A stretch of DNA of 64,000 bases from Rebecca billardiae RCC1528. Taxonomy: Eukaryota > Protista > Haptophyta. The position numbers were made by a program, and so were the translations under genes. Position 1 is the stretch's first letter, and the number at the start of each line of letters is the position of its first letter. Shown here piece after piece: positions 1 through 64,000 of the stretch. The stretch covers positions 1,240,001 to 1,304,000 of the forward strand of contig OZ251224.1 in assembly GCA_965240325.2 (NCBI GenBank), given 5' to 3'. Below the pieces are notes generated by a model that worked only from the letters and a program-made list of their open reading frames with translations, had not been told where the DNA came from and made no database searches.

Positions 1-1130
1 CTGTCGCCAATCTCGCGGCTGATGTCCAGCGCCTGCTCAAGGTGCTCGATGGCAAGCTGATACTGCCCGAGGTCGCTGTGCGCCATGCCCAGGTTGCCCA
101 GGCCGATGCCCTCGCCCTGCCTGTCGCCAATCTCGCGGCTGATGGCCAGCGCCTGCTCGAGGTGCTCGATGGCAAGCTGATACTGCCCGTGGAGGCTGTG
201 CGTGGCGCCCAGGTTGCCCAGGGCGATGCCCTCTCCCTGCATGTCGCCGATCTCGCGGCTGATGGCCAGCCCCTGCTCGTAGTGCTCGATGGCAAGCTGA
301 TACTGCCCGAGATCGCTGTGCGCGTTGCCCAGGTTGCCCAGGTGGCTGCCCTCGCCCCGCCTGTCACCGATCTCGCGGCTGATGGCCAGCGCCTGCTCGG
401 AGTGCTCGATGGCACGCTCATACTGCCCGAGGCTGTAATACGCACCGCCCAGGTTGCCCAGGTCGCTGCCCTCGCCCTGCCTGTCGCCGATCTCGCGGCT
501 GATGGCCAGCGCCTGCTCGTAGTGCTCGATCGCAAGCTGATACTGCCCGAGGTCGCTGTGCGAGTTGCCCAGGTTGCCCAGGTGGCTGCCCTCGCCCGGC
601 CTGTCGCCGATCTCGCGGCTGATGGCCAGCGCCTGCTCGAGGTGCTCGATGGCGCGCTGATACTGCTCGAGGTCGCGGTGCGCGATGCCCAGGTTGCCCA
701 GGTGCCTGCCCTCGCCCCGCCTGTCGCCGATCTCGCGGCTGATGGCCAGCGCCTGCGTGAGGTGCTCGATGGCGCGCTCATACTGCCCGAGGTCGTTGTG
801 CGCCATGCCCAGCTTGCCCAAGTGGTTGCCCTCGCCCCGTCTGTCGCCGATCTCGCGGCTGATGGCCAGCGCCTGCGTGAGGTGCTCGATGGCGCGCTCA
901 TACTGCCCGAGATTGATGTACGCGATGCCCAGGCTGCCCAGGTGCCTGCCCTCGCCCCGCCTGTCGCCGATCTCGCGGCTGATGGCCAGCGCCTGCGTGA
1001 GGTGCTCGATGGCGCGCTGATACTGCCCGAGGTTGCCGAACGCGACGCCCAGGTTGCCCAGGTTGTTGCCCTCGCCCCGCCTGTCGCCAATCTCGCGGCT
1101 GGTGGCCAGCGCCTGCTCCAGGGCCTCCAT
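1..1130. repeat. Tandem 120-bp coding repeat (~9 units)
   Basis: ctgtcgcc(a/g)atctcgcggctgatggccagc recurs at 1, 121, 361, 481, 601, 721, 841, 961 and 1081, with a variant at 241. Confidence 0.95.
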
Positions 1131-1262
1131 CCGCGTCGTCTTTCTGATGAGGTTTCGACGCGTGGAACCGCCTTGGCGGCGGAGGAGGCCAGGGTCCAGA
1201 CGCCACTGGGCGACTGGTGCGTTGCGGGCGTCAATCTCGCCTGCCTGGAGAGCGCTGTACAT
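1..1262 (-). CDS. TPR-repeat protein (TTC28/LGN-like 40-aa TPRs), runs off the left edge
   Basis: The minus-strand frame is open from ATG 1262 (alternative ATG 1130) to the window edge. It reads MEALEQALATSREIGDRRGEGNNLGNLGVAFGNLGQYQRAIEHLTQALAISREIGDR..., repeated in 120-bp units. The listed + ORF 42..1289 is its antisense shadow. Confidence 0.85.
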   Translation of the reverse strand, partial: MYSALQAGEIDARNAPVAQWRLDPGLLRRQGGSTRRNLIRKTTRMEALEQALATSREIGDRRGEGNNLGNLGVAFGNLGQYQRAIEHLTQALAISREIGDRRGEGRHLGSLGIAYINLGQYERAIEHLTQALAISREIGDRRGEGNHLGKLGMAHNDLGQYERAIEHLTQALAISREIGDRRGEGRHLGNLGIAHRDLEQYQRAIEHLEQALAISREIGDRPGEGSHLGNLGNSHSDLGQYQLAIEHYEQALAISREIGDRQGEGSDLGNLGGAYYSLGQYERAIEHSEQALAISREIGDRRGEGSHLGNLGNAHSDLGQYQLAIEHYEQGLAISREIGDMQGEGIALGNLGATHSLHGQYQLAIEHLEQALAISREIGDRQGEGIGLGNLGMAHSDLGQYQLAIEHLEQALDISREIGD

Positions 1263-2134
1263 GTGCGTCTCTTATTCTTAGTAAACTAGAGAGTGAGTTG
1301 CAGCCGCCGGAGGCCGCTCGAGCAAGGGTAGTAAGGGTGAGCAACTCCGCTGGCGACAGCCGCGGAGGTCGGCAGCCCTCTGTTTGAGACCCCTTCAGGG
1401 AAATCGGCCTTGGCCCGGATGAAAGCTGCACTGGTGGCCCGGATGCCATCCGGGCCAAGCGCGGCTTGGCCCGGATGGCGAGATACATACGGGATGCCGC
1501 TCAGATCATATGCCGTGCGCGCGTGCGCGCGGCCTCGCGCCCGCGCACGGCCGGGCACGGGCGCGGCGGGCCGGCGTTAGCGGTCGCGCACCGGCGCTTG
1601 GGTGCGTGTTACCCGTCCCCGCCCTCGGAGCGTGCCCGCACGCCCTCCTCCGCCGCCGCGCAGCGCGCTTGTGCCTGCGGCCTCGCAGCCCGCGTGGGCG
1701 CGCCGAAAGCACGGGCGCGCACCGAGCCGCTTGTGGCGCATCAGGCCCGGCGCGTGGGCGCATGGCATGGGCATTGGTGAGCATACGCCTTCGGGCTTTC
1801 GCGATGCCGGCTGTGCTGAGCCTCCCGACCACGAGCAGCGCGCGTGGCGCAGCAGAGGCCAGGCAGCGGCTGGGCTGACCGCTCGGGCGCTCGGCGCCGC
1901 CAAGCGACACATCCGCGGTCAGGACGAGGCGGCACGCGGCGTATGTGCCAGCTGTAGACTGCAAACCGTGCGTCAATCAGCGTGCCACCACGGAACGCCC
2001 CGCAATCGACCGCTAGGACGCTCGGCGAGCACGTTAGGGGACAAGCCCTTGGTACAGTACTGCGCGGAATGTGTCAGCGCCGCCATCGTGCGAGCCACTG
2101 GGCGCGAACGCGTGTGCGCGGCTGCGCGCTCGCC

Positions 2135-4553
2135 ATGTACGAGACCGTCGAGTCGGCGACGAATGCCGAGGCCGCCGCGCAGTGCTTCGAGCGCGGTGCG
2201 TCCGCTCGCGCGGCGCACGCAGCGGCATTGCCCGCATCGCGCCGTGCGCCCGTCTCTGACGCACCGTCGGCCCGTTCCGCGCGCCGTGTGCTGTCGGCCG
2301 AGCGCGCGCAGCCATGCAGAGCGCGGACGCAGGCGACATGCACAAGGCGGTCCGCCTGCTCGAGCGAGCGATGCGCTTGCAGCCGGGGAGTGAGAAGTAT
2401 ACTCGCGAGCACGCGCTGATGCGTCGCCAGCTCGAGGCCGTGCTGCGTGAGCAGAGCGACTACCGCGAGCACGAGGGCGCGTCGGCATCCGGCGGCAAGC
2501 GCGAGCCCGGCGGCGCCCACGAGTCGGCGAGCTCGTCCAGGGGCGGCGAGCGCGCCGAGAGCGAGAACGTGGACACGGACGACTCGAGCGCGGCGGGCGC
2601 GCGGTCCTGGGAGGCGCGGTGGCTCGCGCTCAAGGACAAGCTCAGCGGGCTGAGGCGCGGCCTCTCGCGCTCCGCGTCGCGCGTGGGCAGCGCGGCGCTG
2701 GCCGTGCTGCCGCGCGACGAGCAGCAGGCCGATCGGCTGGCGTACCTGTTCTTCTACTGGCGAGGGCGGCTGCGTGTGCCCCTCATCCTCACCGCGATCT
2801 TCTTCGTCCTCCGGCTGTGCGTGCAGTACCCGTGGTCCTTCTTCTTCCTCGTGTGCGCGGCCGCGGTGCCGCTCGGCGCGATGATTGCCCGCGGCCTCGA
2901 GCTCTCGTGGCGGGTGACCGGCGCGGCGCTGGGCGCGCACGTGCTCTTCGTGTGGAGCTGCCCGTACGCCTCGGCGTACCTGTACGGCGCGCTGCTCTGG
3001 CTCGCCCTCGCCCTGCTCTTCCGCGGCCTCGCGCTGATTGCGACCGCGGTGCTGCTGCTGCTCTGGTTCCTGCCGTGGACGATGATGCGGCTGTTCGGGC
3101 TGGCGCTGCTGCTGCTCTTCGGGTACGCGATGCCCATCCCCACGGTCGCGCTCACCGTCAGCGGCGTGATGCTGCGGTACGTGCCGTGGACCTTCTTCTA
3201 CCTGCTCGCCGTCCCCCTGAGCGGCTTCTTCACGTACCACTCGCGCCGGCTGTCGGTGCCGATCGGGCTGGGCCACCTGGCGGTGTGGTTCCTGCCGAGG
3301 GTGGTGGGCGGCCTCGTGCTGCTCGCGGGGGCGGTGCTGCTGTGGCGCTCGCGCCGGCTCCTGCTGCAGCTTCTGCAGGGCACATTCGAGTTCTTCTTCG
3401 GCCAGGGCCCGCCGCAGACGAACACGCCGCGCCCGTCGGATGCGGCGGCTGCGGGTGCGCGCCCGCTGGCCGCACCGGCGCCCTTGGCCGCTGAGCGCGC
3501 GCTCTGAGCGCACCTCGCGCCGCCCTATGACCCCCCCGCCTCCACCCCCGCCCCACGCGCCGCACGCCGCGCCCTCGCGCGCAGTGCGCCACGTGATGTC
3601 CGCGAGCACGCACTACGAGGTGCTGGCGGTGAGCTCCTCGCCCAGCCTCTCCGAGATCCGCTCCTCGTACAAGCGGATGGCCCTCTACCTGCACCCGGAC
3701 AAGAACAGCGGTGGGCGCGCGCAGCGGCGCGCCGAGCGGGGCGCGGGGCGGCGGCGGGGCGCGGGGCGGGGTTGGCCGCGGGCTGCCCTGTTGACCGCCC
3801 GCGCGACCCACCCGGTTGTGCCCGAGCTGCGAGCGCGCGCGCGCCGCGCCTGGCCGCCCACCCGTGACCCGTACGCGCCCCGCCGCCGTGGCGCGTGGTC
3901 GGCTGATGCAGATCCGAATGCCCCGGCCGCGTTCAAGCGGCTCACTGACGCGAACGAGTGCATCAGCAACCCGCGCGCTCGCGCTGCGTACGACCTGTCG
4001 CTCATCCAAGGCTTCGAGCCTTCGGACGACGTGCGCGCCCGCCCGGTCGGCGCACGCCCGGTGCCAGGCTATCCCTGCGCGCCGCACGCCCAAGCTTGCG
4101 CTCACTCGACACCGCGCGCTCCTCCGCTCCACCCACCCTTCCCGTGTGTGCGGTGCGGTGGTGTGCTGCGCGCGCCGCGCCGCGCAGGAGAGCGAGGGCG
4201 AGGAGCAGCCGCCGCCGCCGCGGCATCGGGGACAGGGCGGGAATCAGCGCGGCGGCGCGCGACACCATCGAGCGCCGCACTCGGACTCGTGGTCCTCGGA
4301 CTCGCCGGGTGGCGGCAGGGGCAGGGGTGGCGCCGGCCGCCACCACGACAGCGCGAGCACGAACCCGAACCGGCCGCGCGGGCCAGGCGCCAACGGGCCG
4401 GCCACGCCAGGCTCGCCGTCGCACGGGCCGACTGCTGGCGGCGCCGCAGCGGGCTCCTCGCCGCCAGGCGGCGGCGGCGGCGGCCGAGGCGGTGGCGCAC
4501 CGCACCGCAACCATAAGAAGCGACGGCCCAGAGGCGGGGGCAATCAGTGGTGA
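2135..4553 (+). CDS. Multi-pass membrane DnaJ-domain protein, 5 exons
   Basis: GT-AG introns at about 2196-2311, 3455-3584, 3711-3911 and 4031-4187 join in frame. The product is MYETVESATNAEAAAQCFERAMQSADAGDMHKAVRLLERA (DNAJB12/14-like N-terminal helix), a hydrophobic TM block, a J domain (HYEVLAV...IRSSYKRMALYLHPDKNSDPNAPAAFKRLTDANECISNPRARAAYD) and a Gly/Arg-rich tail. Confidence 0.8.
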
Positions 4554-5293
4554 TGGCCTGATGATGACGACGATGTGTGTCGTGCATCATCATCATCCGA
4601 GCTCTCGTCAACGCGAGCATCACCAGCGGTGCGCTGATGAGCGCACGAACGCTCTGACGACGACGAATATCAGCGACGAAATCGGAAAATTGAGCTAGTA
4701 ACGTTATAGTACTACGGTAACGGTAAGGCGGCGTACTTGGTAGTAGGATACGGCTTATGGCTCGTAGGCCACTCTAACAGACTAAGTCTAACTCTATTAA
4801 GCAGCCATATCGTAACGCGCAGCCTACTAACTACGGCGGTCAATCATCGTCAGACAGAACGGACTACGTATAAATCAATTCCGTAAGTGACAATTCTGCT
4901 GTAAGTAATCGAATCGAACTCATCATCGTCTACTAGTCGTCACATATTATTTCCGAGACTGCTGCTGAGCGATGTGCAGCCTATACGCCCGTAGCCTACT
5001 TAGCTAAGACTGCTATATTGAATATACGGTCCATTGGTCGTCATAGCAGCGCGATTACTGCTGGCGACCTTCATGTGGCTTATGTCTGCGCTGCGCGCGG
5101 CTCGCATGCGGGCCTGCTGCGCCGGCAGTCTGGCTATGCCCTCAGCGCAACCGAAGGGTTTCCGCACTCCGGATTTGATGCATGATCAGGCCATCCACCG
5201 CCAGCGGCGCCGGCGAGTGGGCGGCGAGCGCGGTAAATGGCTCACAATAGTTACTCAATGCGTGTCGACAGGCCGCCGGCGTCGCTGCCACCG

Positions 5294-6538
5294 TCAGCCG
5301 GCCGGCTCACCCGCCTCGAACAGTGAGACGAGCTGCTCGTACTTCTTGACCAGGAGATGTAGGCCGAAGTGCAGGTTGCTGGAGGCTGTGCGCACGTCCT
5401 CGGTCACCTCGAGCGTTCCAGCTGCCGTGCGCACGTGCACGGCCTCGATACGCTCGCCAATCACGCGCGAGAGCTCACCTTGCAGCCGCTCCTGCTCGCG
5501 GAACATGAGCTCCTCCGAGCAGTCATCGTCGGAATCGTGGCCGGCACTGTGGCCGTCGAGGCTGCCCGGCAAGCCACATCCCGCGTCCTGGAAACGCGTG
5601 AGCTGCGGCCGCGGGGAGCCGCCGGCCATGTGCTCGGCCACGTCACCGCCAGTGCTGCCAGCGTGCTGCGTTGCGTGGATGCCCACTCCGTGGACGCTGT
5701 GCGACACCCAGCAGCTGTGCTGCTGCTCATAGTGATAGGGCGGCGGTGGCACCGTCGCCGCTGCGTAGATGTTGTTGCTGTACTGCAGAGACGGCAACGG
5801 CTGCTGCTGCGGCTGCTGCAGCTGCTGCGGCGACGGCAGCAGCTGCTGCTGAGGAGTAGTGCACGCCCAGGACGGGTACGCTGCACCATCACGCGTCGGT
5901 GCGTACTGTGGCAGGCCGTAGGGCTGCGGATGCGGCTGTGGTTGCGTGCCCGTCTCCACCGGGGCGGCAGTGGCCGCTCCGCAGCAGTATGCGTGCTCAG
6001 ACCACCGCGGCTCAGGATGCGCATGCGTCCACGTCGAAGCGGCCGCGCACCCGCGTTTGTCGGTAAAGTCGTAGCAGCAGGCGGGGCCGACAGGAAGTGG
6101 GCCAACGTCAACGTGGGTCGAATTGGCCGCGGCGGCGAAATCGGAGGAGGTGTGCGTGGGGGCGGCCGCGGCAAGGAGCGTCTTGTTCCCCGTGAGGTGG
6201 AGAGTGCAGTTCTGCAGATGGCTTTTCACGTGGGTCCGCGTCAAGCCTGGCTCGCGCATCCGCGCGAGGATCTGCGCCGGCTTGGCAGTCCCATAGCCGC
6301 CAAGAGCGTTCACGGCCGCCTCAAACTTGGCGTGGAGCTCATGCGTCCACTTGATTCTCGGCGGTTTCGTGCCTGTCGGCGCTTCCGTCGCCCGCTTGGC
6401 CATCCGCCTGGCAGGGGCACCGTCGGCCCGATCGAGGTCTGGAGGGGGTCGGAGGCGAGGGGCCGTCGTGGAGGTCGTGTCACAATCAGCAATTCCGGCA
6501 GGAGGTTCCGGGATCCCCTGCCAGGGATCCCATGCCAT
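5294..6538 (-). CDS. GARP/SHAQKYF-class Myb-like transcription factor
   Basis: Contains KPPRIKWTHELHAKFEAAVNALGG...AKPAQILARMREPGLTRTHVKSHLQ followed by a Gln/Pro-rich region. The start is uncertain: the ORF extends to 6883 and ATG 6538 was chosen. Confidence 0.75.
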   Translation of the reverse strand: MAWDPWQGIPEPPAGIADCDTTSTTAPRLRPPPDLDRADGAPARRMAKRATEAPTGTKPPRIKWTHELHAKFEAAVNALGGYGTAKPAQILARMREPGLTRTHVKSHLQNCTLHLTGNKTLLAAAAPTHTSSDFAAAANSTHVDVGPLPVGPACCYDFTDKRGCAAASTWTHAHPEPRWSEHAYCCGAATAAPVETGTQPQPHPQPYGLPQYAPTRDGAAYPSWACTTPQQQLLPSPQQLQQPQQQPLPSLQYSNNIYAAATVPPPPYHYEQQHSCWVSHSVHGVGIHATQHAGSTGGDVAEHMAGGSPRPQLTRFQDAGCGLPGSLDGHSAGHDSDDDCSEELMFREQERLQGELSRVIGERIEAVHVRTAAGTLEVTEDVRTASSNLHFGLHLLVKKYEQLVSLFEAGEPAG

Positions 6539-6906
6539 GATGCGCACCCGCTTCATGATCACGATCCCAAGGAACATCAGTAGAGTTTTGACGCGGCACA
6601 CGACTGCAAGGGCATTTAGAATCAAGCCTCTGAGAATTGTCCTGAAGCAAGGATTGACGGCACAAATCGTTGATTCTTCACTTTCGCTTGAGTGCGATAT
6701 GATTCTCACCCTGAGCCCATTATTACAACATTTCGTATCACATAATAGTAGTATTGTTACGTTGAGTACCTGAAAACGACTGGTCGTCGCACGCGATGAT
6801 TCCTCGCGATAATTCGCGAACATACATACGGCGGTTGACCCTGGATCGAATATGCGAATGCGATCCACGTATAAACTTTTCACCGGCAGAATTCTACTTC
6901 GTACTC

Positions 6907-6975
6907 ATTCTATGATTTAACGACACAGGTAGGACGACGCGGCTCTCCTGATTCGTCGGCGGCAGTGCCCGATCG
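6907..6975 (+). repeat. ~70-bp dispersed repeat, copy 1 (others at ~7781-7848 and 13502-13570)
   Basis: attctatgatttaacgacacaggtaggacgacgcggctctcctgattcgtcggcggcagtg closely matches 13502-13570. A gapped, diverged copy starts at 7781. Confidence 0.75.
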
Positions 6976-8544
6976 TCGACACGAAGTCGGCGTTGGTGGC
7001 AGAGCATAGCCTGCACCGCGATCGTAAAGCTTGAGCGCGGCTTGAGCTGCTGAAGCGCGATCCACCTGCGCTGCGCGGCTCGCATGGACCTGCTGTGCCC
7101 CGAGCAAGGGCGAAAGTGCAGGTCCGGATGTCAGCTGGCAGTCTCAGCCGCGGGTAGCAGCTGGTCGTACCTGCCCCGTGCTCCCCGGGCGGTCGCGTAC
7201 GCGCTTGCTGCTCGAGCCAGCTGGCTGGCTGGCGGCGGCTGGCGCTGCGGCGTCGTCCAGGGTGCGCTTTGCCCGCTGCGGCGACGCCTCCTCGTCGTCC
7301 AAGTCATCGCCCGGGGGCGAGTCTCGGTCATCGTGGAGGGGGGCAGCAGGGGCTGGCGTGGGCGGTGCAGCGGTCGGCGCCAGGCGCGCCGCCTTGCGCG
7401 CCTGGCGTTCCTTGACGGCGCGGCTCGCCGAGGAGCGACGGCTCGATGGAGAACGAATCCGTCGGCCCTCGGCGTCGCGCCGTTGCCCGCGCTTTCCACG
7501 CCTCATCCATAAGTTGATTGTGGAATATTGCGGCGGCAGTACCCCCATATTTTCTGAATTTGGACGAGAGGGTCCTAGGACGATCGCATCCCTCATGCAA
7601 GGCGAAACTTTAACTACAGATGCATGATGCGTGCACAACCTCGCGGTGACGCTCGCGGCCCCCGCTGGCGAGGCGTGATCGCCAACGCCGCCAACCGATG
7701 ATAGCAACGACGTGAACGTCGGGGACGGCGCGAGCGCCCCTGCCGCCTGCGGCGGCGTGATGATGTTCGCGGGCGGACCAATTCTATATGATTTAAAGAC
7801 ACACTACACAGGCACGAGGGCGCAGCTCTCCTGTAATTCACGTCGGTCGTGGTACTGGTCGAAGCTTGCAGCAGTGGCAGTGGACCATCAATTATCATCA
7901 GACTGTCAAGAGGCGCTTACGTTCATACGTTGCTAAGTATTCCCCGTTCCCGCCCAACCATGCCAACCTCGGCACGTCCTGAGCTCTTTGGCTGGCAGCA
8001 GTCGCGTGCATCATCCAGCATATTCAAATCCCGCTTTCGGTCTGAGTGCGAGTGCGGCGTGCGCGCATCATCAGTGATGTCTCTCCGGCCGGGCCCGGGT
8101 CCAGCCTCCAGGCCACGCCGATCGATCTTGATCTTCGGCCTGCCGCCGCTCCGCAGCTGGACAAGCGGACGATGGCACGTCTTGACCGTCTGTTTCGGAC
8201 TTCGGACGGGTCTTCCGTCAGCTCGTCGTGCAGGACTGTGCCTGTCTAATACCACGACACACTTATTATTTTATTATATTATAAACTTTGATCCTCCCGG
8301 GGCACTTGTATCACGGATAGTCGCGCGGTGCTGCTGCATGGTCCGAATTACTGTATAGTACAGACTCACACGTCGGTTATAAAGCTACGATCGCGGGCAA
8401 TAAGCTGCTGAACCGTCGCGGGCGGGCGGCGCCTGCGGCGCCGCGGCACGCGCGCCCGCGGACCGCCGCACCGTTGGTACTAAGCTGCAGTACTTAGCAA
8501 TTGATCCGCCCAGCATTTCGCCAATACTGGCAATATAGGCAATA

Positions 8545-8727
8545 CCAGGGGCGTTCCCCGCACTGGTCATACGCCAAATCGAACCGCGTTCCTATTGAAA
8601 TTGGCTTCCTCTATTTCAAGCGGGTACATTTGATTACGGCCCGCGCCAGTCCGGTAGCAATGCCCCCCCCCAGGGGGGGGGGCATTGCTTTCGGGAGCGT
8701 GTGGCAGGATCCCGGGAACGCCCTTGG
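8545..8727. mobile_element. Putative MITE with 14-bp imperfect TIRs and an internal GC hairpin
   Basis: ccaggggcgttccc (8545-8558) and gggaacgcccttgg (8714-8727) are inverted at 13/14. Internal hairpin gcaatg-C-run-a-G-run-cattgc at ~8657-8688. No TSD seen. Confidence 0.4.
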
Positions 8728-8910
8728 GGCGCAGCACTGATGTCCGACTGATCATGATCCGCGGCATTGCCGCAATGCTGCCCAGCCACAGCAGCGCACT
8801 GTGACTGTAACAACGCCGCAGCCCGTGTCAGACAACATGGTCTGCGCCGCGGACAGGTTAAGGACAGCGTTAAGGTACTGATGTCTGATGGAAATCCGCC
8901 GCTCTACTAA

Positions 8911-9108
<198 letters not shown>

Positions 9109-9400
9109 TAACGACGTGGTATGCACTGACGGGCAAGCGTCCCGGAGAGTAAGCACTGTCACTGAGCTGTAGCAGCAGTAGCAGCAGATATATATATATA
9201 TATAGTCTTAATTGTGCTGCGCACTTTATATTTATTTCATAATTACTTGATGGGCTACTTGGCTACGGACGCCCGGTCTCGTCAGGATCCGTCAGGGATC
9301 TGGGAGGCTACACAGTACACTGGCAGCATACAGTGCAGTCCAGTCGGAGCGCGGCAGTCCCGCTACCTGTCCGTACCAGTTTGAGTTAGCTCACCGTGCC

Positions 9401-9401
<1 letters not shown>

Positions 9402-9451
<50 letters not shown>
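9402..9451. repeat. (CA)n microsatellite
   Basis: Seen directly. Confidence 0.98.
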
Positions 9452-9453
<2 letters not shown>

Positions 9454-9559
9454 CATATTGTATGCATGACGATGATAATGCCTGATGGCCCTCTGACAGA
9501 CTGGCTCTGAGTCCTCTTCGGACAAGTCACGTCGTCCGTGCAGCCCGTGGGTTTTACTG

Positions 9560-10312
9560 TCACGCCTGCTGATCAGACAGACGGCGCTTCTTCTCCTTCT
9601 TCTCCTTCTTCTCCGTTTTTTCAGTCTTCTCCGTCTTCCCCTCCTTCTTCTCCTTCTTCTTCTTCTTCCTCGCCGCTTGACCGTCGTCCTTGCCGCCACC
9701 AGCCACACCTCCGTCGTGTGCGTCAGCAACGGCTGCGTTGGCAGGGAGTCCGCTGCGGGGATCTGTTGGCTGCGGCGGCGTGGTTTCGTGCACAATCGCG
9801 GCGGCGGCCTGTGGCTGGGATTGTTCGTCCTGCGATGAGCGCCTCTTCCGCTTCTTGTGCTTCGCGGCTGCTCCACGCTCACTCGCCTCCGACAGGGGGC
9901 AGCCCAGAGGGCGGAAGCGCACTCGCAGGCCATCCCGAAGCGCGACGGTTGGCTGTTCCGTGGGCGCGGCTGTGCCCGTACGGTTCTCGCGCTCCATGCG
10001 AAGGCTATCGTCGCTTCGGCAGACGACCATGTGGCGCGTGAAGGGGCTGGCGAGGCTGTACTGGCGCCGCCCGCTGTACGCATCTGCAGAGCCTTGGGCG
10101 CCGCCAGCGCCGCGCGAGGGCACGAGGCACCGCGCCGCGCACTCCGCCTGCTCCCAGTCGAGCCAATCGAAGTGCCCCGCGCTGCTGTGCATCTTCAGGG
10201 TGCCGCCTTTTCGGCTCACTCGAGCGCCGTCGAGAGCGCGCACATCCACGCTGGAAGGCACCCGGATGAGCCAGAGCTCGGCCGAGCCGCCCAAGCGGTC
10301 GACGATCGACAT
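9560..10312 (-). CDS. RNA polymerase I subunit RPA34/PAF49-like protein
   Basis: N-terminus MSIVDRLGGSAELWLIRVPSSVD carries the ELWLIxxP motif typical of RPA34.5/CD3EAP. The C-terminus is Lys/Glu-rich (KKKKKEKKEGKTEK...). Confidence 0.6.
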   Translation of the reverse strand: MSIVDRLGGSAELWLIRVPSSVDVRALDGARVSRKGGTLKMHSSAGHFDWLDWEQAECAARCLVPSRGAGGAQGSADAYSGRRQYSLASPFTRHMVVCRSDDSLRMERENRTGTAAPTEQPTVALRDGLRVRFRPLGCPLSEASERGAAAKHKKRKRRSSQDEQSQPQAAAAIVHETTPPQPTDPRSGLPANAAVADAHDGGVAGGGKDDGQAARKKKKKEKKEGKTEKTEKTEKKEKKEKKRRLSDQQA

Positions 10313-10394
10313 GCTGCTCGCTGACGCGTGGTTTGCGTCCGGCCGCTGGCGCCCTTTCCGGCTCCGGATTCCGGGCTTGTGGGCTCGGAGTGCG

Positions 10395-13300
10395 ATGGCG
10401 GCCGACGATGCATGCGCACGTGGACACACCACCCGCCCACATTGGGCTGACGGGCAGCCGCCAGACGACGTGGCCGACCTGTACCTGCACGCCGTGGACG
10501 CGTTCGCCGAGGAGGTGGCACTCGTCGCACACCACGGCGAGGCGTGGACGTACGCGCAGCTGTTTGGGCGGGCGGTGGCCTGCTGCGCGCTGCTGCGGGC
10601 CGCGCATGGCGTCCGCGACGGGCAAGTCGTCGCTGTCGCGATCGACGAGGGCGCTGAGCTCGCGCTCGCACTGGTCACGCTTATGATCGTCGGCGCGGTC
10701 ATCGTGCCCCTCAACGCGTCTGATCCGCCCGGGCGCCTGCGCGGCATGCTCGATGACGCGGCTGCCACGCTCGTGATCGGCGCCGCCGCGCACATGCCAC
10801 TGCTTGCGCGGCTGGGCGTGCAGGCGGTCGATGCCGCCGCGCTCGTGGCGGCGGGGCCCGCAGATCTTGGCAGCACTCGCAGCGAGCTCGGCGCGTGCGC
10901 GCGCAGAGGCCGCGACACGCCCCGCGCCCTCTCGCACATCTTCTTCACCTCGGGCTCGACCGGTCGGCCGAAGGGGTGCGTGGTGTCGCGGCGCGCGCTC
11001 GGAGCCTTCTGCCCCGCCAACTGCCAGGCGCGCGCGGTCGAGCGTGGCGACGTGGTGCTCGTCGCGAGCCCGCTCACCTTCGACCCCTGCCTCGGAGACG
11101 TGGCGTCGGCGCTCACCTGCGGCGCGGCGCTCGCGCTCGCGCCGCGCGCCGCACTCGCGGCCGACCTGCGCGGCTGCATCGAGCGCGCGCGCGCCACACA
11201 CGTCACCACCACACCGACGGCGTGGCGCGCCGTCGACGCCGGCGCGGCGCCGCCGCCGTCGCTCAAGGTGGTCGCGCTGGGCGGCGAGCCCATGCCAACC
11301 GCGCTCGCGGACGCGTGGGGCGGCCGCGTGTCCCTCTTCAACACGTACGGCACCACCGAGTGCACCGTCTACCAGGCGGCCGCGCGCGTGCGCTCCGGCG
11401 CGGACGCGCGGCTGGTGGGCGGCGCGTATCACGGCACAGTGCTGCTGCTGGCCGCGGCCGAGGGCTCGGACTGGCGGCGCACGGTGGAGGAGGGCAGCGG
11501 CGAGGTGGGCGAGATCTGGATCGGCGGCGCGCAGGTGGGCGAGGGCTACCTCTGCGCCGAGCGCGACTCGGCCGCAGACCGCTTCGTCGAGCTGAGCGAC
11601 GCCGACGACGTGGCCCTCGCGCACGGCTGCCGCCGGCTGTTTCGGACGGGCGACTTGGCGCGCGCGAGTGCGCGCGGCTGGGAGCTGTGCGGCCGGCGGG
11701 ACGCGATGGTCAAGGTACGAGGCCGGCGGCTGGAGTGTGGGGAGGTCGAGGCGGCGGTGGAGAGCGCGGCGCCTCTCCTCGTGAGCGCCGTGTGCGCCCA
11801 CACAGACGCGAGCGGCGCGCTCGTCGCGTGGTGCGCCCTCCGCGCAGCCCCCGGGCCGGGCGGCGCCGAGGGTGGCGGAGCTGAGCTCAGCGCGCGCGAT
11901 GGCGACCGCGCCCCGCCGTCCAAGGCCGACGGGGCGCGGGAGGGCAGGGCGTGCGCCGCGGAGCAGCGCGAGCGCGTCACATGCCGCGCGCTCCGCGCCC
12001 TCACCGCACGCACCGTGCCCGCGTGGATGGTGCCAGCGCGCTTCTGCCCCACCCCGGGAGGCGCGCTGCCGACCACAGCGAGCGGCAAGGTGGACCGGCA
12101 CGCGATGCGCGCGGCGGCGGAGGCGACGCCGGCGCTCCCGGAGGCGGAGGGTGGGCACGGTCTGCGCACGCCGGCCGAGCGCGCGGTCGCGCGCGCGTGG
12201 GCGATCGCGCTTGACCTGCCAGAGGCCTCGCTCGGTCCGGACTCCGACTTCCTTGAGCTCGGCGGCGAGTCGCTCGCGGCGCTGCGCGCGTGCCGCGAGC
12301 TCGCGCGGCAGGAGCGGGCGGCGTCGGGCGCGACGCCGGGCGCGGCCTCGGCCCAGCTGCCCGCCGGGCGCGTGGACGCCGATCCCTGGGGCGCGGTGCT
12401 GGCGGTCGGCCCCCTCGAGCTGCTCCGCCGCCCGGTGCTGCGGGACTTTGCGAGGTACGCGCGACCACACCTCGATCTCGAGCTCGAGATGCGCGGAGGG
12501 GGAGAGGAGGCGGCGGCGCAGGATGGCGCGAGCGCGGCGGGCGCGGCACGCCGCGCGCCGGAGAGCGGCGAGGAGCGCGACGACGACGACGACGACGACG
12601 ACGACGGCGGGGCTGAGGAGGGGGGCAGCGCGGAGGGCGGCGCGCTGGCGGACGCGCAGCTCGCCGCCCTCGCGTGCCGCGCCGCCGCGCTCGGCCTGCC
12701 CCTCGTGCTGCGCCAGCTGGTGCTGGGCGTCGCAGCGTGCCGCGCCGCGCTGCCGCGGATCGTGCGCGCCGCGTGCGCGGACGGGCAGCTCGGCTGCGTC
12801 AGCGAGTGCCTCGACATCGAGCGCGGCTGTGCGCGCGAGAAGGCTCTGAACGGCGAGCGCGCCATGCACGCGGCCGCGCGCTCGCCCGAGCCTGCCGTCG
12901 TGTCCGCCATCGCGAGCGCGGGCGGCTCCACAGCGGAGGCTGACGCGGACGGACAGACCCCGTGGCACAAGGCGGCGCGTGCCGGTGCTTCGGCGCGCGT
13001 GCTCGACGCGCTCGCGGACGCCGCAGCCGCGGCGGGCGCGCGCACCGCGGCGTCCAGCCGGGCTCGTCGAGCAGCCCCCCGCCGCGGCGGAGCCGGCGGC
13101 GGCCACCGGCACAAGCGCGAGATCGACGCGTCAGCGGCGGCAGCCATCGTGACCGCCGAGCTGGGGCTGCTCGACCGGTGGCAGCGCACGCCGCTGCACT
13201 GGGCGGCGCTCAACGGGCACGCGCACGTCGCGGAGTGGTTGCTCCGCGCGGGCGCGGACAAGAATGCGATCGACGCCGAGCACGAGACAGCGCTGCAGAT

Positions 13301-13436
13301 GGCGGAGCGCCGCGCGCTCTGCTCCGCGGCCGATCGTGCGGGTGCAGGCCCGCCCGCGCGATGGTCGTCCGTCGCAAAGGTGCTTGGCGGCGCGGGCACG
13401 ACGCGCGCGCTCAAGGCCAAGCAGCTGCCACACTGA
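10395..13436 (+). CDS. NRPS-like protein: adenylation domain - carrier (PCP) domain - ankyrin repeats
   Basis: A-domain motifs FTSGSTGRPKG, YGTTE, GEIWIGGAQVGEGYL, FRTGD, VKVRGRR and TASGKVDR. PCP motif DFLELGGES. Ankyrin motifs GQTPWHKAA and RTPLHWAALNGHAHVAEWLLRAGAD. Start placed at ATG 10395 because the upstream part of the ORF overlaps the RPA34-like gene. Confidence 0.85.
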   Translation: MAADDACARGHTTRPHWADGQPPDDVADLYLHAVDAFAEEVALVAHHGEAWTYAQLFGRAVACCALLRAAHGVRDGQVVAVAIDEGAELALALVTLMIVGAVIVPLNASDPPGRLRGMLDDAAATLVIGAAAHMPLLARLGVQAVDAAALVAAGPADLGSTRSELGACARRGRDTPRALSHIFFTSGSTGRPKGCVVSRRALGAFCPANCQARAVERGDVVLVASPLTFDPCLGDVASALTCGAALALAPRAALAADLRGCIERARATHVTTTPTAWRAVDAGAAPPPSLKVVALGGEPMPTALADAWGGRVSLFNTYGTTECTVYQAAARVRSGADARLVGGAYHGTVLLLAAAEGSDWRRTVEEGSGEVGEIWIGGAQVGEGYLCAERDSAADRFVELSDADDVALAHGCRRLFRTGDLARASARGWELCGRRDAMVKVRGRRLECGEVEAAVESAAPLLVSAVCAHTDASGALVAWCALRAAPGPGGAEGGGAELSARDGDRAPPSKADGAREGRACAAEQRERVTCRALRALTARTVPAWMVPARFCPTPGGALPTTASGKVDRHAMRAAAEATPALPEAEGGHGLRTPAERAVARAWAIALDLPEASLGPDSDFLELGGESLAALRACRELARQERAASGATPGAASAQLPAGRVDADPWGAVLAVGPLELLRRPVLRDFARYARPHLDLELEMRGGGEEAAAQDGASAAGAARRAPESGEERDDDDDDDDDGGAEEGGSAEGGALADAQLAALACRAAALGLPLVLRQLVLGVAACRAALPRIVRAACADGQLGCVSECLDIERGCAREKALNGERAMHAAARSPEPAVVSAIASAGGSTAEADADGQTPWHKAARAGASARVLDALADAAAAAGARTAASSRARRAAPRRGGAGGGHRHKREIDASAAAAIVTAELGLLDRWQRTPLHWAALNGHAHVAEWLLRAGADKNAIDAEHETALQMAERRALCSAADRAGAGPPARWSSVAKVLGGAGTTRALKAKQLPH

Positions 13437-13501
13437 CGACAGGCTCGAGATGAGCTGTCGTCGCTGGCTGATGATGAGCTACCACAGTACGACTTCGACT
13501 G

Positions 13502-13570
13502 ATTCTATGAGTTAACGACACAGGTATGACGGCGCAGGTCTCCTGATTCGTCGGCGGCAGTGCTCGATCG
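13502..13570 (+). repeat. ~70-bp dispersed repeat, copy of 6907-6975
   Basis: Direct alignment with few mismatches. Confidence 0.75.
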
Positions 13571-13722
13571 ATACAGTACTCATCATCAGCATCATTGGCA
13601 GTAGCCTACTGTACTGAGTAGCAGTATAGTCGTCATCTTTCTTAGTCTGTACAAGTACCGCGTCGTTATTCCTGTAATTAATACAGCACCAGCAAGGTTC
13701 AAGGTCGGGCGCTGAACAGAAA

Positions 13723-14418
13723 GTGATGATGGCGGCGGTGTTACTCCTGCCCGCGGTGCTTGCTTGGCCGGGGGCTACGCATGGTAGGGCACATGGGCAT
13801 GGCAATGGCTTGCTCGGCGCCACGCATGCGAGGATGCATGCGCATGGCCCTCGAGCAGCGCACCCTGGTGCTGCGTCGAGGGTGGTCGCATCGGCATCGA
13901 GGGACAGGCTGGTCCAAATTCGATCCGCGACAGCTGCGGACGCTGGCATCATTCGCGACTTTGTGCTGGAGCTCGCGCGATATGTTGGTATGGAGGACCA
14001 GGCGAAATTGAGTAGAGATGACTTCGCCACGGACCTGAGCGCAGGGCTATACTGGTGCGCGATTGCATCTCTGGACGAAGCGCCCGTGGGTTTCGCCCTC
14101 TGCTATTACACCTACTCCACGTGGGAGGGCAAGGGGCTGTACTTGGAGGACCTCTTTGTCCGACCGGATGCTCGCGGGCAAGGTGTAGGCATGAGTCTGA
14201 TGACGGCTGTCGCACAACGCGCGCTTGATAGCGGCTGCGCGCGCTTGCAGTGGCAGACCCTGGACACGAACCAGAATGCAATCGCATTCTACACGGGCCC
14301 ACGGATCGGAGCGAGTGAGCGCGTGGAAGACAATGATGTGCGCTGGTGCAACCTCATCATGCGGTCTCCGGAGATGAAGGCATTCGTGCAACGCGAGGTG
14401 CGGGGGGCTCACGAGTAG
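13723..14418 (+). CDS. GNAT acetyltransferase (diamine/SSAT-like) with N-terminal signal or targeting peptide
   Basis: Contains IRSATAADAGIIRDFVLELARY and GFALCYYTYSTWEGKGLYLEDLFVRPDARGQGVG...NAIAFY. Hydrophobic N-terminus followed by a His/Ala/Arg-rich transit-like segment. Confidence 0.85.
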   Translation: MMMAAVLLLPAVLAWPGATHGRAHGHGNGLLGATHARMHAHGPRAAHPGAASRVVASASRDRLVQIRSATAADAGIIRDFVLELARYVGMEDQAKLSRDDFATDLSAGLYWCAIASLDEAPVGFALCYYTYSTWEGKGLYLEDLFVRPDARGQGVGMSLMTAVAQRALDSGCARLQWQTLDTNQNAIAFYTGPRIGASERVEDNDVRWCNLIMRSPEMKAFVQREVRGAHE

Positions 14419-15406
14419 CTAGCGGGGCGTGCGCACATTCTCTTGCATGACGCTCAGCCGAGTGGCGGTGGTGCCAGCGTCATGATTCATGACTGACGTG
14501 GCTGAGCACTGGCTGGATACTCATCAAGCTTAGCTAGACTTAGCGAGTCTCTAGTCGATCCTGGATACTAGCTTAGTCGCCGCAGAGCGCCAAGATGATG
14601 TGGCGCGATGATGCGCGGCTGGGGATGATGCGCGGCGGCTGGCCGCTCGGATTGCTGCGCACGGCTGCGGCAGTGCCACTGTCACTGATGGTCCCGGAGT
14701 CCCCGGGACCGTTGGCACGACGATGCAGTTCGCAGCAGGTATAGTTCGCTCACGCATCATCGTCGCGGTATTCGCGGTGCAATGCCAATGGGCTCATCAC
14801 AGCCTCGTTACCGACGTCGTCCGAAGCGTGACAGCTGCTGATCATCGATCATCATCATCGCATCATCATCTTATATGCGCTGCTCGGCGGCGGTTATTAT
14901 TATAACGACAAAATCATCGGTCGTTATTCCGATGGATTCGTCTGAAACGTCGTCACCACTTTGACTTACTTACACCCGTCGGCCGTCGGAGTCAGTACTA
15001 TGTACTCTGTAGCCGTACACTCAGTACTCAGTGGCCGATGGCGGATCATGGATCGTACGTGGTTGATACTGACACAGTAACTGACACCACTAAGCGCTGT
15101 GCAGTGTACAGTGACTCAGTGAGTGCGCAATGTATACGTCCGATGAGAGTCGCGGACCGGACGGGCCACGTGGCACGTTGCCGTGGGCGTAGGCGCGGCG
15201 ACCCGCGCGCCGCGCCAGCAATCAGCAATGGCCGCAATACAGCAGCCACCCCCCCAACGCCGCCACGTGCCCTTGCCCAGCGGGCGAACTTGCCATCAAG
15301 TTGGAGGATGGCGCGCCGCTCCACGACGCTGCGCGCCGTACGGCACACTCTCCAACGGCACACGTCCTCAGGAATGTGGCTGAGGGCACGCAGCGGCGGC
15401 GCTCAA

Positions 15407-16729
15407 TCAATCCCGCTTGGTGTGCTTGCCGGGCCCGAAGGCGGCACGCAGCAGCACGTGCACGAGCATGGCCAAGGCGCCGCCCTGAAGCATGCCGTAG
15501 CGGTTGCACAGCAGCAGCGTCAAGCAGGCGGTGGCGTAGTGAGCCGTTGGCGCGCACCCGCTCACCAGCGAGTCCCACAGGAAGTCGAAGCCAGCGTACG
15601 CGCAGACAGTGGCGATGACCGCGCGCGGCACAAAGCCGATGACCGCAAACGTCTCGTGCACCACGAGGAAGACCATCGCGCAGACCACGGCGACCCAGCT
15701 CGATGCGCGGGTCAGCCCGCCGCACTTCTCGTGCACCGCCGTGTTCGAGAGCGCCAGGTAGTTGCTGGCGCCCGCCACGCAGCCGGCAGCCACCACCGCC
15801 GTGCCGTGCGCGCGCATCTCAGTCGGGACGTCGAGCTGCGTCGTGCTCTGGGCGAGGGCGAGGTTGAGGCACGTGTTCAGGATCGGGCCGACGAGTGCGG
15901 CGGAGACGACGTGGGACAGCCCGGGCCCACGGAGCAGCAGGTCCCAGCGCACCGCGCGCACGTCGAGCGACGCCCACAGCGTCCAGAACGGCCGGCCCTC
16001 GGTCGAGGGCAGCAGCCAGTGCGCAGACTGCGCCTCCTCGACCGACATGCCGCTGCCGACGCGCATGGCGTGCACGAGGGCGAAGACGAGGACGAGGGTG
16101 AGCGGCACGATCATGGGGTGCTCGCTCGAGCGCAACAGCAGCCAGAGCACCGCCCCCGCCGCCTGGCCCGGCAGCCAGAGCGCCACGCCGCTGCGTGTCG
16201 TCAGAAGCGCTTCGTTCTGCAGCAGCTCCGGCAGCGTCAGCGACGTCACGAGCTCGATGCTCATGTTCCACAGGTTCCAGCCGATCACGGCGAGGACGCC
16301 CGCCTTGACGGGCTCGGGGATCATCTCCGGCAGCCTCGCCGCCGCCGGGTGCCACGACATGGCGGTGAGCACCAGACCGGCAAGCACGCTCACGAGCGAT
16401 GCGCCGACAATCACTGTCGAGATCAGCTGGCATGTGGTATGCACCTCGGACTGGACCTCAGCGACCAGGTACGCGGCGAGCTGGCAGAGGCCAGGCATCA
16501 CCTCGTACCCAGGCGGCGTGATCATTGGCTGCTCGCATCGACTGCGCATCGTGACGAACGCCTGCGTGACGATGAAGCCGATGAGGTAATGCTTCACGGC
16601 AATGTCAAGGCTCGGCTCAAGGACGGGCCCCACGAAGAGCAGGGCCGAGAGCCCCGTGCAGTCGATGAAGACGTTCAGCCCGGTGAATATGCCGGCGACA
16701 AAGTCGCCGGCAGCCGACGCCGTCGCCAT
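15407..16729 (-). CDS. SLC26/SulP-like anion transporter (TM domain only)
   Basis: About 12 hydrophobic segments. DFVAGIFTGL, IPEPVKAGVLAVIG, EMRAHG and FVPRAVIA resemble SulP motifs. Confidence 0.6.
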   Translation of the reverse strand: MATASAAGDFVAGIFTGLNVFIDCTGLSALLFVGPVLEPSLDIAVKHYLIGFIVTQAFVTMRSRCEQPMITPPGYEVMPGLCQLAAYLVAEVQSEVHTTCQLISTVIVGASLVSVLAGLVLTAMSWHPAAARLPEMIPEPVKAGVLAVIGWNLWNMSIELVTSLTLPELLQNEALLTTRSGVALWLPGQAAGAVLWLLLRSSEHPMIVPLTLVLVFALVHAMRVGSGMSVEEAQSAHWLLPSTEGRPFWTLWASLDVRAVRWDLLLRGPGLSHVVSAALVGPILNTCLNLALAQSTTQLDVPTEMRAHGTAVVAAGCVAGASNYLALSNTAVHEKCGGLTRASSWVAVVCAMVFLVVHETFAVIGFVPRAVIATVCAYAGFDFLWDSLVSGCAPTAHYATACLTLLLCNRYGMLQGGALAMLVHVLLRAAFGPGKHTKRD

Positions 16730-16862
16730 GGGAGTGCACGAGGCTCGGCTTGCTGATCGGCGGCGGCCGTATTACTCAGTCGCCACTCGCCACCGTCCGG
16801 ACACATCTGCTCCCGGACTCGGGCCAGCCGCGCGCGCCGCAAGCGTCGCGATCGAGCAGACT

Positions 16863-18311
16863 ATGGCGGACGCGCCGCTCAACGCGCCCGTGCTGGTGAC
16901 TGCACGCGCATGGCGACCGCCGCGTCCGCGCGGTGGTATCGGCACTGACGGCGAGCCCCCACATCGTGCCCACGCGCTGTAATCCCTCCCCCACGCTGGG
17001 CGCTCGCAGGCCCCCACACACGCGGTGCGGGCAGAGCCTAAGGATGTGGTCGTGCATCCGATCGTGCTGCTGAACGCGGTGGATCACTACAACCGCGTCG
17101 CGCGCGACACGAAGCGGCGCGTAGTCGGGATTCTTCTCGGCGAGATCTCGAGGGTACGCGCTTCGCCCGCCTGCCTGCGTATTTCCCGTCGTGCGGCGCG
17201 ACCGCGCGGCATCCTGACGCGCCGCGCCAATCGTTCGACACTCGCTCGCGCGTGCAGGGCACGTACGACATCACGGCATCGTTTGCTGTGCCATTCGAGG
17301 AGGACGAGAAGGATCCATCCATCTGGTTCCTCGACCACAACTTCCTCGAGAACATGCACGCCATGTTCAAGAAAGTGAACGCGCGCGAGAAGATCATCGG
17401 CTGGTATTCGACTGGGCCGCGCATCCGCCCTGGGGTGCGCGCTCGGCACGCGGCGCGCGGCGCACGCGGAGCTCTCGGCAGCCTTCCCCGCGTGGCATTG
17501 CCAGCGCCGTTCCTCCCCAGGCGGCATGCCAGCACCGTAGCTGCTTGCCGCCGCCGCCCGTGCCGGACATGACCACATTCGCTGTTCTGGCGCGCGCGCC
17601 GACGCCCTGGCCGTTGCCCCCGCCCCCGCCGCGCAGGACATCAACATTGACAAGCTGATCCGCAGGTACACGCCCACGCCGTGCTACGTGATCATCGACG
17701 TGAAGCCGGTGTCGATGAAGATCCCGACGACGGCATACTACGCGGCGGAGGAGTCGAAGGGCGACGGCAACCCGCCGCAGTGGACCTTCAAGCACATGCC
17801 GTCCGAGATTGGCGCGCTCGAGGCGGAGGAGGTGGGCGTGGAGCACTTGCTGCGCGACGTCAAGGACACCACCATCTCGACGCTGGCCAACCAGGTCACG
17901 AGCAAGCTGGCGGCGATCAGGGGCCTGCAGGAGCGGCTAGGCGAGATCGACACGTACCTGAAGCAGGTGCTCGATGGCAAGCTCCCGATCAACCACCAGA
18001 TCATGTACATGCTGCAGGACGTGTTCAACCTGCTGCCCAACATCGCGGTCGAGGAGCTCGTGCGAGCCATGTCGATCAAGACCAACGACATGTCGCTCGC
18101 CATCTACCTGGCGTCGATCATCCGCTCCGTCGTCGCGCTGCACAACCTCATCAACAACAAGCTGGTGAACAAGGAGCGCGAGAAGTCCGCCGAGGAGAAG
18201 GAGAAGGAGCGCGAGCGGGAATCCAAGGACGCCAAGGAGAAAAAGGGTGCCGCGAGCAAGGAGGGCGGCGCGGCGGCCAGCAAGGCGGACAAGCCCAATG
18301 CTGACAAGTGA
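16863..18311 (+). CDS. RPN8: 26S proteasome lid subunit RPN8/PSMD7 (4 exons)
   Basis: Exon peptides [17 protein letters not shown]...RRVVGILLG / [47 protein letters not shown] / [20 protein letters not shown]. Introns at about 17154-17257 and 17435-17636; the first intron boundaries are approximate. Confidence 0.93.
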
Positions 18312-19092
18312 TCGAGGCGGAGTTTGGCGCCAGCCGGCTGCCGACGACGCGCTGACGAAGCCGGATGGCGGCCGTTCTGCCCGCTGCTGACCCAACCAAT
18401 TCGGGCGTCGGCAGGCCGCTGCTGATGGTCAAAGCAGCTTCTGCGGCAGCACTGCGGCTGTCGACTGTCGGCCTGTCGAGACTCGAGTGTCGGCTGCGCT
18501 CGCGGCCGCACGCGCGCTGTCACATATGTCACATATATAGGACTTCGTTTATGGCGGGCCGTAACTAAGCTAGCGTATATTATTTTGACTACTGATTTCA
18601 TCAATGATTGAAATCATTTGAAATGAAATAATCCGTAAATGTAATCGCCTATGCTGATAAGTGATCGATAATGATTGCCTGTGCTGTCCGCCGCGACAGT
18701 GCCTAGCAGCTAGCTCGGTGCAGTGCGTGACTCAGTGCCGAGTGCGACGGTGCAGTGATGCTGATGATTTACGAATAATTATTAACGAGTCTCGGTATAT
18801 TGCCGTGATCGTCATCCGTTAGTAGCTAAGTGAGCAATACATCGTTACCAGCTGACGGACTGAGTCCAGAGTGAGACTCACTCACAGGTGGTATTACTTT
18901 CTATTAAGCTAAGCTACTGATATTGGCCCGGGTATAGTTACCGTAATCTAAGCCGGTAGAAGGCTAGCTATGCTGCAGCGCTAGCTTTTTGAAATTAGTT
19001 AGAAAGTAGTTCGGCTCAGTCTAAACCGGTCTGAAGGGGCGCCTGGTGATATGATACAGTACTCTGCTGCTCATCATTGAGTCAGACTCTTA

Positions 19093-19111
19093 GACGGACG
19101 ACGAGTGCGTC

Positions 19112-19188
<77 letters not shown>
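19093..19188. repeat. (TA)n microsatellite
   Basis: Seen directly. Confidence 0.98.
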
Positions 19189-19192
<4 letters not shown>

Positions 19193-19310
19193 GTTATTAA
19201 TGGAGTATCATCTTCATGATATCTATGTATGCCAGTCGTAAGCTACTCGCTTAAGACTTCAGTCACTTATTAGCTAGTAAGCTAAGCGCGCGCTCACTCG
19301 ATCTGATCTA

Positions 19311-19370
19311 CGGTCAGTGGTTTCTGTGGTTTGAGGTTGGTCAGGTTGGTTGGGTGGGGGTGGTGGCTGG
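19311..19370 (+). repeat. Left fragment of a foldback/MITE arm interrupted by the virus
   Basis: cggtcagtggttt...gaggttgg...gggtggtgg matches the start of the arm at 40104 and the reverse complement of the arm ending at 33403. Confidence 0.65.
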
Positions 19371-19614
19371 AGAGAGAGGGTATTACCTACTCACCAGGAC
19401 AGTTTACCCCCGGCCGCCGCGCCGTCACAAAATGGCCGGCACTCGCAGGTCATTTTCGCGCATCCGCGCACACCCTCCATCCCTCCCGCCCCTCCGAAAT
19501 CACCGGTGTTTGCCACCCGAAACGAGACTGGCAAATGCCGGTGATTTTCGCGCTGAAAACCATGCTTTCACAAGCGAAAATTTAGACGCCACTTCGATAC
19601 ACTGCGCGCTACGA
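19370..19614 (+). repeat. Left terminal inverted repeat (245 bp)
   Basis: gagagagagggtattacctactcaccagg...actgcgcgctacga is the reverse complement of 32859-33103. Confidence 0.95.
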
Positions 19615-19706
19615 TCCCGCCAAGACAAACCGAGGGCGGCCGCCGAAGCTTGCGAGCCGGCCAAGAACTACCAGTGATCCAAGGCCGAAGCTTTCGGATC
19701 TCGCTT

Positions 19707-19902
19707 TTCACCAGGACAGACCAGCGCATGCCAGTAAAACTCGCGAGGCGACCATGATTTTACCGGTGAAGCTTCGGGATCTCACTTTTAGAGGCCACTT
19801 CGAGCACTCCGCCAGGTTTTTCCACCAGGACAGACCAGAGCCCGCCAGTAAAAAAAGGCGACCATGCCGGCGAAGCTTCGGGGTCTCAACTTTAGAGAGG
19901 CC
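19707..19902 (+). repeat. Subterminal degenerate direct repeats (~90 bp x2)
   Basis: caccaggacagaccag...ccagtaaaa...ggcgaccatg...gaagcttcggg.tctc..ctttagag occurs at ~19709 and ~19823. Confidence 0.7.
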
Positions 19903-20103
19903 GACCATCCCCAAAACATATTTCGATCCGCACTTAAGACTTGGGCCGAGCTCGCGCGACGATGTCGGCATCCCGGGCGGCCGCCGCCGACCCTCAGCCG
20001 CCGACCCGCCATCCGCGGAAAAAACTTAGGACTTGGGGGCCGAGCCAGCGGCGGACCAAAAGTGCGTTAGTTTGCAACGAAAATTTTCTGCGCCAGAGTA
20101 AGA

Positions 20104-23100
20104 ATGGTCATCCTCGACCTTGACCGCCGCAACCAACTCGAGCAGGTACTCCTCGACCCCGAGCTGCCCATGAGGCGGCATGCCGCCGCGCGTCACGAGC
20201 TCGACCGAGACCGTCTCGAGAGGCTCTTTGCCGAGTTCAACCTGACGCCAAACGTCGATGGCAAGACCTTCGTGCTGCAGGGCAAGCGAAAGCGCATGCC
20301 CAGAACGCGCAAGAGCTGGGACCAGCTACGCCGCACGCTCGAGAGGCTTGAGAAGCACCAGCCTATCGAGACCGAGCTGAAGGCGATGGGCATCGACCTA
20401 CAAGGCGGGCAGTTCACGCTCCAAGGGCGCAAGAGGCGACTACCTCGCACGTCCGAGGGCATGAGGAAGCTGCGCAAGCAGATCGGCTTCACCGCCAAGA
20501 TGCTGAATGATGGCATGACCAGGGTGGCTGTGCATGGGCCGGAGATCACCAAGGAGACGACCTTCACCATGCCAATCTCGATGCAGGTGGAGGCGACGGC
20601 GCCTCTGCTCATGCGAGAGCAAGCGCTCTACCAGATGCCGTCGCATCTGACAAGCGCAATCCACGACTTTGTCGCTGAGACGATCGAGAAGGAGCTGATG
20701 CGCGGAGCATCGAGTCGGCTCAAGGTGAGGGTCATCATCGAGACGCTGCATGTGAAGAGCACCAAGGGTGTCTTTGCGGTCGAGATGCCGAGCCTGCCCG
20801 AGGACGCCTACCGCCGCATGATCGAACGAGGGCACCCCACCATCTCGAAGTCAAGTCGCTCCATTGCCGGCAAAGCAGTTTGGCAGCAGGAGCCGCAGCC
20901 GCTCATCGACCTCGTCAACGAGATGATCACAGACGCCTTCGAGCAGCGGCAGTCAATCTACGCAGACAAGCCAATCGCCCTCAGCCGAATGTGGATAACC
21001 AGCGGCATGGTGACGCCTCGCGGAGCGACATCCGGGAGCAGCTACGTGAAGCTCGAAGGGCGGTGGGCGAACGCCAAGATGGGCATCGTCAACCCCAAGA
21101 ACCAAGACCTCAAGTGCTTCATGGCCGCGCTGCAGGCGGCAAAGGCTGTGGAGAGCGGCGTTGCCCACCCCGAGCGGCCGAGCGTCCACCGGAAGTTCCT
21201 CGTGACCGAGCCCGAGGGTGCTGTCTACCCTGTGGACATCGGTGAGATCCGCGCATGGGAGGTCGCCAACAACCTGGCCATCACAGCCTATCGCCTCCCC
21301 GAGGACGGTGGGCAGGCGCAGGTGATGCGACTGCCGACGCCGCAGGATTTCCACAACCTGCCTCGGGTGACCCTCGGGCTCTACAAGGAGCACTGGGTCT
21401 TCTGCCGCTCCGCCGATGCCATTTGCGCAAATACCACCTATATCTACTGCGAGCTGTGTCTCAAAAAGTTCCCGTTCAACGCTCGCGCCAAGCGAGATGA
21501 GCATCAGGAGACGTGCCATGACTCGTGGACTGTTAACTACGATGCTCAGACTGAGGAGCAAAAATTAGCCAGCTACATGACGCCTCGCGAGGCTGCGGCC
21601 GGCAAAGATTACCAGACCTCTATCGAGTACACGGGAGGCATCGAGCAGATCGTCAAGCCGCTGGTGATCCACGCCGATTTCGAGACCGTGACCATCGACG
21701 GTGAGATGAGGCCATATGCCGTCGGCCTCATTGAGACCTGGAGCGACGGAGCCATCAAGTACGTGACCTTCACCGGGCCTGAGTGCCATATTGATCTGGT
21801 GGTCTACCTGCTGGAGACATACCCGAGCTACCTGGATACTGCAAGCAGGCACTCTGCGCTTAAGAAACGCTCCTTCACACATGAGACCCAGCAGGCTTTC
21901 GATAGTGCCACCTGCTGCTACCTCTGCGACGGCGAATTCGGCGAGACCAAAAATTTCGATCATGACCACTACACTGGCGCATATCGCGGCGCCGCCTGCA
22001 CAAAGTGCAACCTGCATGCATCCACGACGAATCTCATGGCGAGCGTACCAGTATTCTTTCACAACCTCACCGGCTTTGACGCCAATTTCCTGATCCAGGC
22101 CCTCGGCTCCGAGCGGGTGCAAGGGCTGATGAACGAGATGGCCAGGATAAAGCAGAACCGCAAAACGGAGATCCTCAAGAAAAGGATCGAGGCGCAGGAG
22201 GCGCTTCTCGTCTCGTGCGCAATAAGAGGAGACAACTATGACACTGCGCAAATCACCAGCCTCGAGCGCGAGCTCGCGAGCACGCGCCTCACCAAAGCGC
22301 TCAAAACCGACATCATTCTCCAGAACACGCAGCGACTCAAGCAGCTGACTATCGGCGGCTTTTGTTTCAAGGACACGATGGCCTTTATGAAAGAATCGCT
22401 GGAGACGCTCCTAGACAACCTGGACCCCGCGGACATGCGGAACTTGCGCTCGTTTGCCAGCGATTGGGCGCGAGCCCGAGGACTCGACCCAGAAGTCGTA
22501 TTCGAGGCCGCGCGGCGCAAGGGCATTTTCCCCTACGAGATTCCGTGGCACCTCGAGCTGGATACGCCCATTGACACGCTCATCGAAAAATACCCCGACC
22601 TCTTCTTGTCCAAGCTTAAATCGAGCTTCGGTATCGCAGGCCAGGACCAACACTTTGAGGCGGGCGAGGATGAGGCGATCGTCAAGCTCGTGCAACTCAA
22701 GTCGGCGGTCGGGCTGGAGACGATGAGAGACCTCCTCGACTGGTACCTCGCTATCGACGTTCACGGGCAGGCAGACGTCTTCACCAACTTCCAGCACCTC
22801 TTTCACACCAACTTTGGCCTGGACCCGAGCTGGTTTCTCTCGGCGCCGCAATCCTTCTTCAAGACGATGCTCAAGACCACGGGGCAAAAGATCGAGCTCT
22901 GGCAAGACTCGAAAGACGTGGACTTTGCTTCCAAGTGCATTCGAGGCGGCTACACAGATGTGCGCCACAAGCTGCAGACGGCAGGAGGAGGCGTGCACAT
23001 CGGCTACTTTGACGCCAACAACTTGTACGGCTGGGCGATGAAGCTCAAGATGCCAGTAGGCGCGCCCTGGGATGTTGAGCCCGAGGACTTTGACCTGCAC

Positions 23101-24378
23101 GACCCCCGGTATGGGCGGCTACCGAGTGACCCCGGCGACCTCGATTTCCAAGGAGACATCGGAGCGTATGTGGAGATCGATGGCTACTATCCGGAGCACA
23201 CGCACCAGCGCCTCAACGATTTTGTCCCGCTGCCCGAACACAGGGACGGCAAGCTCATCGCGCACCTCGACCCACGCGTCAACTATGTGTGCAGTGTGCT
23301 GAATCTGCAGAAGGCAGTCGAGCTCGGCTTTGTCGTGACAAAGGTCCATCGCGTGCTAGAGATGCATCTAGCACCGTGGATGCGCGGCTATGTCGACCAG
23401 ATGGCTGCGCTGCGCGCCCAGGCGAGAAACGACTTTGAGAAGAATTTCTTCAAACTAGGCCCGAACTCGTGCTTTGGAAAAACCATGGAGCGCACGCTGC
23501 ACCACCAGGATGCCGGCATCGTCTCTGGGAGTGTGATGGAGAAGCGCTTCCTCGACCCGCGCAGCCGGTACTCGAGGCATATCGGCGGCTCGCTCTTTCT
23601 CGTCTCTGGTGACAAGAAGCGATACCTCAAGACTACTCCTGTTCAATTGGGCGCGCTCATCCTTGAGAGCTCGAAGCTGCTCATGCAGACCTTTTGGTAC
23701 GATGGCCTCAAGCCGGCGCTTCCAAACATCCAGCTCTGCATGACCGATACCGATTCCTTCATCTTCTCGGTGAACGACAAGAATTACAAGCACAAGATGA
23801 AAGAGCTCGCGCCGCGCTGGCTTGATATGCATGGCTACCACAAGCGCAACCCGATGCATGATGCCTCGAACCAGAAAGTGGTCGGCTACTTCAAGGACGA
23901 GTTCGCCAACGACCGCATTTGCGAGGTGGTGTGCAACGCGCCGAAATGTTACTCGGTCAGATCGACAAAGAAACAGCTACGCAAGAACAAGGGCGTGCCA
24001 TACAAAGTGGTGACGAAAGCACTGCAACATGGTCACTATCGCGATATCGTCCTCCGCGAGAAGGAGACACACGTAGACTATTACCAGATTGCGCCGCGCT
24101 CGAATGTGGTGAGGATGGAACGCCGTGAGAAGGTGGCGCTCCGAAACTCGTACAACAAGGGTGTCGTGGCTGCGGACGGGCTGGAGATCCTATCGCTGGG
24201 CCACTACAAGCTCGATCCAAGGAGACACTTTGAGCGAATTATTCGGACACATGATTGGGACACGCTCACAGCAAGGAAGGCAGCGCAAATCATGGTCGAC
24301 GAGTCTGGCTACGACGTGAGCCTCAAGTGGGCCAACCGAATAATGAACGAGTTCGTCACAGCTTGCTTGACGGGCTGA
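20104..24378 (+). CDS. polB: Protein-primed family B DNA polymerase (pPolB) with N-terminal terminal-protein/vOTU-like region and inserted endonuclease VII-like Zn finger
   Basis: Exonuclease motifs HADFET, FFHNLTGFD and YLAIDV. Polymerase motifs YFDANNLYGWAM, KLGPNSCFGKT, MTDTDS, PKCYS and KNKGV. EndoVII-like CYLC...DHDHYTGAYRGAACTKCN. NPKNQDLKCF...EHWVF is a Cys/His region typical of Polinton pPolB N-termini. Confidence 0.95.
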   Translation: MVILDLDRRNQLEQVLLDPELPMRRHAAARHELDRDRLERLFAEFNLTPNVDGKTFVLQGKRKRMPRTRKSWDQLRRTLERLEKHQPIETELKAMGIDLQGGQFTLQGRKRRLPRTSEGMRKLRKQIGFTAKMLNDGMTRVAVHGPEITKETTFTMPISMQVEATAPLLMREQALYQMPSHLTSAIHDFVAETIEKELMRGASSRLKVRVIIETLHVKSTKGVFAVEMPSLPEDAYRRMIERGHPTISKSSRSIAGKAVWQQEPQPLIDLVNEMITDAFEQRQSIYADKPIALSRMWITSGMVTPRGATSGSSYVKLEGRWANAKMGIVNPKNQDLKCFMAALQAAKAVESGVAHPERPSVHRKFLVTEPEGAVYPVDIGEIRAWEVANNLAITAYRLPEDGGQAQVMRLPTPQDFHNLPRVTLGLYKEHWVFCRSADAICANTTYIYCELCLKKFPFNARAKRDEHQETCHDSWTVNYDAQTEEQKLASYMTPREAAAGKDYQTSIEYTGGIEQIVKPLVIHADFETVTIDGEMRPYAVGLIETWSDGAIKYVTFTGPECHIDLVVYLLETYPSYLDTASRHSALKKRSFTHETQQAFDSATCCYLCDGEFGETKNFDHDHYTGAYRGAACTKCNLHASTTNLMASVPVFFHNLTGFDANFLIQALGSERVQGLMNEMARIKQNRKTEILKKRIEAQEALLVSCAIRGDNYDTAQITSLERELASTRLTKALKTDIILQNTQRLKQLTIGGFCFKDTMAFMKESLETLLDNLDPADMRNLRSFASDWARARGLDPEVVFEAARRKGIFPYEIPWHLELDTPIDTLIEKYPDLFLSKLKSSFGIAGQDQHFEAGEDEAIVKLVQLKSAVGLETMRDLLDWYLAIDVHGQADVFTNFQHLFHTNFGLDPSWFLSAPQSFFKTMLKTTGQKIELWQDSKDVDFASKCIRGGYTDVRHKLQTAGGGVHIGYFDANNLYGWAMKLKMPVGAPWDVEPEDFDLHDPRYGRLPSDPGDLDFQGDIGAYVEIDGYYPEHTHQRLNDFVPLPEHRDGKLIAHLDPRVNYVCSVLNLQKAVELGFVVTKVHRVLEMHLAPWMRGYVDQMAALRAQARNDFEKNFFKLGPNSCFGKTMERTLHHQDAGIVSGSVMEKRFLDPRSRYSRHIGGSLFLVSGDKKRYLKTTPVQLGALILESSKLLMQTFWYDGLKPALPNIQLCMTDTDSFIFSVNDKNYKHKMKELAPRWLDMHGYHKRNPMHDASNQKVVGYFKDEFANDRICEVVCNAPKCYSVRSTKKQLRKNKGVPYKVVTKALQHGHYRDIVLREKETHVDYYQIAPRSNVVRMERREKVALRNSYNKGVVAADGLEILSLGHYKLDPRRHFERIIRTHDWDTLTARKAAQIMVDESGYDVSLKWANRIMNEFVTACLTG

Positions 24379-25276
24379 ACGATGACGACGGCGACGAGAA
24401 CCGAGGTGTGGGATCGTACGGGATGACCTTGAGGAATGCCTTCGCCGCGTTTTCAGATACATTAAAATCTCTGGCCAGCATCTTGCTCAGAGCTGTGCGC
24501 GATTCTTTCGGGTTGGCCTGCATCATGAGTATGATGGCATCGATGTTGTCGTCAAGGTGGTCTCTCGCTTCATTTCCGAAGAGCGGTTTTGAGGCCTGGG
24601 TGCCAGCAGTCTGCTGGGATGGCTGCTCCTGTGTGCCCATGGAACGCCTCTTTGGACCGCCAGCCTGCGTGCCAATCGCCGGGCGCTCTGGCACCCCCTG
24701 AGTGCCAGTTGAACGTCTCTTTGGACCGCCAGCCTGCGTGCCAATCGCCGGGCGTTCAGCCGGAGGAGGCATCTCCTGAGTACCCATGGAGCGTCTCTTG
24801 GTGCTCGCCTGAGTACCTGTAGAGTGCTGCTCTGGCCGCAGGTTCCGAACGACTCTGTCCGTCTCAACACCAATCGATCGCCGCTCTGGCACGGCGCTTG
24901 TGGAGACAGGCAGAGGCTGCTTGTTTACTATGAGTCTGCTCATGGCCTGACCAGACGCATCGCGTGTAGGCAGGCGAATCTGCCGAGCACGAAATTCGTT
25001 GACACCATCGCTAAAGGGGAGCAAGGAATCGATGGAAGGCACTCGCCTGCCCACTGCAGCCGTCTGGTTTGTGGGCGGCGGTCTCGTGGGCTTGATCAGC
25101 GGCTTCATCACAATCGGCTCGGCCGAATACGTCAATCGTCTCGAAGACGGCGTAGGCACGGATCCGCTCCAGTATTCTTTCCCTCGGCTGTGAAAGGAGC
25201 CTCCATACGGTTTGCCCTCGAGCCGAAAATGCGTGGTCTTGGTCGGCAGGAATCGCTCGCGATGTATGGCCTGCAT
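24356..25276 (-). CDS. PLV hypothetical protein with tandem GTQ motifs
   Basis: 306-aa ORF with an ATG abutting the ATPase stop. Seven xxGTQ motifs and a 69-bp internal DNA repeat. Confidence 0.75.
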   Translation of the reverse strand: MQAIHRERFLPTKTTHFRLEGKPYGGSFHSRGKEYWSGSVPTPSSRRLTYSAEPIVMKPLIKPTRPPPTNQTAAVGRRVPSIDSLLPFSDGVNEFRARQIRLPTRDASGQAMSRLIVNKQPLPVSTSAVPERRSIGVETDRVVRNLRPEQHSTGTQASTKRRSMGTQEMPPPAERPAIGTQAGGPKRRSTGTQGVPERPAIGTQAGGPKRRSMGTQEQPSQQTAGTQASKPLFGNEARDHLDDNIDAIILMMQANPKESRTALSKMLARDFNVSENAAKAFLKVIPYDPTPRFSSPSSSFSPSSKL

Positions 25277-25972
25277 CTATAATAGTAATGATAATTTATT
25301 CCACTCTCTGTGGAGCGTACCATGGTCTGCATTAAGAAATAAAAAAGTGTGCGGATCGCCATCGCCAAAAATGTACTGATACACTGTAGCAAAGTCTGAG
25401 CGAGGCATCATGATCAATTCAGAGCGCAGAGCCTCTAGCTCCTTGGTATTGTTGGGCTTGAACACGGTCACATGCGAGAATAATTTTCGTATAGTCAGTG
25501 GCACCGATATGTAACCCTGTGATATAACAATGATACTGAGTTTGTAGTGTCGCCTGTTCTGAACGATACGCGAATACAGGCGTTGTAAATTTGGGTCTTT
25601 TAGTGACTCAGCAAAATCATCTATAATAAGGAGCGTCGGCAAAGGCATATTCGACTCGGCAATGCTGAGCACATTCTGAAGTGTCTCTGCCGTCAGCTCG
25701 TGGTACACATATTGGAGCGTGGCTAGCGGGGAATTTTGGAAGCTGTCCACCGAGGTGCGAGGAGCCACGAAGATTACGTTGGCAAAGACTCGTTTATAGG
25801 GCCCAGTGATCAAGCCCACTACCTGGCTGGATTTGCCGCTACGGGGTGGGCCAAAGACGCCCCAATGAAAGCTCGTGTTTGGGAGAGGCTCTGGCAGGCC
25901 TGGCTTTAGAGGCTTGTCCGCACTGATTCTAGGCAGCGGGAGCTCTATGTGATGCGCGATCTCGTTGATCAT
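25277..25972 (-). CDS. A32/FtsK-HerA-family genome packaging ATPase
   Basis: Walker A GPPRSGKS, Walker B LLIIDD, and RRHYKLSIIVISQ (arginine finger and Q motif). Confidence 0.92.
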   Translation of the reverse strand: MINEIAHHIELPLPRISADKPLKPGLPEPLPNTSFHWGVFGPPRSGKSSQVVGLITGPYKRVFANVIFVAPRTSVDSFQNSPLATLQYVYHELTAETLQNVLSIAESNMPLPTLLIIDDFAESLKDPNLQRLYSRIVQNRRHYKLSIIVISQGYISVPLTIRKLFSHVTVFKPNNTKELEALRSELIMMPRSDFATVYQYIFGDGDPHTFLFLNADHGTLHREWNKLSLLL

Positions 25973-26298
25973 ATAAACCGCATGATTCTTTTTTGGGATG
26001 TCTTGACAGGGGTCACCTCCGGGGTCACCGCCTCTGGGGTCACCTCTTCCTCGCCTGCCAGCTCGATCGATTCGACCGGCTGCCTGACAATGCTCGGCGG
26101 CGTCTTGCTTGGTGGGCGCCTGGGTGTGGGTGCTTTTGGCCCGACCTCGCCGCCGATTTCTTCGAGCTTGGCTTTCGCATCCTCTGCCAGCTTGGTGTAT
26201 GTGGCCGCATGTGTCTCATATGTCACAACCTGGCGTTTCAGGCGCATGCGCTCCGTCGCCAGCTGCTGCGCCTCGCTGCGTGTCTTTTTATTCTCCAT
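25969..26298 (-). CDS. PLV small hypothetical protein (coiled-coil plus Pro-rich)
   Basis: ATG start with an upstream AT-rich motif; ATGA overlap with the ATPase start. Confidence 0.65.
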   Translation of the reverse strand: MENKKTRSEAQQLATERMRLKRQVVTYETHAATYTKLAEDAKAKLEEIGGEVGPKAPTPRRPPSKTPPSIVRQPVESIELAGEEEVTPEAVTPEVTPVKTSQKRIMRFI

Positions 26299-26411
26299 CT
26301 TCTATATGCAAGCAGAGAATATTTTGGATTTCAGCCGAGAGGATGCATTGGCATGGTACATCTCCAAGAAGCTCGGCACGAGCGATGATGAAATAATATC
26401 GGCACTAATTC

Positions 26412-27146
26412 ATGCTGCACCTGCACACAAGTCAGGGCGATGTGTTCCCACTGGGCCGAGCCAAGACGAGCTGCGTGAATTTCACACTGAGCCACCCAAT
26501 CATGGCGGCAAGCGATGAGGTCATATTTGTATCTGTCGATAGCCTGTGTGTGCCTAATACGCGCTATGCCGTAGACAGCTCGAATAATAGCGTGGGTGCC
26601 GCCTCCGACTGGGGCGACACAACGCTCACGCTCACCCCGAAGAATTATACCGCTAGCACGCTAGTCACGGAGATCAACTCGGCATTGTCTAGCATCAACG
26701 TGACTGCTGCTTTCGACTCGGCCACTGGCAAGCTTACATTCTCGACGTCACATGGTTTCGACACCACCATCAAGGGCACGAGCAGCGCTTCGCGCGTGCT
26801 CGGCCTCTGTCGCACAGACTTGGTAATACCTGCTGGCGGCAGTATAGAGGCACCCGGCGTGGTGGACCTGCTCAGCCGAGGCTTTGCGCTAACCTGCGAA
26901 GGGTTGGATGTCAAGAGCAGAGACTCGTCCAACTCGGGCTCATCAAGCAATATTTTGTGCGTGGTGCATATCGACAAGCCTTTCGGCCAGACTGTACTGT
27001 ACACTGATGCGAACAATGACATTTTGCAGTGCAACCGCCGGAGTATACAAAATATCGAGCTCCAGCTGATCGATCTCGAGACCATGCAGCCGGTGGAGCT
27101 GAATGGAGCCGAGTGGTCTGTCAACCTGAAATTCCAAATTTCTTAA
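26412..27146 (+). CDS. Minor capsid (penton) protein
   Basis: LTPKNYTASTLVTEINSAL...GKLTF...VLGL and C-terminal IQNIELQLIDLETMQPVELNGAEWSVNLKF are characteristic of PLV/virophage pentons. Lies directly upstream of the major capsid gene. Confidence 0.8.
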   Translation: MLHLHTSQGDVFPLGRAKTSCVNFTLSHPIMAASDEVIFVSVDSLCVPNTRYAVDSSNNSVGAASDWGDTTLTLTPKNYTASTLVTEINSALSSINVTAAFDSATGKLTFSTSHGFDTTIKGTSSASRVLGLCRTDLVIPAGGSIEAPGVVDLLSRGFALTCEGLDVKSRDSSNSGSSSNILCVVHIDKPFGQTVLYTDANNDILQCNRRSIQNIELQLIDLETMQPVELNGAEWSVNLKFQIS

Positions 27147-27171
27147 GAAATATTTCCTGGCCATAGTACTT

Positions 27172-28485
27172 ATGGCTTACGCCGGCAAGCGTGTGACGAA
27201 CGATATTCGCGGTGATGACGCGATGGTGCTCGAGCAGGAGGAGACGGCTCCGAGCTACTATGACTTCTCAAACCCCAAGCCCGTCGCCGTTGGCGCTGCC
27301 TACAAGAGGTCGACGATATATGCAGGCCCGTCGTCTAGCTTCACAAGTGGCCAGGTGATGCAATTCGATATCCCGACTGGCACGCCCGGCGCGATGATGG
27401 ACCCGTCGCAGACAGTCCTGCAGTTTACAATCCACAACACCTCTGGCCAGCCTCTCACGCTCTCAAGGTCTGCATACTCGTGCATCGAGCGCATTGACGC
27501 CTACCACGGCAGCCAGATGATCGCAAGCACGGGCAAGGCAGGCCTGCTGCACAATGTCTTGCTCGACTTCCAGTCGGGCGCATCTTCGGGCTTCTCCACC
27601 GGCAGCATGCTGGGCTGTGCCGACTACGAGATGCCTGCCGCATATGCAGCCGCCGATGTTGAGAGCGCGCTTTACCCGACAACCGGTGAGACAATTGCCA
27701 ACAATGCCCGGAAGACGGTTACCCTCCCACTCGCGTACGTGTTTGGCGCTCTGTGTGGTAAGGCGGTGCCGCTCTCTGAGCTGCACCAAGGCCTTCGTGT
27801 GGACATCCATGTGGCCAACATGCTCGACTTTGGCGTGTATGATGCCGACCCAGGCACTACCTCCCCCACGCTTGAGACGGTCAAGATGCAGCTCGGCATG
27901 GTCATGCTGAGCGATAGTGCCTACACCAAGATGGTTCGCTCGCTCGATCGGATCTACATCCCATCGATGTCCTACCTCCATGCCTCCCACTCGGTGGCTG
28001 CAAACACGTCGACGGCCTGGCAGTTGCCGTTCCGCCTGGCCTCGGTCAACATGATCATCCTGGCTGCGGTGCCGAATACCAGTGAGAACGCCTTTGGTGG
28101 CGACATCACGACTCGCACGCGAGCGGCGCTCACCAAGTGGCAGTTGCGCATCGGCTCTACCCTCGTGCCGGATCAGCCAGTCTCTGCCACCCACGGCGGC
28201 GCAGAGACGCGCGCTGAGCTCGTTCGCGCCTTCAACGCGCTCGGCATTGCCGATTATGCCTCTCGCGTGAGCGGCACGGCCTTTGACGATGCGGCTTTCT
28301 GCATCGCCTTCAACACGAGCGCCTTCTCGCAGTCCGACATCCTCTTCGACGGTCGCCGACTCGATACGGAGTACGCCATCTTTGAGGCGGACACGAACAG
28401 CGGGGCATCTTTCAAGTGGCATGCCTGGGCGCTCCATGACGTGATGATGGAGGTCTCACAGAACCAGCTTAATTTCGCCATTTAA
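27172..28485 (+). CDS. Double-jelly-roll major capsid protein (PLV type)
   Basis: 437 aa, beta-rich. SFTSGQVMQFDIP...MMDPSQTVLQFTI, VPLSELHQGLRVDIHV and WQLRIGSTLVPDQPV fit PLV capsids, and the gene sits beside the penton and ATPase. Confidence 0.82.
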   Translation: MAYAGKRVTNDIRGDDAMVLEQEETAPSYYDFSNPKPVAVGAAYKRSTIYAGPSSSFTSGQVMQFDIPTGTPGAMMDPSQTVLQFTIHNTSGQPLTLSRSAYSCIERIDAYHGSQMIASTGKAGLLHNVLLDFQSGASSGFSTGSMLGCADYEMPAAYAAADVESALYPTTGETIANNARKTVTLPLAYVFGALCGKAVPLSELHQGLRVDIHVANMLDFGVYDADPGTTSPTLETVKMQLGMVMLSDSAYTKMVRSLDRIYIPSMSYLHASHSVAANTSTAWQLPFRLASVNMIILAAVPNTSENAFGGDITTRTRAALTKWQLRIGSTLVPDQPVSATHGGAETRAELVRAFNALGIADYASRVSGTAFDDAAFCIAFNTSAFSQSDILFDGRRLDTEYAIFEADTNSGASFKWHAWALHDVMMEVSQNQLNFAI

Positions 28486-28502
28486 TTTCGCTCTATATAT
28501 AC

Positions 28503-28796
28503 ATGAGTTTTCTAGGTAGACTCGTTAGAGATGCGCGCGGAAAGATCGGCGGGCTGGCTAACACCGCCCGAAGGCTCGGCAGACCTATCAGCTCTGCAAT
28601 CCATCACCTAAAGCCCTGTGTAGACAAGGTGGGTGGGGACGTCACCCAATTCTTGAACGAAGTCGATCGCACCGAAGGCCTCGGTGATATCGCCTCACCT
28701 TATACGGCCGCTGGAAGGCGGGCCATACAGCGTGGGCGTCAGATCTCCAACCGTCTGGACCAGGGGGCTCGCAGAGCCGACCGGTTTCTACGCTAG
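28503..28796 (+). CDS. Small basic PLV protein (possible core or membrane-active protein)
   Basis: 97 aa, Arg-rich, with an amphipathic N-terminus MSFLGRLVRDARGKIGGL and an AT-rich upstream region. Confidence 0.6.
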   Translation: MSFLGRLVRDARGKIGGLANTARRLGRPISSAIHHLKPCVDKVGGDVTQFLNEVDRTEGLGDIASPYTAAGRRAIQRGRQISNRLDQGARRADRFLR

Positions 28797-29405
28797 GCGG
28801 TGCTGCTCTCGTAAAAAGCGGATTGGGCGCGTGAACGCGTCTGCGCTGATGCGCCCGACCGTCTTCCGACTGCCCCCTCGCTGAGTGAGCGAGAGTGCCG
28901 ACACGATATCGCCTGGAGAGCGGACATCGAATTGTGTCTTTGGTAAGACCTTTCCGATATCCTTCAACCCAGCACCTTTTTGGGATGTATGCACCTGAGC
29001 TGCGCCAGAGTTTTCGGCTATGTGCCCGCCCAAGCTGTGGCCCATGGCTGACGTCACGCCATATTTTCGCCGCACAATCTCGACCAGCTTTCGGGCTCGC
29101 TGGTGGCGCGGATCATATACAGAGAACCCGAGCGCGAGTAGCACATCGGACACTGCCCAGTCGGCAAAGCTGACACTGCCTCGAAATAGGACTAGCGGCC
29201 GGCCTGATGCTATGTGCACCAATACCTTGTCTTCGTCAGACGAGAGTCTGACGTCAAGCCGATACCGCGGCTTTACGTGCTCGCGCGCCTGCTCGAGCGT
29301 CATGTATGATGCTTCTAGCAACATGCGCCTGTCTTTTTGGAGGGTCGTCCCCGAATCGAATAGCATGCGCTCGCCTTCCTGGGTTGAGATGGTGGGGATA
29401 TTCAT
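28788..29405 (-). CDS. Lipase (class 3-like alpha/beta hydrolase)
   Basis: VLFRGS oxyanion region, GHSLGG nucleophile elbow and DIVS. Lipases are known in PLVs and virophages. Confidence 0.85.
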   Translation of the reverse strand: MNIPTISTQEGERMLFDSGTTLQKDRRMLLEASYMTLEQAREHVKPRYRLDVRLSSDEDKVLVHIASGRPLVLFRGSVSFADWAVSDVLLALGFSVYDPRHQRARKLVEIVRRKYGVTSAMGHSLGGHIAENSGAAQVHTSQKGAGLKDIGKVLPKTQFDVRSPGDIVSALSLTQRGGSRKTVGRISADAFTRPIRFLREQHRLA

Positions 29406-29419
29406 ATTACTGCACAGTT

Positions 29420-30052
29420 TTATTTGCGAGGCCTGAGCATCCTGAAGCCGTGAGCCGAGCGGACTGGGTGCCCGCTCGTGGCGTCTACAATGTTTGTGAC
29501 CTGCGCTCGCCTGTCTCTCTGGCTACGCGTGCGACGGATGGCTCCAGTAGGGATGACCGAGGTTTGCTCCACAGCCGGCTGGCTGCCACCTCTGTGAGTG
29601 ATCGAGCCCTTGTCATTAAAAACATACCAGTTCCCCTCTGTTTGCCTCCGCACCACCGCCATGAGCAGAGCCAGGAGCGGCCGAATCTCAGGCCATGGTG
29701 CCCCGCTTTGTCGCCACTCTTTATCCCGGAGAGGCTTGACAAAACTGTAGCCTGGATTCGTGCGAGCGAGAAGCCGATCCTCCACATCTTTGGCCAGGTT
29801 GGGGCTCGTCACAAGGAATGCCAGTAGCTTGAAGCTGCCTGCAGCATAGGGCATGCTATGCCTGTACCCAGCGAAGAGCCTACTCCGAATATTTTTGGTC
29901 ATTCCCATTTTAAACAGGGGTCTCTTGCCAGCCCATGTTGGGTGGATCACATACACGCCGGCAATCTTTTTGTCCTTGTCAGCGAAGCCCGCATTTTGCA
30001 GCGCAGCCTTAAACTGCGTATACTCCTTCTTTAGCGGGTCAGTGATACGCAT
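29420..30052 (-). CDS. GIY-YIG/T5orf172-like nuclease domain protein
   Basis: AGVYVI...LFKMGMTKNIRSRL...Y...VEDRLL. The ATG at 30052 follows an AT-rich divergent promoter. Confidence 0.6.
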   Translation of the reverse strand: MRITDPLKKEYTQFKAALQNAGFADKDKKIAGVYVIHPTWAGKRPLFKMGMTKNIRSRLFAGYRHSMPYAAGSFKLLAFLVTSPNLAKDVEDRLLARTNPGYSFVKPLRDKEWRQSGAPWPEIRPLLALLMAVVRRQTEGNWYVFNDKGSITHRGGSQPAVEQTSVIPTGAIRRTRSQRDRRAQVTNIVDATSGHPVRSAHGFRMLRPRK

Positions 30053-30074
30053 ATTATTATATGGCTTATAATAT

Positions 30075-32225
30075 ATGGCGAGCATCTTCGGCCTAGTTTC
30101 ATCATCATCATCATCAATCAGCTGGAGTGGCGAGGTGCTCACGTACCCAGCAAGCTCGTCTATAACTATCAATTTCGTTCCGCCACTGCCCGATGCCGAC
30201 CTGAAAATACGGGTTTCCCATCCCAGGCATGTATTCACTGTGACGAGCGCGAGCATAACTCCATCGAGCGCCACTGTAGTCTGGACAGCAGACAATTATG
30301 AGAAGGTCGTGAATCGCCAATATGATCATGAGTATAAGCCCTATTTCAGCGTATATTCTGGTGATACTCTACTGACCAGCTTTGATCACACGGGTACGCT
30401 ATATCATGGATCGATCGAGTCTGGCAATCTGATTACCCAGTCCATTCTCACTGGCCCCACAGTGGCTCATTTCCCGCTGACCGCAGACCTGGTTGATACC
30501 ACTCCCCGCGCTCAGAGCCTCGTGCCGGCTGGCACGTTTGCCTTTGCTGAAGACTCCGCGCGCTCAACGGCCAATGCGAGCACGCTCACGCTCCAGACAC
30601 CGGGGCACGACTGGCGGGATTTTAGTGCGGCTTTTTTCCTGAAGGGCTGCCCAGGCCTGAGTAAGCTCTCACTAGGCGGTGGGCTCTCGTACGCGAGCGC
30701 TGAGCTTGACTCGAACATCATCGCTAGTAGCAGTGTCGGCTTTGTAGACGACGTGAGCCAGCTGGTTCAGGAGACAAGCGGTGTCTGGACACACTTTGTC
30801 ATCTCGCAGGAAACCACGTCTTTTGAGGCGAATATCGAGATCTATGCGGACCAAACGCTCCTCCACTCTCGCACTATTGGCCAACAAACGGACCCGGATT
30901 TCAAGCGGATTTCGCTCTACTACCCACTCGTCGCCACGCTTGACGACCAGGCTGCGCTCGCGCAGCTGAGCATATATCCATACGCTCTCGATGCGGCCGG
31001 CCGCCTGGCGCACGCGCAGTCGTGGCCTGGGTATGTCCTGCGGTACACATGGCTGCTCGATGGAGACTTGCTCGAGGTGGACGGTGCCGCCGCCGCGCTG
31101 CAGCCCACAAATGGCGATTATGTGATGACGAGCGGTTACCTAGAGATGCAAAATACTAGTACATTGCATCTCGGTCTGAATGAAATGCCCGACATGCAGG
31201 GCAGCGAGCGCTTCTCGCTTGCGGCATGGACCTACCGCCCGAATAACACCGATGCCGTTCGCATGTGGCTCCTCGAGGATGGCGTCACCGACTTCACTTT
31301 CGAGATCATCGGTGGCCAGCTGCGCTCTGAGCTGGGCGCGACAGCGTTTCAGGACTTGGCAGGACCGGCACATGGAGAGTGGCACCACATTGCGCAAACA
31401 GTGGATGGCACCACGTCCAAAGTGTACATCGATGGTGTGCTGGTGAGTACTACCACGCTACCAGCCAGCTTCACCCCGCTGCTCAGCATCATCGGGCACA
31501 GAACCGCGCCTATGACCGCAGGCGTGCGACTGTATGCCATGACAATCGCGCGCGGGATCATCGATGTGCCGACGGTGATGAATTTGTACTCGCCGCTGCC
31601 AAGCGGCGTTCATATGCTGGCAAGTGCCGCATACTTTGGCAGCGTGGTCGACGAGACTGGTAATGAGCCCGATCTCGTGCTCACGAATGTCTCGACTGGC
31701 AGCGCGGATGGTCACGACTATTTTGAAGCCACCGCATCAGGCCCTGGGACTGCTGCAGTGCTCACCCCCACATCCGATTGGAGCGGCGATGTGGACCGCG
31801 CAGTTTCACTTTGGTATTCCTACAACACCGCGGTCGCGCAGTCGTGGTTGTGGTCATCAGGCCCGTATGATGACTATGCCAGCATGCGCGTGCGTGGAAC
31901 ATCCATCCGCGTCCAGGCGTCGACTACTGAAGATGCTGCTGTCACTCTCACCAGTGCTTGGGCACACATCGTGCTCAACATGCCTGCTACTGCCAATGGG
32001 AACATATCGATGTATGTGAATGGTGTGGCTGTCAGTGGATTCGGAATTACGCCCTCAGATCCTGCGCCCAACATGTCTTCGATGGCTCTGTTCCAGCCGA
32101 GTGATTATATCCATCATGCTACTGGAGGCAGAATATCATCGTTCCTCTTCTTCAACGGCAAGACGCTTTCCCAGGAAGAGGTTACCGAGCTGTATGCACT
32201 CAATGGCGCCAATCCGTTTGCATAA
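30075..32225 (+). CDS. LamG/concanavalin-A-like repeat protein (putative fibre or receptor-binding protein)
   Basis: FSLAAWTY...GEWHHIAQTVDGTTSKVYIDGVLV and VSLWY...WAHIVL...MYVNGV...LSQEEVTELY are LamG-3 motifs. Confidence 0.75.
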   Translation: MASIFGLVSSSSSSISWSGEVLTYPASSSITINFVPPLPDADLKIRVSHPRHVFTVTSASITPSSATVVWTADNYEKVVNRQYDHEYKPYFSVYSGDTLLTSFDHTGTLYHGSIESGNLITQSILTGPTVAHFPLTADLVDTTPRAQSLVPAGTFAFAEDSARSTANASTLTLQTPGHDWRDFSAAFFLKGCPGLSKLSLGGGLSYASAELDSNIIASSSVGFVDDVSQLVQETSGVWTHFVISQETTSFEANIEIYADQTLLHSRTIGQQTDPDFKRISLYYPLVATLDDQAALAQLSIYPYALDAAGRLAHAQSWPGYVLRYTWLLDGDLLEVDGAAAALQPTNGDYVMTSGYLEMQNTSTLHLGLNEMPDMQGSERFSLAAWTYRPNNTDAVRMWLLEDGVTDFTFEIIGGQLRSELGATAFQDLAGPAHGEWHHIAQTVDGTTSKVYIDGVLVSTTTLPASFTPLLSIIGHRTAPMTAGVRLYAMTIARGIIDVPTVMNLYSPLPSGVHMLASAAYFGSVVDETGNEPDLVLTNVSTGSADGHDYFEATASGPGTAAVLTPTSDWSGDVDRAVSLWYSYNTAVAQSWLWSSGPYDDYASMRVRGTSIRVQASTTEDAAVTLTSAWAHIVLNMPATANGNISMYVNGVAVSGFGITPSDPAPNMSSMALFQPSDYIHHATGGRISSFLFFNGKTLSQEEVTELYALNGANPFA

Positions 32226-32241
32226 AAATCATGTCATATAA

Positions 32242-32481
32242 ATGAAAGCTTCGACCCGCAAGGGTAAGCGATACGAGTACAAGGGTGTGCATTTTGGTGC
32301 CAAAGGCGGCAAGACGTATATAGACCATGGCGATGATGCCATCAAAAAGGCCTGGATCGCAAGGCATCGCGTGAATAAAAACTGGAACAACCCCAAATCT
32401 GGGATTTACTACAGCCGTCATTTGCTGTGGGGCCCGACACCGAGCCTGCAGAAAAACCTGGAGATACTACATGGACGATAG
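32242..32481 (+). CDS. Tlr6F-like (DUF5754-like) small protein
   Basis: STRKGKRY...VHFGAKGGKTYIDHGDD..KKAWIARH...YYSRHLLW, a pattern conserved in PLVs, virophages and NCLDVs. Confidence 0.75.
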   Translation: MKASTRKGKRYEYKGVHFGAKGGKTYIDHGDDAIKKAWIARHRVNKNWNNPKSGIYYSRHLLWGPTPSLQKNLEILHGR

Positions 32482-32784
32482 GCCGCCTCCATCGGCCGTC
32501 TTCAGCGCCGAGTGCGTGCTCAGCTGCATATCTGAATTGCTATCTTCCTTGTTTTGCCGAGGATGACGCTCGCGCCAGAGTGCCTGACGTTTCTTGAGCA
32601 GCTCCCGGTTGCATGCGATGCAGATCTTGGCCCGGTAAACACGCTTGTTCTTGCGACGATAGTTCATCTCGAGTGCGGGCACGTATTTCTCACATGCTTT
32701 ACAGTGGGCGTACAGGCCCTTGAGCTCGGCTGGATTCTCCGGGCCCATGCGACCATCCTCGACGGTCGTGAAGGTGGTCTTCAT
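32467..32784 (-). CDS. Small C4 zinc-ribbon protein
   Basis: CKAC...CIAC followed by a basic helix. ATG 32784 is preceded by the shared AAATAATTTCTGC motif. Confidence 0.6.
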   Translation of the reverse strand: MKTTFTTVEDGRMGPENPAELKGLYAHCKACEKYVPALEMNYRRKNKRVYRAKICIACNRELLKKRQALWRERHPRQNKEDSNSDMQLSTHSALKTADGGGLSSM

Positions 32785-32858
32785 ACTTAACACACCGCAG
32801 AAATTATTTAGCCACCGACCACCCGCTCGCCACTATGGCGGTTGGGTGGTGGCTGGCC

Positions 32859-33103
32859 TCGTAGCGCGCAGTGTATCGAAGTGGCGTCTAAATTTTCGCT
32901 TGTGAAAGCATGGTTTTCAGCGCGAAAATCACCGGCATTTGCCAGTCTCGTTTCGGGTGGCAAACACCGGTGATTTCGGAGGGGCGGGAGGGATGGAGGG
33001 TGTGCGCGGATGCGCGAAAATGACCTGCGAGTGCCGGCCATTTTGTGACGGCGCGGCGGCCGGGGGTAAACTGTCCTGGTGAGTAGGTAATACCCTCTCT
33101 CTC
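32859..33103 (-). repeat. Right terminal inverted repeat (245 bp)
   Basis: Reverse complement of 19370-19614. Confidence 0.95.
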
Positions 33104-33423
33104 GACTGGTTGGTTGGGGGCTGGCCAGGGTACTGTGTGTGCACGTTAAAACATAGTAAACTGTAGGGCTGGAGGCTTCGGCCACCAGTCTGATCACCCG
33201 GAGCCCGTTATAAAGGGGAATTAAAAAAGGCTTCGTCGTCGTCATTTAAATACTATATCTCAGCAGTAAAACCGCCTGACTTTTTTTAATAAATTCCCCT
33301 ATAACGGGCTCCGGGTGATCAGACTGGCGGCCGAAGCCTCCAGCCCTACCCTGGCCAGCCCCCAACCAACCACCACCCTCACCCAACCTCAAACCACTGA
33401 CCGAGACACCTAGTGCCTTGACA
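33104..33423. mobile_element. Remainder of the foldback/MITE element (rest of left arm plus inverted right arm)
   Basis: 33163-33222 tagggctggaggcttcggccaccagtctgatcacccggagcccgttataaaggggaatt is inverted at ~33292-33349. The right arm ends ...aaaccactgaccg at 33403. Confidence 0.75.
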
Positions 33424-33942
33424 CCACTCCACTGCAGACAGCTTCGTGAGTCAGCTTCCGATGATTAGACTGAATATCTGCGAGACTGCTGGGCACTGTC
33501 TGTCAGTCAGTCGGCAATATAAAGTTTGACACTCGACAGGACAGGCGAGGCTGGCGGTGAGGGGGAAGGGCCAATGTCACCGCTGCTGTCGTCTGCTATT
33601 AGCTCACTCTGCTATGAGGTACTATGGCATGCCGCTGGCTGCTACTAAGTGAGTTACGGTATGAGTTATTGAGTATCAGTATAGTCTTAAGTACTCTAAC
33701 GCGGGGCTCGGACGGGCCGGCCGTAACCGTCTAGGCGAATTAAACTAAGTGCCGCGCTGCTACCGTTGTTAGATCAGCAATAGTACTCGGGTGATGGCCA
33801 CTGCCTCTCCGGTCTCCCATCTCCAAGTTGGCGCACCGCGCGCGGCCTCCGGCTCTCTCTGGGCTGCCTGCATGAGGCGAGTGCTGTGCTGCGGCCCGCC
33901 GGCATCGGCGCAGCTTGTGCCGGCACGATGACGCGCTGGCGC

Positions 33943-34563
33943 TCAGCCAGGAAGGACGCGGACGTAGTGATTCAGCTCAATACAAGGCGGGACTGCCACC
34001 TGCTTTACAGCATGCACCTCAGCGCCTTGCTGGTCTCTGGCGGCGGATGTGGGATGATCGTGGACCCACTTGGCCGTGACCGCGAGGTCGTCGCTCTTTG
34101 TCAAGGCATCCGCGTCGGAGCAGTGCAACAGGATGGCAAACGTTGTGTCCACCGGCACGGTAGGTAGGCGCTGGTCCAGTTGCGCAATCTGCGCGAGGGA
34201 TGCGCGGAGGCCTCGCTCCAGCTGGTCGAGCTCGTCGTCCGTCACCGAATTGCCAAGCGACGCTGCTCGGCGCTTGACCTCGAAGATGTGCTGCTCAAAG
34301 GGTCGGGGCTCGGCGCTCGGGAGGTCATGCGATCGTGCCAGCAGCTCGAGAACGATGCCATCAACGATCCCCATGCGCATGGCCTCGCCGACGCTGGCTA
34401 CTGCCTTGCGCAGGTACGCGGTAAGTGCCGGGTGGCGCGACACGCGCACAGGCAGGTTGAGGAACTTTCTCGTCTCGAAGACCTCGGCCGGATACACGCC
34501 GCGTACATGCAATGTCGCGTTCAGCGCGGCGTCTAGGTACGACATGAGCAGCTCATCCGCCAT
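33943..34563 (-). CDS. REV7: HORMA-domain protein REV7/MAD2L2
   Basis: LHVRGVYPAEVFETRKFLNLPVRVSRHPALTAYL...FEQHIFEV...LRASLAQIAQLDQRLP...TFAILLH. Confidence 0.85.
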   Translation of the reverse strand: MADELLMSYLDAALNATLHVRGVYPAEVFETRKFLNLPVRVSRHPALTAYLRKAVASVGEAMRMGIVDGIVLELLARSHDLPSAEPRPFEQHIFEVKRRAASLGNSVTDDELDQLERGLRASLAQIAQLDQRLPTVPVDTTFAILLHCSDADALTKSDDLAVTAKWVHDHPTSAARDQQGAEVHAVKQVAVPPCIELNHYVRVLPG

Positions 34564-34837
34564 CTCGGACTTCAACCCGCCGCGAGCCCCGTGACGCCGT
34601 CCGCAACGATGCGGCCGCGTAGAGCGCAGCAGTGGAAAAGCCCGTTGGCCACGCCTCCAGCAGCAGGCCGGCCGAGGGATTGCGCGCCCGCCCTCGGTCG
34701 GAGCCCAGGACCGCGCGGACGATGATGAGAAAAAACGACGACTAAAAAAGGCGTGGCGTTCGTGAGTCCGATTTGCCCTAATAGTTTGTTATTTGGCGCT
34801 TGTCCGGCCGGGGCGGCCCTCAGCCGCGCGGATTCCC

Positions 34838-37800
34838 ATGGCGGGCGGCGTGAGTGCGCCGTCGACGCCTGCAAGAGCGGATGAGCCGCCATCGGCCAGG
34901 CCGGGCCCGTTGACCCGGCTGGCGTCCGTCGGCTCGATCATCGATGGGTCGAGCAAGGCCAACCGGAAGTACGGGCGCATGCCGTCGGAGGGGGACCTGG
35001 GCAATGCCCAGTCAGTCGCGGAGCACGTGCGCGCCGTGAACCGCATCGCATCGGTGTGGCGTGCCTTCCTCGCATGCCGTCGGGTGGAGGCGATACTCTT
35101 GGAGAGCTACCAGCCGCGCAACTTTCACCTCAAGGGTTCTGACGAGTCGGCCGACTTTGGCTTGATCGCGTTCGAGTCCCACGCCTCGCGCGAGGCCGCG
35201 CCGTACATACGCGTATCGGACGAGAGCAAGATCGACAAGGTCGTGGGCTTGGTGCGCACGGCGTGGGATGTGCGCGACGCGCAGGTCGTGATCTCGCTGA
35301 CCGGTGGCGCGCAGGACCTGAAGCTCAAGCCGCACGTGCACGACGTCTTCAACCGCGGCCTGGTGCGCGCCGCGCAGCAGACAAACGCGTGGATCGTGAC
35401 GGGCGGCACGGACACGGGCGTGATGAAGCTGGTGGGCGAGGCGCTGCGCGACTACCAGGCGGACGTGCCGTGCATCGGCGTGACGACGTGGGGCGTGGTC
35501 CACGGCCGCGAGCAGCTCGCGAACAACCGTGGCAAGGAGCAGTTCTACCGGCCGATCAAGGTGAACGACGGCTCGGGCGCCGGGCTCGAGCCCAACCACA
35601 CGCACTTCCTGCTCGTGGACACGGGCAAGGAGGGCCAGCGCGCGTGGGGCGGCGAGATCAAGTTCCGCACGGACTTCGAGCAGCACTACTGCCAGCGGTA
35701 CAAGGTGCCGATGGTGCTCGTCGTCGTCGGCGGCAGCTTCGGCACGCTGCAGACGATCGAGCGCGCCGCGGAGAACGAGGTGCCGATCGTGCTCATCTCC
35801 GACTCGGGCGGCGCGCCCGCGACGCTCAGCACGTACATGAAGCTCGGCCGGCTCGAGCTCGACCCGTCGGGGGAGCGCGGGCTCAAGCCGCCCAAGTCGG
35901 ACGAGGAGCGCGCCAAGCTCGAGGCGCAGGTGCAGCGCATCCTCAGCCTGCACGAGAAGCACAAGGTGCTCACCTCGTTCACGACGCGGCAGGGCGAGAC
36001 GCGCAACCTCGACCTGGTGCTGCTCAAGGCGATGCTCTTCGACACGGAGGGCGGGCTGCGGCAGACGAACCTGAAGGAGTCGAAGAAGATGCTGCACCTC
36101 GCGATCGACTGGGGGCGCATCGAGGTCGTCTCGCAGTGGATCGAGAAGAGCGCGGCGATGTACGCGAGCCTCGTCGTGCCCGCCGGCTCGCCGATGAAGT
36201 CGCCCGCGCCCGCCGTGCGCGAGCGGCACGCGTTCGAGCTGCAGCGCCACGCCTCGTCCACGCGCCGCATGTACGACGCGGCGCTGCACACGAAGCAGCA
36301 GCTGGGCAACGAGCTGCAGCAGGCGCTGCAGGAGGCGCTGTACATCGCGCTCAAGCACCGCAAGGCGCCCATCGTCGACCTGCTCCTCAAGGCCAACCTG
36401 CAGGCGGCAGACGTGCCGCTGCTCAACCTGTACCACGACACGCTCGAGACGCTGCACATCTTCGAGGCGGACCTGCAGACGATGCGGATCGCGCTGACGC
36501 GCTGGGCGGAGGCGGACGCGGACACGAACTGGGAGAGGCTGCGCAAGGAGCTCGCGGCGTCCGCGCCCGGCTTCAAGCTCTCGCCGCAGGCGGTGCTCGC
36601 GAAGCTCGGCCGCCACTTCAGCGGGTCGAGCGGCATGAACGGCGTGGCGTCGGGCGCCGCCGCGGCCGCGCCCACGCCCTCGGGCTCGCTTCGCAAGGTG
36701 CAGCTCCCGGCCGATCACGACGTCGGCGCGGACGGCGCCTCGCGGAAGGCCTCGCTCGAGCCGATCGACGCGGCCGAGCGCAAAGGCAGCGTCTTCCGCG
36801 CGCGCGCTCGCGCGAGCCGCCACCAGGCGCGCGCGCAGGCCCTGTACAGCGAGGTTGTGATCCCATGGCTCACGAGCACGTGCCAGCTCGAGCCGCTGGA
36901 CGAGCTGTGGCGCGCGCAGCTGCTGCGCGCGTGGACGGTGGACGACGTGATGTACTGGGCGGTGCTGATGGCGGACGAGGCGCTCGTGCGCGTGCTGTGG
37001 ACGCACGTCGACGAGCCCATCCGGATGGCGCTCGCCGCGAGCAACATGACGTCCAAGCTCGCCAGCCTCGCGCGCTTTGACCGGCAGCGCTTCCTCGATC
37101 TCGCGCACACGTACGAGCGCTGGGCGACGGGCGTGCTTGACCAGGCGACGAACGAGCTCGAGGCGCGCTGGCTGCTGCAGCAGCCGTTCAACACGTGGGT
37201 GCGCGGGCGGACGGACGGCACGCTGGTCACCGCGGCGATCCGCACGCAGCGCAAGGCCTTCCTCGCGCACGCGCACACGCAGTCGCTGCTCGACGCGTGG
37301 TGGCGCGGCGACATTGTCGCGCACTTTGAGCCCGCGCTCGGCCGGGGCAAGTACTGCCTCTCGTCGAGAGAGCCGCACGCGCTGCTCGTGCTCGCGCACG
37401 CGCTGAGCTTCGCGCTGCTGCCGCTCGTCGAGATGGAGCCGACGCTCGCGGCGAAGCACTCGGTGCACATCGAGCGCTCGCGCCGCTCGCTCGAGGGCCG
37501 CAAGACTCAGCTGGGGCGCCGGCCGACGCGGCTCGAGCGCGGCGGCAAGGCGGAGGCGTCGGCGTTCATGTTCCGCCAGCTGCAGTTCGCCGAGGGGATG
37601 GCGGGCGGCTGGCGGCACATGGCCCTCGACTTCTACTCCGCGCCGAAGACCAAGTTCTGGCTGCGCGTCTCGAGCTACGTCGTGTTCCTCGTCCTGTACG
37701 CGACCGTGCTGCTGATGGACGACGGCACGCCCGACGTGTCCGGCTGCGAGGCGGTGTTCAGCGTGTGGGTGTTCGGGCTCGCGGTGGACGAGCTCTTCCA

Positions 37801-39559
37801 GTTCGTGACCAACCGCCGGCTGCACCGCTCGCACTTCGAGGACATCTGGAACTACCTCGACTTCGCGATGCTCTTCCTCGTGTTCCCGATCGTCTGGCTG
37901 CTGCGGATGGTCGCGCTCGCGACGTGCTGCAGCACGCCCTCGCGCGCCATCGAGCTCGACGGCGGCGGGATCTCGCTCGAGCCGGGCGGCGACTGCGTGT
38001 GCATGCTGCTCTCGCGCGCGCGCACGATGCTCGCCGCCAACGCGGTGCTCAGCTTCTTCCGCTTCCTCGCCAACTTCAAGGTGCACCCGCGGCTGGGCGT
38101 GCTGATCCACGTGATCACCGAGATCCAGAAGGACGTGGGCGTCTTCTTCGCCATCCTCTTCTTCGTCGTGATGGGCTTCGCGTTCGCGTTCTCGGGGCTG
38201 GCGCCGCCGCGCCGCTTCTACGTGCACGGCGACTCGTCGAGCCCGCTGCTCATCCCGATCTGGAACCTCTTCGACCTGAGCGACGTGTCGGACGTGACGC
38301 AGGAGTCGGAGTCGCCCGTGCTCGGCATGACGCTGCTCGCCACGTACCTCTTCCTCTCGCAGATCCTGCTCGTCAACCTGCTGATCGCGATGATGAACAC
38401 GTCGTACGCGGAGGCGCACAAGAACGCGGAGCAGGAGTGGGCGTCGTCGCGCGCGTCGAGCATCGAGGAGCTGCTCGTGCTCTCGCCGCTGCCGCCGCCG
38501 ATCTCGGCGCCGTGGCTGCTGTACGAGCTCGTGCGCTCGACGCGGCCGCCGCTCCCGCGGATCACGCGGCGCGCCTCGTCGAGCGCCTCTGAGCACGGCT
38601 CGAGGCACGCCGTCAAGAAGCGGCGGAACATCAAGCTGCTGCACGAGTACCTCGAGCAGCGCCTCTCGACAGAGAACGAGTCGGTCGAGTCGCGCGTGCG
38701 CGTGCTGCGCGACGAGATCGACCGGCTGACAAACATGGTGGAGACGGCGAGCGCTGACCGCGCAGAGTCCAAGTCGATCCTCGACAAGCTCCTCACCGAG
38801 CGCGCCGAGACCACCGAGGCGGTGGCGAAGCTCGAGCGCACGCTGGAGCAGCTGGCGGGGCTGGTCGAGGGCATGCCGCAGCGCGCGCCCGCGGGGGCCG
38901 CGCACAGGCCGCCGCCGCGCCCGCCGCCGAGCGCGGTGCCGAGCCAAGCCGCAGAGCCGCGCATCGCCGTCTCGCCGCCGACCATCGACAGCGCCGGCCG
39001 CGCGCGCCGCCCAAGCAGATTGCGCCGACCGCTCGGGCCGAGCCCCCTGCCGGACCTCGAGCTGGAGAGCATCGGGCCCGGCGAGCCGGCCGTGCCCGCG
39101 CACCCTGAGCAGGACGCTGCGACCGCGCCCCCGCACGAGCGGGTGGCGGCGGCGACCCGGCCGAGCGCGGCCGCGCAGCGCTGTCACAGCGCGCAGAGCG
39201 CGCCACTCGAGGGCCAAGCCGCGGCGCCACCGGCCGAGCGGGCGGCAGAGGGGGCGTCGGTGACCGGAGCGAGCGCCGACGGCAGACTCGACGTGCCAGT
39301 GACGCTGTACGCGCCGCGAGCGGGCGCGACATCCGCGTCGGCGCGGCTGGACAAGCTCGCGGCACAGCGCGAGCGCATCGCTGCGGCAGCGGCGAACGGC
39401 CAGCGGCTCGCACAAGCTGCGAGGCGGTCACCCGCGGCCCCGTTACCGCCGCCAGGAGCCGAGGCGACCGCAGCTGGTGCGCCCCGCAATGGTAGTGCTG
39501 CTGACCCTCCCCCGGAAAGGAGCAGCAGCATTGTCCGCGATGACGTGTTGCTCATGTGA
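34838..39559 (+). CDS. TRPM-like cation channel with SLOG (MHR1/2) domain, paralog 1
   Basis: ISLTGGA, AWIVTGGTDTGVMKLVGEA, LEPNHTHFLLVD, FYSAPKTKFW, six TM segments, ILLVNLLIAMMNTSY, a TRP-box W, LPPPIS and a coiled coil. IQ-like RIASVWRAFLACRR near the N-terminus. No NUDT9-H domain seen. Confidence 0.92.
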   Translation: MAGGVSAPSTPARADEPPSARPGPLTRLASVGSIIDGSSKANRKYGRMPSEGDLGNAQSVAEHVRAVNRIASVWRAFLACRRVEAILLESYQPRNFHLKGSDESADFGLIAFESHASREAAPYIRVSDESKIDKVVGLVRTAWDVRDAQVVISLTGGAQDLKLKPHVHDVFNRGLVRAAQQTNAWIVTGGTDTGVMKLVGEALRDYQADVPCIGVTTWGVVHGREQLANNRGKEQFYRPIKVNDGSGAGLEPNHTHFLLVDTGKEGQRAWGGEIKFRTDFEQHYCQRYKVPMVLVVVGGSFGTLQTIERAAENEVPIVLISDSGGAPATLSTYMKLGRLELDPSGERGLKPPKSDEERAKLEAQVQRILSLHEKHKVLTSFTTRQGETRNLDLVLLKAMLFDTEGGLRQTNLKESKKMLHLAIDWGRIEVVSQWIEKSAAMYASLVVPAGSPMKSPAPAVRERHAFELQRHASSTRRMYDAALHTKQQLGNELQQALQEALYIALKHRKAPIVDLLLKANLQAADVPLLNLYHDTLETLHIFEADLQTMRIALTRWAEADADTNWERLRKELAASAPGFKLSPQAVLAKLGRHFSGSSGMNGVASGAAAAAPTPSGSLRKVQLPADHDVGADGASRKASLEPIDAAERKGSVFRARARASRHQARAQALYSEVVIPWLTSTCQLEPLDELWRAQLLRAWTVDDVMYWAVLMADEALVRVLWTHVDEPIRMALAASNMTSKLASLARFDRQRFLDLAHTYERWATGVLDQATNELEARWLLQQPFNTWVRGRTDGTLVTAAIRTQRKAFLAHAHTQSLLDAWWRGDIVAHFEPALGRGKYCLSSREPHALLVLAHALSFALLPLVEMEPTLAAKHSVHIERSRRSLEGRKTQLGRRPTRLERGGKAEASAFMFRQLQFAEGMAGGWRHMALDFYSAPKTKFWLRVSSYVVFLVLYATVLLMDDGTPDVSGCEAVFSVWVFGLAVDELFQFVTNRRLHRSHFEDIWNYLDFAMLFLVFPIVWLLRMVALATCCSTPSRAIELDGGGISLEPGGDCVCMLLSRARTMLAANAVLSFFRFLANFKVHPRLGVLIHVITEIQKDVGVFFAILFFVVMGFAFAFSGLAPPRRFYVHGDSSSPLLIPIWNLFDLSDVSDVTQESESPVLGMTLLATYLFLSQILLVNLLIAMMNTSYAEAHKNAEQEWASSRASSIEELLVLSPLPPPISAPWLLYELVRSTRPPLPRITRRASSSASEHGSRHAVKKRRNIKLLHEYLEQRLSTENESVESRVRVLRDEIDRLTNMVETASADRAESKSILDKLLTERAETTEAVAKLERTLEQLAGLVEGMPQRAPAGAAHRPPPRPPPSAVPSQAAEPRIAVSPPTIDSAGRARRPSRLRRPLGPSPLPDLELESIGPGEPAVPAHPEQDAATAPPHERVAAATRPSAAAQRCHSAQSAPLEGQAAAPPAERAAEGASVTGASADGRLDVPVTLYAPRAGATSASARLDKLAAQRERIAAAAANGQRLAQAARRSPAAPLPPPGAEATAAGAPRNGSAADPPPERSSSIVRDDVLLM

Positions 39560-40085
39560 CGACGCAGACTGACTGACTGTCAGACTGAAGTCTGTCTGAA
39601 GCATGATATGGCCCGCCTTCATTGGCGCCGTTGCCAGCAGTACTACGTCCGAACGTGTCTCATCAGACGACCTACTACTATATATATCGTATATATAGCA
39701 GCAGCGCAGTGATATGATGGCCCGCGGTGCAGGGCGGAACGCGCAGCGTGGAGCCCGCTCCGTGGGCCCTAACCACGTTTCAAAAAGATCTTTGATCAAG
39801 AAAAAAGGGACGGGGGGCGATTTTTAGGGCTGGCGGTGACCGAGTTTCGATTTTTGAGACCCTCTCTACACATGCATTACGGAGAAATAACCGCGTCCAC
39901 GACATTCCCCTGTTCAATCGATGGACGGGACGTGAGCGGCCGTGACTTTAACGTAACGGTTCGTTACGAGCGATTTAGTTTGATAGTGAGATTGCCGCGA
40001 ACCGATGTGACAATGTACGTCCCTTGAATCAGTTGATCAACTATTCAATCGCGCCCTATCTGTATCAGGAGCCGACAAGGCAAGG

Positions 40086-40220
40086 GTCAGGCACTTGGTG
40101 TATCGGTCAGTGGTTTGAGGTTGGGTGAGGGTGGTGGTTGGTTGGGGGCTGGCCAGGGTAGGGCTGGAGGCTTCGGCCGCCAGTCTGATCACCCGGAGCC
40201 CGTTATAAAGGGGAATTTAA
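40086..40220 (+). repeat. Third copy of the foldback/MITE arm (uninterrupted)
   Basis: gtcaggcacttggtgtatcggtcagtggtttgaggttgggtgagggtggtggttggttgggggctggccagggtagggctggagg...ggggaattt closely matches the reverse complement of 33291-33423. Confidence 0.85.
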
Positions 40221-40947
40221 AAGTAGCAGAGGGCCCAAGCTCGGCGTATATCTCAATACTATCTGACGCGAACGGACTTGGTTGGGCGCGCGCGTGGCCC
40301 CGGGCGGCGGCCCACCAGAGGCGGCCCGCGTTTGGAGGCGAGCCACGGGCACGAGGCTCACGAGCGACCGACGGGTGAGGACGGCGATGGGCAGGTGCGC
40401 GCGGCGAATGGCGCCTGGAGCGCGCGGCTGCGGCGGGTCCCGACTGCCGTCGACATCGCGTTCGTCGTGCCCCCGCTCACTCCGCGCGCCCCCGCCGCCC
40501 CTGCCGCCCTGTCGATGCCTCGGCGCGGCCTTGCGCGGCCCCGGCGCGTCCGCGAGCCGGCGCCGCAGCCGCCGCCCTGTGTTCGGGCTCTCGCAAGCTC
40601 GGGGGCAGCGGCGCCTGATGCCGGACTGATCGATCTCTGAGCCTTCGACTTCACCACGCGCCGCCCTTGCCATGCCTTTCCGGGGTCTCCCAGAACTCTT
40701 CTTGATTGAGAGAGAGCAGGCGCGCCGACGATCCGAGTCCATCGTCGGTCGACTCTGAGCGAGGGCTACGCCTCGGAACTGAACGGTACTCTACGAGGAG
40801 GACGAGCTGCGCGGGCGACGGTGGTGCGTGACGTCCCCAGAGCTGGCCGTGCCTCTGCAACGCGTGCCGAGCCTGATCGAGGTGTGTCAGCTGCCCGTGC
40901 ACGCGCGGCGAGTGCGCGAACCGGATCACCGGTGCCCTCGCACCTCG

Positions 40948-41241
40948 GCACCGTGCTCCCTCGGGCTGTCAGCTCCGCGTGGCCTGGCGTGCACGTAGAG
41001 TTGCGCTCATGCGTCGATCACGCCTCGCGCCCGCCTGTCGGCCGTCGCGCAGGCGCTGGTCGAACCCTACTCGGACCAGTGCATCATCCCGGGCGCTGCC
41101 GGCGCGGGGGGTCACCCCGGGGACAGCGGTCAGCAGCAGCGGCCCGAACGAATCCGCGGCCCCGCACCGTGCTCCCTGGCTGTCAGCTCCGCGTGGCCTG
41201 GTGTGCACGTGGAGTCGCGCTCATGCGTCGATCACGCCTCG
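40948..41241 (+). repeat. ~80-bp direct repeat pair
   Basis: gcaccgtgctccct...gctgtcagctccgcgtggcctgg...gcgctcatgcgtcgatcacgcctcg at ~40948 and ~41164. Confidence 0.8.
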
Positions 41242-41779
41242 TCGCATCCGCCTGTACACAATCGGCGCCGCGCCGGCGGCTGCAATGGGCCCGCCCGGCG
41301 CGGCGGGCGGCGGCGCGCCGCTGGAGTCTAGTTGTACGGGCATATGCAACTGGTCTGTCAATAGACGACTGCGACGGAGGGTGCACCGCCACCGCGGGCC
41401 CTGAACTACGTTCGTTCTACGGAAAAGGACCGCGGAACGCGGTCATTATTCAGCGCACGCGCGACTACTATCTATATATTATTGTCGCGCTGTGCGCTGA
41501 ATAATCGTATAACGTTACTCTAGCGCGCCGCCCTGCGCGGATTTACTCTGCCGTCGTCGACGATGCCACTGATGACGTCGCGTCTGCTGATATGCGCTGG
41601 TTTGATGCATGTCGTTCAGTCTGCAGCATGTCAGTAGTCATCATCTGCGCTGATGGAGTAGTCTGCGAGTAGTATCTAGATTATTTAGATTACGCTGATG
41701 AGGCGCTGCTGGAGAACATGTATCAACGCGACGACTGATGACGATGAAAGTGCATCACAGTGCTGAGTTGTAGCAGTCA

Positions 41780-44089
41780 TCAGGCATCGTCGTCCTCGAC
41801 CTCATCAGGACCGGTATTGAACAGAAGGCAGCCCAGGCCGACGGCTTCTGCGTCTCGGTGTAAGCGCGCGAGCGCGTGAGCATAGAGCACACGGTCCTCT
41901 GTGAGCCGATCTTGGAGACGCACCGAGGCGGCGTGTCGGTCTGCAGCGCCCTCGATGAGTGTCTCAGCGACGCGTTCGCTCACAGCGGCGGCCAGCACGG
42001 GTCCCGCTTGCTCGCCATGCCCGGGCTGGGCTGCGATCCCGCTCCCGGCCGCGTCGTGCGCCTCGCTCCCGTTGCGCACCGGCCACGCCGAGCCCAGAGA
42101 TGAGCTCGTGCCCTGGCGCACCCTGGCGAGAGAGGTGTTGGAGCACACGCAGTCGGCCGGCAGGCCAACAGGCACAGCCATGCGCGCGAGAGCCACACAC
42201 ACCGATGCGCGCAGCTGCTCAACAACGCCCACGACGAACGCACCGTCCACAGCCGCAAGCGCCGCGCCGAGTGCTCGAGTAGCAGCGCCCTCGACCGCAC
42301 CGGCTTCACCCGGCGCGTCCGTGGCTGCGTCGCCCACGTGCAGCACCTGCGGGGAGCGGGGCGCGCGATGGCACTGCCAGGGCGGGACCGGCAGCGGCAG
42401 CGAGCGGAGCGCGCGCCGGCCCCGAGCGGAGGCGTCGCGGGGCCGCAGTAGCCACTGGCTGAGCGACGGCCAGCGGCGCTTGCGCACGAGCTCCCGGCAG
42501 GCCGCGTGCACGTCGAGCAAGTAGCCCGCGGGCTCGTGCAGCAGCAGGAGGAGCCGCAGCCCCGGCAGGCCCGCCAGCCCGAGGGCGTCTGCCGCGTGCG
42601 CGAGTGGCTCCGTGCTCGACGCGAGGTTGCACCCCGTGGGCAGCGCCACTGCGCCGAGCGAGCGGTTCGCGCCCACGCCCACCGCCCCGGCCTGCGCGCG
42701 GTCGCACGCCGTCCACAGCTCGGGCGAGGCGTATGCGCCCAGCTGCTCGAGGAAGCGCGCGGCCGCGGCGCCCCCGGCGGGCATGAGCGCGAGGAGGTGG
42801 AAGTTGGAGGCGGCAGCAGACGCGGCGGCTTGGGCCGTGCGCGGCGCGACGAAGAACTCGGGCAGCGTGCGGCGCAGGGTGGCGCGGTACGCGAGGGCGC
42901 CGCCGCACAGGTGCCTGATGTGCGCGAGCACGGCCAGGCTCGCGTTCAGCCCGAGCGTCCGCTCCCCGCCCATCATGAAGTGCACTGCCATGGCGCTCGC
43001 GCGCGCGGGCTGGAAGACCACCTTGCCCTTGAGCGAGTGGTGGCGCGGCCGGGGCTGCAGGGGCCCGCAGGGCAGCCCGTGCCGCTCGGCCGCGACCACG
43101 TGGTAGTCGGTGAGCTGGAACGCCACCGCGTCCGGGTGCGCGCCGAGCTGCGCCTCGAGGAGCTCGGCCAAGCCGTCGCGCGGCAGCGTGCCCGCGCCGC
43201 CCGGCGCAGGGCCTGACAGCTTCACGTACTCGTCCACGTCGCACGAGAGCAGCCAGCGCGCGTGGCCTCGGGTGGCGTACAACGAGTGCATGCCGTGGAG
43301 GTGCTGGTCGACGAACGGCTGCCGCCGCCCAAACCAGAACGGCACGATCAGCGCGCCGCGCGGCTCGTATCGCTCGCGCAGCGCGCGCACGTAAGACGTG
43401 TTGAGCGCCGCGCGGTCGTTCACGTACACGAGGGCGCGCTCGACGCCCAGGTGGGTGTGGTACGCCAGCCAGTGCCGGAGCGGGTCGGCCGCGTGCTCGA
43501 GCGTCGGTTGGTTCACGTACAACGCCGCCACGAGCCGCAGCGGGCGCGCGTGCCCGCCGAGCAGCGGCGCGTGCAGCGGCGCAGGCCCGAGGGCGATGGT
43601 CTTGCGCGCGCCCGCGTACTCAAGGCTGAGGTTGGCGCCGCGGCACGGTGGCTCGCCGCAGTCGGCGATGTGAATGCCGCTGTGGAAAAGGACGTGGCTC
43701 ATATTCGTCGGGCGGGTGACTACGCCGTCCGCGCAGCGCGCCTCCGGCGGCACAGGCGTGCAGCGCGCGTCAGCTGCATCAGCTCCGCTGCTCGGTGGAC
43801 GGAAGGCGCACGTCCACGGACCTGCGGGCAGCCGGTGCCCCCTCGGCAGCCCCGTGCCTGGCTCGGCGCTTGCATTCTCAGGTGGCAGACTGCGCACCAT
43901 GCAGATGGTCGCGTTGCGCGAGCTGATGAGGCAGTCGATGAGCTCCGGTCCGTCTGACGGCTCCTGGGATGTGTGATAGGGCGTCACCGCCGTCGTGCAC
44001 TCGTGATACCCGACTTCGGCAGGGAGGATCGGCAGGCAGAGCGCTGTGAGGAGCGCTATCCCAACCGGCGCGTGTCGGCGTGGCCCCAT
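41780..44089 (-). CDS. Secretory-pathway GT92/DUF23-like glycosyltransferase fused to a sulfotransferase-like domain
   Basis: N-terminal signal or anchor. WLAYHTHLGVERALVYVND and WLLSCDVDEYV (DxD) are GT-A motifs. C-terminal LLLHEP, FVVGVVEQLRASVCV and DRVLYAHALARL resemble Golgi sulfotransferases. Confidence 0.65.
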   Translation of the reverse strand: MGPRRHAPVGIALLTALCLPILPAEVGYHECTTAVTPYHTSQEPSDGPELIDCLISSRNATICMVRSLPPENASAEPGTGLPRGHRLPAGPWTCAFRPPSSGADAADARCTPVPPEARCADGVVTRPTNMSHVLFHSGIHIADCGEPPCRGANLSLEYAGARKTIALGPAPLHAPLLGGHARPLRLVAALYVNQPTLEHAADPLRHWLAYHTHLGVERALVYVNDRAALNTSYVRALRERYEPRGALIVPFWFGRRQPFVDQHLHGMHSLYATRGHARWLLSCDVDEYVKLSGPAPGGAGTLPRDGLAELLEAQLGAHPDAVAFQLTDYHVVAAERHGLPCGPLQPRPRHHSLKGKVVFQPARASAMAVHFMMGGERTLGLNASLAVLAHIRHLCGGALAYRATLRRTLPEFFVAPRTAQAAASAAASNFHLLALMPAGGAAAARFLEQLGAYASPELWTACDRAQAGAVGVGANRSLGAVALPTGCNLASSTEPLAHAADALGLAGLPGLRLLLLLHEPAGYLLDVHAACRELVRKRRWPSLSQWLLRPRDASARGRRALRSLPLPVPPWQCHRAPRSPQVLHVGDAATDAPGEAGAVEGAATRALGAALAAVDGAFVVGVVEQLRASVCVALARMAVPVGLPADCVCSNTSLARVRQGTSSSLGSAWPVRNGSEAHDAAGSGIAAQPGHGEQAGPVLAAAVSERVAETLIEGAADRHAASVRLQDRLTEDRVLYAHALARLHRDAEAVGLGCLLFNTGPDEVEDDDA

Positions 44090-45189
44090 CCTCGTGCGCG
44101 CCGCACGTGCCCGAACGCGCGCTTGCAGTGAGCTCGCTGGATCGATGGCGGAGTATTTCCGCCATCGATGGATCGTGATGTCATCGCCGGCGGCCCCCGG
44201 CCGAGCGAGGCACCGACGCGCCGTTGGGTACGATTGTCGATGGCTGCCCAGAAGTCATGATGCAGATCTCTGATCTTGGCAACACCATCCTCACAGCACG
44301 CGCCCAGGGAGTCTGAGCGGCTGGTAGCCCTTGTTCGGTGGTAGCCGGTACCAGCTCACCGCCTCGGCTGTGTCCTGCAGCACGCCATGGCCAAGGTCGA
44401 AGCACTGGCCCAGACAGAACTGCGCGTGTACGTTGCCCTGCTAGGCCGCCAGCCGATCCGCGGCGATGCGGTAGAGTCGCGCCGCCTCGCAGACGCCTCG
44501 CACAAGTCTTGCGCGATGTCGTCACCGGTCTCGATACGCCTCGCCCAAAGGAACGACGCACGTTATCCTAACGTCGTAGTCTCAGAGGGAGAGAGACGCG
44601 ATGATTCACGAGAGTAGGGGCGTGGTGCCGCACCGGCCTTCCGTCCAAGTCAATACCATCCGCCGGACCGGGCGTATTATTTGAACAAATCACGTTTAAT
44701 ATGAGGAAAGCGTCGTCGTAGTACTTGTAGCCGCAGCAATATCGATACAGATACTACGTCCTCAGGTAAGCCCTTGCCGCGAGCACTAGCTAGCAGACAC
44801 TATACGTAGCCTGCTGTGGGCAGTGCGGGTCTGCGGGTGGATTGCCGACATAGCTACGTTATTGTGAGAGTATACCAGTCGTAGACGATAGTATTCAGTA
44901 TATATATAGTTATTCGGTTACTAACGGCTACAGTACGAATATGTCGTTATTCCGTCCGCGATTTATGCATGCACGAAGGTGCGACGCTATATTACTGCAT
45001 CGCGTCATACTCATAAGCCCAAGGCCACTAGGCGTACACGGTAACTCGACGAGCAATGCTGCTAGCTCATTGATGAGGCTTGCTGACTGAGCAGACGCTG
45101 TGCGCTGATAGTCGTGCTGGTCTGCAGACAGTGAGACGGTCGCGCAGTCGTCGCGGCTAATCGGCGCGGATCAGAATTCATCAAGCTCG

Positions 45190-48100
45190 TCAGAAGCCCT
45201 TGAGCCGCTTGATCAGGTCGTTCGCCTCCTCTTGCACGTTCTCGTCGGACGCGTGCTCGCGCTTGGCGCGCTCGGCCGCCGTGCGCGCGCCGAGCTCGAC
45301 CGCCCGCCGCTTGAGGCTGTCGGAGCCCGCCACCATGTTGTAGACGGCGATGCACGCCTTCTGCTGCAGCAGCGCCTCCTTGGGATGCTTCTCCATCGCG
45401 CGCAGGATCGCCTGGAGCGCGCCCGCGTCCGCCGCCTTCTGCCCGCGCCCGGAGTCGAGCCCGTAGCACTGGCAGGCGACGACCTGGCTCGCCAGCCTCT
45501 GCAGGTTGGCCTCGTCCGGGAAGGCGTCCATGGCGGCCACGGCGGCGCGCAGCACGCCCGCCTCCTCGCCCTGCTTGTTGCGCGCGAGCGCGGCGTCGTC
45601 CTTGCCACCGAGCAAGTTGATGAGCGAGTCGCACCCGTCAGAGAGCACGTCCTTGTGCTTCGCGCTCGCGGTCATCGCGGCGACGACCGCGGAGATCGCG
45701 CCCGCCTCCGCGGCCTGCTGCTTGCGCGTGAGCGCGGCGGCCGTCGTGCCCCTGCACACGTTGGCGAGCGCCTGGCACGCCTTCTGGTGCACGCTCTTGT
45801 CCGCGGGGTGCGCGTTGATGGCGCTCACGACCGGCGGCAGCACGCCCGCCTCGGCCGCGGCCTGCTTGCGCGGGTCGCTGCTGTGGCAGATGTTGTGCAG
45901 CGCGCTGCACGCCTTGGCCTGCACCTCCGCGTGCTTGGCGTACGTCTTCATCGCGTGCACCAGCGCGTGCAGCGCGCCCGCGTCCACCGCGGGCTGCTCG
46001 GAGCCGTCCGGCCTCGTCTTGCCGATGAGCACGTCGAGCGCGCGCACGGCCGCGCCCGCGTTGATTGAGCTCTCGCTGGCGGCCGCCGAGTCGATGGCGG
46101 CGACGAGGCCCTTGAAGTCGAGCTTCTCGAGCTGCTCCTTCGTCAGCGCGGCGGTCGGGCCCGCGCCCGCGCCCGCGGCCGCGCCCGCGGCCGCGCGCGT
46201 GCCCGCGTCCGGGCCCAGCCGCTTCTGCAGCAGATCGTCCGCCTCCGCCTTCACCTTCTCGTCGCTCGGGTGCTCGCGCTTGGCGCGCTCCGCCGCGGCG
46301 CGCGCGCCCGCGTCGATCGCCTGCTGCTGGATCGCGCGCGCGGTGTCGTTCGTGCCCGAGCAGATGTTGTACAGCCCGATGCATGCCTCGATCTGGATCT
46401 TGGCGCTCTTCACGTGCGAGTCCATCGCGCGGACGAACGCCTTGACCGCGCCCGCGTCCGCCGCCGCCTTCTTGCGCGTGCCCGGGCCGAGGCAGACGGA
46501 CTGCAGCACCTTGCACCCGGTGAGCTGCATCTCCTCGAAGCCGGAGTGCTGGTCCATCGAGCGGATCACGGCGGGCAGCACGCCCTCGTCCACCGCCTGC
46601 TGCTTGCGCTTGTACCCCGCCTCGTCCTTGCCGTACATCACGTTGTACAGCGCGTTGCACGCCTTGGCCTGCGCGTTGGAGGACTTGGCGTGCCGCTCCA
46701 TCGCCTTCACGATGGCGCGCACGGCGCCCGCGTCGGCCGCGGGCTGCTCCGAGCCGGCCTGCTTGGTGCGTACGCCCACCTCGAACATCGCGGTGGACAC
46801 CGCGTCGGCATCCGGCGCGTTCTCCACGGCGGCGATCAGCCCCTTCCAGTCCAGCGCCTTGAGCTGCTCCTTGGTGAGCGCGACCGCCGGCTTCACGCCC
46901 AGCCTGTTCTTCAGCAGGTCGTCCGCCTCGGCCTTCACCTTCTCGTCGCTCGGGTGCTCGCGCTTGGCGCGCTCCGCCGCGGCGACGGCGCCCGCGTCCT
47001 TCGCCTGCTTCTGCACCGCGACCATCCCGGTGCAGATGTTGTACAGCGCGATGCACGCCTCCTTCTGCAGCTCGGCGCTCTTCGGGTGCTTGTCCATCGC
47101 GCGGACCACCGCCTTGACCGCGCCCGCGTCCGCCGCCGCCTGCTTGCGCGTGCCCGGGCCGAGGCAGACGGACTTGACGAGGCTGCACCCCTTGAGCTGC
47201 ATCTCCTGGTGGTCGGCGTGCGCCTCCATCGCGCGCATCACGATGGGCAGCACACCCTGGTCCACCGCCTGCTGCTTGCGCTTGTACCCCGCCTCGTCCT
47301 TGCCGTAGATCACGTTGATCATCGCGTTGGTCGCCTTGGCCTGCGTGCTCGCGGCCTTGGCATGCTTCTCGAGCGCCTTGATGATGGCGCGCACGGCGCC
47401 GGCGTCGGCCGCGGGCTGCTCCGTCCCGGCCTGCTTGGTGCGCACGGCCACCTCGACGACCGCGCGCTCGGCCGACTCCGCGTCCGGCGCGTTCTCCACG
47501 GCGGCCACCAGCCCCTTCCAGTCCAGCGCCTTGAGCTGCTCCTTGCTCAGCCCGCCGCCCGCCGCGCCCGTCGCCGCGCCCGTCGCCGGCGCGGCAGGGG
47601 CGGGCGTCGCCGGCGCGGCAGGGGCGGGCGACGCGGGCGGCGGCTTCGCAGGCGGCGTGCTCGGCGGCTTCGCGGGCGGCGTGCTCGGCGGCGTGCCGCC
47701 GCCCTCGCCCGCGCCCTGCACGAGCTCCGCCGGCACGCCCGTCTGCTCGAAGTCCTTGATCTTCTGCAGCAGGCGGCGCTGCCGAGGCTTCGAGTCGAGG
47801 CCCCAGCCGGCGAGGTCGTCAAGCTCGACGAAGGCCAAGTCCTCGCCGACGAAGCGCGACTTGCGCGCCATCGGCGCGATGTCCCCAAAGCTGAGTGCCT
47901 CGAGCAGCGCGCACACGCCCTCCACGTCGAGCGAGGCGAGGGGCACCACGCCCTTCGGCTTGGCAGCAGCGTTGGGAGCGCCGTCGCCGCCTTTGCCGCC
48001 GTCCTTCCCGCCGCGCGCGCCCGACTTTGGCGACTCGGGCCCCGTGTGGCTCACGGGCGTGGGCGCGCTTGGCGCGTGCGTCTCGCGCTGCACCATCCCG

Positions 48101-48729
48101 CCCACGAGCTTCACGAGCCCCAGCGCGTCCTCGTACGGCCGGTCGAACAGGCTCACGTCCTGCGGCGGGATGCTGTTCAGACCGCTGAAGTCTTGCAGCG
48201 CGTCGCGCCGGATGAGCTCGTACTTGTTGCGCTCGCGCGTGCTCGCGTTGGGCTTGAGCAGCTCGTCGAGCGGCCACTGCTCAGTCTTCTTTGGCGGCAT
48301 CGCGGGGTCGACGCGCACGGGCACGATGTCCACGCCGCGCTTGAGGGCGGCATGGATCTCGAGCAGGCACGGCAACGACCTGAAGAGCGCGCGCGTGAGC
48401 AGCACGACGAGCACCTTGGCTGTCGAGCGGTCACCATCGATGCGAAGCAGGAAGATGCGCCAGTCCTCACCCGGTGGGAGCATCAGCCCCGAGATGCACG
48501 GCAGCCCTGAGCTGAAGAAGAGCGAGATGAGGTCTCGCGCACGCCAGACGCCCGGGCCCGTGCCGTGCTCGTCTTGTTCGCGCTTGCCCGTCGCATACGA
48601 GAAGGCGATCTCCGGGTAGAAGTCGTCAAAGTTGTCCGTGGGCACCAGCGCCTGCAGCTCATTCTGCAGCTGCAGCACCGCGTCCTTTGTCGTCCGCTCG
48701 GGCGGCTCGCTCACCCACGAGGCCGACAT
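45190..48729 (-). CDS. TIR - SAM - armadillo-repeat protein (SARM1-like domains, reversed order)
   Basis: TIR-like: IAFSYA...GEDW...AKVLVVLLTRALFRSLPCLLEIHAALKRGVDIVPV. SAM: LDVEGVCALLEALSF...FVGEDLAFVELDDLAGWGLDSKPRQRRLLQKI. Then a Pro/Ala linker and three ARM modules (AGAVRAIIKALEKH...QAKACNALYN). Confidence 0.8.
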   Translation of the reverse strand: MSASWVSEPPERTTKDAVLQLQNELQALVPTDNFDDFYPEIAFSYATGKREQDEHGTGPGVWRARDLISLFFSSGLPCISGLMLPPGEDWRIFLLRIDGDRSTAKVLVVLLTRALFRSLPCLLEIHAALKRGVDIVPVRVDPAMPPKKTEQWPLDELLKPNASTRERNKYELIRRDALQDFSGLNSIPPQDVSLFDRPYEDALGLVKLVGGMVQRETHAPSAPTPVSHTGPESPKSGARGGKDGGKGGDGAPNAAAKPKGVVPLASLDVEGVCALLEALSFGDIAPMARKSRFVGEDLAFVELDDLAGWGLDSKPRQRRLLQKIKDFEQTGVPAELVQGAGEGGGTPPSTPPAKPPSTPPAKPPPASPAPAAPATPAPAAPATGAATGAAGGGLSKEQLKALDWKGLVAAVENAPDAESAERAVVEVAVRTKQAGTEQPAADAGAVRAIIKALEKHAKAASTQAKATNAMINVIYGKDEAGYKRKQQAVDQGVLPIVMRAMEAHADHQEMQLKGCSLVKSVCLGPGTRKQAAADAGAVKAVVRAMDKHPKSAELQKEACIALYNICTGMVAVQKQAKDAGAVAAAERAKREHPSDEKVKAEADDLLKNRLGVKPAVALTKEQLKALDWKGLIAAVENAPDADAVSTAMFEVGVRTKQAGSEQPAADAGAVRAIVKAMERHAKSSNAQAKACNALYNVMYGKDEAGYKRKQQAVDEGVLPAVIRSMDQHSGFEEMQLTGCKVLQSVCLGPGTRKKAAADAGAVKAFVRAMDSHVKSAKIQIEACIGLYNICSGTNDTARAIQQQAIDAGARAAAERAKREHPSDEKVKAEADDLLQKRLGPDAGTRAAAGAAAGAGAGPTAALTKEQLEKLDFKGLVAAIDSAAASESSINAGAAVRALDVLIGKTRPDGSEQPAVDAGALHALVHAMKTYAKHAEVQAKACSALHNICHSSDPRKQAAAEAGVLPPVVSAINAHPADKSVHQKACQALANVCRGTTAAALTRKQQAAEAGAISAVVAAMTASAKHKDVLSDGCDSLINLLGGKDDAALARNKQGEEAGVLRAAVAAMDAFPDEANLQRLASQVVACQCYGLDSGRGQKAADAGALQAILRAMEKHPKEALLQQKACIAVYNMVAGSDSLKRRAVELGARTAAERAKREHASDENVQEEANDLIKRLKGF

Positions 48730-48962
48730 GATGAGCCCCGACGATAGCCGAGCGCCCCCGGCCGCCGGGTCCAGCAGGCAAGCGCAGGAGTGGTTACACA
48801 GTCGTTACGTGACACCGCGGGTAAATGTCTCTACTGTATGTAAGATTTACTATGACGAACTAATCTCTAAATCATGTTCATCATTTTGGTCCAAAACTAA
48901 TATCCGGTATTCAAGGCTCGCTGAAAAGCCGCCGAGCACCCGCCCGCGGGTCGAGAACTCGA
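48730..48962. promoter_or_regulatory. Putative bidirectional promoter between the TIR-SAM-ARM and TRPM-like genes
   Basis: 233-bp head-to-head gap with an AT-rich core at ~48800-48915. Confidence 0.55.
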
Positions 48963-51900
48963 ATGGCGGGCGAACCGGCGCCGGGCGACGGTGCCACGCG
49001 CTCGCCGCCCGAGGCCGCGGATGGGGGCCAGTATGCGCGCAGGGCGTCGCGCAGGCCGACCCTGACGTTCCGGCGCCCCTCGACCGCGGACGGGTACAGC
49101 GCACTCGACCCGTCCAAAGTGAGGCGCCGGCTGTCCCTCCTGCCGGCGCTCGCGATGCAGCGCAAGCAGCGCCAGTCGATCCGGCAGGTGGAGCACGCGG
49201 CCCTCGTCGTCTTCGCGGCGCAGAAGATCTGGCGGTACTGGACGATGCTGCGCGAGCGGCGCACCGAGTCCTGCAAGCCCGACCAGTTCTCACGGTACGA
49301 CGGCGTCGGCACGGCCGACTACGGCTCGATCGTGTTTGAGAAGCACGGCGTGCGCGAGCCCGCGCGGTACATCCGGCTGTGGACGAAGGACACGAGCGAC
49401 ATCGACCGGGTGGTCGGTCTGGTGACGAACGTGTGGGCCGTCCCGCGCGCGCGCGTCGTGATCTCGCTCACCGGCGGCGCGCAGGACCTCAACCTGAAGC
49501 CGCACGTTCACGACGTGATCAACCGCGGGCTGGTGCGCGCCGCGCAGCTCACGCACGCGTGGATCGTGACGGGCGGCACGGACACGGGCGTGATGAAGCT
49601 GGTGGGCGACGCGGTCCGCGACTACCAGGCCAACGTGCCGTGCATCGGCGTCGGGACGTGGGGCGTCACGTACGGGCGCGAGCAGCTCTCGAACAACCGC
49701 GGCGGCGAGCGCTTCTACCGCAAGCTGCGCCGCTCGGACAAGTCGGGCGCGCCGCTGCAGCCGAGCCACACGCACTTCTTGCTCCTGGACTCAGGGCACG
49801 AGGGCAAGGACGCGTGGGGCGGCGAGATCGACTTCCGCATGGAGTTCGAGAAGCGATACTGCGAGCGGTACGGCGTGCCCACCGTGCACGTCGCGATCGG
49901 CGGCGGCGCGGGCACGCTGCGCACCATCAAGGTGGCGGTGCAGACGGGGGTGCCGACGGTGCTCATCACGGACTCGGGCGGCGCGCCCGCCGTGATCGCG
50001 CACTACATGCGCACGGAGGAGCTCGCCGTCGACCCCCGCGGTGAGCGCGGCTTCAAGCCGCCGCCCGACGTCGCGCGCTCGGCGAGCAAGCTGGGCGAGT
50101 GGAAGGAGCAGATGCGCGCGCAGGTGGCAGAGATTGTCGAGCTGAACAAGCACAAGCGCGTGCTCACCGCCTTCTCCGCGCGGCTCGGCGCGGACGTGCA
50201 CTCCAACCTCGACCTGGTGCTGCTCAACGCGATGCTCTTCGACACGGAGGGCAACCTGCGCCAGCACGACGTGCACGAGTCGAAGCAGATGCTGCAGCTC
50301 GCCATCGAGTGGGGGCGCAAGGAGGTCGTGCAGGCGTGGATGGAGAAGAGCCCCACGCTCACCGTCGGCCGCACGTCGGTCGCGCAGCCCGGCCGCGCCG
50401 AGGCGGCGGCGCAGCCGCGCAAGCAGCGCCTGTCGCACGGCGCCGAGCCCGGCGGCACCGCCGGGATGGCCGTCGAGGAGGCGCTGCGCGAGGGCCTGCT
50501 CCTCGCGCTCACGACGTACAAGGCGGACATCGTCGACCTGCTGCTCGGGCAGAACGTGAAGGCGGCCGAGATCGACCTGCTCCAGCTGTGGCACGGCACG
50601 GACATGCGCAACTTCGACGTGCCGATCGAGCAGCTCGAGCGCGGGATGCGGCTGTGGGAGCAGGAGACGCTCGGCGCCACCGCGAAGAAGGTCGACGAGG
50701 CACTGTACGCGCTCTCGTTCCACGCTGGCGGCGGCGCGGCCGGGCGGCGAGCCGGCGGCGGCTGGCTCGGCTGGCTCAGCACGGCCTTTGGGCTGGGCGG
50801 CAGCGGCGGCTCGGCCGAGAGGGGCGGGGATGGGAGCAGCGCCTCCGAGGGCGCGGCGGCGGCGCATCCCGCCGCGCCCTCCCGGCTGAGCACCGAGGAC
50901 CCCGCTGCGGGCTTCGCGAAGAACGGCGGCGCGAACGGCGGCGGCGCGCCGACCGTGGGCGACGTGAGCGCGATGCACGCGGAGCGGCGGCAGCGGCGCA
51001 AGCTCGAGCTGTACCGCAAGTACGTGGTGCCCTTCATCGCGCACACGTTCGACATGCGCGAGCTCAGCGCGCTCTGGCTGCGCCCGAGTACGCGCAGCTG
51101 GCGCGTGCAGGACCTCTTCTACTGGGCGGTGTGCGACCCGCTCGCGGGCGAGCGGCTCGTGCACGTGCTCTGGTGCCACGTCGACGAGCCGATCCGCTCG
51201 GCGCTCGTCGCCAGCCACATGTCGTCCGTGCTCGCGCGGCTCGCGCGGTTCGGCGCGAAGAAGCACGAGGTGCTCGCGCACACGTACGAGTCGTGGGCCG
51301 TCGGCGTGCTCGACCAGTGCCAGAACGAGATCGAGGCGCGCTGGCTGCTGCAGAGACAGTTTGACGAGTGGCCGGCCGAGCGGCGCGGCGGCACGCTCAT
51401 GTCGTTCGCCGTGCGCCGCTCGCGCAAGGCGTTCGTCGCGCACGCGCACGCGCAGGCGACGCTCGACGCGTGGTGGCGCGGCGACATCGTCGAGCGCTTC
51501 GATGCGGAGCGCGGCTTCGGCTCGCGCTGCCTGCTCGACATCGACCCGCCGTTTGTGCGTGTGCTGCTGCACGCCGCCACCTTCACGCTGCTCGGGCTCA
51601 TCGAGATGCAGCCGACGCTCGCCGCCAAGTACCACCACGCGCGCCGGGAGCAGCTCGCGGGCGGGCCGGCCTCGCCCCTCTCGCCGCTGCGCCGCGGCAA
51701 GGGCCCGGTCCACCGCAGCGCCACGCAGCACTGGCACAACATCTTCCTGCTCGACACGTGGCGCGACATCGATCCGCCCAAGGTGGGCTGGTGGGCCGAG
51801 TTCCGCGACTTTTACGCCGCGCCCAAGACGAAGTTTGTGCTGCGCACCACGATGTACGTGTGCTTCCTCGCGCTGTACGCGGCCGTGCTCGTGGGCGACG

Positions 51901-53783
51901 ACGGCAAGCCCGACCTCACGTACATGGAGCTCGGCTTCTACGTGTGGGCGCTCTCACACGCGGTGGACGAGGCGCAGCAGCTCGCAGTCAACCTCGACCA
52001 CGACGAGCAGCACTTTGGCGACGAGGGCTGGAACGTGATCGACGCGATCATGTTCTGGGCGCTCTTCCCGATCGCGATCGCGCTGCGCGTGGCCGCGCGC
52101 GTCACGTGCTGCGCGCAGCCGCAGCGCTCGATCGAGCACGACCCGCTCGGCCACTCGCTCGCCACCGAGTGTACGTGCGAGCCCGCGGCGCTCGCGCGCC
52201 TCATCCTCGCGGTGAACGCGGTGCTCTGCTTCGTGCGCTTCCTCGCCAACTACCGCGTGCACAAGCGGCTGGGCGTGCTGATCCACGTGATCTTCACGAT
52301 GCTCTCGGACGTGCAGGTGTTCGTGTACATCCTCTCCGTCGTCGTCTGCGGCTTCGCGCTCGCGTTCGGCGGGATCGCGCCGCCGCGCATGCTGCGTCTG
52401 CACGGCGACGCGTCGAGCCCGTTCCTCATCCCGATCTGGTCCGCGTTCGACCTGCCCGACATCGACCAGCTCACCGAGCCCGAGCACTCGGAGGCGCCGT
52501 TCCTCGGGATGGCGCTGCTCGCCGTCTATCTCTTCGTCGCGCAGATCCTGCTGGTCAACCTGCTGATCGCGATGATGAACTCGTCGTACGCCAAGGCGCA
52601 GCACTCGAGCGAGGAGGAGTGGGCGGCGTCGCGCGCGACCAGCGTGATGGAGCTGCGCATGCTGCTGCCGTGCCCGCCGCCCTTCTCGCTGCCGTACCTC
52701 GGCCTCCTGCTGCTCGCGCAGCTCGGGCGCAACTGCCTCGCGCGCTGCGGCCTCGCCGAGCGGCTGCGCTCGCGCCCGCAGCGCGCGCGGCTCGGCAGCC
52801 TGATCGACGCGGACGACACGGGCGAGCGCAAGAGGCGCTACTTCAAGTTCCTGCACGACTTCCTCGAGGAGCAGCAGCGGCGGCACACCTCGAGCATCGA
52901 CCAGCGGATGATCGCGCTGCGCGAGGACGTCGACCGGCTCGCGTCGATGCTCGAGACCGCCGCGGCCGACCGCGCCGACTCCAAGGTGCTCATCGACCGC
53001 GTGGACGCGCGGCTGGAGGCGAGCCTGCCGGCGGCGGCGCTGCAGACGGCGCGCTCGAGCATGGCGGCGCGCGCGTCCACCGCCGCGCTCGGCGCGTCGG
53101 AGCGCGGCCAGCAGGCGCTCTTCGAGCGAAGGGTGGCCAGCCCGGGCAGCTCGCCGCTGCCCGCCGGTCGGTTGGAGTCCGATCCGGCCGCCTCGCCCGC
53201 GGAGGCGGCCCTCGCGTCGCGCGTGCGCGCCCTCGAGGCTCGCGAGGCCGAGCTGCTGGCTCAGCTCGACACGGCGCGGCAGCAAGCGGCGGAGGCGACG
53301 GGTGCGCCGCGCGGCCAGCCAGCCATCTCGCTTGATGAGCGGCTGGCCGCCATCGCCTCGCCAGCCGGCTCTTCGCGCTCGGGCTCGTCGCTGAGCCAAC
53401 GGCCGGCGCGCCCGGGCCCGCCGCCGCACGCCACGCCCCTCTCCGCGGCTCTGTCCGGCGACGCGGATGGCGCGCCGTCTCCTGCGCGCAACAACTCGCG
53501 ACCGCGCACGGCGCCGCGCCCTGCAGGCGACGCGCGCGAGCCGCTGTGGCGAGAGCTGCCCGCCGTGGGCACGAGCAGCCGCTCCGACCACAGGCCCAAC
53601 CGTGCGCCGCCAGCATCCTCCCGCTCGCCGCCGCCCGACGCCAGAGGCCCGCCGAGCGCGAGACGCGAGGGGGCGCTTCGGCCTGCCCAGCCGCCTCGCC
53701 GGCCCGCGGCACGGCCGGGCGACCGCGACGTGCCGCCACGGCCGGGGCAAGGACGCCCATCGTACGGCGACAACTACCTGTAA
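48963..53783 (+). CDS. TRPM-like cation channel with SLOG (MHR1/2) domain, paralog 2
   Basis: Same motif set as paralog 1: ISLTGGAQDL, AWIVTGGTDTGVMKLVG, HTHFLLLD, FYAAPKTKF, ILLVNLLIAMMNSSY and PPPFS. IQ-like AAQKIWRYW. Confidence 0.92.
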   Translation: MAGEPAPGDGATRSPPEAADGGQYARRASRRPTLTFRRPSTADGYSALDPSKVRRRLSLLPALAMQRKQRQSIRQVEHAALVVFAAQKIWRYWTMLRERRTESCKPDQFSRYDGVGTADYGSIVFEKHGVREPARYIRLWTKDTSDIDRVVGLVTNVWAVPRARVVISLTGGAQDLNLKPHVHDVINRGLVRAAQLTHAWIVTGGTDTGVMKLVGDAVRDYQANVPCIGVGTWGVTYGREQLSNNRGGERFYRKLRRSDKSGAPLQPSHTHFLLLDSGHEGKDAWGGEIDFRMEFEKRYCERYGVPTVHVAIGGGAGTLRTIKVAVQTGVPTVLITDSGGAPAVIAHYMRTEELAVDPRGERGFKPPPDVARSASKLGEWKEQMRAQVAEIVELNKHKRVLTAFSARLGADVHSNLDLVLLNAMLFDTEGNLRQHDVHESKQMLQLAIEWGRKEVVQAWMEKSPTLTVGRTSVAQPGRAEAAAQPRKQRLSHGAEPGGTAGMAVEEALREGLLLALTTYKADIVDLLLGQNVKAAEIDLLQLWHGTDMRNFDVPIEQLERGMRLWEQETLGATAKKVDEALYALSFHAGGGAAGRRAGGGWLGWLSTAFGLGGSGGSAERGGDGSSASEGAAAAHPAAPSRLSTEDPAAGFAKNGGANGGGAPTVGDVSAMHAERRQRRKLELYRKYVVPFIAHTFDMRELSALWLRPSTRSWRVQDLFYWAVCDPLAGERLVHVLWCHVDEPIRSALVASHMSSVLARLARFGAKKHEVLAHTYESWAVGVLDQCQNEIEARWLLQRQFDEWPAERRGGTLMSFAVRRSRKAFVAHAHAQATLDAWWRGDIVERFDAERGFGSRCLLDIDPPFVRVLLHAATFTLLGLIEMQPTLAAKYHHARREQLAGGPASPLSPLRRGKGPVHRSATQHWHNIFLLDTWRDIDPPKVGWWAEFRDFYAAPKTKFVLRTTMYVCFLALYAAVLVGDDGKPDLTYMELGFYVWALSHAVDEAQQLAVNLDHDEQHFGDEGWNVIDAIMFWALFPIAIALRVAARVTCCAQPQRSIEHDPLGHSLATECTCEPAALARLILAVNAVLCFVRFLANYRVHKRLGVLIHVIFTMLSDVQVFVYILSVVVCGFALAFGGIAPPRMLRLHGDASSPFLIPIWSAFDLPDIDQLTEPEHSEAPFLGMALLAVYLFVAQILLVNLLIAMMNSSYAKAQHSSEEEWAASRATSVMELRMLLPCPPPFSLPYLGLLLLAQLGRNCLARCGLAERLRSRPQRARLGSLIDADDTGERKRRYFKFLHDFLEEQQRRHTSSIDQRMIALREDVDRLASMLETAAADRADSKVLIDRVDARLEASLPAAALQTARSSMAARASTAALGASERGQQALFERRVASPGSSPLPAGRLESDPAASPAEAALASRVRALEAREAELLAQLDTARQQAAEATGAPRGQPAISLDERLAAIASPAGSSRSGSSLSQRPARPGPPPHATPLSAALSGDADGAPSPARNNSRPRTAPRPAGDAREPLWRELPAVGTSSRSDHRPNRAPPASSRSPPPDARGPPSARREGALRPAQPPRRPAARPGDRDVPPRPGQGRPSYGDNYL

Positions 53784-54047
53784 CTATACGAGCAGCCGCG
53801 TTGCGACGCGCAACGCTGCACAGTGCTCTAAGCTCGCTCTGACCGTGTCGTAGTCTTTCGGTGTAGTGACCGGACGCGAGTCACTACGGTAGACTCACTC
53901 ACTCTACGACAGCGCAGTAGTACTGAGTCTGATACTACTGATTGATGACGCGACTATATGATGATCGCGACTTGACTCTGCGCTGACGCGTCTTGACTAA
54001 CAGTTTACTACAAGAATAAGAGACGCACACAGCTCACGGGCAGGCGA

Positions 54048-54190
54048 ATATATATATATATATATATATAGATATATAGATATAGATATAGATATATAGA
54101 TATAGATATAGATATAGATATAGATATAGATATAGATATAGATATAGATATAGATATAGATATAGATATAGATATAGATATAGATATAGA
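54048..54190. repeat. (TA)n then (TATAGA)n microsatellite
   Basis: Seen directly. Confidence 0.97.
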
Positions 54191-54637
54191 CTCTATACGC
54201 ACTAGACTGTCCATGACGTCACTACGGACTGTACTCAATCGGCTACTCATCTACGGTCTCGCTAGCTAGAGCCTAGACATCACAATAAGTCATCACGATG
54301 ACGACAGCGCGCCATATTGACGCGACGACCGGCGGACGCCGCGGACGTCACGAGACTACATCACGCGATGAATCCGCCTTTATTATACTGCTTATTGCGC
54401 GCATCAGCCGAGCATCATGCGCCGTACTGCTGCTAGATATACTGCTCTATTAAGCTGCGCGCTGCTGATATGATATATCGATCATCGCACGACTAGCTAT
54501 CGATGCGCTGCGATACGAGGAGGCCCATCAACTCACCTGCCAGTGATGGCGCCGCGGCCGCCACCGGCGGCCGGACGAGCCGCGGCGGAGAATAGGGTGC
54601 TAGATGAGTAGCTTAGATATGGCTTATAGTAGTACGC

Positions 54638-57600
54638 TCATTGCGCGGCGGGCCGTCCGTGGTCGCGTCCGAGACGTGGCCAGGGCGACGGCGTGCGTCG
54701 CCGGGCGAGCGTTGTGCTGCGCATGTCCTCGAGCACGTAGACCCACCTCTGGCACGAGGGCGGCATCGGCGTGGTGAAGTCCCAGCCGCACCTCTGCAGC
54801 AGGAGCTTCACGGCCAGCGCGCACACGAGCGCGGCCGCGATGATGGACATGCCGGCGAGCGCGGGCACGAGCATGCGCGCGTCGTCGACGTAGCTGAGGC
54901 TCGCGCCGAGGCGCGGGGCGAGCATGACGCCCGCGCTCGCGCCCGCGGCGATCAGCAGGCAGTGCGCGGCGTAGAAGAGCCAGCGCTCCGCCACCCGCTT
55001 GCGCACGTCGCCCTTCGCCGAGAGCGCGAGCTCGGTGGCCGAGATCGTGCGCCGGCGGCCGGCGGAGCGCGTGAGCGCGTCCATGGCGGCCACGCACACC
55101 GAGGCGAGGACGAAGAGGGACAGCCCTATGATCGGCGCGAGCAGCATGGCGCGCGCGCTCGGGCCGAACTCCTGCTCGCGCCAGCGGTGCCGCTCGCCCG
55201 CCGCCGGGAGGGCGACGGCGAGCAGCGCGCCGCTCACGCACAGCACCGCGGCCAGCCCCCAGCGGCCGCCCGCGGCGCGCGCGACGTAGAGCGCGCACAT
55301 CACGTGCGCGCCGATGTGCGCGCCGTCGCCGATGTGCGCGCGCTCCTCGAGCGCCGCGTTCTTCGCGCGGAAGAAGCCGGCGATCGCGCCCGCGCCCACG
55401 CCGATCGAGATGGCGAGCATCAGCTGCAGCCCGGTGGAGACGCACGAGAAGGTGGTGCGCGCCGTCATGCCGAGCGCGCGCACGCCGAGCGCGGTGAGCG
55501 CGGCGATGGCCGCGCCGAGCAGCATGTCCACCGCCGCGCCCTCGCGCGCCACGAGGTCGGGCAGGTGCAGCGAGATGTCGAAGCCGAGCCCCGCGCCGAG
55601 CAGCCCCGCCATCGACGTGACCATCAGCGAGATGTCGCACGCGACCGGCGCGCGCACCGCAAACGCGCGCGCCTGCCGCAGCCACTCGGTCTGCTGCCGA
55701 CCGAGCGCGGGCAGCGCGGCTTGCGCGCCCGCTCTCTCCGCGCTGAGGCAGCGCGACACCAGCCGCTGCGCCGCCTCGTGCACGAGCACCGCGCTGATGA
55801 ACGCGACCGGCATCGCGATCGCGACGCCGGTCGAGCGCGCGCCGACCGAGCGGCCGACTGTTGCGCCCGACGCCGCGCCCATCGCGCCGCCGAGCAGCGT
55901 GCCAATCACGATGCCGGCCTGCAGGGCGGGCGGGAGGTCCTGCTCGCTGTCCGCCTCGGCCCAGCCCTCGCGCTGCTCGTCGTCGATGGGCAGGCGGCGC
56001 CACAGCACGTGCTGCGCGCCCAGCGCGCCCAGGGCCGTCGGCTGCGCCGGCGTCTGCTGCTGCTGCGGCTGCTTGCCCTCGTCGTCCGCGGGCCGCGGCG
56101 GGTTGTACGCGGTCGTCCACCACATCTGCAGCAGGTCGACGGTGGCGATGGTGGAGGCGAGCGCCTCGCGCCACGCCGACGTGCCGCGCGTCATCACGCG
56201 CCGGTGGTGCTCGGCGATCACCGCGATGATCAGGTTGAGCATCAGCACGGAGATGAGGAACGTGAACCCGAAGAAGAGCGCCATGTCGATCGCGTCGCCC
56301 TCAAAGTTGTCCAGGTCAAACTCGCCGAGCAGCATCCCCCACGCGGAGAGCAGCACAGAGTTGAGGTTGGAGAAGTCGTCGGTCGCCTCGCAGATCGGCG
56401 CGTCGAGCGTGCCGTTTGGCAGGCGCGCCACCTGCCACTCGCACGGCCGCGGGTCGTTGCGGTCCTCCCACCACTGGCGCGAGGGCTCAGAGAGGCGCAC
56501 GAAGAGCGCCAGCCCAAACGAGAAGATGATCAGCAGCATCACCTGGGCGAGGGCGCACGCGCGCACGAGGCGCGGCGCGGGGCATCAGGCGCTCGGGCGC
56601 GCGGGCAGCGGCCCCGCGGCCCCGCGCGCGCTCGCGGCCTCCCTCGCCCCCCCTCGGCCTCCCCGCGCGCCGGCTTCGCGCGCGCACCAGCACGAAGTGG
56701 TAGAGCTCCCTGAAGACGCGGATGACCATGTTGACTATCTCCGCCATGCCCGGCAGCACGCGCACCACGCCCAGGAAGCGGAAGCCGAGCATCACAACGC
56801 CCGCCGCCGCGGCGGGCGAGGTGTTCGGGTGGTGGCCGTCGCCGTTGATCACCACGCACGACGCCGGCATCGGCAGCCGGTCGTTCTCGCCGTTGCACTG
56901 CAGGTAGAGCGTCGCGGCGACCGTGGTCGCGCCCACGAGCAGCCAGTTGAACACCGAGGTCGGGTCTGCGAACAGGTAGGAGCGGACGGAGCCCGTCTCG
57001 CGCGTCCACAGCCGCCAGAGCGTGAGCTCGCGCACGAGGAGGAGCGAGTTGAGCCCGACCGTGAGCTTCGCGCTGAACGTCGCCGCGTCCTCCACGTGGC
57101 GCAGCATGAAGACCCGCCGGAAGAGCAGCACCTCCTCCCGGTCTCTGAACACGGACAGCACCAGGAAGCACAGGTACGCCCAGATGTACAGCCACACGAA
57201 GCAGTACTCGATCAGCCAGAACTTGCACGCGTACGCGTGCCACTTCGCGTCGATCAGCGCGACCACCGCCGGCGCGCGCAGGAGCTGCTCGCTCGCGCTC
57301 GACGCGACGAGCAGCGGCAGCAGCTCGCGGCACGCGAGCGCGTCCGCGATGCCGACGCGCAGCGCGCGCACGGGCGTGGACGCGCGTTGGTCGCCCTCCG
57401 CCTCGTCCACGCGCTGCACCGCCCACTGGCGCGGCGGGTCGCGCAGCGCGCCCGTGCGCGTGAGGAAGCTGCGCCGCGGCACGCACGCCGCCACGCCGAG
57501 CAGCTCGAGCGCCGCGTCGAGCGTGCGCGAGATCGAGCGCGCCGAGCGCAGCACCCACCACTGGTCCATCTCGTGCGCCTCGCCCGGCCACAGCGCCGGG

Positions 57601-58269
57601 TGTGCGCGCTCGAGCCCGAGCTCGTCGAGGAAGGTGGCGAGGAGGAAGGGGTACGTGCGCTGGAGGAGGAGCAGGTCGGTGACGTGGAGCGCGCTCGAGA
57701 GCGAGTGCGACTTGTTCTTGAGCGACACCATGTACGAGAGCAGCAGCTGCACCGACGGCCGGTCCTTGCGCTGCACGGCCAGCTTGAGCGCCGCGCACCC
57801 GTGCCGCCCGCCGTCGCGCGGCTCGACCAGCAAGAAGGGCTGGCCCCAGTCGCACGCGGCGTTGACGCAGAGCAGCTGGCGCAGGACGCGGTGGTTGCGC
57901 GAGTCGATCGCGCGCATCACGAGCGCGTGCGCGTTGCTCGCGAGCCGCGTGCCCCACAGCGGCGTCAGCTCCGCCCACCAGTGGTCGGTCGAGAGGTCCT
58001 CGACCGCAAACGGCGGCACGCTCGGCCGCGGACGCGTGTCCTCCTCCTCCTCGTCCTCGGCCGAGCGCGCCAACGGGCCGCCGCCGCCGGGCGCGCCCGC
58101 GGAGGCCTCGTGCTCGTGCGAGCGCGAGCTCGGGCGCGGCGGCTGCTGCTCGTTCAGCCAGCGCTCGAGCTGCTCGCGACCCCAGCGCAGCTCGAACGCG
58201 GCGCGCGCCATGCGCGGCCGCGCGCGCGGCGCGCGCTGCCCCGCGCTCGCCTCGCCGCCTCGGCCAGCC

Positions 58270-58303
<34 letters not shown>

Positions 58304-61300
58304 CGGACTCGAGCGGGCCCGAGCCGAGGAAGAGCGTCTCGATCTTCTCCTTGTGCGTCTCCGCCTCGTCCTCGGCCGCGCCCTCGGCCGCGCCGGGCTC
58401 GTCGCCGTGCTGCGCGCTCGCGTCGTGCTCGAGCGGCGGGTCGAAGCGGCGGATGCTCGAGCCGTTGCGCGCGCACCACTCGAGCGGCCACGTGCGCAGC
58501 GCGCCGTCGCTGCCGCCCGAGATGATCTGCTGCACGCCGCCCTGGTGCGACGTCGGCGCGAAGCCGAGGCAGTTCACGTCGAGCGCGGTGTGCGCCGCCT
58601 GAATGCTCTGCGTGCGCCGCTTGAGCGTCCACCCGGCCTGCTGGTCGTGGAGCAGGTCCCACAGCCGCACGTTGCCGTCCGCGCCGCCCGAGAGGACGAG
58701 GTGGCGCGGCGGGTTGAAGCCGGGCGCCGCGCTCCCCTCCGCCACGCTCGCCGCCGCCGCCCTGTGCGCGGGCGCCGCGTCCTCGAGCGGCACCTCGTCG
58801 AGGGGCGAGACAGAGACGCACTTCACGTCAGAGCCGCCGTGCGCGTCGCGGAACTCGAAGAGGCGCTCGAGCTCGAGCGCGCGGCCGGCGCCGTTCTGCC
58901 CGGCGGAGCGGCTGAAGCGCAGCCGCCACACGCTCAGGCTGGCGGCGGTCGGCCGCGCCGGGCCGGCGGCCACCATGATCTCGTGCCCGCGCGCGGCGAG
59001 CTGCGGGTCTGAGACGAGCGCCATCGCGTGCAGCGCGCCGCCCTCCACCACGGCCCGCTCCGGGAGCTGCGTGAGCGTGCGCGCGTCCCACAGCACGAGC
59101 GAGCCGTTGGGCGTGCCGCCGGCGTCGCCCGCCGCGGGCAGCCCGTCCGCAGACGAGATGAGCACCGGCACCTCCCGCCCCGCCGAGCCCCAGCCGCGAG
59201 GGTGCACGATCATCGCGAGCGGCGGCAGCGCGCGGCCGCGCTCCGGCCCGCCGTGGGCCTTGAAGCTGATGACTGTCGGCTGCGGCGCGAGCTTGAGGTC
59301 GGGCTTCTCGTCGCCGCCGCGCGCCTCGCGCCTGAAGCGGTACACCGAGCCGTCCTCGTTCCCCGTGAACAGCGCGGAGCCGTCGGGCATGAACGCCGCG
59401 CAGCGCGGGCTGATCACTTCGGCCGGCCTCTGCCCTGGCGCGAGCTTGGCCACCCGGGGCACGTGCAGGGGGAGCGGGCAGAACACCCTGTCGACGAGCC
59501 TGAGCCGCGGGCTCGGCCCGTCGGCGATGGCCCACTGCTTGATCGTGCCGTCCGTCCCGCACGTGAAGATCATGCCGGCGTGCCGCTCGGCCTCCTCGGG
59601 CTCGCCCCCGCTCGCCCACACGGCGATCGCGCTCACCGAGCCCTGCTCAGACAGCAGCGTCGAGTCCTGGCCCCACGCGATCCACTCGGACATCGAGTCG
59701 ACGTCGGGGCGGAACTTGACCATGTGCTTCTCGAGCGCGACCGAGTCGACCGCCACGCTCGTGCTCGCCAGCTTGTGGACCGTCGACTCGGAGTGCTGCT
59801 TGGTGGGCAAGTCCCCTTCGAAGCCGCGAGCGGCGTGCAGCACGGTCGCGACCTCGCGCGCGGCCGTGTCGTACGACCAGCGGCGGATCACACCATCGTT
59901 GCCGCCGCTGACGAGGAGCACGCCGTCGGCCGAGCACGCGAGCGCGAAGATCGCGTGCGCGATCACCTCGTCCGCCTGCGCGCTCGCCTCGCGCACCACC
60001 TCGGCGGCGGTGGGCTTGCTGAACGAGGTGCGCAGCCGCTCCTTGAGCTGCGGCGTCGTGGGCGGCCGCGCGGCCGGGTGCAGGTGCTGGATGTGCCCGT
60101 GCGCGAGCGGCCTGCCCGAGCGCCGGATGATCTCCCACTCGGAGATGGGCACGCGCGCGGCGTGCGCGCGCTCGCTCCGCAGCCCGGCGTGCGGGTGCTC
60201 CTTCGGCCGCCGGTCCGGCCGGGGCCTGCGCATCAGGCGCCACGCGGTTAGCGTGCCCACGTCGTCGCCCGTCACGATGCCGCCCGAAGGCGTGGCGCAC
60301 AGGGCGCGCACGCCGTCGTCCGACTTGTAGTAGTTGTAGTTGTCCACCTTGCGCGTGAGCTCCTTGATGGCGAGCTCGGCCACCCCACCCTCGTCACCCT
60401 CGCCCTCGATCTTTGCACGCTCCATGTCGTGCAGGCTCCACGTGAGCACACGCCCCGCAGAGTCGCCGGCGATCAGCCGGCCCTGCGCGACCGCGCTGCC
60501 CAGGCTGCTCGGCTGGTCCTCGTCGTGCTGGCGCCACGTCGCGCTGGCCCACGCCGAGCCCGGCATCCACGCGAGCGAGGTGATGTACACGCCCTTGGCC
60601 ACGCGGCAGTGGTACAGCCGCTCGAGGCAGTGCCCACCGCTCGGGCGCGGCGGCTGCAGTTTCCACGCGATCACGCGGCCGTCGCGGCCGGTGCTGAAGA
60701 CCTGCTGCGCGCTCTGCGCCCTCGGCCCACCCTCGCGCGCGCCGAGGGCGGGCTGCGCGCTCTGCGCGCGCTGCAGAGCGTCGCCAAGGGCGATGCACAT
60801 CACCACGCCGCCGTGCACAGACGCCGACTCGTGCGCCACGCCCAGGGGCGCGAGGTCGTCGAGCGACCAGCAGCGCAGCACGCCGTCCATGCCGCCGGAG
60901 AGGACCAGCTGCTTGCCGCCGCCCAACTCGCCGGGCGTGACGGCGACGCAGAGCACGGAGGTGACGCCGTGTGCGCCGTCGCGCGCGCAGTGCAGCTGCC
61001 CCGTCGCCATGTCGTGCACGGCGATCGAGCCGTCGGCGCCACCCGACACGATCCAGTCCGAGACCGCCGTGTAGGCCGAGCTCTCCCGCGCCTCCTCCTT
61101 GCGCACGATCGAGATCGCGGTGACCGAAGAGCCGCGGTGCGGCTTGTGCCCACGGAGCTCCTGGCGGTGCTGCTTGAGCTTCTGGAGGAACTCGATATCG
61201 TCGCGCTCGAACCCCGTGTCCTTGACGCTGATGTCGCCGAAGAGGGCTGGAAGGAACTTCTTGCCCGTCTCCGGATCGATCTCCGATTTGAGCGCATCGT

Positions 61301-61718
61301 CGTAGTCCTTCTCGTCGTACACGGGGATCGAGCCGCGGGGCTCGATCGCGAGATCACTCGAGGACTCGCGGACCTCAAGCTTGAGATGCTTGGGGTCAAT
61401 CGTCCGCGCCGCGCGGTATGCACGCTTCACGCGGCTCACGCCCCTCTGCAGCTTCCGCGTCGGATGCAGCTTGGGCGCGTCAGCCGCCCGGGCGGGGCCG
61501 TCCTGGGGAGGGTCCGTCGACCGGGGCGAGCCGGGCCGAAGCAGGGACGTCAGCTTCAAGTCGCCGCTGCCGATGCTCCCAAGGCTCCCGAAGCGCATCG
61601 TACCGGCGTCAGCCCTGAGCGCAACCTGATGGCGCCTGGCCTGCGCGCCAAGGGGCGGCGATGGTGACCACGCCCGCTTTGGGGCTGACCTGCTGTCGAA
61701 CGACTGGCGAATAATCAT
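54638..61718 (-). CDS. WD40-repeat plus TRP-like ion channel protein with extra C-terminal TM region (2 exons)
   Basis: A GT-AG intron at 56543-56687 joins ORF 56487..61718 to ORF 54638..56566 in frame (...ELYHFVL|VMLLIIFSFGLALF). WD40 motifs (IVSGGADGSIAVHD, VLSGGMDGVLRCW, VLSGGADGNVRLWD), LIDAKW, pore region GMLLGEFD and S6 ISVLMLNLIIAVIAEHH. The start may be 61598. Confidence 0.8.
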
Positions 61719-61787
61719 CCGCCTCGAGATAGTAGAAGATGCATCAGGAGATCAGACCTGATCTGCTGATCGGCGCCGGCCGGTCGA

Positions 61788-62288
61788 ATGGCGGCGGAAC
61801 ACTCTGCGGACGGCCGGTGCACACTCAATGCTGCGCGCATCGCGGCCACCGCAGTCTTCCTCATCATGCTCGTCGTACATAGTGCCGTCGCATGTGGCGC
61901 TCCGATTGCTCGGTTCACATACGGCGGTCGCAGAGGCTACGACGAGACTGGCAAAGCGTTACTACCACTGCGACTTGCATCCGCAGGCGTCGTCCTCGGC
62001 TGCATCGGGCTGACGCTCGTGATCGATGCAAAGGCGGCAGCAGCGCCTCAGACCCATGCGCAACATACACTTTTGACCGCGGCTACGTGGGGAGTGACGT
62101 TGCTCCTGGCATGCAACACGGTCGCCACCCTGCTCGCCTCCACTCAGCTCGAGAGATACGGCGGCGGCATGCTCTCCTTCATCGCCACGATCTCATGCGC
62201 GCTTGTGGCGAGCCGCAGCTCTTTATCGCCGCACGGCGAGACGGCGGCCGATTGCGCTGACAAACCATCTGCTGTTCAGCTGTTGTGA
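61788..62288 (+). CDS. Small 4-TM membrane protein
   Basis: Four hydrophobic segments and a GAPIARFTYGG motif. Divergent from the WD40-TRP gene. Confidence 0.55.
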   Translation: MAAEHSADGRCTLNAARIAATAVFLIMLVVHSAVACGAPIARFTYGGRRGYDETGKALLPLRLASAGVVLGCIGLTLVIDAKAAAAPQTHAQHTLLTAATWGVTLLLACNTVATLLASTQLERYGGGMLSFIATISCALVASRSSLSPHGETAADCADKPSAVQLL

Positions 62289-62609
62289 CGCTCACGCTGT
62301 CTGTGCGTTCAGTACATGCATGCACACTAACGGTCCGTGCCGTAGCCGGCCGTATTCTGAGCTGTCGCCACTGTACATACGACTCGATACAGAGTGGAGA
62401 GACCGCCAGAGAGAAAGAGAGGCAGAGAGAGACGAGATCTCGAGAGAGACTAGTAGTAGCGCAGCATTCTTAACTATAGCTACTCAGAGTGTCATCATCA
62501 GCCACAGCTCAGATCGACAGATAGCACATCGGACTGTCACTATGTCCAACGCAGAATAACTACGATGCTGCCACCCGTGCCACCGTCCGAAGTCAGCTAT
62601 GTGCGATTC

Positions 62610-64000
62610 TCAAGTCAGCTCCCCAAGGCCCAACAAGTCCTTCATCACGACCAGCCTGTGCGTTGCGGACTTGCCCCAGTTGCGAAGCGAGTCCGACAGC
62701 GTGCAGCTCTTGTACCCAGCAAGCCCGGAGTACCCAAAGAGGGCCTCGAGCGACCAGTCCAGGCCGCTGTACACAGCGCGGAGCGCGGCCGGCGAGAAGC
62801 GGTCCACCGCAGTGCACGGATGAGGCGAGGTCTTCAGAAGCTGCATGTGCTGCTGAGCCAAGCCGAGCTGGGTGGTGCGCGAGGTGGTGGATGGCCGCGC
62901 GCCACCCGCCGTCAGCGACGCACGCTCTGAGCGCGCGCAGAGCCCGAGCCCCTGCCTGAGCGCACACGCCACCGCGGCCGTCTCCAGCATCACGTCCTCG
63001 TAACGGACGACGAGGATGGGAGGCGAGCCAGGGGCGGCCGAGAAGGTCCGGCCGACGCCGGGCGCGCCCTCCCTGCCGCCGCCACTCGACCAGAAGCCAT
63101 GGCCGCCGCCGCCACCGCCGTCGGCGTCTGTGCGCCGGCGCAGATCGAACGCGTCGCGCAGCAGCCGGAGCTTGGCCGAGCGCATGCCGACGACTGAGTC
63201 GAAGGCGCGCACGCTGCACAGGCGCAGCTGAGCCGCGCTGAGCTGCGCCGCCTCGTCCGGGGACAGGCCACCCAGGAAGGGCTCGGAGCGTTGGCCACCG
63301 CTGCTGCCGCCGTCGAGCGCGTCGTCAAGCACGTCGCCGCCGCCGGAAGCGGAGGTGGTCGCGGCGTCCGCGTCTGCCGCACGCGTGGCGCTCGCGTTCA
63401 CGCGCGGCGCTCGGGCCAGAGCTAACGCCCCGGCGCACTTCTCGCGCGCACCCGCCACGCGCCACGAATACCACGGCGCGCTGACAAAGTGCTCGAGCGG
63501 CTGCTTCCGCGCCCATGGCGCCTCGGAGCTCGAGCGGTGCACCGCCAGCAGCCACTGGAGCGCCTCGCGCACCAGGACCACCACGGGCGCCTGCCGGGTC
63601 ACGTGGCGCGCGCGCAGTGAATTGCGCGCGGCGGCAAGTGCATCGAGGGCGTCGGTGGCAGCTGCCAGCACCGAGTCAGAGGCTGCCGTGCGCTGCCGCT
63701 GCTTGGGACCCACGCCGCCAGCGACATGGCGCCCCCGTTCCCACCCCGGGCTGCCATCGTCGCCACCGCCGCCCACGCCGCGCGCGTGCGCCTCCGCCTC
63801 GCGCTCGCCGAGGCCGACCCCAGCCTCCACCTCGTGGCAGAAATTCGAGCCGAGCAGGTCGGCCACAATCCGGAGGCCGGCGTGGCTCTCACCCACGACG
63901 TGCACCACCGGGTTCAGCGGGCGGTTCTGCGACCGTTCTGGCGCGCCGTCAGCGGGCGCGCCTGAGCCGCCGAGCCCCTCGCGAGCGCACGCTGTGCACC
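62610..64000 (-). CDS. Sulfotransferase-like protein, 5'-partial
   Basis: VHVVGESHAGLRIVADLLGSNF (degenerate 5'-PSB), VVVLVREALQWLLA (3'-PB-like) and LVVRYEDV. The frame stays open to the window edge. Confidence 0.55.
   Translation of the reverse strand, partial: CTACAREGLGGSGAPADGAPERSQNRPLNPVVHVVGESHAGLRIVADLLGSNFCHEVEAGVGLGEREAEAHARGVGGGGDDGSPGWERGRHVAGGVGPKQRQRTAASDSVLAAATDALDALAAARNSLRARHVTRQAPVVVLVREALQWLLAVHRSSSEAPWARKQPLEHFVSAPWYSWRVAGAREKCAGALALARAPRVNASATRAADADAATTSASGGGDVLDDALDGGSSGGQRSEPFLGGLSPDEAAQLSAAQLRLCSVRAFDSVVGMRSAKLRLLRDAFDLRRRTDADGGGGGGHGFWSSGGGREGAPGVGRTFSAAPGSPPILVVRYEDVMLETAAVACALRQGLGLCARSERASLTAGGARPSTTSRTTQLGLAQQHMQLLKTSPHPCTAVDRFSPAALRAVYSGLDWSLEALFGYSGLAGYKSCTLSDSLRNWGKSATHRLVVMKDLLGLGELT

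Follow-up and report, generated by a model that had tools for sequence, protein, structure and literature searches.

The TSA gene, whose product combines TIR, SAM and ARM domains, and the adjacent gene for a TRPM2-like channel, TRPM_B, probably evolve independently in the haptophyte Rebecca billardiae—with their head-to-head placement reflecting a lineage-specific rearrangement and not a conserved module. An earlier note on this DNA had read the two genes as a dedicated sensor-effector pair; its domain calls and biochemical logic are sound, but a dedicated, co-evolving locus is unsupported, the linkage being absent in relatives. The genes discussed here, all located in the window (i.e., the whole 64,000-nucleotide stretch analyzed), are as follows.

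33943..34575, minus strand: HORMA-domain gene, head-to-head with TRPM_A (tblastn; Pfam HORMA, 1.2e-5)
34793..39559, plus strand: TRPM_A, a TRPM2-like channel paralogous to TRPM_B (Pfam, blastp, alignment)
41780..44089, minus strand: glycosyltransferase (GT) gene (Pfam Glyco_tranf_2_4)
45190..48729, minus strand: TSA gene, TIR-SAM-ARM, a single ORF of 1179 aa (ORF; Pfam Arm, SAM_2 and weak TIR_2)
48730..48962, no strand: divergent intergenic region of 233 bp, a possible shared promoter (sequence)
48963..53783, plus strand: TRPM_B gene, a TRPM2-like channel without NUDT9-H, 1606 aa (ORF, Pfam, PDB sequence search)

The TIR gene and the TRPM-like channel gene diverge from a 233-bp gap, both ORFs being exactly as the earlier note had claimed, and the intergenic sequence contains an AT-richer core. 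Co-regulation of TSA and TRPM_B is plausible because the gap is so short and the genes are divergent. Both the GT and the TSA genes are placed between the two channel paralogs, with TRPM_A lying 9 kb from TRPM_B, and no flanking sequences resembling a transposon turned up on the GT-TSA block in a repeat scan. Neither the exact TSA protein nor the exact TRPM_B protein was present in a collection of 15 billion proteins.

Structural modeling lent solid support to a flavodoxin-like TIR fold for the N-terminal domain of TSA. The parts of this protein considered below map to the following positions.

48079..48624, minus strand: TIR domain, aa ~36-217 (AF2 model, VIA, family TIR_2 matches)
48358..48360, minus strand: E124 codon, putative catalytic Glu in S-x-P-C-L-x-E, helix alpha-C (translation, alignments)
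47749..47928, minus strand: single SAM domain, aa 268-327 (Pfam SAM_2)
45193..47550, minus strand: three tandem ARM-repeat modules (Pfam Arm, 5.9e-26)

The AF2 model built on a 62-sequence alignment of relatives reached a pLDDT of 94.5 and a pTM of 0.90, and superseded a single-sequence prediction from aa 1-340 (pLDDT 37). All top 50 VIA matches of this model were TIR domains, including those of RUN1 (Z 14.9) and SARM1 (Z 14.6, 2.3 Å over 130 residues), and the top Foldseek matches were likewise all TIR, with a probability of 1.0 to RPS4 and RUN1; the nearest solved structures by the two methods were the enzymatic TIRs RUN1, RPP1, SARM1 and SPARTA. The TIR claim was thus borne out by fold and structural matches despite a sub-threshold Pfam score: TSA by itself scored 20-22.8 bits against TIR_2, below the 28-bit cut-off, while 57 of its 62 TIR relatives (35-50% identical) matched this family at E<=0.01 (best 1.1e-14). 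A PDB sequence search with the TIR alone gave no match, and a homolog search with the TIR-SAM region (aa 1-340) found none, low-complexity words having probably crowded the candidate list. E124, the Glu of PCLLEI and the putative catalytic residue, sits in model helix 106-117 and lines up with the corresponding Glu in the WCLDEL motif of plants; it is conserved in at least 90% of the 62 relatives and is invariant in all 55 full-length ones. From these sequence features, we infer that TSA acts as an enzyme through its TIR, cleaving NAD+ or making a signal, and that it must self-associate to do so.

On sequence grounds, TSA belongs to a TIR_2 subfamily that is large, extensively shuffled in its domain partners and present in haptophytes and marine protists. 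We collected 278 relatives of its TIR, with fusion partners that include Ank, kinase, MORN, LRR, TPR, pentapeptide, IIGP and KAP NTPase modules; the SAM/ARM part was shared by none of the best 150 of the 278, and a scan found no family member on viral contigs. TIR genes of G. huxleyi react to virus infection and resistance (PMC12489294). The other two domain claims for TSA were upheld as well—robustly for ARM and modestly for SAM, since SAM_2 passed its cut-off with 23.7 against 20.5 bits. Atlas features gave a weak SAM lead (0.85) for this part, and the SAM alone had no match in a PDB sequence search. The ARM region comprises modules M1 (aa 394-617), M2 (aa 618-861) and M3 (aa 862-1179), of which M1 and M2 share 75% protein and 85% DNA identity, and a repeat scan counted 11 copies of a 126-nt unit in it. 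Its PDB matches were generic, i.e., designed ARM and importin-alpha-type proteins, and SARM1 was absent from the top 60. In the mechanism that we propose, TSA would be a cytosolic TIR enzyme that cleaves NAD+ or makes a signal upon self-association; the single SAM would provide oligomerization, and the three ARM modules may form a ligand-binding, protein-binding or auto-inhibitory part.

The channel was identified by Pfam matches to LSDAT_euk (6e-47), TRPM2 (8.5e-10) and Ion_trans (7e-9), with nvTRPM2 (1.7e-65) and hsTRPM2 as its nearest solved relatives in a PDB sequence search. Two of its regions are considered below.

49362..50012, plus strand: SLOG (MHR1-2) domain of TRPM_B, aa 134-350 (LSDAT_euk, 6e-47; hsTRPM2 alignment)
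51987..52610, plus strand: transmembrane/pore region of TRPM_B, Ion_trans, aa 1009-1216 (Pfam)

Alignment with nvTRPM2 and hsTRPM2 showed that the Ca2+ site is intact, in the form of D-E-x-x-Q (S2 E and Q) and W-N-x-x-D (S3 N and D), on S2/S3 just upstream of the Ion_trans range. ADPR is contacted in nvTRPM2 by T143, T179, Y264, R271, T307 and R329, and loss of R329 caused the largest rise in ADPR EC50; this channel is gated by the N-terminal site alone, NUDT9-H not being needed (PMC7201885). The residues of TRPM_B at the six positions are T170, T206, W285, R292, T318 and G340, which amounts to five of the six contacts being kept when Trp is accepted in place of Tyr; Gly replaces the Arg of hsR358/nvR329. 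A comparison across the protist clade showed that this Gly is typical, also of NUDIX-bearing channels; a dead SLOG pocket was considered on account of it and rejected, given that the NUDIX-bearing relatives carry the same residue. As the earlier note had stated, the channel has a SLOG domain and no NUDT9-H: Pfam found no NUDIX/NUDT9-H domain in TRPM_B and tblastn none anywhere in the window, which also led us to reject a NUDT9-H exon hidden nearby. TRPM_A is 46% identical to TRPM_B over 1324 aa (blastp) with identical ADPR-pocket residues, and the two appear, from their sequences, to be paralogous copies, ancient in origin, of a TRPM2-like cation channel of protists. A SLOG-alignment scan of metagenomes gave no confirmed relative. 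TRPM_B would be opened by cytosolic Ca2+ together with an ADPR-like nucleotide in the SLOG (MHR1/2) cleft, and its ligand would not be destroyed in situ, NUDT9-H being absent. ADPR from TSA or from other TIR enzymes of the genome could reach a channel of this type; nothing marks out TSA and TRPM_B as a special pair for such signaling.

The pairing was compared across related loci, and at the orthologous position in one related genome, that of Diacronema lutheri. In the TRPM tree, TRPM_A groups with P0001 and TRPM_B with P0002, and the clusters of these two hold the neighboring D. lutheri genes KFE25_008966 and KFE25_008965. The two counterparts lie tail-to-tail (locus L067), with an RNA-pol-I-A34 gene upstream of the TRPM_B counterpart; no TIR gene occurs within 10 kb of them, and no TIR, TSA or GT gene (the latter by tblastn) was found across the 25.5 kb read. 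The HORMA/TRPM_A head-to-head pair is kept in this species, with the HORMA protein 47% identical (tblastn, E 1.6e-55). Moreover, a scan of TIR-family loci with a 10-sequence alignment—the 62-sequence one being too diverse—showed a TRPM gene in none of 56 loci (22 once redundancy was removed, spanning 213 kb), with locus L001 likewise devoid of one; conversely, none of the three TRPM loci (L004, L007 and L008) contained a TIR of the TSA family. Linkage in relatives, which a dedicated, co-evolving sensor-effector locus as put forward in the earlier note should display, is therefore missing wherever it could be tested (in D. lutheri, in the 22 TIR-family loci and in the three TRPM loci), and that proposal is unsupported. 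Since the TIR-TRPM pairing is absent from the related genome and from other related loci, it looks like a recent chance neighborhood.

Several other accounts of the locus can be weighed against this evidence. The two genes might form a dedicated module: a cue sensed by the ARM part and oligomerization through the SAM would lead the TIR to produce an ADPR-type messenger, with TRPM_B as its specific effector (Ca2+ influx or death) and both genes under a shared bidirectional promoter. The head-to-head arrangement over 233 bp, the retained catalytic Glu, a SLOG pocket with five of six ADPR contacts and no NUDT9-H for ligand clearance would fit such a module, as would the animal precedent of SARM1 acting on TRPM2 (PMC8704956) and the speculation on gcADPR and TRPM SLOG domains (PMC11025887). 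However, the TIR-TRPM linkage is missing in all the loci compared, the TIR family is promiscuous in its fusions and PADLOC detected no Thoeris component; TRPM_A, with an identical pocket, has an equally tight head-to-head partner in the unrelated HORMA gene, and it is this arrangement that has been conserved. We therefore give this reading little credence. A newly assembled algal pair—a SAM-oligomerized TIR NADase and a NUDT9-H-less channel joined by a bidirectional promoter into a nucleotide-to-Ca2+ antiviral or cell-death switch—is improbable to the same degree. Conserved synteny would not be expected of a recently formed module, which counts against treating the genes as independent, as does the real biochemical fit of a TIR product with a TRPM2-like SLOG channel.

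A looser coupling, rather unlikely in our estimation, would not require an exclusive partnership: many TIR NADases would raise ADPR-related nucleotides during stress or infection, all TRPM2-like channels would read the common pool and the shared promoter would add only co-expression of TSA and TRPM_B. The identical pocket residues of TRPM_A and TRPM_B, the invariant Glu of a TIR family with many architectures, the responsiveness of G. huxleyi TIR genes to virus infection and resistance (PMC12489294) and the gating of nvTRPM2 through the N-terminal site alone (PMC7201885) are consistent with this possibility, against which stands the Gly at the hsR358/nvR329 position, i.e., that of the Arg whose loss most raised the ADPR EC50 of nvTRPM2 (PMC7201885). 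It is very improbable, in turn, that TSA is non-enzymatic, its TIR serving for homotypic scaffolding or as an adaptor while the SAM and ARM parts fill an unrelated role, e.g., protein trafficking or cytoskeleton binding. An adaptor role, common among animal TIRs, speaks for this option together with the under-threshold TIR_2 score and the generic, importin-alpha-like ARM matches; yet the family shows no variation at the Glu, and the nearest solved structures (RUN1, RPP1, SARM1 and SPARTA) are enzymatic. Independent evolution of TSA and TRPM_B thus remains the reading that we prefer.

Close head-to-head spacing in the R. billardiae genome is by itself no evidence of function. Should TSA and TRPM_B cooperate, nucleotides produced by a TIR would be tied directly to a SLOG-gated Ca2+ channel in a eukaryotic cell. 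Downstream of SARM1 and in the responses of algae to viruses, such a step has so far been no more than suspected. The pair would then also amount to a eukaryotic analog, encoded in the genome, of Thoeris logic and of the SARM1-TRPM2 axis. Our analysis documents the SARM1 domain set, built independently and in reverse order, within a large haptophyte TIR family, and it shows that the ADPR pocket is largely preserved in TRPM2-like channels of protists that lack NUDT9-H. Both proteins lend themselves cleanly to asking whether TIRs of algae have NADase activity and which targets respond to their products.

Among known systems, SARM1 and C. elegans TIR-1 contain the same three domain types as TSA, which also keeps the catalytic-Glu equivalent, and for the algal protein, SARM1-style oligomerization through the SAM under control of the ARM part offers a sensible working model. 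However, SARM1 and TIR-1 are arranged as ARM-SAM-SAM-TIR, whereas TSA shows the reversed order TIR-SAM-ARM x3 with one SAM_2 match; its three ARM modules are long, duplicated and without SARM1 among their 60 best PDB matches, and its TIR shows only 11-18% identity, the model being equally close to plant TIRs. Domain order, SAM count, ARM matches and low TIR identity therefore point to assembly by independent domain shuffling, and the label SARM1-like, given earlier, does not hold in the sense of descent, with the order reversed, one SAM and a generic ARM. The best structural matches of the TSA TIR were the plant NLR and TIR-only NADases RUN1, RPS4, RPP1 and L7 (Z 13.7-14.9), whose catalytic motif S-x-W-C-L-x-E-L aligns with the S-x-P-C-L-x-E of the TSA family. 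Unlike these enzymes, TSA has no NB-ARC, LRR or EDS1-type receptor context, and its family carries an insertion between beta-A and alpha-A with invariant R, D and G.

Type I Thoeris (the TIR protein ThsB and the SIR2-SLOG protein ThsA) follows a common logic, in which an ADPR-derived signal from a TIR reaches the SLOG of an effector, but the SLOG considered here is a TRPM-type LSDAT_euk fused to a channel. With no Thoeris match by PADLOC in TSA or TRPM_B at E<=0.1 and no conserved TIR-SLOG linkage, the suggestion of a Thoeris-like two-gene system went unsupported. TRPM_B shares the MHR1/2 SLOG, the TRPM2 domain, the 6TM pore, the TRP helix and the coiled coil with TRPM2 (human, zebrafish, nvTRPM2 and the choanoflagellate chanzyme), and differs from it by the lack of NUDT9-H, the Gly for hsR358/nvR329, a divergent selectivity-filter region and a long C-terminal tail of low complexity. 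Finally, experiments in the sensory axons of rats support a degeneration pathway in which the SARM1 TIR acts on TRPM2 through ADPR/cADPR (Li et al. 2021, PMC8704956); no linkage of the animal genes is reported, whereas adjacency is the only link here.

Both open reading frames (ORFs), that of the TIR-SAM-ARM protein (TSA) and that of its TRPM2-like neighbour (TRPM_B), were reproduced together with the divergent layout proposed in the earlier note, and a paralogous channel (TRPM_A) was located in the same window. The genes concerned are:

33943-34575, minus strand: HORMA-domain gene, head-to-head with TRPM_A
34793-39559, plus strand: TRPM_A, with the same domain architecture as TRPM_B
41780-44089, minus strand: glycosyltransferase gene, lying, as TSA does, between TRPM_A and TRPM_B
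45190-48729, minus strand: TSA gene, an ORF of 1179 aa
48730-48962: intergenic gap of 233 bp between the divergently transcribed TSA and TRPM_B
48963-53783, plus strand: TRPM_B gene, an ORF of 1606 aa

The gap between TRPM_A and the HORMA gene is similarly short to that between TSA and TRPM_B. Owing to its G+C content of 53-76%, the window also contains long spurious ORFs in other frames; the true reading frames were set by domain evidence. Elsewhere in the window, a WD40-repeat ORF of 1743 aa (56487-61718, minus strand) ends in S1-S4-like membrane helices, and the ORF at 54638-56566 (minus strand) starts with an S5-pore-S6 region, with weak Ion_trans/PKD_channel matches and about seven more hydrophobic segments behind it. 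The frame breaks between the two at about 56487-56566, and 54638-61718 (minus strand) is probably one gene for a WD40-TRP-like channel fusion, interrupted by either a short intron or a frameshift. This gene lies tail-to-tail with TRPM_B, and the spacer past TRPM_B carries a (TA)n/(GATA)n-type microsatellite (54028-54212) with a minus-strand 'SISISI' ORF. The stretch separating TRPM_A from the glycosyltransferase gene holds two 64-nt direct copies (40964-41027 and 41178-41241; 95% identical, 214 nt apart), and a long ORF at 9690-13436 (plus strand) combines an AMP-binding domain with a phosphopantetheine site and, at the C-terminal end, ankyrin repeats, its predicted product being an NRPS-like adenylating enzyme.

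The N-terminus of TSA had been described as a TIR domain. Pfam scored TIR_2 there at 20 bits, under the 28-bit cut-off, and a PDB sequence search with aa 1-240 returned no match; the fold itself is nevertheless firmly supported by structure prediction. When aa 1-240 were searched exhaustively, without a profile, against 1.84 billion cluster representatives, 278 relatives were retrieved at E≤1e-3, of which 162 reached E≤1e-10; the top ones were 39-52% identical, and TIR_2 was matched by 57 of the 62 aligned domain copies (best 1.9e-9). The AlphaFold2 model of aa 14-225, built on this 62-copy alignment, had a mean pLDDT of 94.5 and a pTM of 0.90, and its significant Foldseek matches were TIR domains—RPS4, RUN1, RPP1, SPARTA and SARM1. 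In VIA-align, the model superposed on RUN1 with a Z of 14.9 (3.0 Å over 159 residues) and on the SARM1 TIR domain with a Z of 14.6 (2.3 Å over 130 residues), TIR domains making up 50 of the 50 entries among the matches listed. In addition, by protein-language features the domain groups with TIR_2 clusters of haptophytes (0.94). The family motif S-x-P-C-L-x-E falls on model helix 106-117 (alpha-C) and aligns, in profile-to-PDB alignments, with the plant motif S-x-W-C-L-x-E-L, the Glu of which is the catalytic residue (e.g., RUN1 E100). The corresponding putative catalytic Glu of TSA is E124 (codon 48358-48360), a position that scarcely varies across the 62 aligned sequences and not at all among 55 full-length relatives.

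The SAM and ARM assignments also held, with SAM_2 (aa 268-327) modestly above its cut-off (23.7 versus 20.5 bits) and a strong Arm match (E 5.9e-26). Three tandem ARM modules (aa 394-617, 618-861 and 862-1179; 45193-47550, minus strand) are built on a repeat unit of 126 nt (42 aa). Modules 1 and 2 share 75% protein and 85% DNA identity and contain 300-nt copies 672 nt apart, which suggests that an internal duplication took place fairly recently. Solved relatives of the ARM part were designed ARM proteins and importin-alpha, with no SARM1 entry among the top 60 solved-structure matches. In full-length relatives, the TIR domain is joined to ankyrin, protein kinase, MORN, LRR and TPR domains, pentapeptide and decapeptide repeats, IIGP GTPase, KAP NTPase or PCMT, and none of the best 150 TIR relatives contains the SAM or ARM part of TSA. 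Given these varied partners, TSA is, judging by domain content, one more product of domain shuffling within an expanded protist TIR repertoire; orthology to SARM1 is rejected. Named members of the family derive from Chrysochromulina parva and from marine or freshwater metagenomes. The closest TIR-family relative, P0003 (909 aa; locus L001, 10001-12730), has two TIR copies in tandem; in the called protein they occupy approximately aa 350-520 and 600-790, and in the numbering of the longer stop-to-stop ORF their HMM domains span aa 394-567 and 641-832. Its neighbours on a metagenome contig of 35.6 kb are myosin, LRR and kelch genes. In Gephyrocapsa huxleyi, TIR genes with a conserved Glu are reported to respond to virus infection and to serve as a resistant-strain marker; the 2025 study (PMC12489294) found them to lack extra domains and says nothing of TRP channels.

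TRPM_B carries LSDAT_euk, the SLOG domain of TRPM channels (aa 134-350, E 6e-47), along with TRPM2-like and Ion_trans domains, and its nearest solved relatives are Nematostella TRPM2 (6co7, 1.7e-65) and human TRPM2. Pfam found no NUDIX/NUDT9 domain in it, and the NUDT9-H regions of three relatives matched nowhere in the window. TRPM_B is a member of the TRPM2-like group and, as had been claimed, is without NUDT9-H. In Nematostella TRPM2, the ADPR site of the SLOG domain comprises six contacts—T143, T179, Y264, R271, T307 and R329—of which R329 is the one whose loss moved the EC50 furthest (Toth et al., PMC7201885). The TRPM_B residues at these positions, assigned by alignment to human TRPM2 only, are T170, T206, W285, R292, T318 and G340, so that five of six contacts are kept if Trp is accepted for Tyr, with Arg replaced by Gly. 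A dead pocket was not upheld as the meaning of G340: the D-S-G-G motif is common to TRPM_B and a protist clade that includes the NUDIX-bearing channels P0153 and P0154; the Gly thus counts as a trait of the clade. Also retained are the transmembrane Ca2+ site, with E/Q on S2 and N/D on S3, and the motifs of S6 and the TRP helix; divergence is seen in the filter region. TRPM_A is 46% identical to TRPM_B over 1324 aa (local blastp), with identical pocket residues.

The earlier note had proposed checking whether the TIR/TRPM linkage recurs in relatives; in the loci compared it did not. A quick maximum-likelihood search paired TRPM_A with P0001 (SH-aLRT 99) and TRPM_B with P0002 (SH-aLRT 96); by raw identity, the transmembrane part of TRPM_B is nearer the TRPM_A counterpart (50% versus 45%). 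The 90% clusters of P0001 and P0002 contain KAG8470545.1 and KAG8470544.1 (KFE25_008966 and KFE25_008965) of Diacronema lutheri, the sole related genome with an orthologous locus in the comparison. The order there is RNA-pol-I-A34 (+), TRPM_B counterpart (+), TRPM_A counterpart (-) and HORMA (+), so that the divergent HORMA/TRPM_A pair is conserved (47% identity), and 25.5 kb of this locus gave no match to the TIR-family HMM, TSA or the glycosyltransferase. Irrespective of which of the two is the true orthologue, no TIR gene neighbours either channel in D. lutheri. The HORMA/TRPM_A pairing was also seen in a metagenome contig, likewise at 47% identity, HORMA lying at 20709-21338 of the D. lutheri locus (L067) and at 71-700 of L066. 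Scanning metagenomes with an alignment of 10 TIR sequences yielded 56 loci, reduced to 22 non-redundant ones (213 kb; 13 of at least 7.6 kb), none of which encodes a TRPM relative or a SAM-ARM part like that of TSA. Likewise, the protist TRPM loci L004, L007 and L008 lack a TIR-family domain, and L001 lacks a TRPM gene.

The best-supported reading is that TSA and TRPM_B are two independent genes. TSA would be a TIR enzyme, as its fold, Glu and family suggest, with an activity dependent on SAM-mediated self-association and controlled via the ARM modules. TRPM_B would be a cation channel co-activated by Ca2+ and nucleotide, consistent with its TRPM2-type pocket and Ca2+ site, and would be unable to hydrolyse its own ligand. 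That the two form a dedicated pair appears improbable, adjacency being its sole remaining basis, even if a young module would lack synteny. Cross-talk via free ADPR at the pathway level is plausible. In rat sensory neurons, TRPM2 knock-down lessened the degeneration that forced SARM1-TIR dimerisation brings about (PMC8704956), and Garb et al. raised the possibility that TRPM SLOG domains act as receptors for gcADPR (PMC11025887).

A literature search found no published description of a TIR-SAM-ARM protein or a TIR/TRPM gene pair in algae. The Thoeris-like interpretation of the pair was not borne out—PADLOC gave no match and the linkage of TIR and SLOG-channel genes is not conserved—which places TSA and TRPM_B outside Thoeris. 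TSA also falls outside the SARM1 family, differing in domain order, SAM number and ARM kinship; in its working, TSA would, on paper, resemble both SARM1 and the plant TIR NADases.

Follow-up and report, generated by a model that had tools for sequence, protein, structure and literature searches.

Animal SARM1 and Caenorhabditis elegans TIR-1 are NADases with the domain order ARM-SAM-SAM-TIR; SARM1 is the axon-death enzyme of animals. The ARM region of SARM1 senses NMN and NAD+ at an allosteric site, its tandem SAM pair forms an octameric ring, and known TIR enzymes need a composite active site. Plant TIR-NLRs are built in the order TIR-NB-ARC-LRR. We know of no biochemistry for the haptophyte TIRs of Gephyrocapsa huxleyi or Chrysochromulina parva. 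TIR genes of G. huxleyi respond to virus infection, with a link to resistance that is based on expression only (PMC12489294), and protist TIRs bearing a glutamate at the catalytic position can make cyclic ADPR (cADPR) isomers (bioRxiv 10.64898/2026.04.20.719644).

Contig OZ251224.1 of Rebecca billardiae RCC1528 carries a single intact ORF on the minus strand (45190-48729 of the window, the whole 64,000-nucleotide stretch analyzed) that runs from an ATG through 1179 codons with 0 internal stops. The initial annotation read it as TIR-SAM-ARM with a single SAM, the reverse of SARM1, and profiles together with AF2 folds confirm this order within the one ORF (Table 1). The product is probably a soluble signalling protein in three parts; it has no 19-residue hydrophobic stretch of the membrane-helix type, the maximum KD value being 1.63, in the beta-C strand.

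Table 1. Features of the TIR-SAM-ARM gene and its divergent neighbour, in window coordinates.
Feature	Position	Strand	Basis
Whole gene, TIR-SAM-ARM protein	45190..48729	-	One ORF; stop codon 45190-45192
N-terminal extension, one helix (aa 15-26), common to the TIR family	48625..48729	-	AF2 pLDDT >90 from aa 11; aligned in relatives
TIR domain, aa 36-217	48079..48624	-	VIA-align, Foldseek, sub-cut-off TIR_2, relatives
E124 codon, putative catalytic Glu in S118-x-P-C121-L-x-E124	48358..48360	-	Conservation and alignment
Linker 1, aa 218-260, Gly/Lys/Pro/Ala-rich, disordered	47950..48078	-	pLDDT <50 for aa 220-251
Single SAM, aa 261-332	47734..47949	-	SAM_2 profile and fold
Linker 2, aa 333-390, Pro/Ala-rich	47560..47733	-	Translation; partly from 24-bp tandem repeats
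ARM module 1, aa 391-615, five ARM repeats	46885..47559	-	AF2 pLDDT 97.6, pTM 0.93, 15 helices
ARM module 2, aa 616-840	46210..46884	-	74% aa, 85% nt identity to module 1
ARM module 3, aa 862-1179, longer, more diverged	45193..46146	-	34% identity to module 1, 317 aa
Divergent intergenic region, 233 bp, AT-rich core, shared with channel gene	48730..48962		Sequence
SLOG-TRPM2-like cation channel gene, head-to-head, outside the TIR-SAM-ARM protein	48963..53783	+	Pfam

The N-terminal domain is a TIR by fold and by family. Its match to Pfam TIR_2 (PF13676) scores 20-21.6 bits, below the cut-off of 28. The call is upheld despite this low score because a paralogue TIR reaches 28.0 bits with the same profile, TIR_2 matches 73 of 96 aligned sequences at E<=0.001 (94 relatives, the TIR-SAM-ARM protein and the paralogue), and the fold agrees; we reject the reading of the TIR_2 match as a false positive. 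Profile searches bore out the proposed SAM directly, above its cut-off, and left the proposed TIR to be carried by paralogue, relatives and fold. The AF2 model (pLDDT >93 over aa 11-210) superposes with VIA-align on the human SARM1 TIR 9mw2_A (Z 14.5, rmsd 2.1 A, 129/131 residues) and equally on the plant RUN1 TIR 7s2z (Z 14.5). Dozens of solved TIR domains align with Z 12-14.5 over 120-164 residues, identifying a flavodoxin-like TIR fold, and Foldseek finds the RPS4 TIR with E 1.3e-4. Enzymatically active TIRs (SARM1, RUN1, RPP1, SPARTA) are the best structural matches. The previously proposed limits of the domain, ~48615-48130 (aa 39-200), fit the span of the model. At E<=10, neither a phmmer search of all PDB sequences with the TIR-SAM region nor one with the TIR-family profile matched a solved TIR or SARM1, and P0001, the best relative, returned only low-complexity noise from a PDB sequence search. 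The absent PDB match and the sub-cut-off TIR_2 score would count against a catalytic reading.

A glutamate lies where NADase TIRs have theirs, as the initial annotation had noted. The motif SLPCLLEIHAAL (aa 118-129, 48343-48378; containing SLPCLLEI) includes E124, which is at least 90% conserved in the 96 aligned sequences and invariant in alignments of 9 and of 40 sequences; S118 and C121 are likewise at least 90% conserved or invariant among aligned relatives. E124 aligns without gaps over 41 columns with the Glu of a canonical TIR from the same genome, at an hhalign probability of only 11%, and that Glu in turn aligns with those of RPS4 ‘WCVRE’ and Cat1 ‘WCWDE’. These alignments support placing E124 at the canonical catalytic position, where the alpha-C helix begins. 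Other near-invariant residues of the family are D53, G58 and G60 in the AA loop and G81, L82 and W90 in the BB loop, and these two loops belong to the NAD+ pocket elements of SARM1 and RUN1 (PMC7075850). In SARM1, ligand is contacted by a Trp that precedes the Glu by four residues (PMC7075850). This W-x-x-x-E Trp is absent here, the position being held by Pro120 and by Pro in the whole family, a substitution that would also count against catalysis. The glutamate by itself is a weak predictor of NADase activity, since it is common in non-enzymatic TLR TIRs as well (PMC7075850) and a 2026 screen of protist TIRs detected cyclic ADPR products from only 4/29 Glu-bearing proteins (bioRxiv 10.64898/2026.04.20.719644).

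The SAM domain matches Pfam SAM_2 (PF07647) at aa 268-327 with 23.7-25.5 bits, above the cut-off of 20.5, in keeping with an earlier estimate of its position (~47945-47745, aa 262-328). Its model superposes on the SAM of Shank2 with Z 12.2 and rmsd 1.1 A over 70/70 residues, as expected of a five-helix SAM fold, and further matches are SARM1 SAM1-2 (Z 11.8) and the SAM of DGK-delta (TM 0.86). These matches in the model comparison, Shank2, DGK-delta and SARM1, are self-associating SAMs, which fits a role of this domain as an oligomerizer. TRF reports tandem arrays at 47581-47692, inside linker 2.

The ARM region (aa 391-1179) comprises about 17 repeats in three tandem modules, each ending in an AERAKREH...DL motif. 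The presence of ARM repeats, as first annotated, is borne out by Pfam Arm (PF00514; E 5.9e-26, 90.1 bits vs a cut-off of 20.6). Module 2 arose recently as a tandem duplicate of module 1, and module 3 gives Arm and ARM_LRRK2 Pfam matches at aa 914-1151. The module 1 model reaches TM 0.73-0.79 to designed ARM proteins and Kap60p, its best folds being designed armadillo and importin-alpha; the 50 highest-ranking fold matches include no SARM1 ARM. The module family has 76 matches in the R. billardiae genome, and relatives found elsewhere occur in fusions with Peptidase_C14, WW or zf-MYND.

Like SARM1, the algal protein unites TIR, SAM and ARM in a single polypeptide, keeps a Glu at the catalytic position, and has a TIR and a SAM that superpose well on those of SARM1 (Z 14.5 and 11.8). 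It differs in its order, with the TIR N-terminal rather than C-terminal; in having one SAM rather than a tandem pair; in its importin-alpha-like ARM region of about 17 repeats in three modules; in the Pro that stands at -4 from the Glu in place of the Trp of SARM1; and in its long, disordered linkers. Plant TIRs (RPS4, RUN1/RPV1, RPP1, L6/L7) are the top Foldseek matches, with VIA Z 13.4-14.5, and their motif S-x-W-C-L-x-E-L resembles the algal S-x-x-C-L-x-E. As SARM1 and plant TIRs tie as best fold match, the domain has no specific affinity to SARM1. Plant TIR-NLRs likewise place a TIR at the N-terminus and a repeat sensor at the C-terminus, whereas the algal protein lacks NB-ARC, has a SAM where the oligomerizing ATPase would be, carries ARM repeats instead of LRR, and shows only 11-16% identity. 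The haptophyte TIRs of G. huxleyi and C. parva (P0006) share the lineage signal and the conserved Glu, but G. huxleyi TIR genes are reported to have no additional domains (PMC12489294).

The reversed order, the single SAM, the importin-alpha-like ARM and the lack of a sequence match rule out SARM1 orthology. The TIR-SAM-ARM protein is an analogue of SARM1, as is also indicated by shuffled paralogues in its own genome. The initial annotation had proposed convergent assembly, and the lack of any PDB sequence match to SARM1, the ARM type and those paralogues all agree with independent assembly.

The TIR family is divergent and haptophyte-rich, with 390 representatives at E<=0.001. Among the best 150 of these 390, none has the SAM or ARM of the TIR-SAM-ARM protein; they carry Ank, LRR_5, kinase, TPR, WD40, MORN, WGR or decapeptide repeats and never SAM plus ARM. 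The relative P0006 comes from C. parva, and the Atlas neighbours are Haptophyta TIR_2 clusters. Likewise, this SAM or ARM is encoded at none of the 58 metagenomic loci (534 kb) that have TIR relatives and were found with a 9-sequence alignment. The architecture is not a common one, and no full-architecture orthologue was found in these two sets. No relative of the TIR was found in IMG/VR. A word-index search with the N-terminal region against proteins of 648-2063 aa returned no match, not even the protein itself, and has little weight, as the collection apparently lacks this genome.

The 72-Mb genome of the host alga, which is GC-rich, has about 16 TIR_2 genes and 2 members of the TIR subfamily of the TIR-SAM-ARM protein. 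The paralogue on contig 15 is TIR-SAM: it is 43% identical over 343 aa but ends in a different tail, in which one RNI-type LRR-like stretch is seen before an apparent intron; minus-strand ORFs downstream of it have no Pfam match. SAM-ARM and SAM-LRR_6 genes are also present. The coexistence of TIR-SAM, SAM-ARM and SAM-LRR combinations in one genome points to assembly of the protein in the host lineage by domain shuffling. No match to Pfam HET was obtained in the genome, which is uninformative because the control genomes were equally blank.

The explanation that we favour, and to which as a whole we give about an even chance, is an NADase TIR combined with SAM clustering and ARM ligand control, put together by lineage-specific shuffling. 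What is directly supported is the ORF with its three folds and conserved glutamate, the rare architecture, and the presence of shuffled paralogues. Catalysis, self-association through the SAM and autoinhibition by the ARM region are inferences; the initial annotation had suggested an autoinhibited, oligomerizing NADase. The TIR would be an NAD+-cleaving enzyme with E124 as its catalytic residue, and the SAM would gather several chains to let their TIRs form a composite active site. The C-terminal ARM arrays may bind a protein or peptide ligand and so decide when the TIRs assemble, with NAD+ depletion or an ADPR-type signal as the possible output. This would be the same effector-oligomerizer-repeat sensor logic as in SARM1 and plant TIR-NLRs. 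Alternatively, the protein may be a non-catalytic scaffold or adaptor in which TIR and SAM act as homotypic modules, as in MyD88-type adaptors, the ARM repeats bind cargo, and no NAD+ chemistry occurs. Many of the eukaryotic TIRs with a retained Glu have no known enzymatic activity (PMC7075850), and the majority of protist TIRs tested yielded no product (bioRxiv 10.64898/2026.04.20.719644). In addition, the Trp that contacts ligand has given way to Pro throughout this family, and importin-alpha-type ARM repeats are classical peptide binders. We nevertheless consider a scaffold somewhat unlikely. Near-invariance across the family is centred on the pocket (the AA and BB loops, and the Glu with the Ser and Cys that precede it), a pattern that an enzyme fits better than a pure scaffold, and the best structural matches are catalytic TIRs.

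A very improbable alternative is that the ORF fuses separate genes, retains introns or is a decaying copy, in which case the three-domain protein read here would not be real. Genes of the same families elsewhere in the genome drift into non-coding-looking translation, implying introns there; moreover, the linkers are of low complexity, beyond judgement by codon bias, and the ORF was read from genomic DNA alone. Yet all 1179 codons are free of stops with every domain in the same frame, and the paralogue likewise has TIR and SAM within one ORF. GC3 is 0.96 overall and 0.86-1.0 across all segments, and the folded segments all have GC3 0.91-0.99 with GC2 0.39-0.47. The C-terminus coincides with a natural module end, the AERAKREH...DL motif, and linkers that proved to be introns would leave the domain order unchanged. 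If the favoured NADase reading is correct and the protein is active, the SARM1 solution (TIR NADase, SAM oligomerizer and ARM regulator) would have arisen two or more times from independent parts. Activity would also lend support to a general effector-oligomerizer-repeat sensor design rule, shared with plant TIR-NLRs, and make this the first TIR of haptophyte-type algae with a defined enzyme activity.

The neighbouring gene suggests how the favoured reading could be extended. Its product has Pfam matches to LSDAT_euk (6e-47), the TRPM2 domain and Ion_trans, and human TRPM2 is the best match of its SLOG region (5e-39), ahead of TRPM3/4/7/8 at about 1e-31. TRPM2 is the ADPR-gated member of the TRPM group. 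About 8 TRPM-like SLOG channels occur in the genome. Two TRPM ORFs in the window carry the same Pfam domains; BLASTP gave only weak low-complexity HSPs and was uninformative. The proposed two-gene module refines the favoured explanation by naming its output: ligand binding by the ARM region would lead the SAM-clustered TIR to make ADPR or a cADPR isomer, which would be read by the SLOG (MHR1/2) region of the TRPM2-like channel, opening it to cation or Ca2+ influx. The similarity to Thoeris, from ThsB to ThsA, lies in a TIR gene adjoining a SLOG-domain gene; the difference is that SLOG is here N-terminal in a TRPM2-like channel rather than part of a SIR2 or TM effector.

Two-gene signalling of this kind is tentative, and we judge it unlikely. 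The start codons of the two head-to-head genes are 233 bp apart, and the expected number of chance TIR-TRPM pairs within 5 kb is estimated at 0.03 in a post hoc calculation (about 16 TIR_2 genes and about 8 channels in 72 Mb). A second TRPM, with a NUDIX tail, on contig 10 is followed by a weak TIR_2-like gene, but that match is sub-threshold at 22.5 bits, and an ORF scan of the regions flanking the other six channels turned up no further TIR-like gene. Contig 15, home of the TIR-SAM paralogue, has no TRPM, nor do the 58 metagenomic loci (534 kb) with TIR relatives. Gene adjacency in eukaryotes is weak evidence, and the pairing test was post hoc. Alignment to human TRPM2 places Gly at the position of R358, an ADPR contact, whereas R302 and Y295 are kept as Arg and Trp. 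On the other hand, the clade of a 3'cADPR-producing Chlamydomonas TIR reportedly takes in haptophyte TIRs as well and has as its sister group bacterial TIRs that share operons with SLOG genes (bioRxiv 10.64898/2026.04.20.719644).

If the two genes do act together, TIR signalling would be tied directly to ion flux in an alga, a eukaryotic counterpart of the bacterial TIR-SLOG (Thoeris) logic. Animal SARM1/cADPR-calcium signalling would offer a parallel. The adjacent channel makes it testable whether TIR products gate SLOG-bearing channels in eukaryotes.

The gene for the TIR-SAM-ARM protein encodes the three domain types of SARM1 in the opposite order to the animal protein (ARM-SAM-SAM-TIR). 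This order, reported in the initial annotation, is confirmed by above-cut-off SAM_2 and Arm profiles together with fold models. GC3 is 0.96 over the whole open reading frame (ORF), and each folded segment has a GC3 of 0.91-0.99 and a GC2 of 0.39-0.47, values that mark genuine coding sequence at a genomic GC of ~70%. The whole chain contains no membrane-type hydrophobic stretch. A run of 24-bp tandem repeats (window 47581-47692, 92-96% matches) encodes part of the Pro/Ala-rich SAM-ARM linker, so linker length may vary among strains.

Positions of the genes and modules discussed (G000, this genome's assembly, with C5, C10, etc., its contigs; L, loci fetched from the same genome; aa, residues of the TIR-SAM-ARM protein)
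Feature	Position	Strand	Details
TIR-SAM-ARM gene	window 45190-48729	-	one ORF, ATG start, 1179 codons
SLOG TRPM channel gene, head-to-head with TIR-SAM-ARM gene	window 48963-53783	+	LSDAT_euk 6e-47
Second SLOG (LSDAT_euk) TRPM2-like channel gene	window 34793-39559	+	
Second TRPM and TIR-like pair, contig 10	G000:C10:343931-353339 (L095:2-1123, L095:3619-5340)		
TIR-SAM paralogue	L002:376-2406 = G000:C15:1012211-1014241	-	43% identity over 343 residues across TIR and SAM, Glu kept
SAM-ARM gene, related SAM at head	L005:2990-5365, contig 35	+	791 aa
SAM-LRR_6 gene, related SAM at head	L007:2837-4597, contig 18	-	
Third gene with related SAM	L006:2666-4624, contig 15	+	652-aa ORF, without Pfam match
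ARM module 1	aa 391-615		15 helices, pLDDT 97.6 (model)
ARM module 2	aa 616-840		74% protein / 85% DNA identity to module 1
ARM module 3	aa 862-1179		longer; 34% identical to module 1

From profiles alone the TIR assignment would be open, as TIR_2 scores 20 bits (aa 84-146) against a cut-off of 28. The paralogue's 676-aa ORF reaches that cut-off, at 28.0 bits. With a two-paralogue profile, HMMER run in full over 1.84 billion representatives returned 390 proteins at E<=0.001, 212 of them at E<=1e-10. TIR_2 is matched by 29 of 40 longer relatives and by 73 sequences in a 96-sequence alignment of 94 shorter relatives, the TIR-SAM-ARM protein and its paralogue. The AlphaFold2 model that this alignment gave for aa 1-345 has a mean pLDDT of 87, and exceeds 93 throughout the TIR. 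Foldseek places plant TIR domains at the top (RPS4, 1.3e-4), and VIA-align gives Z 14.5 for both human SARM1 TIR (rmsd 2.1 Å, 129/131 residues) and RUN1, followed by RPP1, RPS4, SPARTA and Caenorhabditis elegans TIR-1 (Z 12.5-14.2). The TIR_2 score of the protein itself lies below the Pfam cut-off, but the paralogue, the relatives, the model and the fold matches establish that the domain is genuine. Since SARM1 and plant TIRs tie as fold matches, it has no specific affinity to SARM1. The host is a eukaryote, with TRPM channels, a protein-primed-polymerase element and signs of introns, and is probably a haptophyte-type alga: EukProt lists one TIR relative under Chrysochromulina parva, and TIR_2 clusters from Haptophyta lie nearest in the ESM Atlas.

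The putative catalytic Glu is likewise retained, as had been proposed. E124 (codon at 48358-48360) lies in SLPCLLEIHAAL (aa 118-129); in the model it belongs to a helix (aa 119-131) preceded by strand 106-111, the alpha-C position. It is at least 90% conserved in the 96-sequence alignment, along with S118, C121, A128, W90, G81, L82, D53, G58 and G60. The equivalent Ser, Glu and one Trp are invariant among the 40 longer relatives, and S-x-P-C-L-x-E is invariant in the nine closest sequences. hhalign pairs aa 101-141, gap-free, with a canonical TIR_2 domain encoded elsewhere in the genome (L008), which puts E124 opposite the Glu of L008, at a probability of only 11% (E 0.003). By phmmer, the L008 Glu aligns with that of Cat1 'WCWDELEQ' and of RPS4 'WCVRELEK', the latter being catalytic E88.

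The reading of the protein as an autoinhibited, oligomerizing NADase is more evenly balanced. The remaining near-invariant TIR residues sit in the AA and BB loops; in SARM1 and RUN1, these loops and alpha-C together make up the NAD+ pocket (PMC7075850). SARM1 contacts ligand through a Trp at position -4 from the Glu (PMC7075850); throughout this TIR family the position is Pro, not Trp. More than 70% of all TIRs have the Glu, non-enzymatic TLR TIRs among them (PMC7075850), and a 2026 screen that expressed TIRs with this Glu in Escherichia coli detected a cyclic ADPR product for only 4/29 of those from non-animal unicellular eukaryotes (bioRxiv 10.64898/2026.04.20.719644). Judged from sequence and models, such an enzyme would be a reasonable mechanism, with roughly even chances of being correct.

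The SAM assignment holds in profile search, with SAM_2 at 23.7 bits over a cut-off of 20.5 (aa 268-327). Residues 261-330 superpose on the SAM of Shank2 (Z 12.2, rmsd 1.1 Å, 70/70 residues), SARM1 SAM1-2 (Z 11.8) and the DGK-delta SAM (TM 0.86), all of which self-associate. These superpositions indicate that the modeled SAM domain is genuine. Arm scores 90 bits (E 5.9e-26) against a cut-off of 20.6, and the ARM region is made up of three tandem modules. The similarity of modules 1 and 2 marks them as a recent internal duplication, and the helices modeled in module 1 correspond to five ARM repeats; the whole region probably has about 17. The closest folds to module 1 are designed consensus armadillo proteins and importin-alpha, with no SARM1 chain among the 50 fold matches listed. 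The module family has 76 matches in the genome, clustered on contigs 37 and 8, where large gene clusters occupy G000:C37:255225-272267 and G000:C8:439955-444364. In other samples, database relatives fuse the module to caspase-like Peptidase_C14 (P0171), WW (P0170) or zf-MYND (P0173, P0175).

No description of a TIR-SAM-ARM protein was found in the literature. The best 150 of the 390 TIR relatives match the TIR part only, and local phmmer found neither the SAM nor the ARM module in them. Their Pfam partners are Ank, LRR_5, LRR_8, protein kinase, TPR, WD40, MORN, WGR, and pentapeptide and decapeptide repeats, with the TIR at either end of the chain. No SAM, ARM or TRPM resembling those here occurs in 58 metagenomic loci (534 kb) with TIR relatives 37-46% identical. 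Seven ARM-side relatives (653-1396 aa) carry Peptidase_C14, WW, zf-MYND or nothing further, and none has a TIR or SAM. TIR genes of G. huxleyi are described without additional domains (PMC12489294); the TIR-SAM-ARM protein comes from a genome whose TIR domains join many partners.

The assembly (72 Mb, 41 contigs), in which the window is G000:C5:1240001-1304000, contains two clear members of this TIR subfamily. The paralogue TIR is 52-53% identical to that of the TIR-SAM-ARM protein, and outside relatives are further off, at 46% or less. The paralogue tail, unlike ARM, has one RNI-type LRR-like stretch and then non-coding-looking translation; the break is probably an intron. Translations of this kind in sister genes indicate introns. 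The coexistence of TIR-SAM, SAM-ARM and SAM-LRR_6 genes supports the convergent assembly initially suggested. The simplest reading is that TIR-SAM and SAM-repeat cassettes were shuffled within the lineage, so the SARM1 domain set would have been put together independently. The third SAM gene has a 340-aa N-terminal part with no Pfam match.

The start codons of the TIR-SAM-ARM gene and the divergent channel gene are 233 bp apart, and the DNA between them has an AT-rich core. The SLOG region of this channel is nearest human TRPM2 (5e-39), with TRPM3, 4, 7 and 8 at ~1e-31. In an alignment to human TRPM2, the channel has Gly at the position of ADPR-contacting R358, and retains Arg at R302 and an aromatic Trp at Y295. 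Pfam detects no NUDIX domain in either window channel ORF. With ~8 SLOG TRPM channels and ~16 TIR_2-detectable genes genome-wide, a rough estimate expects 0.03 chance TIR-TRPM pairs within 5 kb. ORFs flanking the other six channels revealed a second candidate pair, on contig 10, and no TIR neighbor beside the other five. The contig-10 channel runs on into a NUDIX ORF (E 3e-9), and ~2.5 kb beyond lies a 574-aa ORF that matches TIR_2 weakly (22.5 bits) and belongs to a small family of ~3 close paralogues. The contig carrying the contig-15 paralogue has no TRPM, which, with the relatives' TRPM-free loci, counts against a functional link between the TIR-SAM-ARM protein and the adjoining channel, and we regard such a link as unlikely. 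Elsewhere in the neighborhood, a 769-aa glycosyltransferase-like ORF (Glyco_tranf_2_4, GT92; window 41780-44089, minus strand) separates the TIR-SAM-ARM gene from the second TRPM gene, and a lower-GC block (~18-34 kb of the window) contains a 1424-aa ORF (20104-24378, plus strand) with a protein-primed DNA polymerase B (DNA_pol_B_2) and Endonuclease_7.
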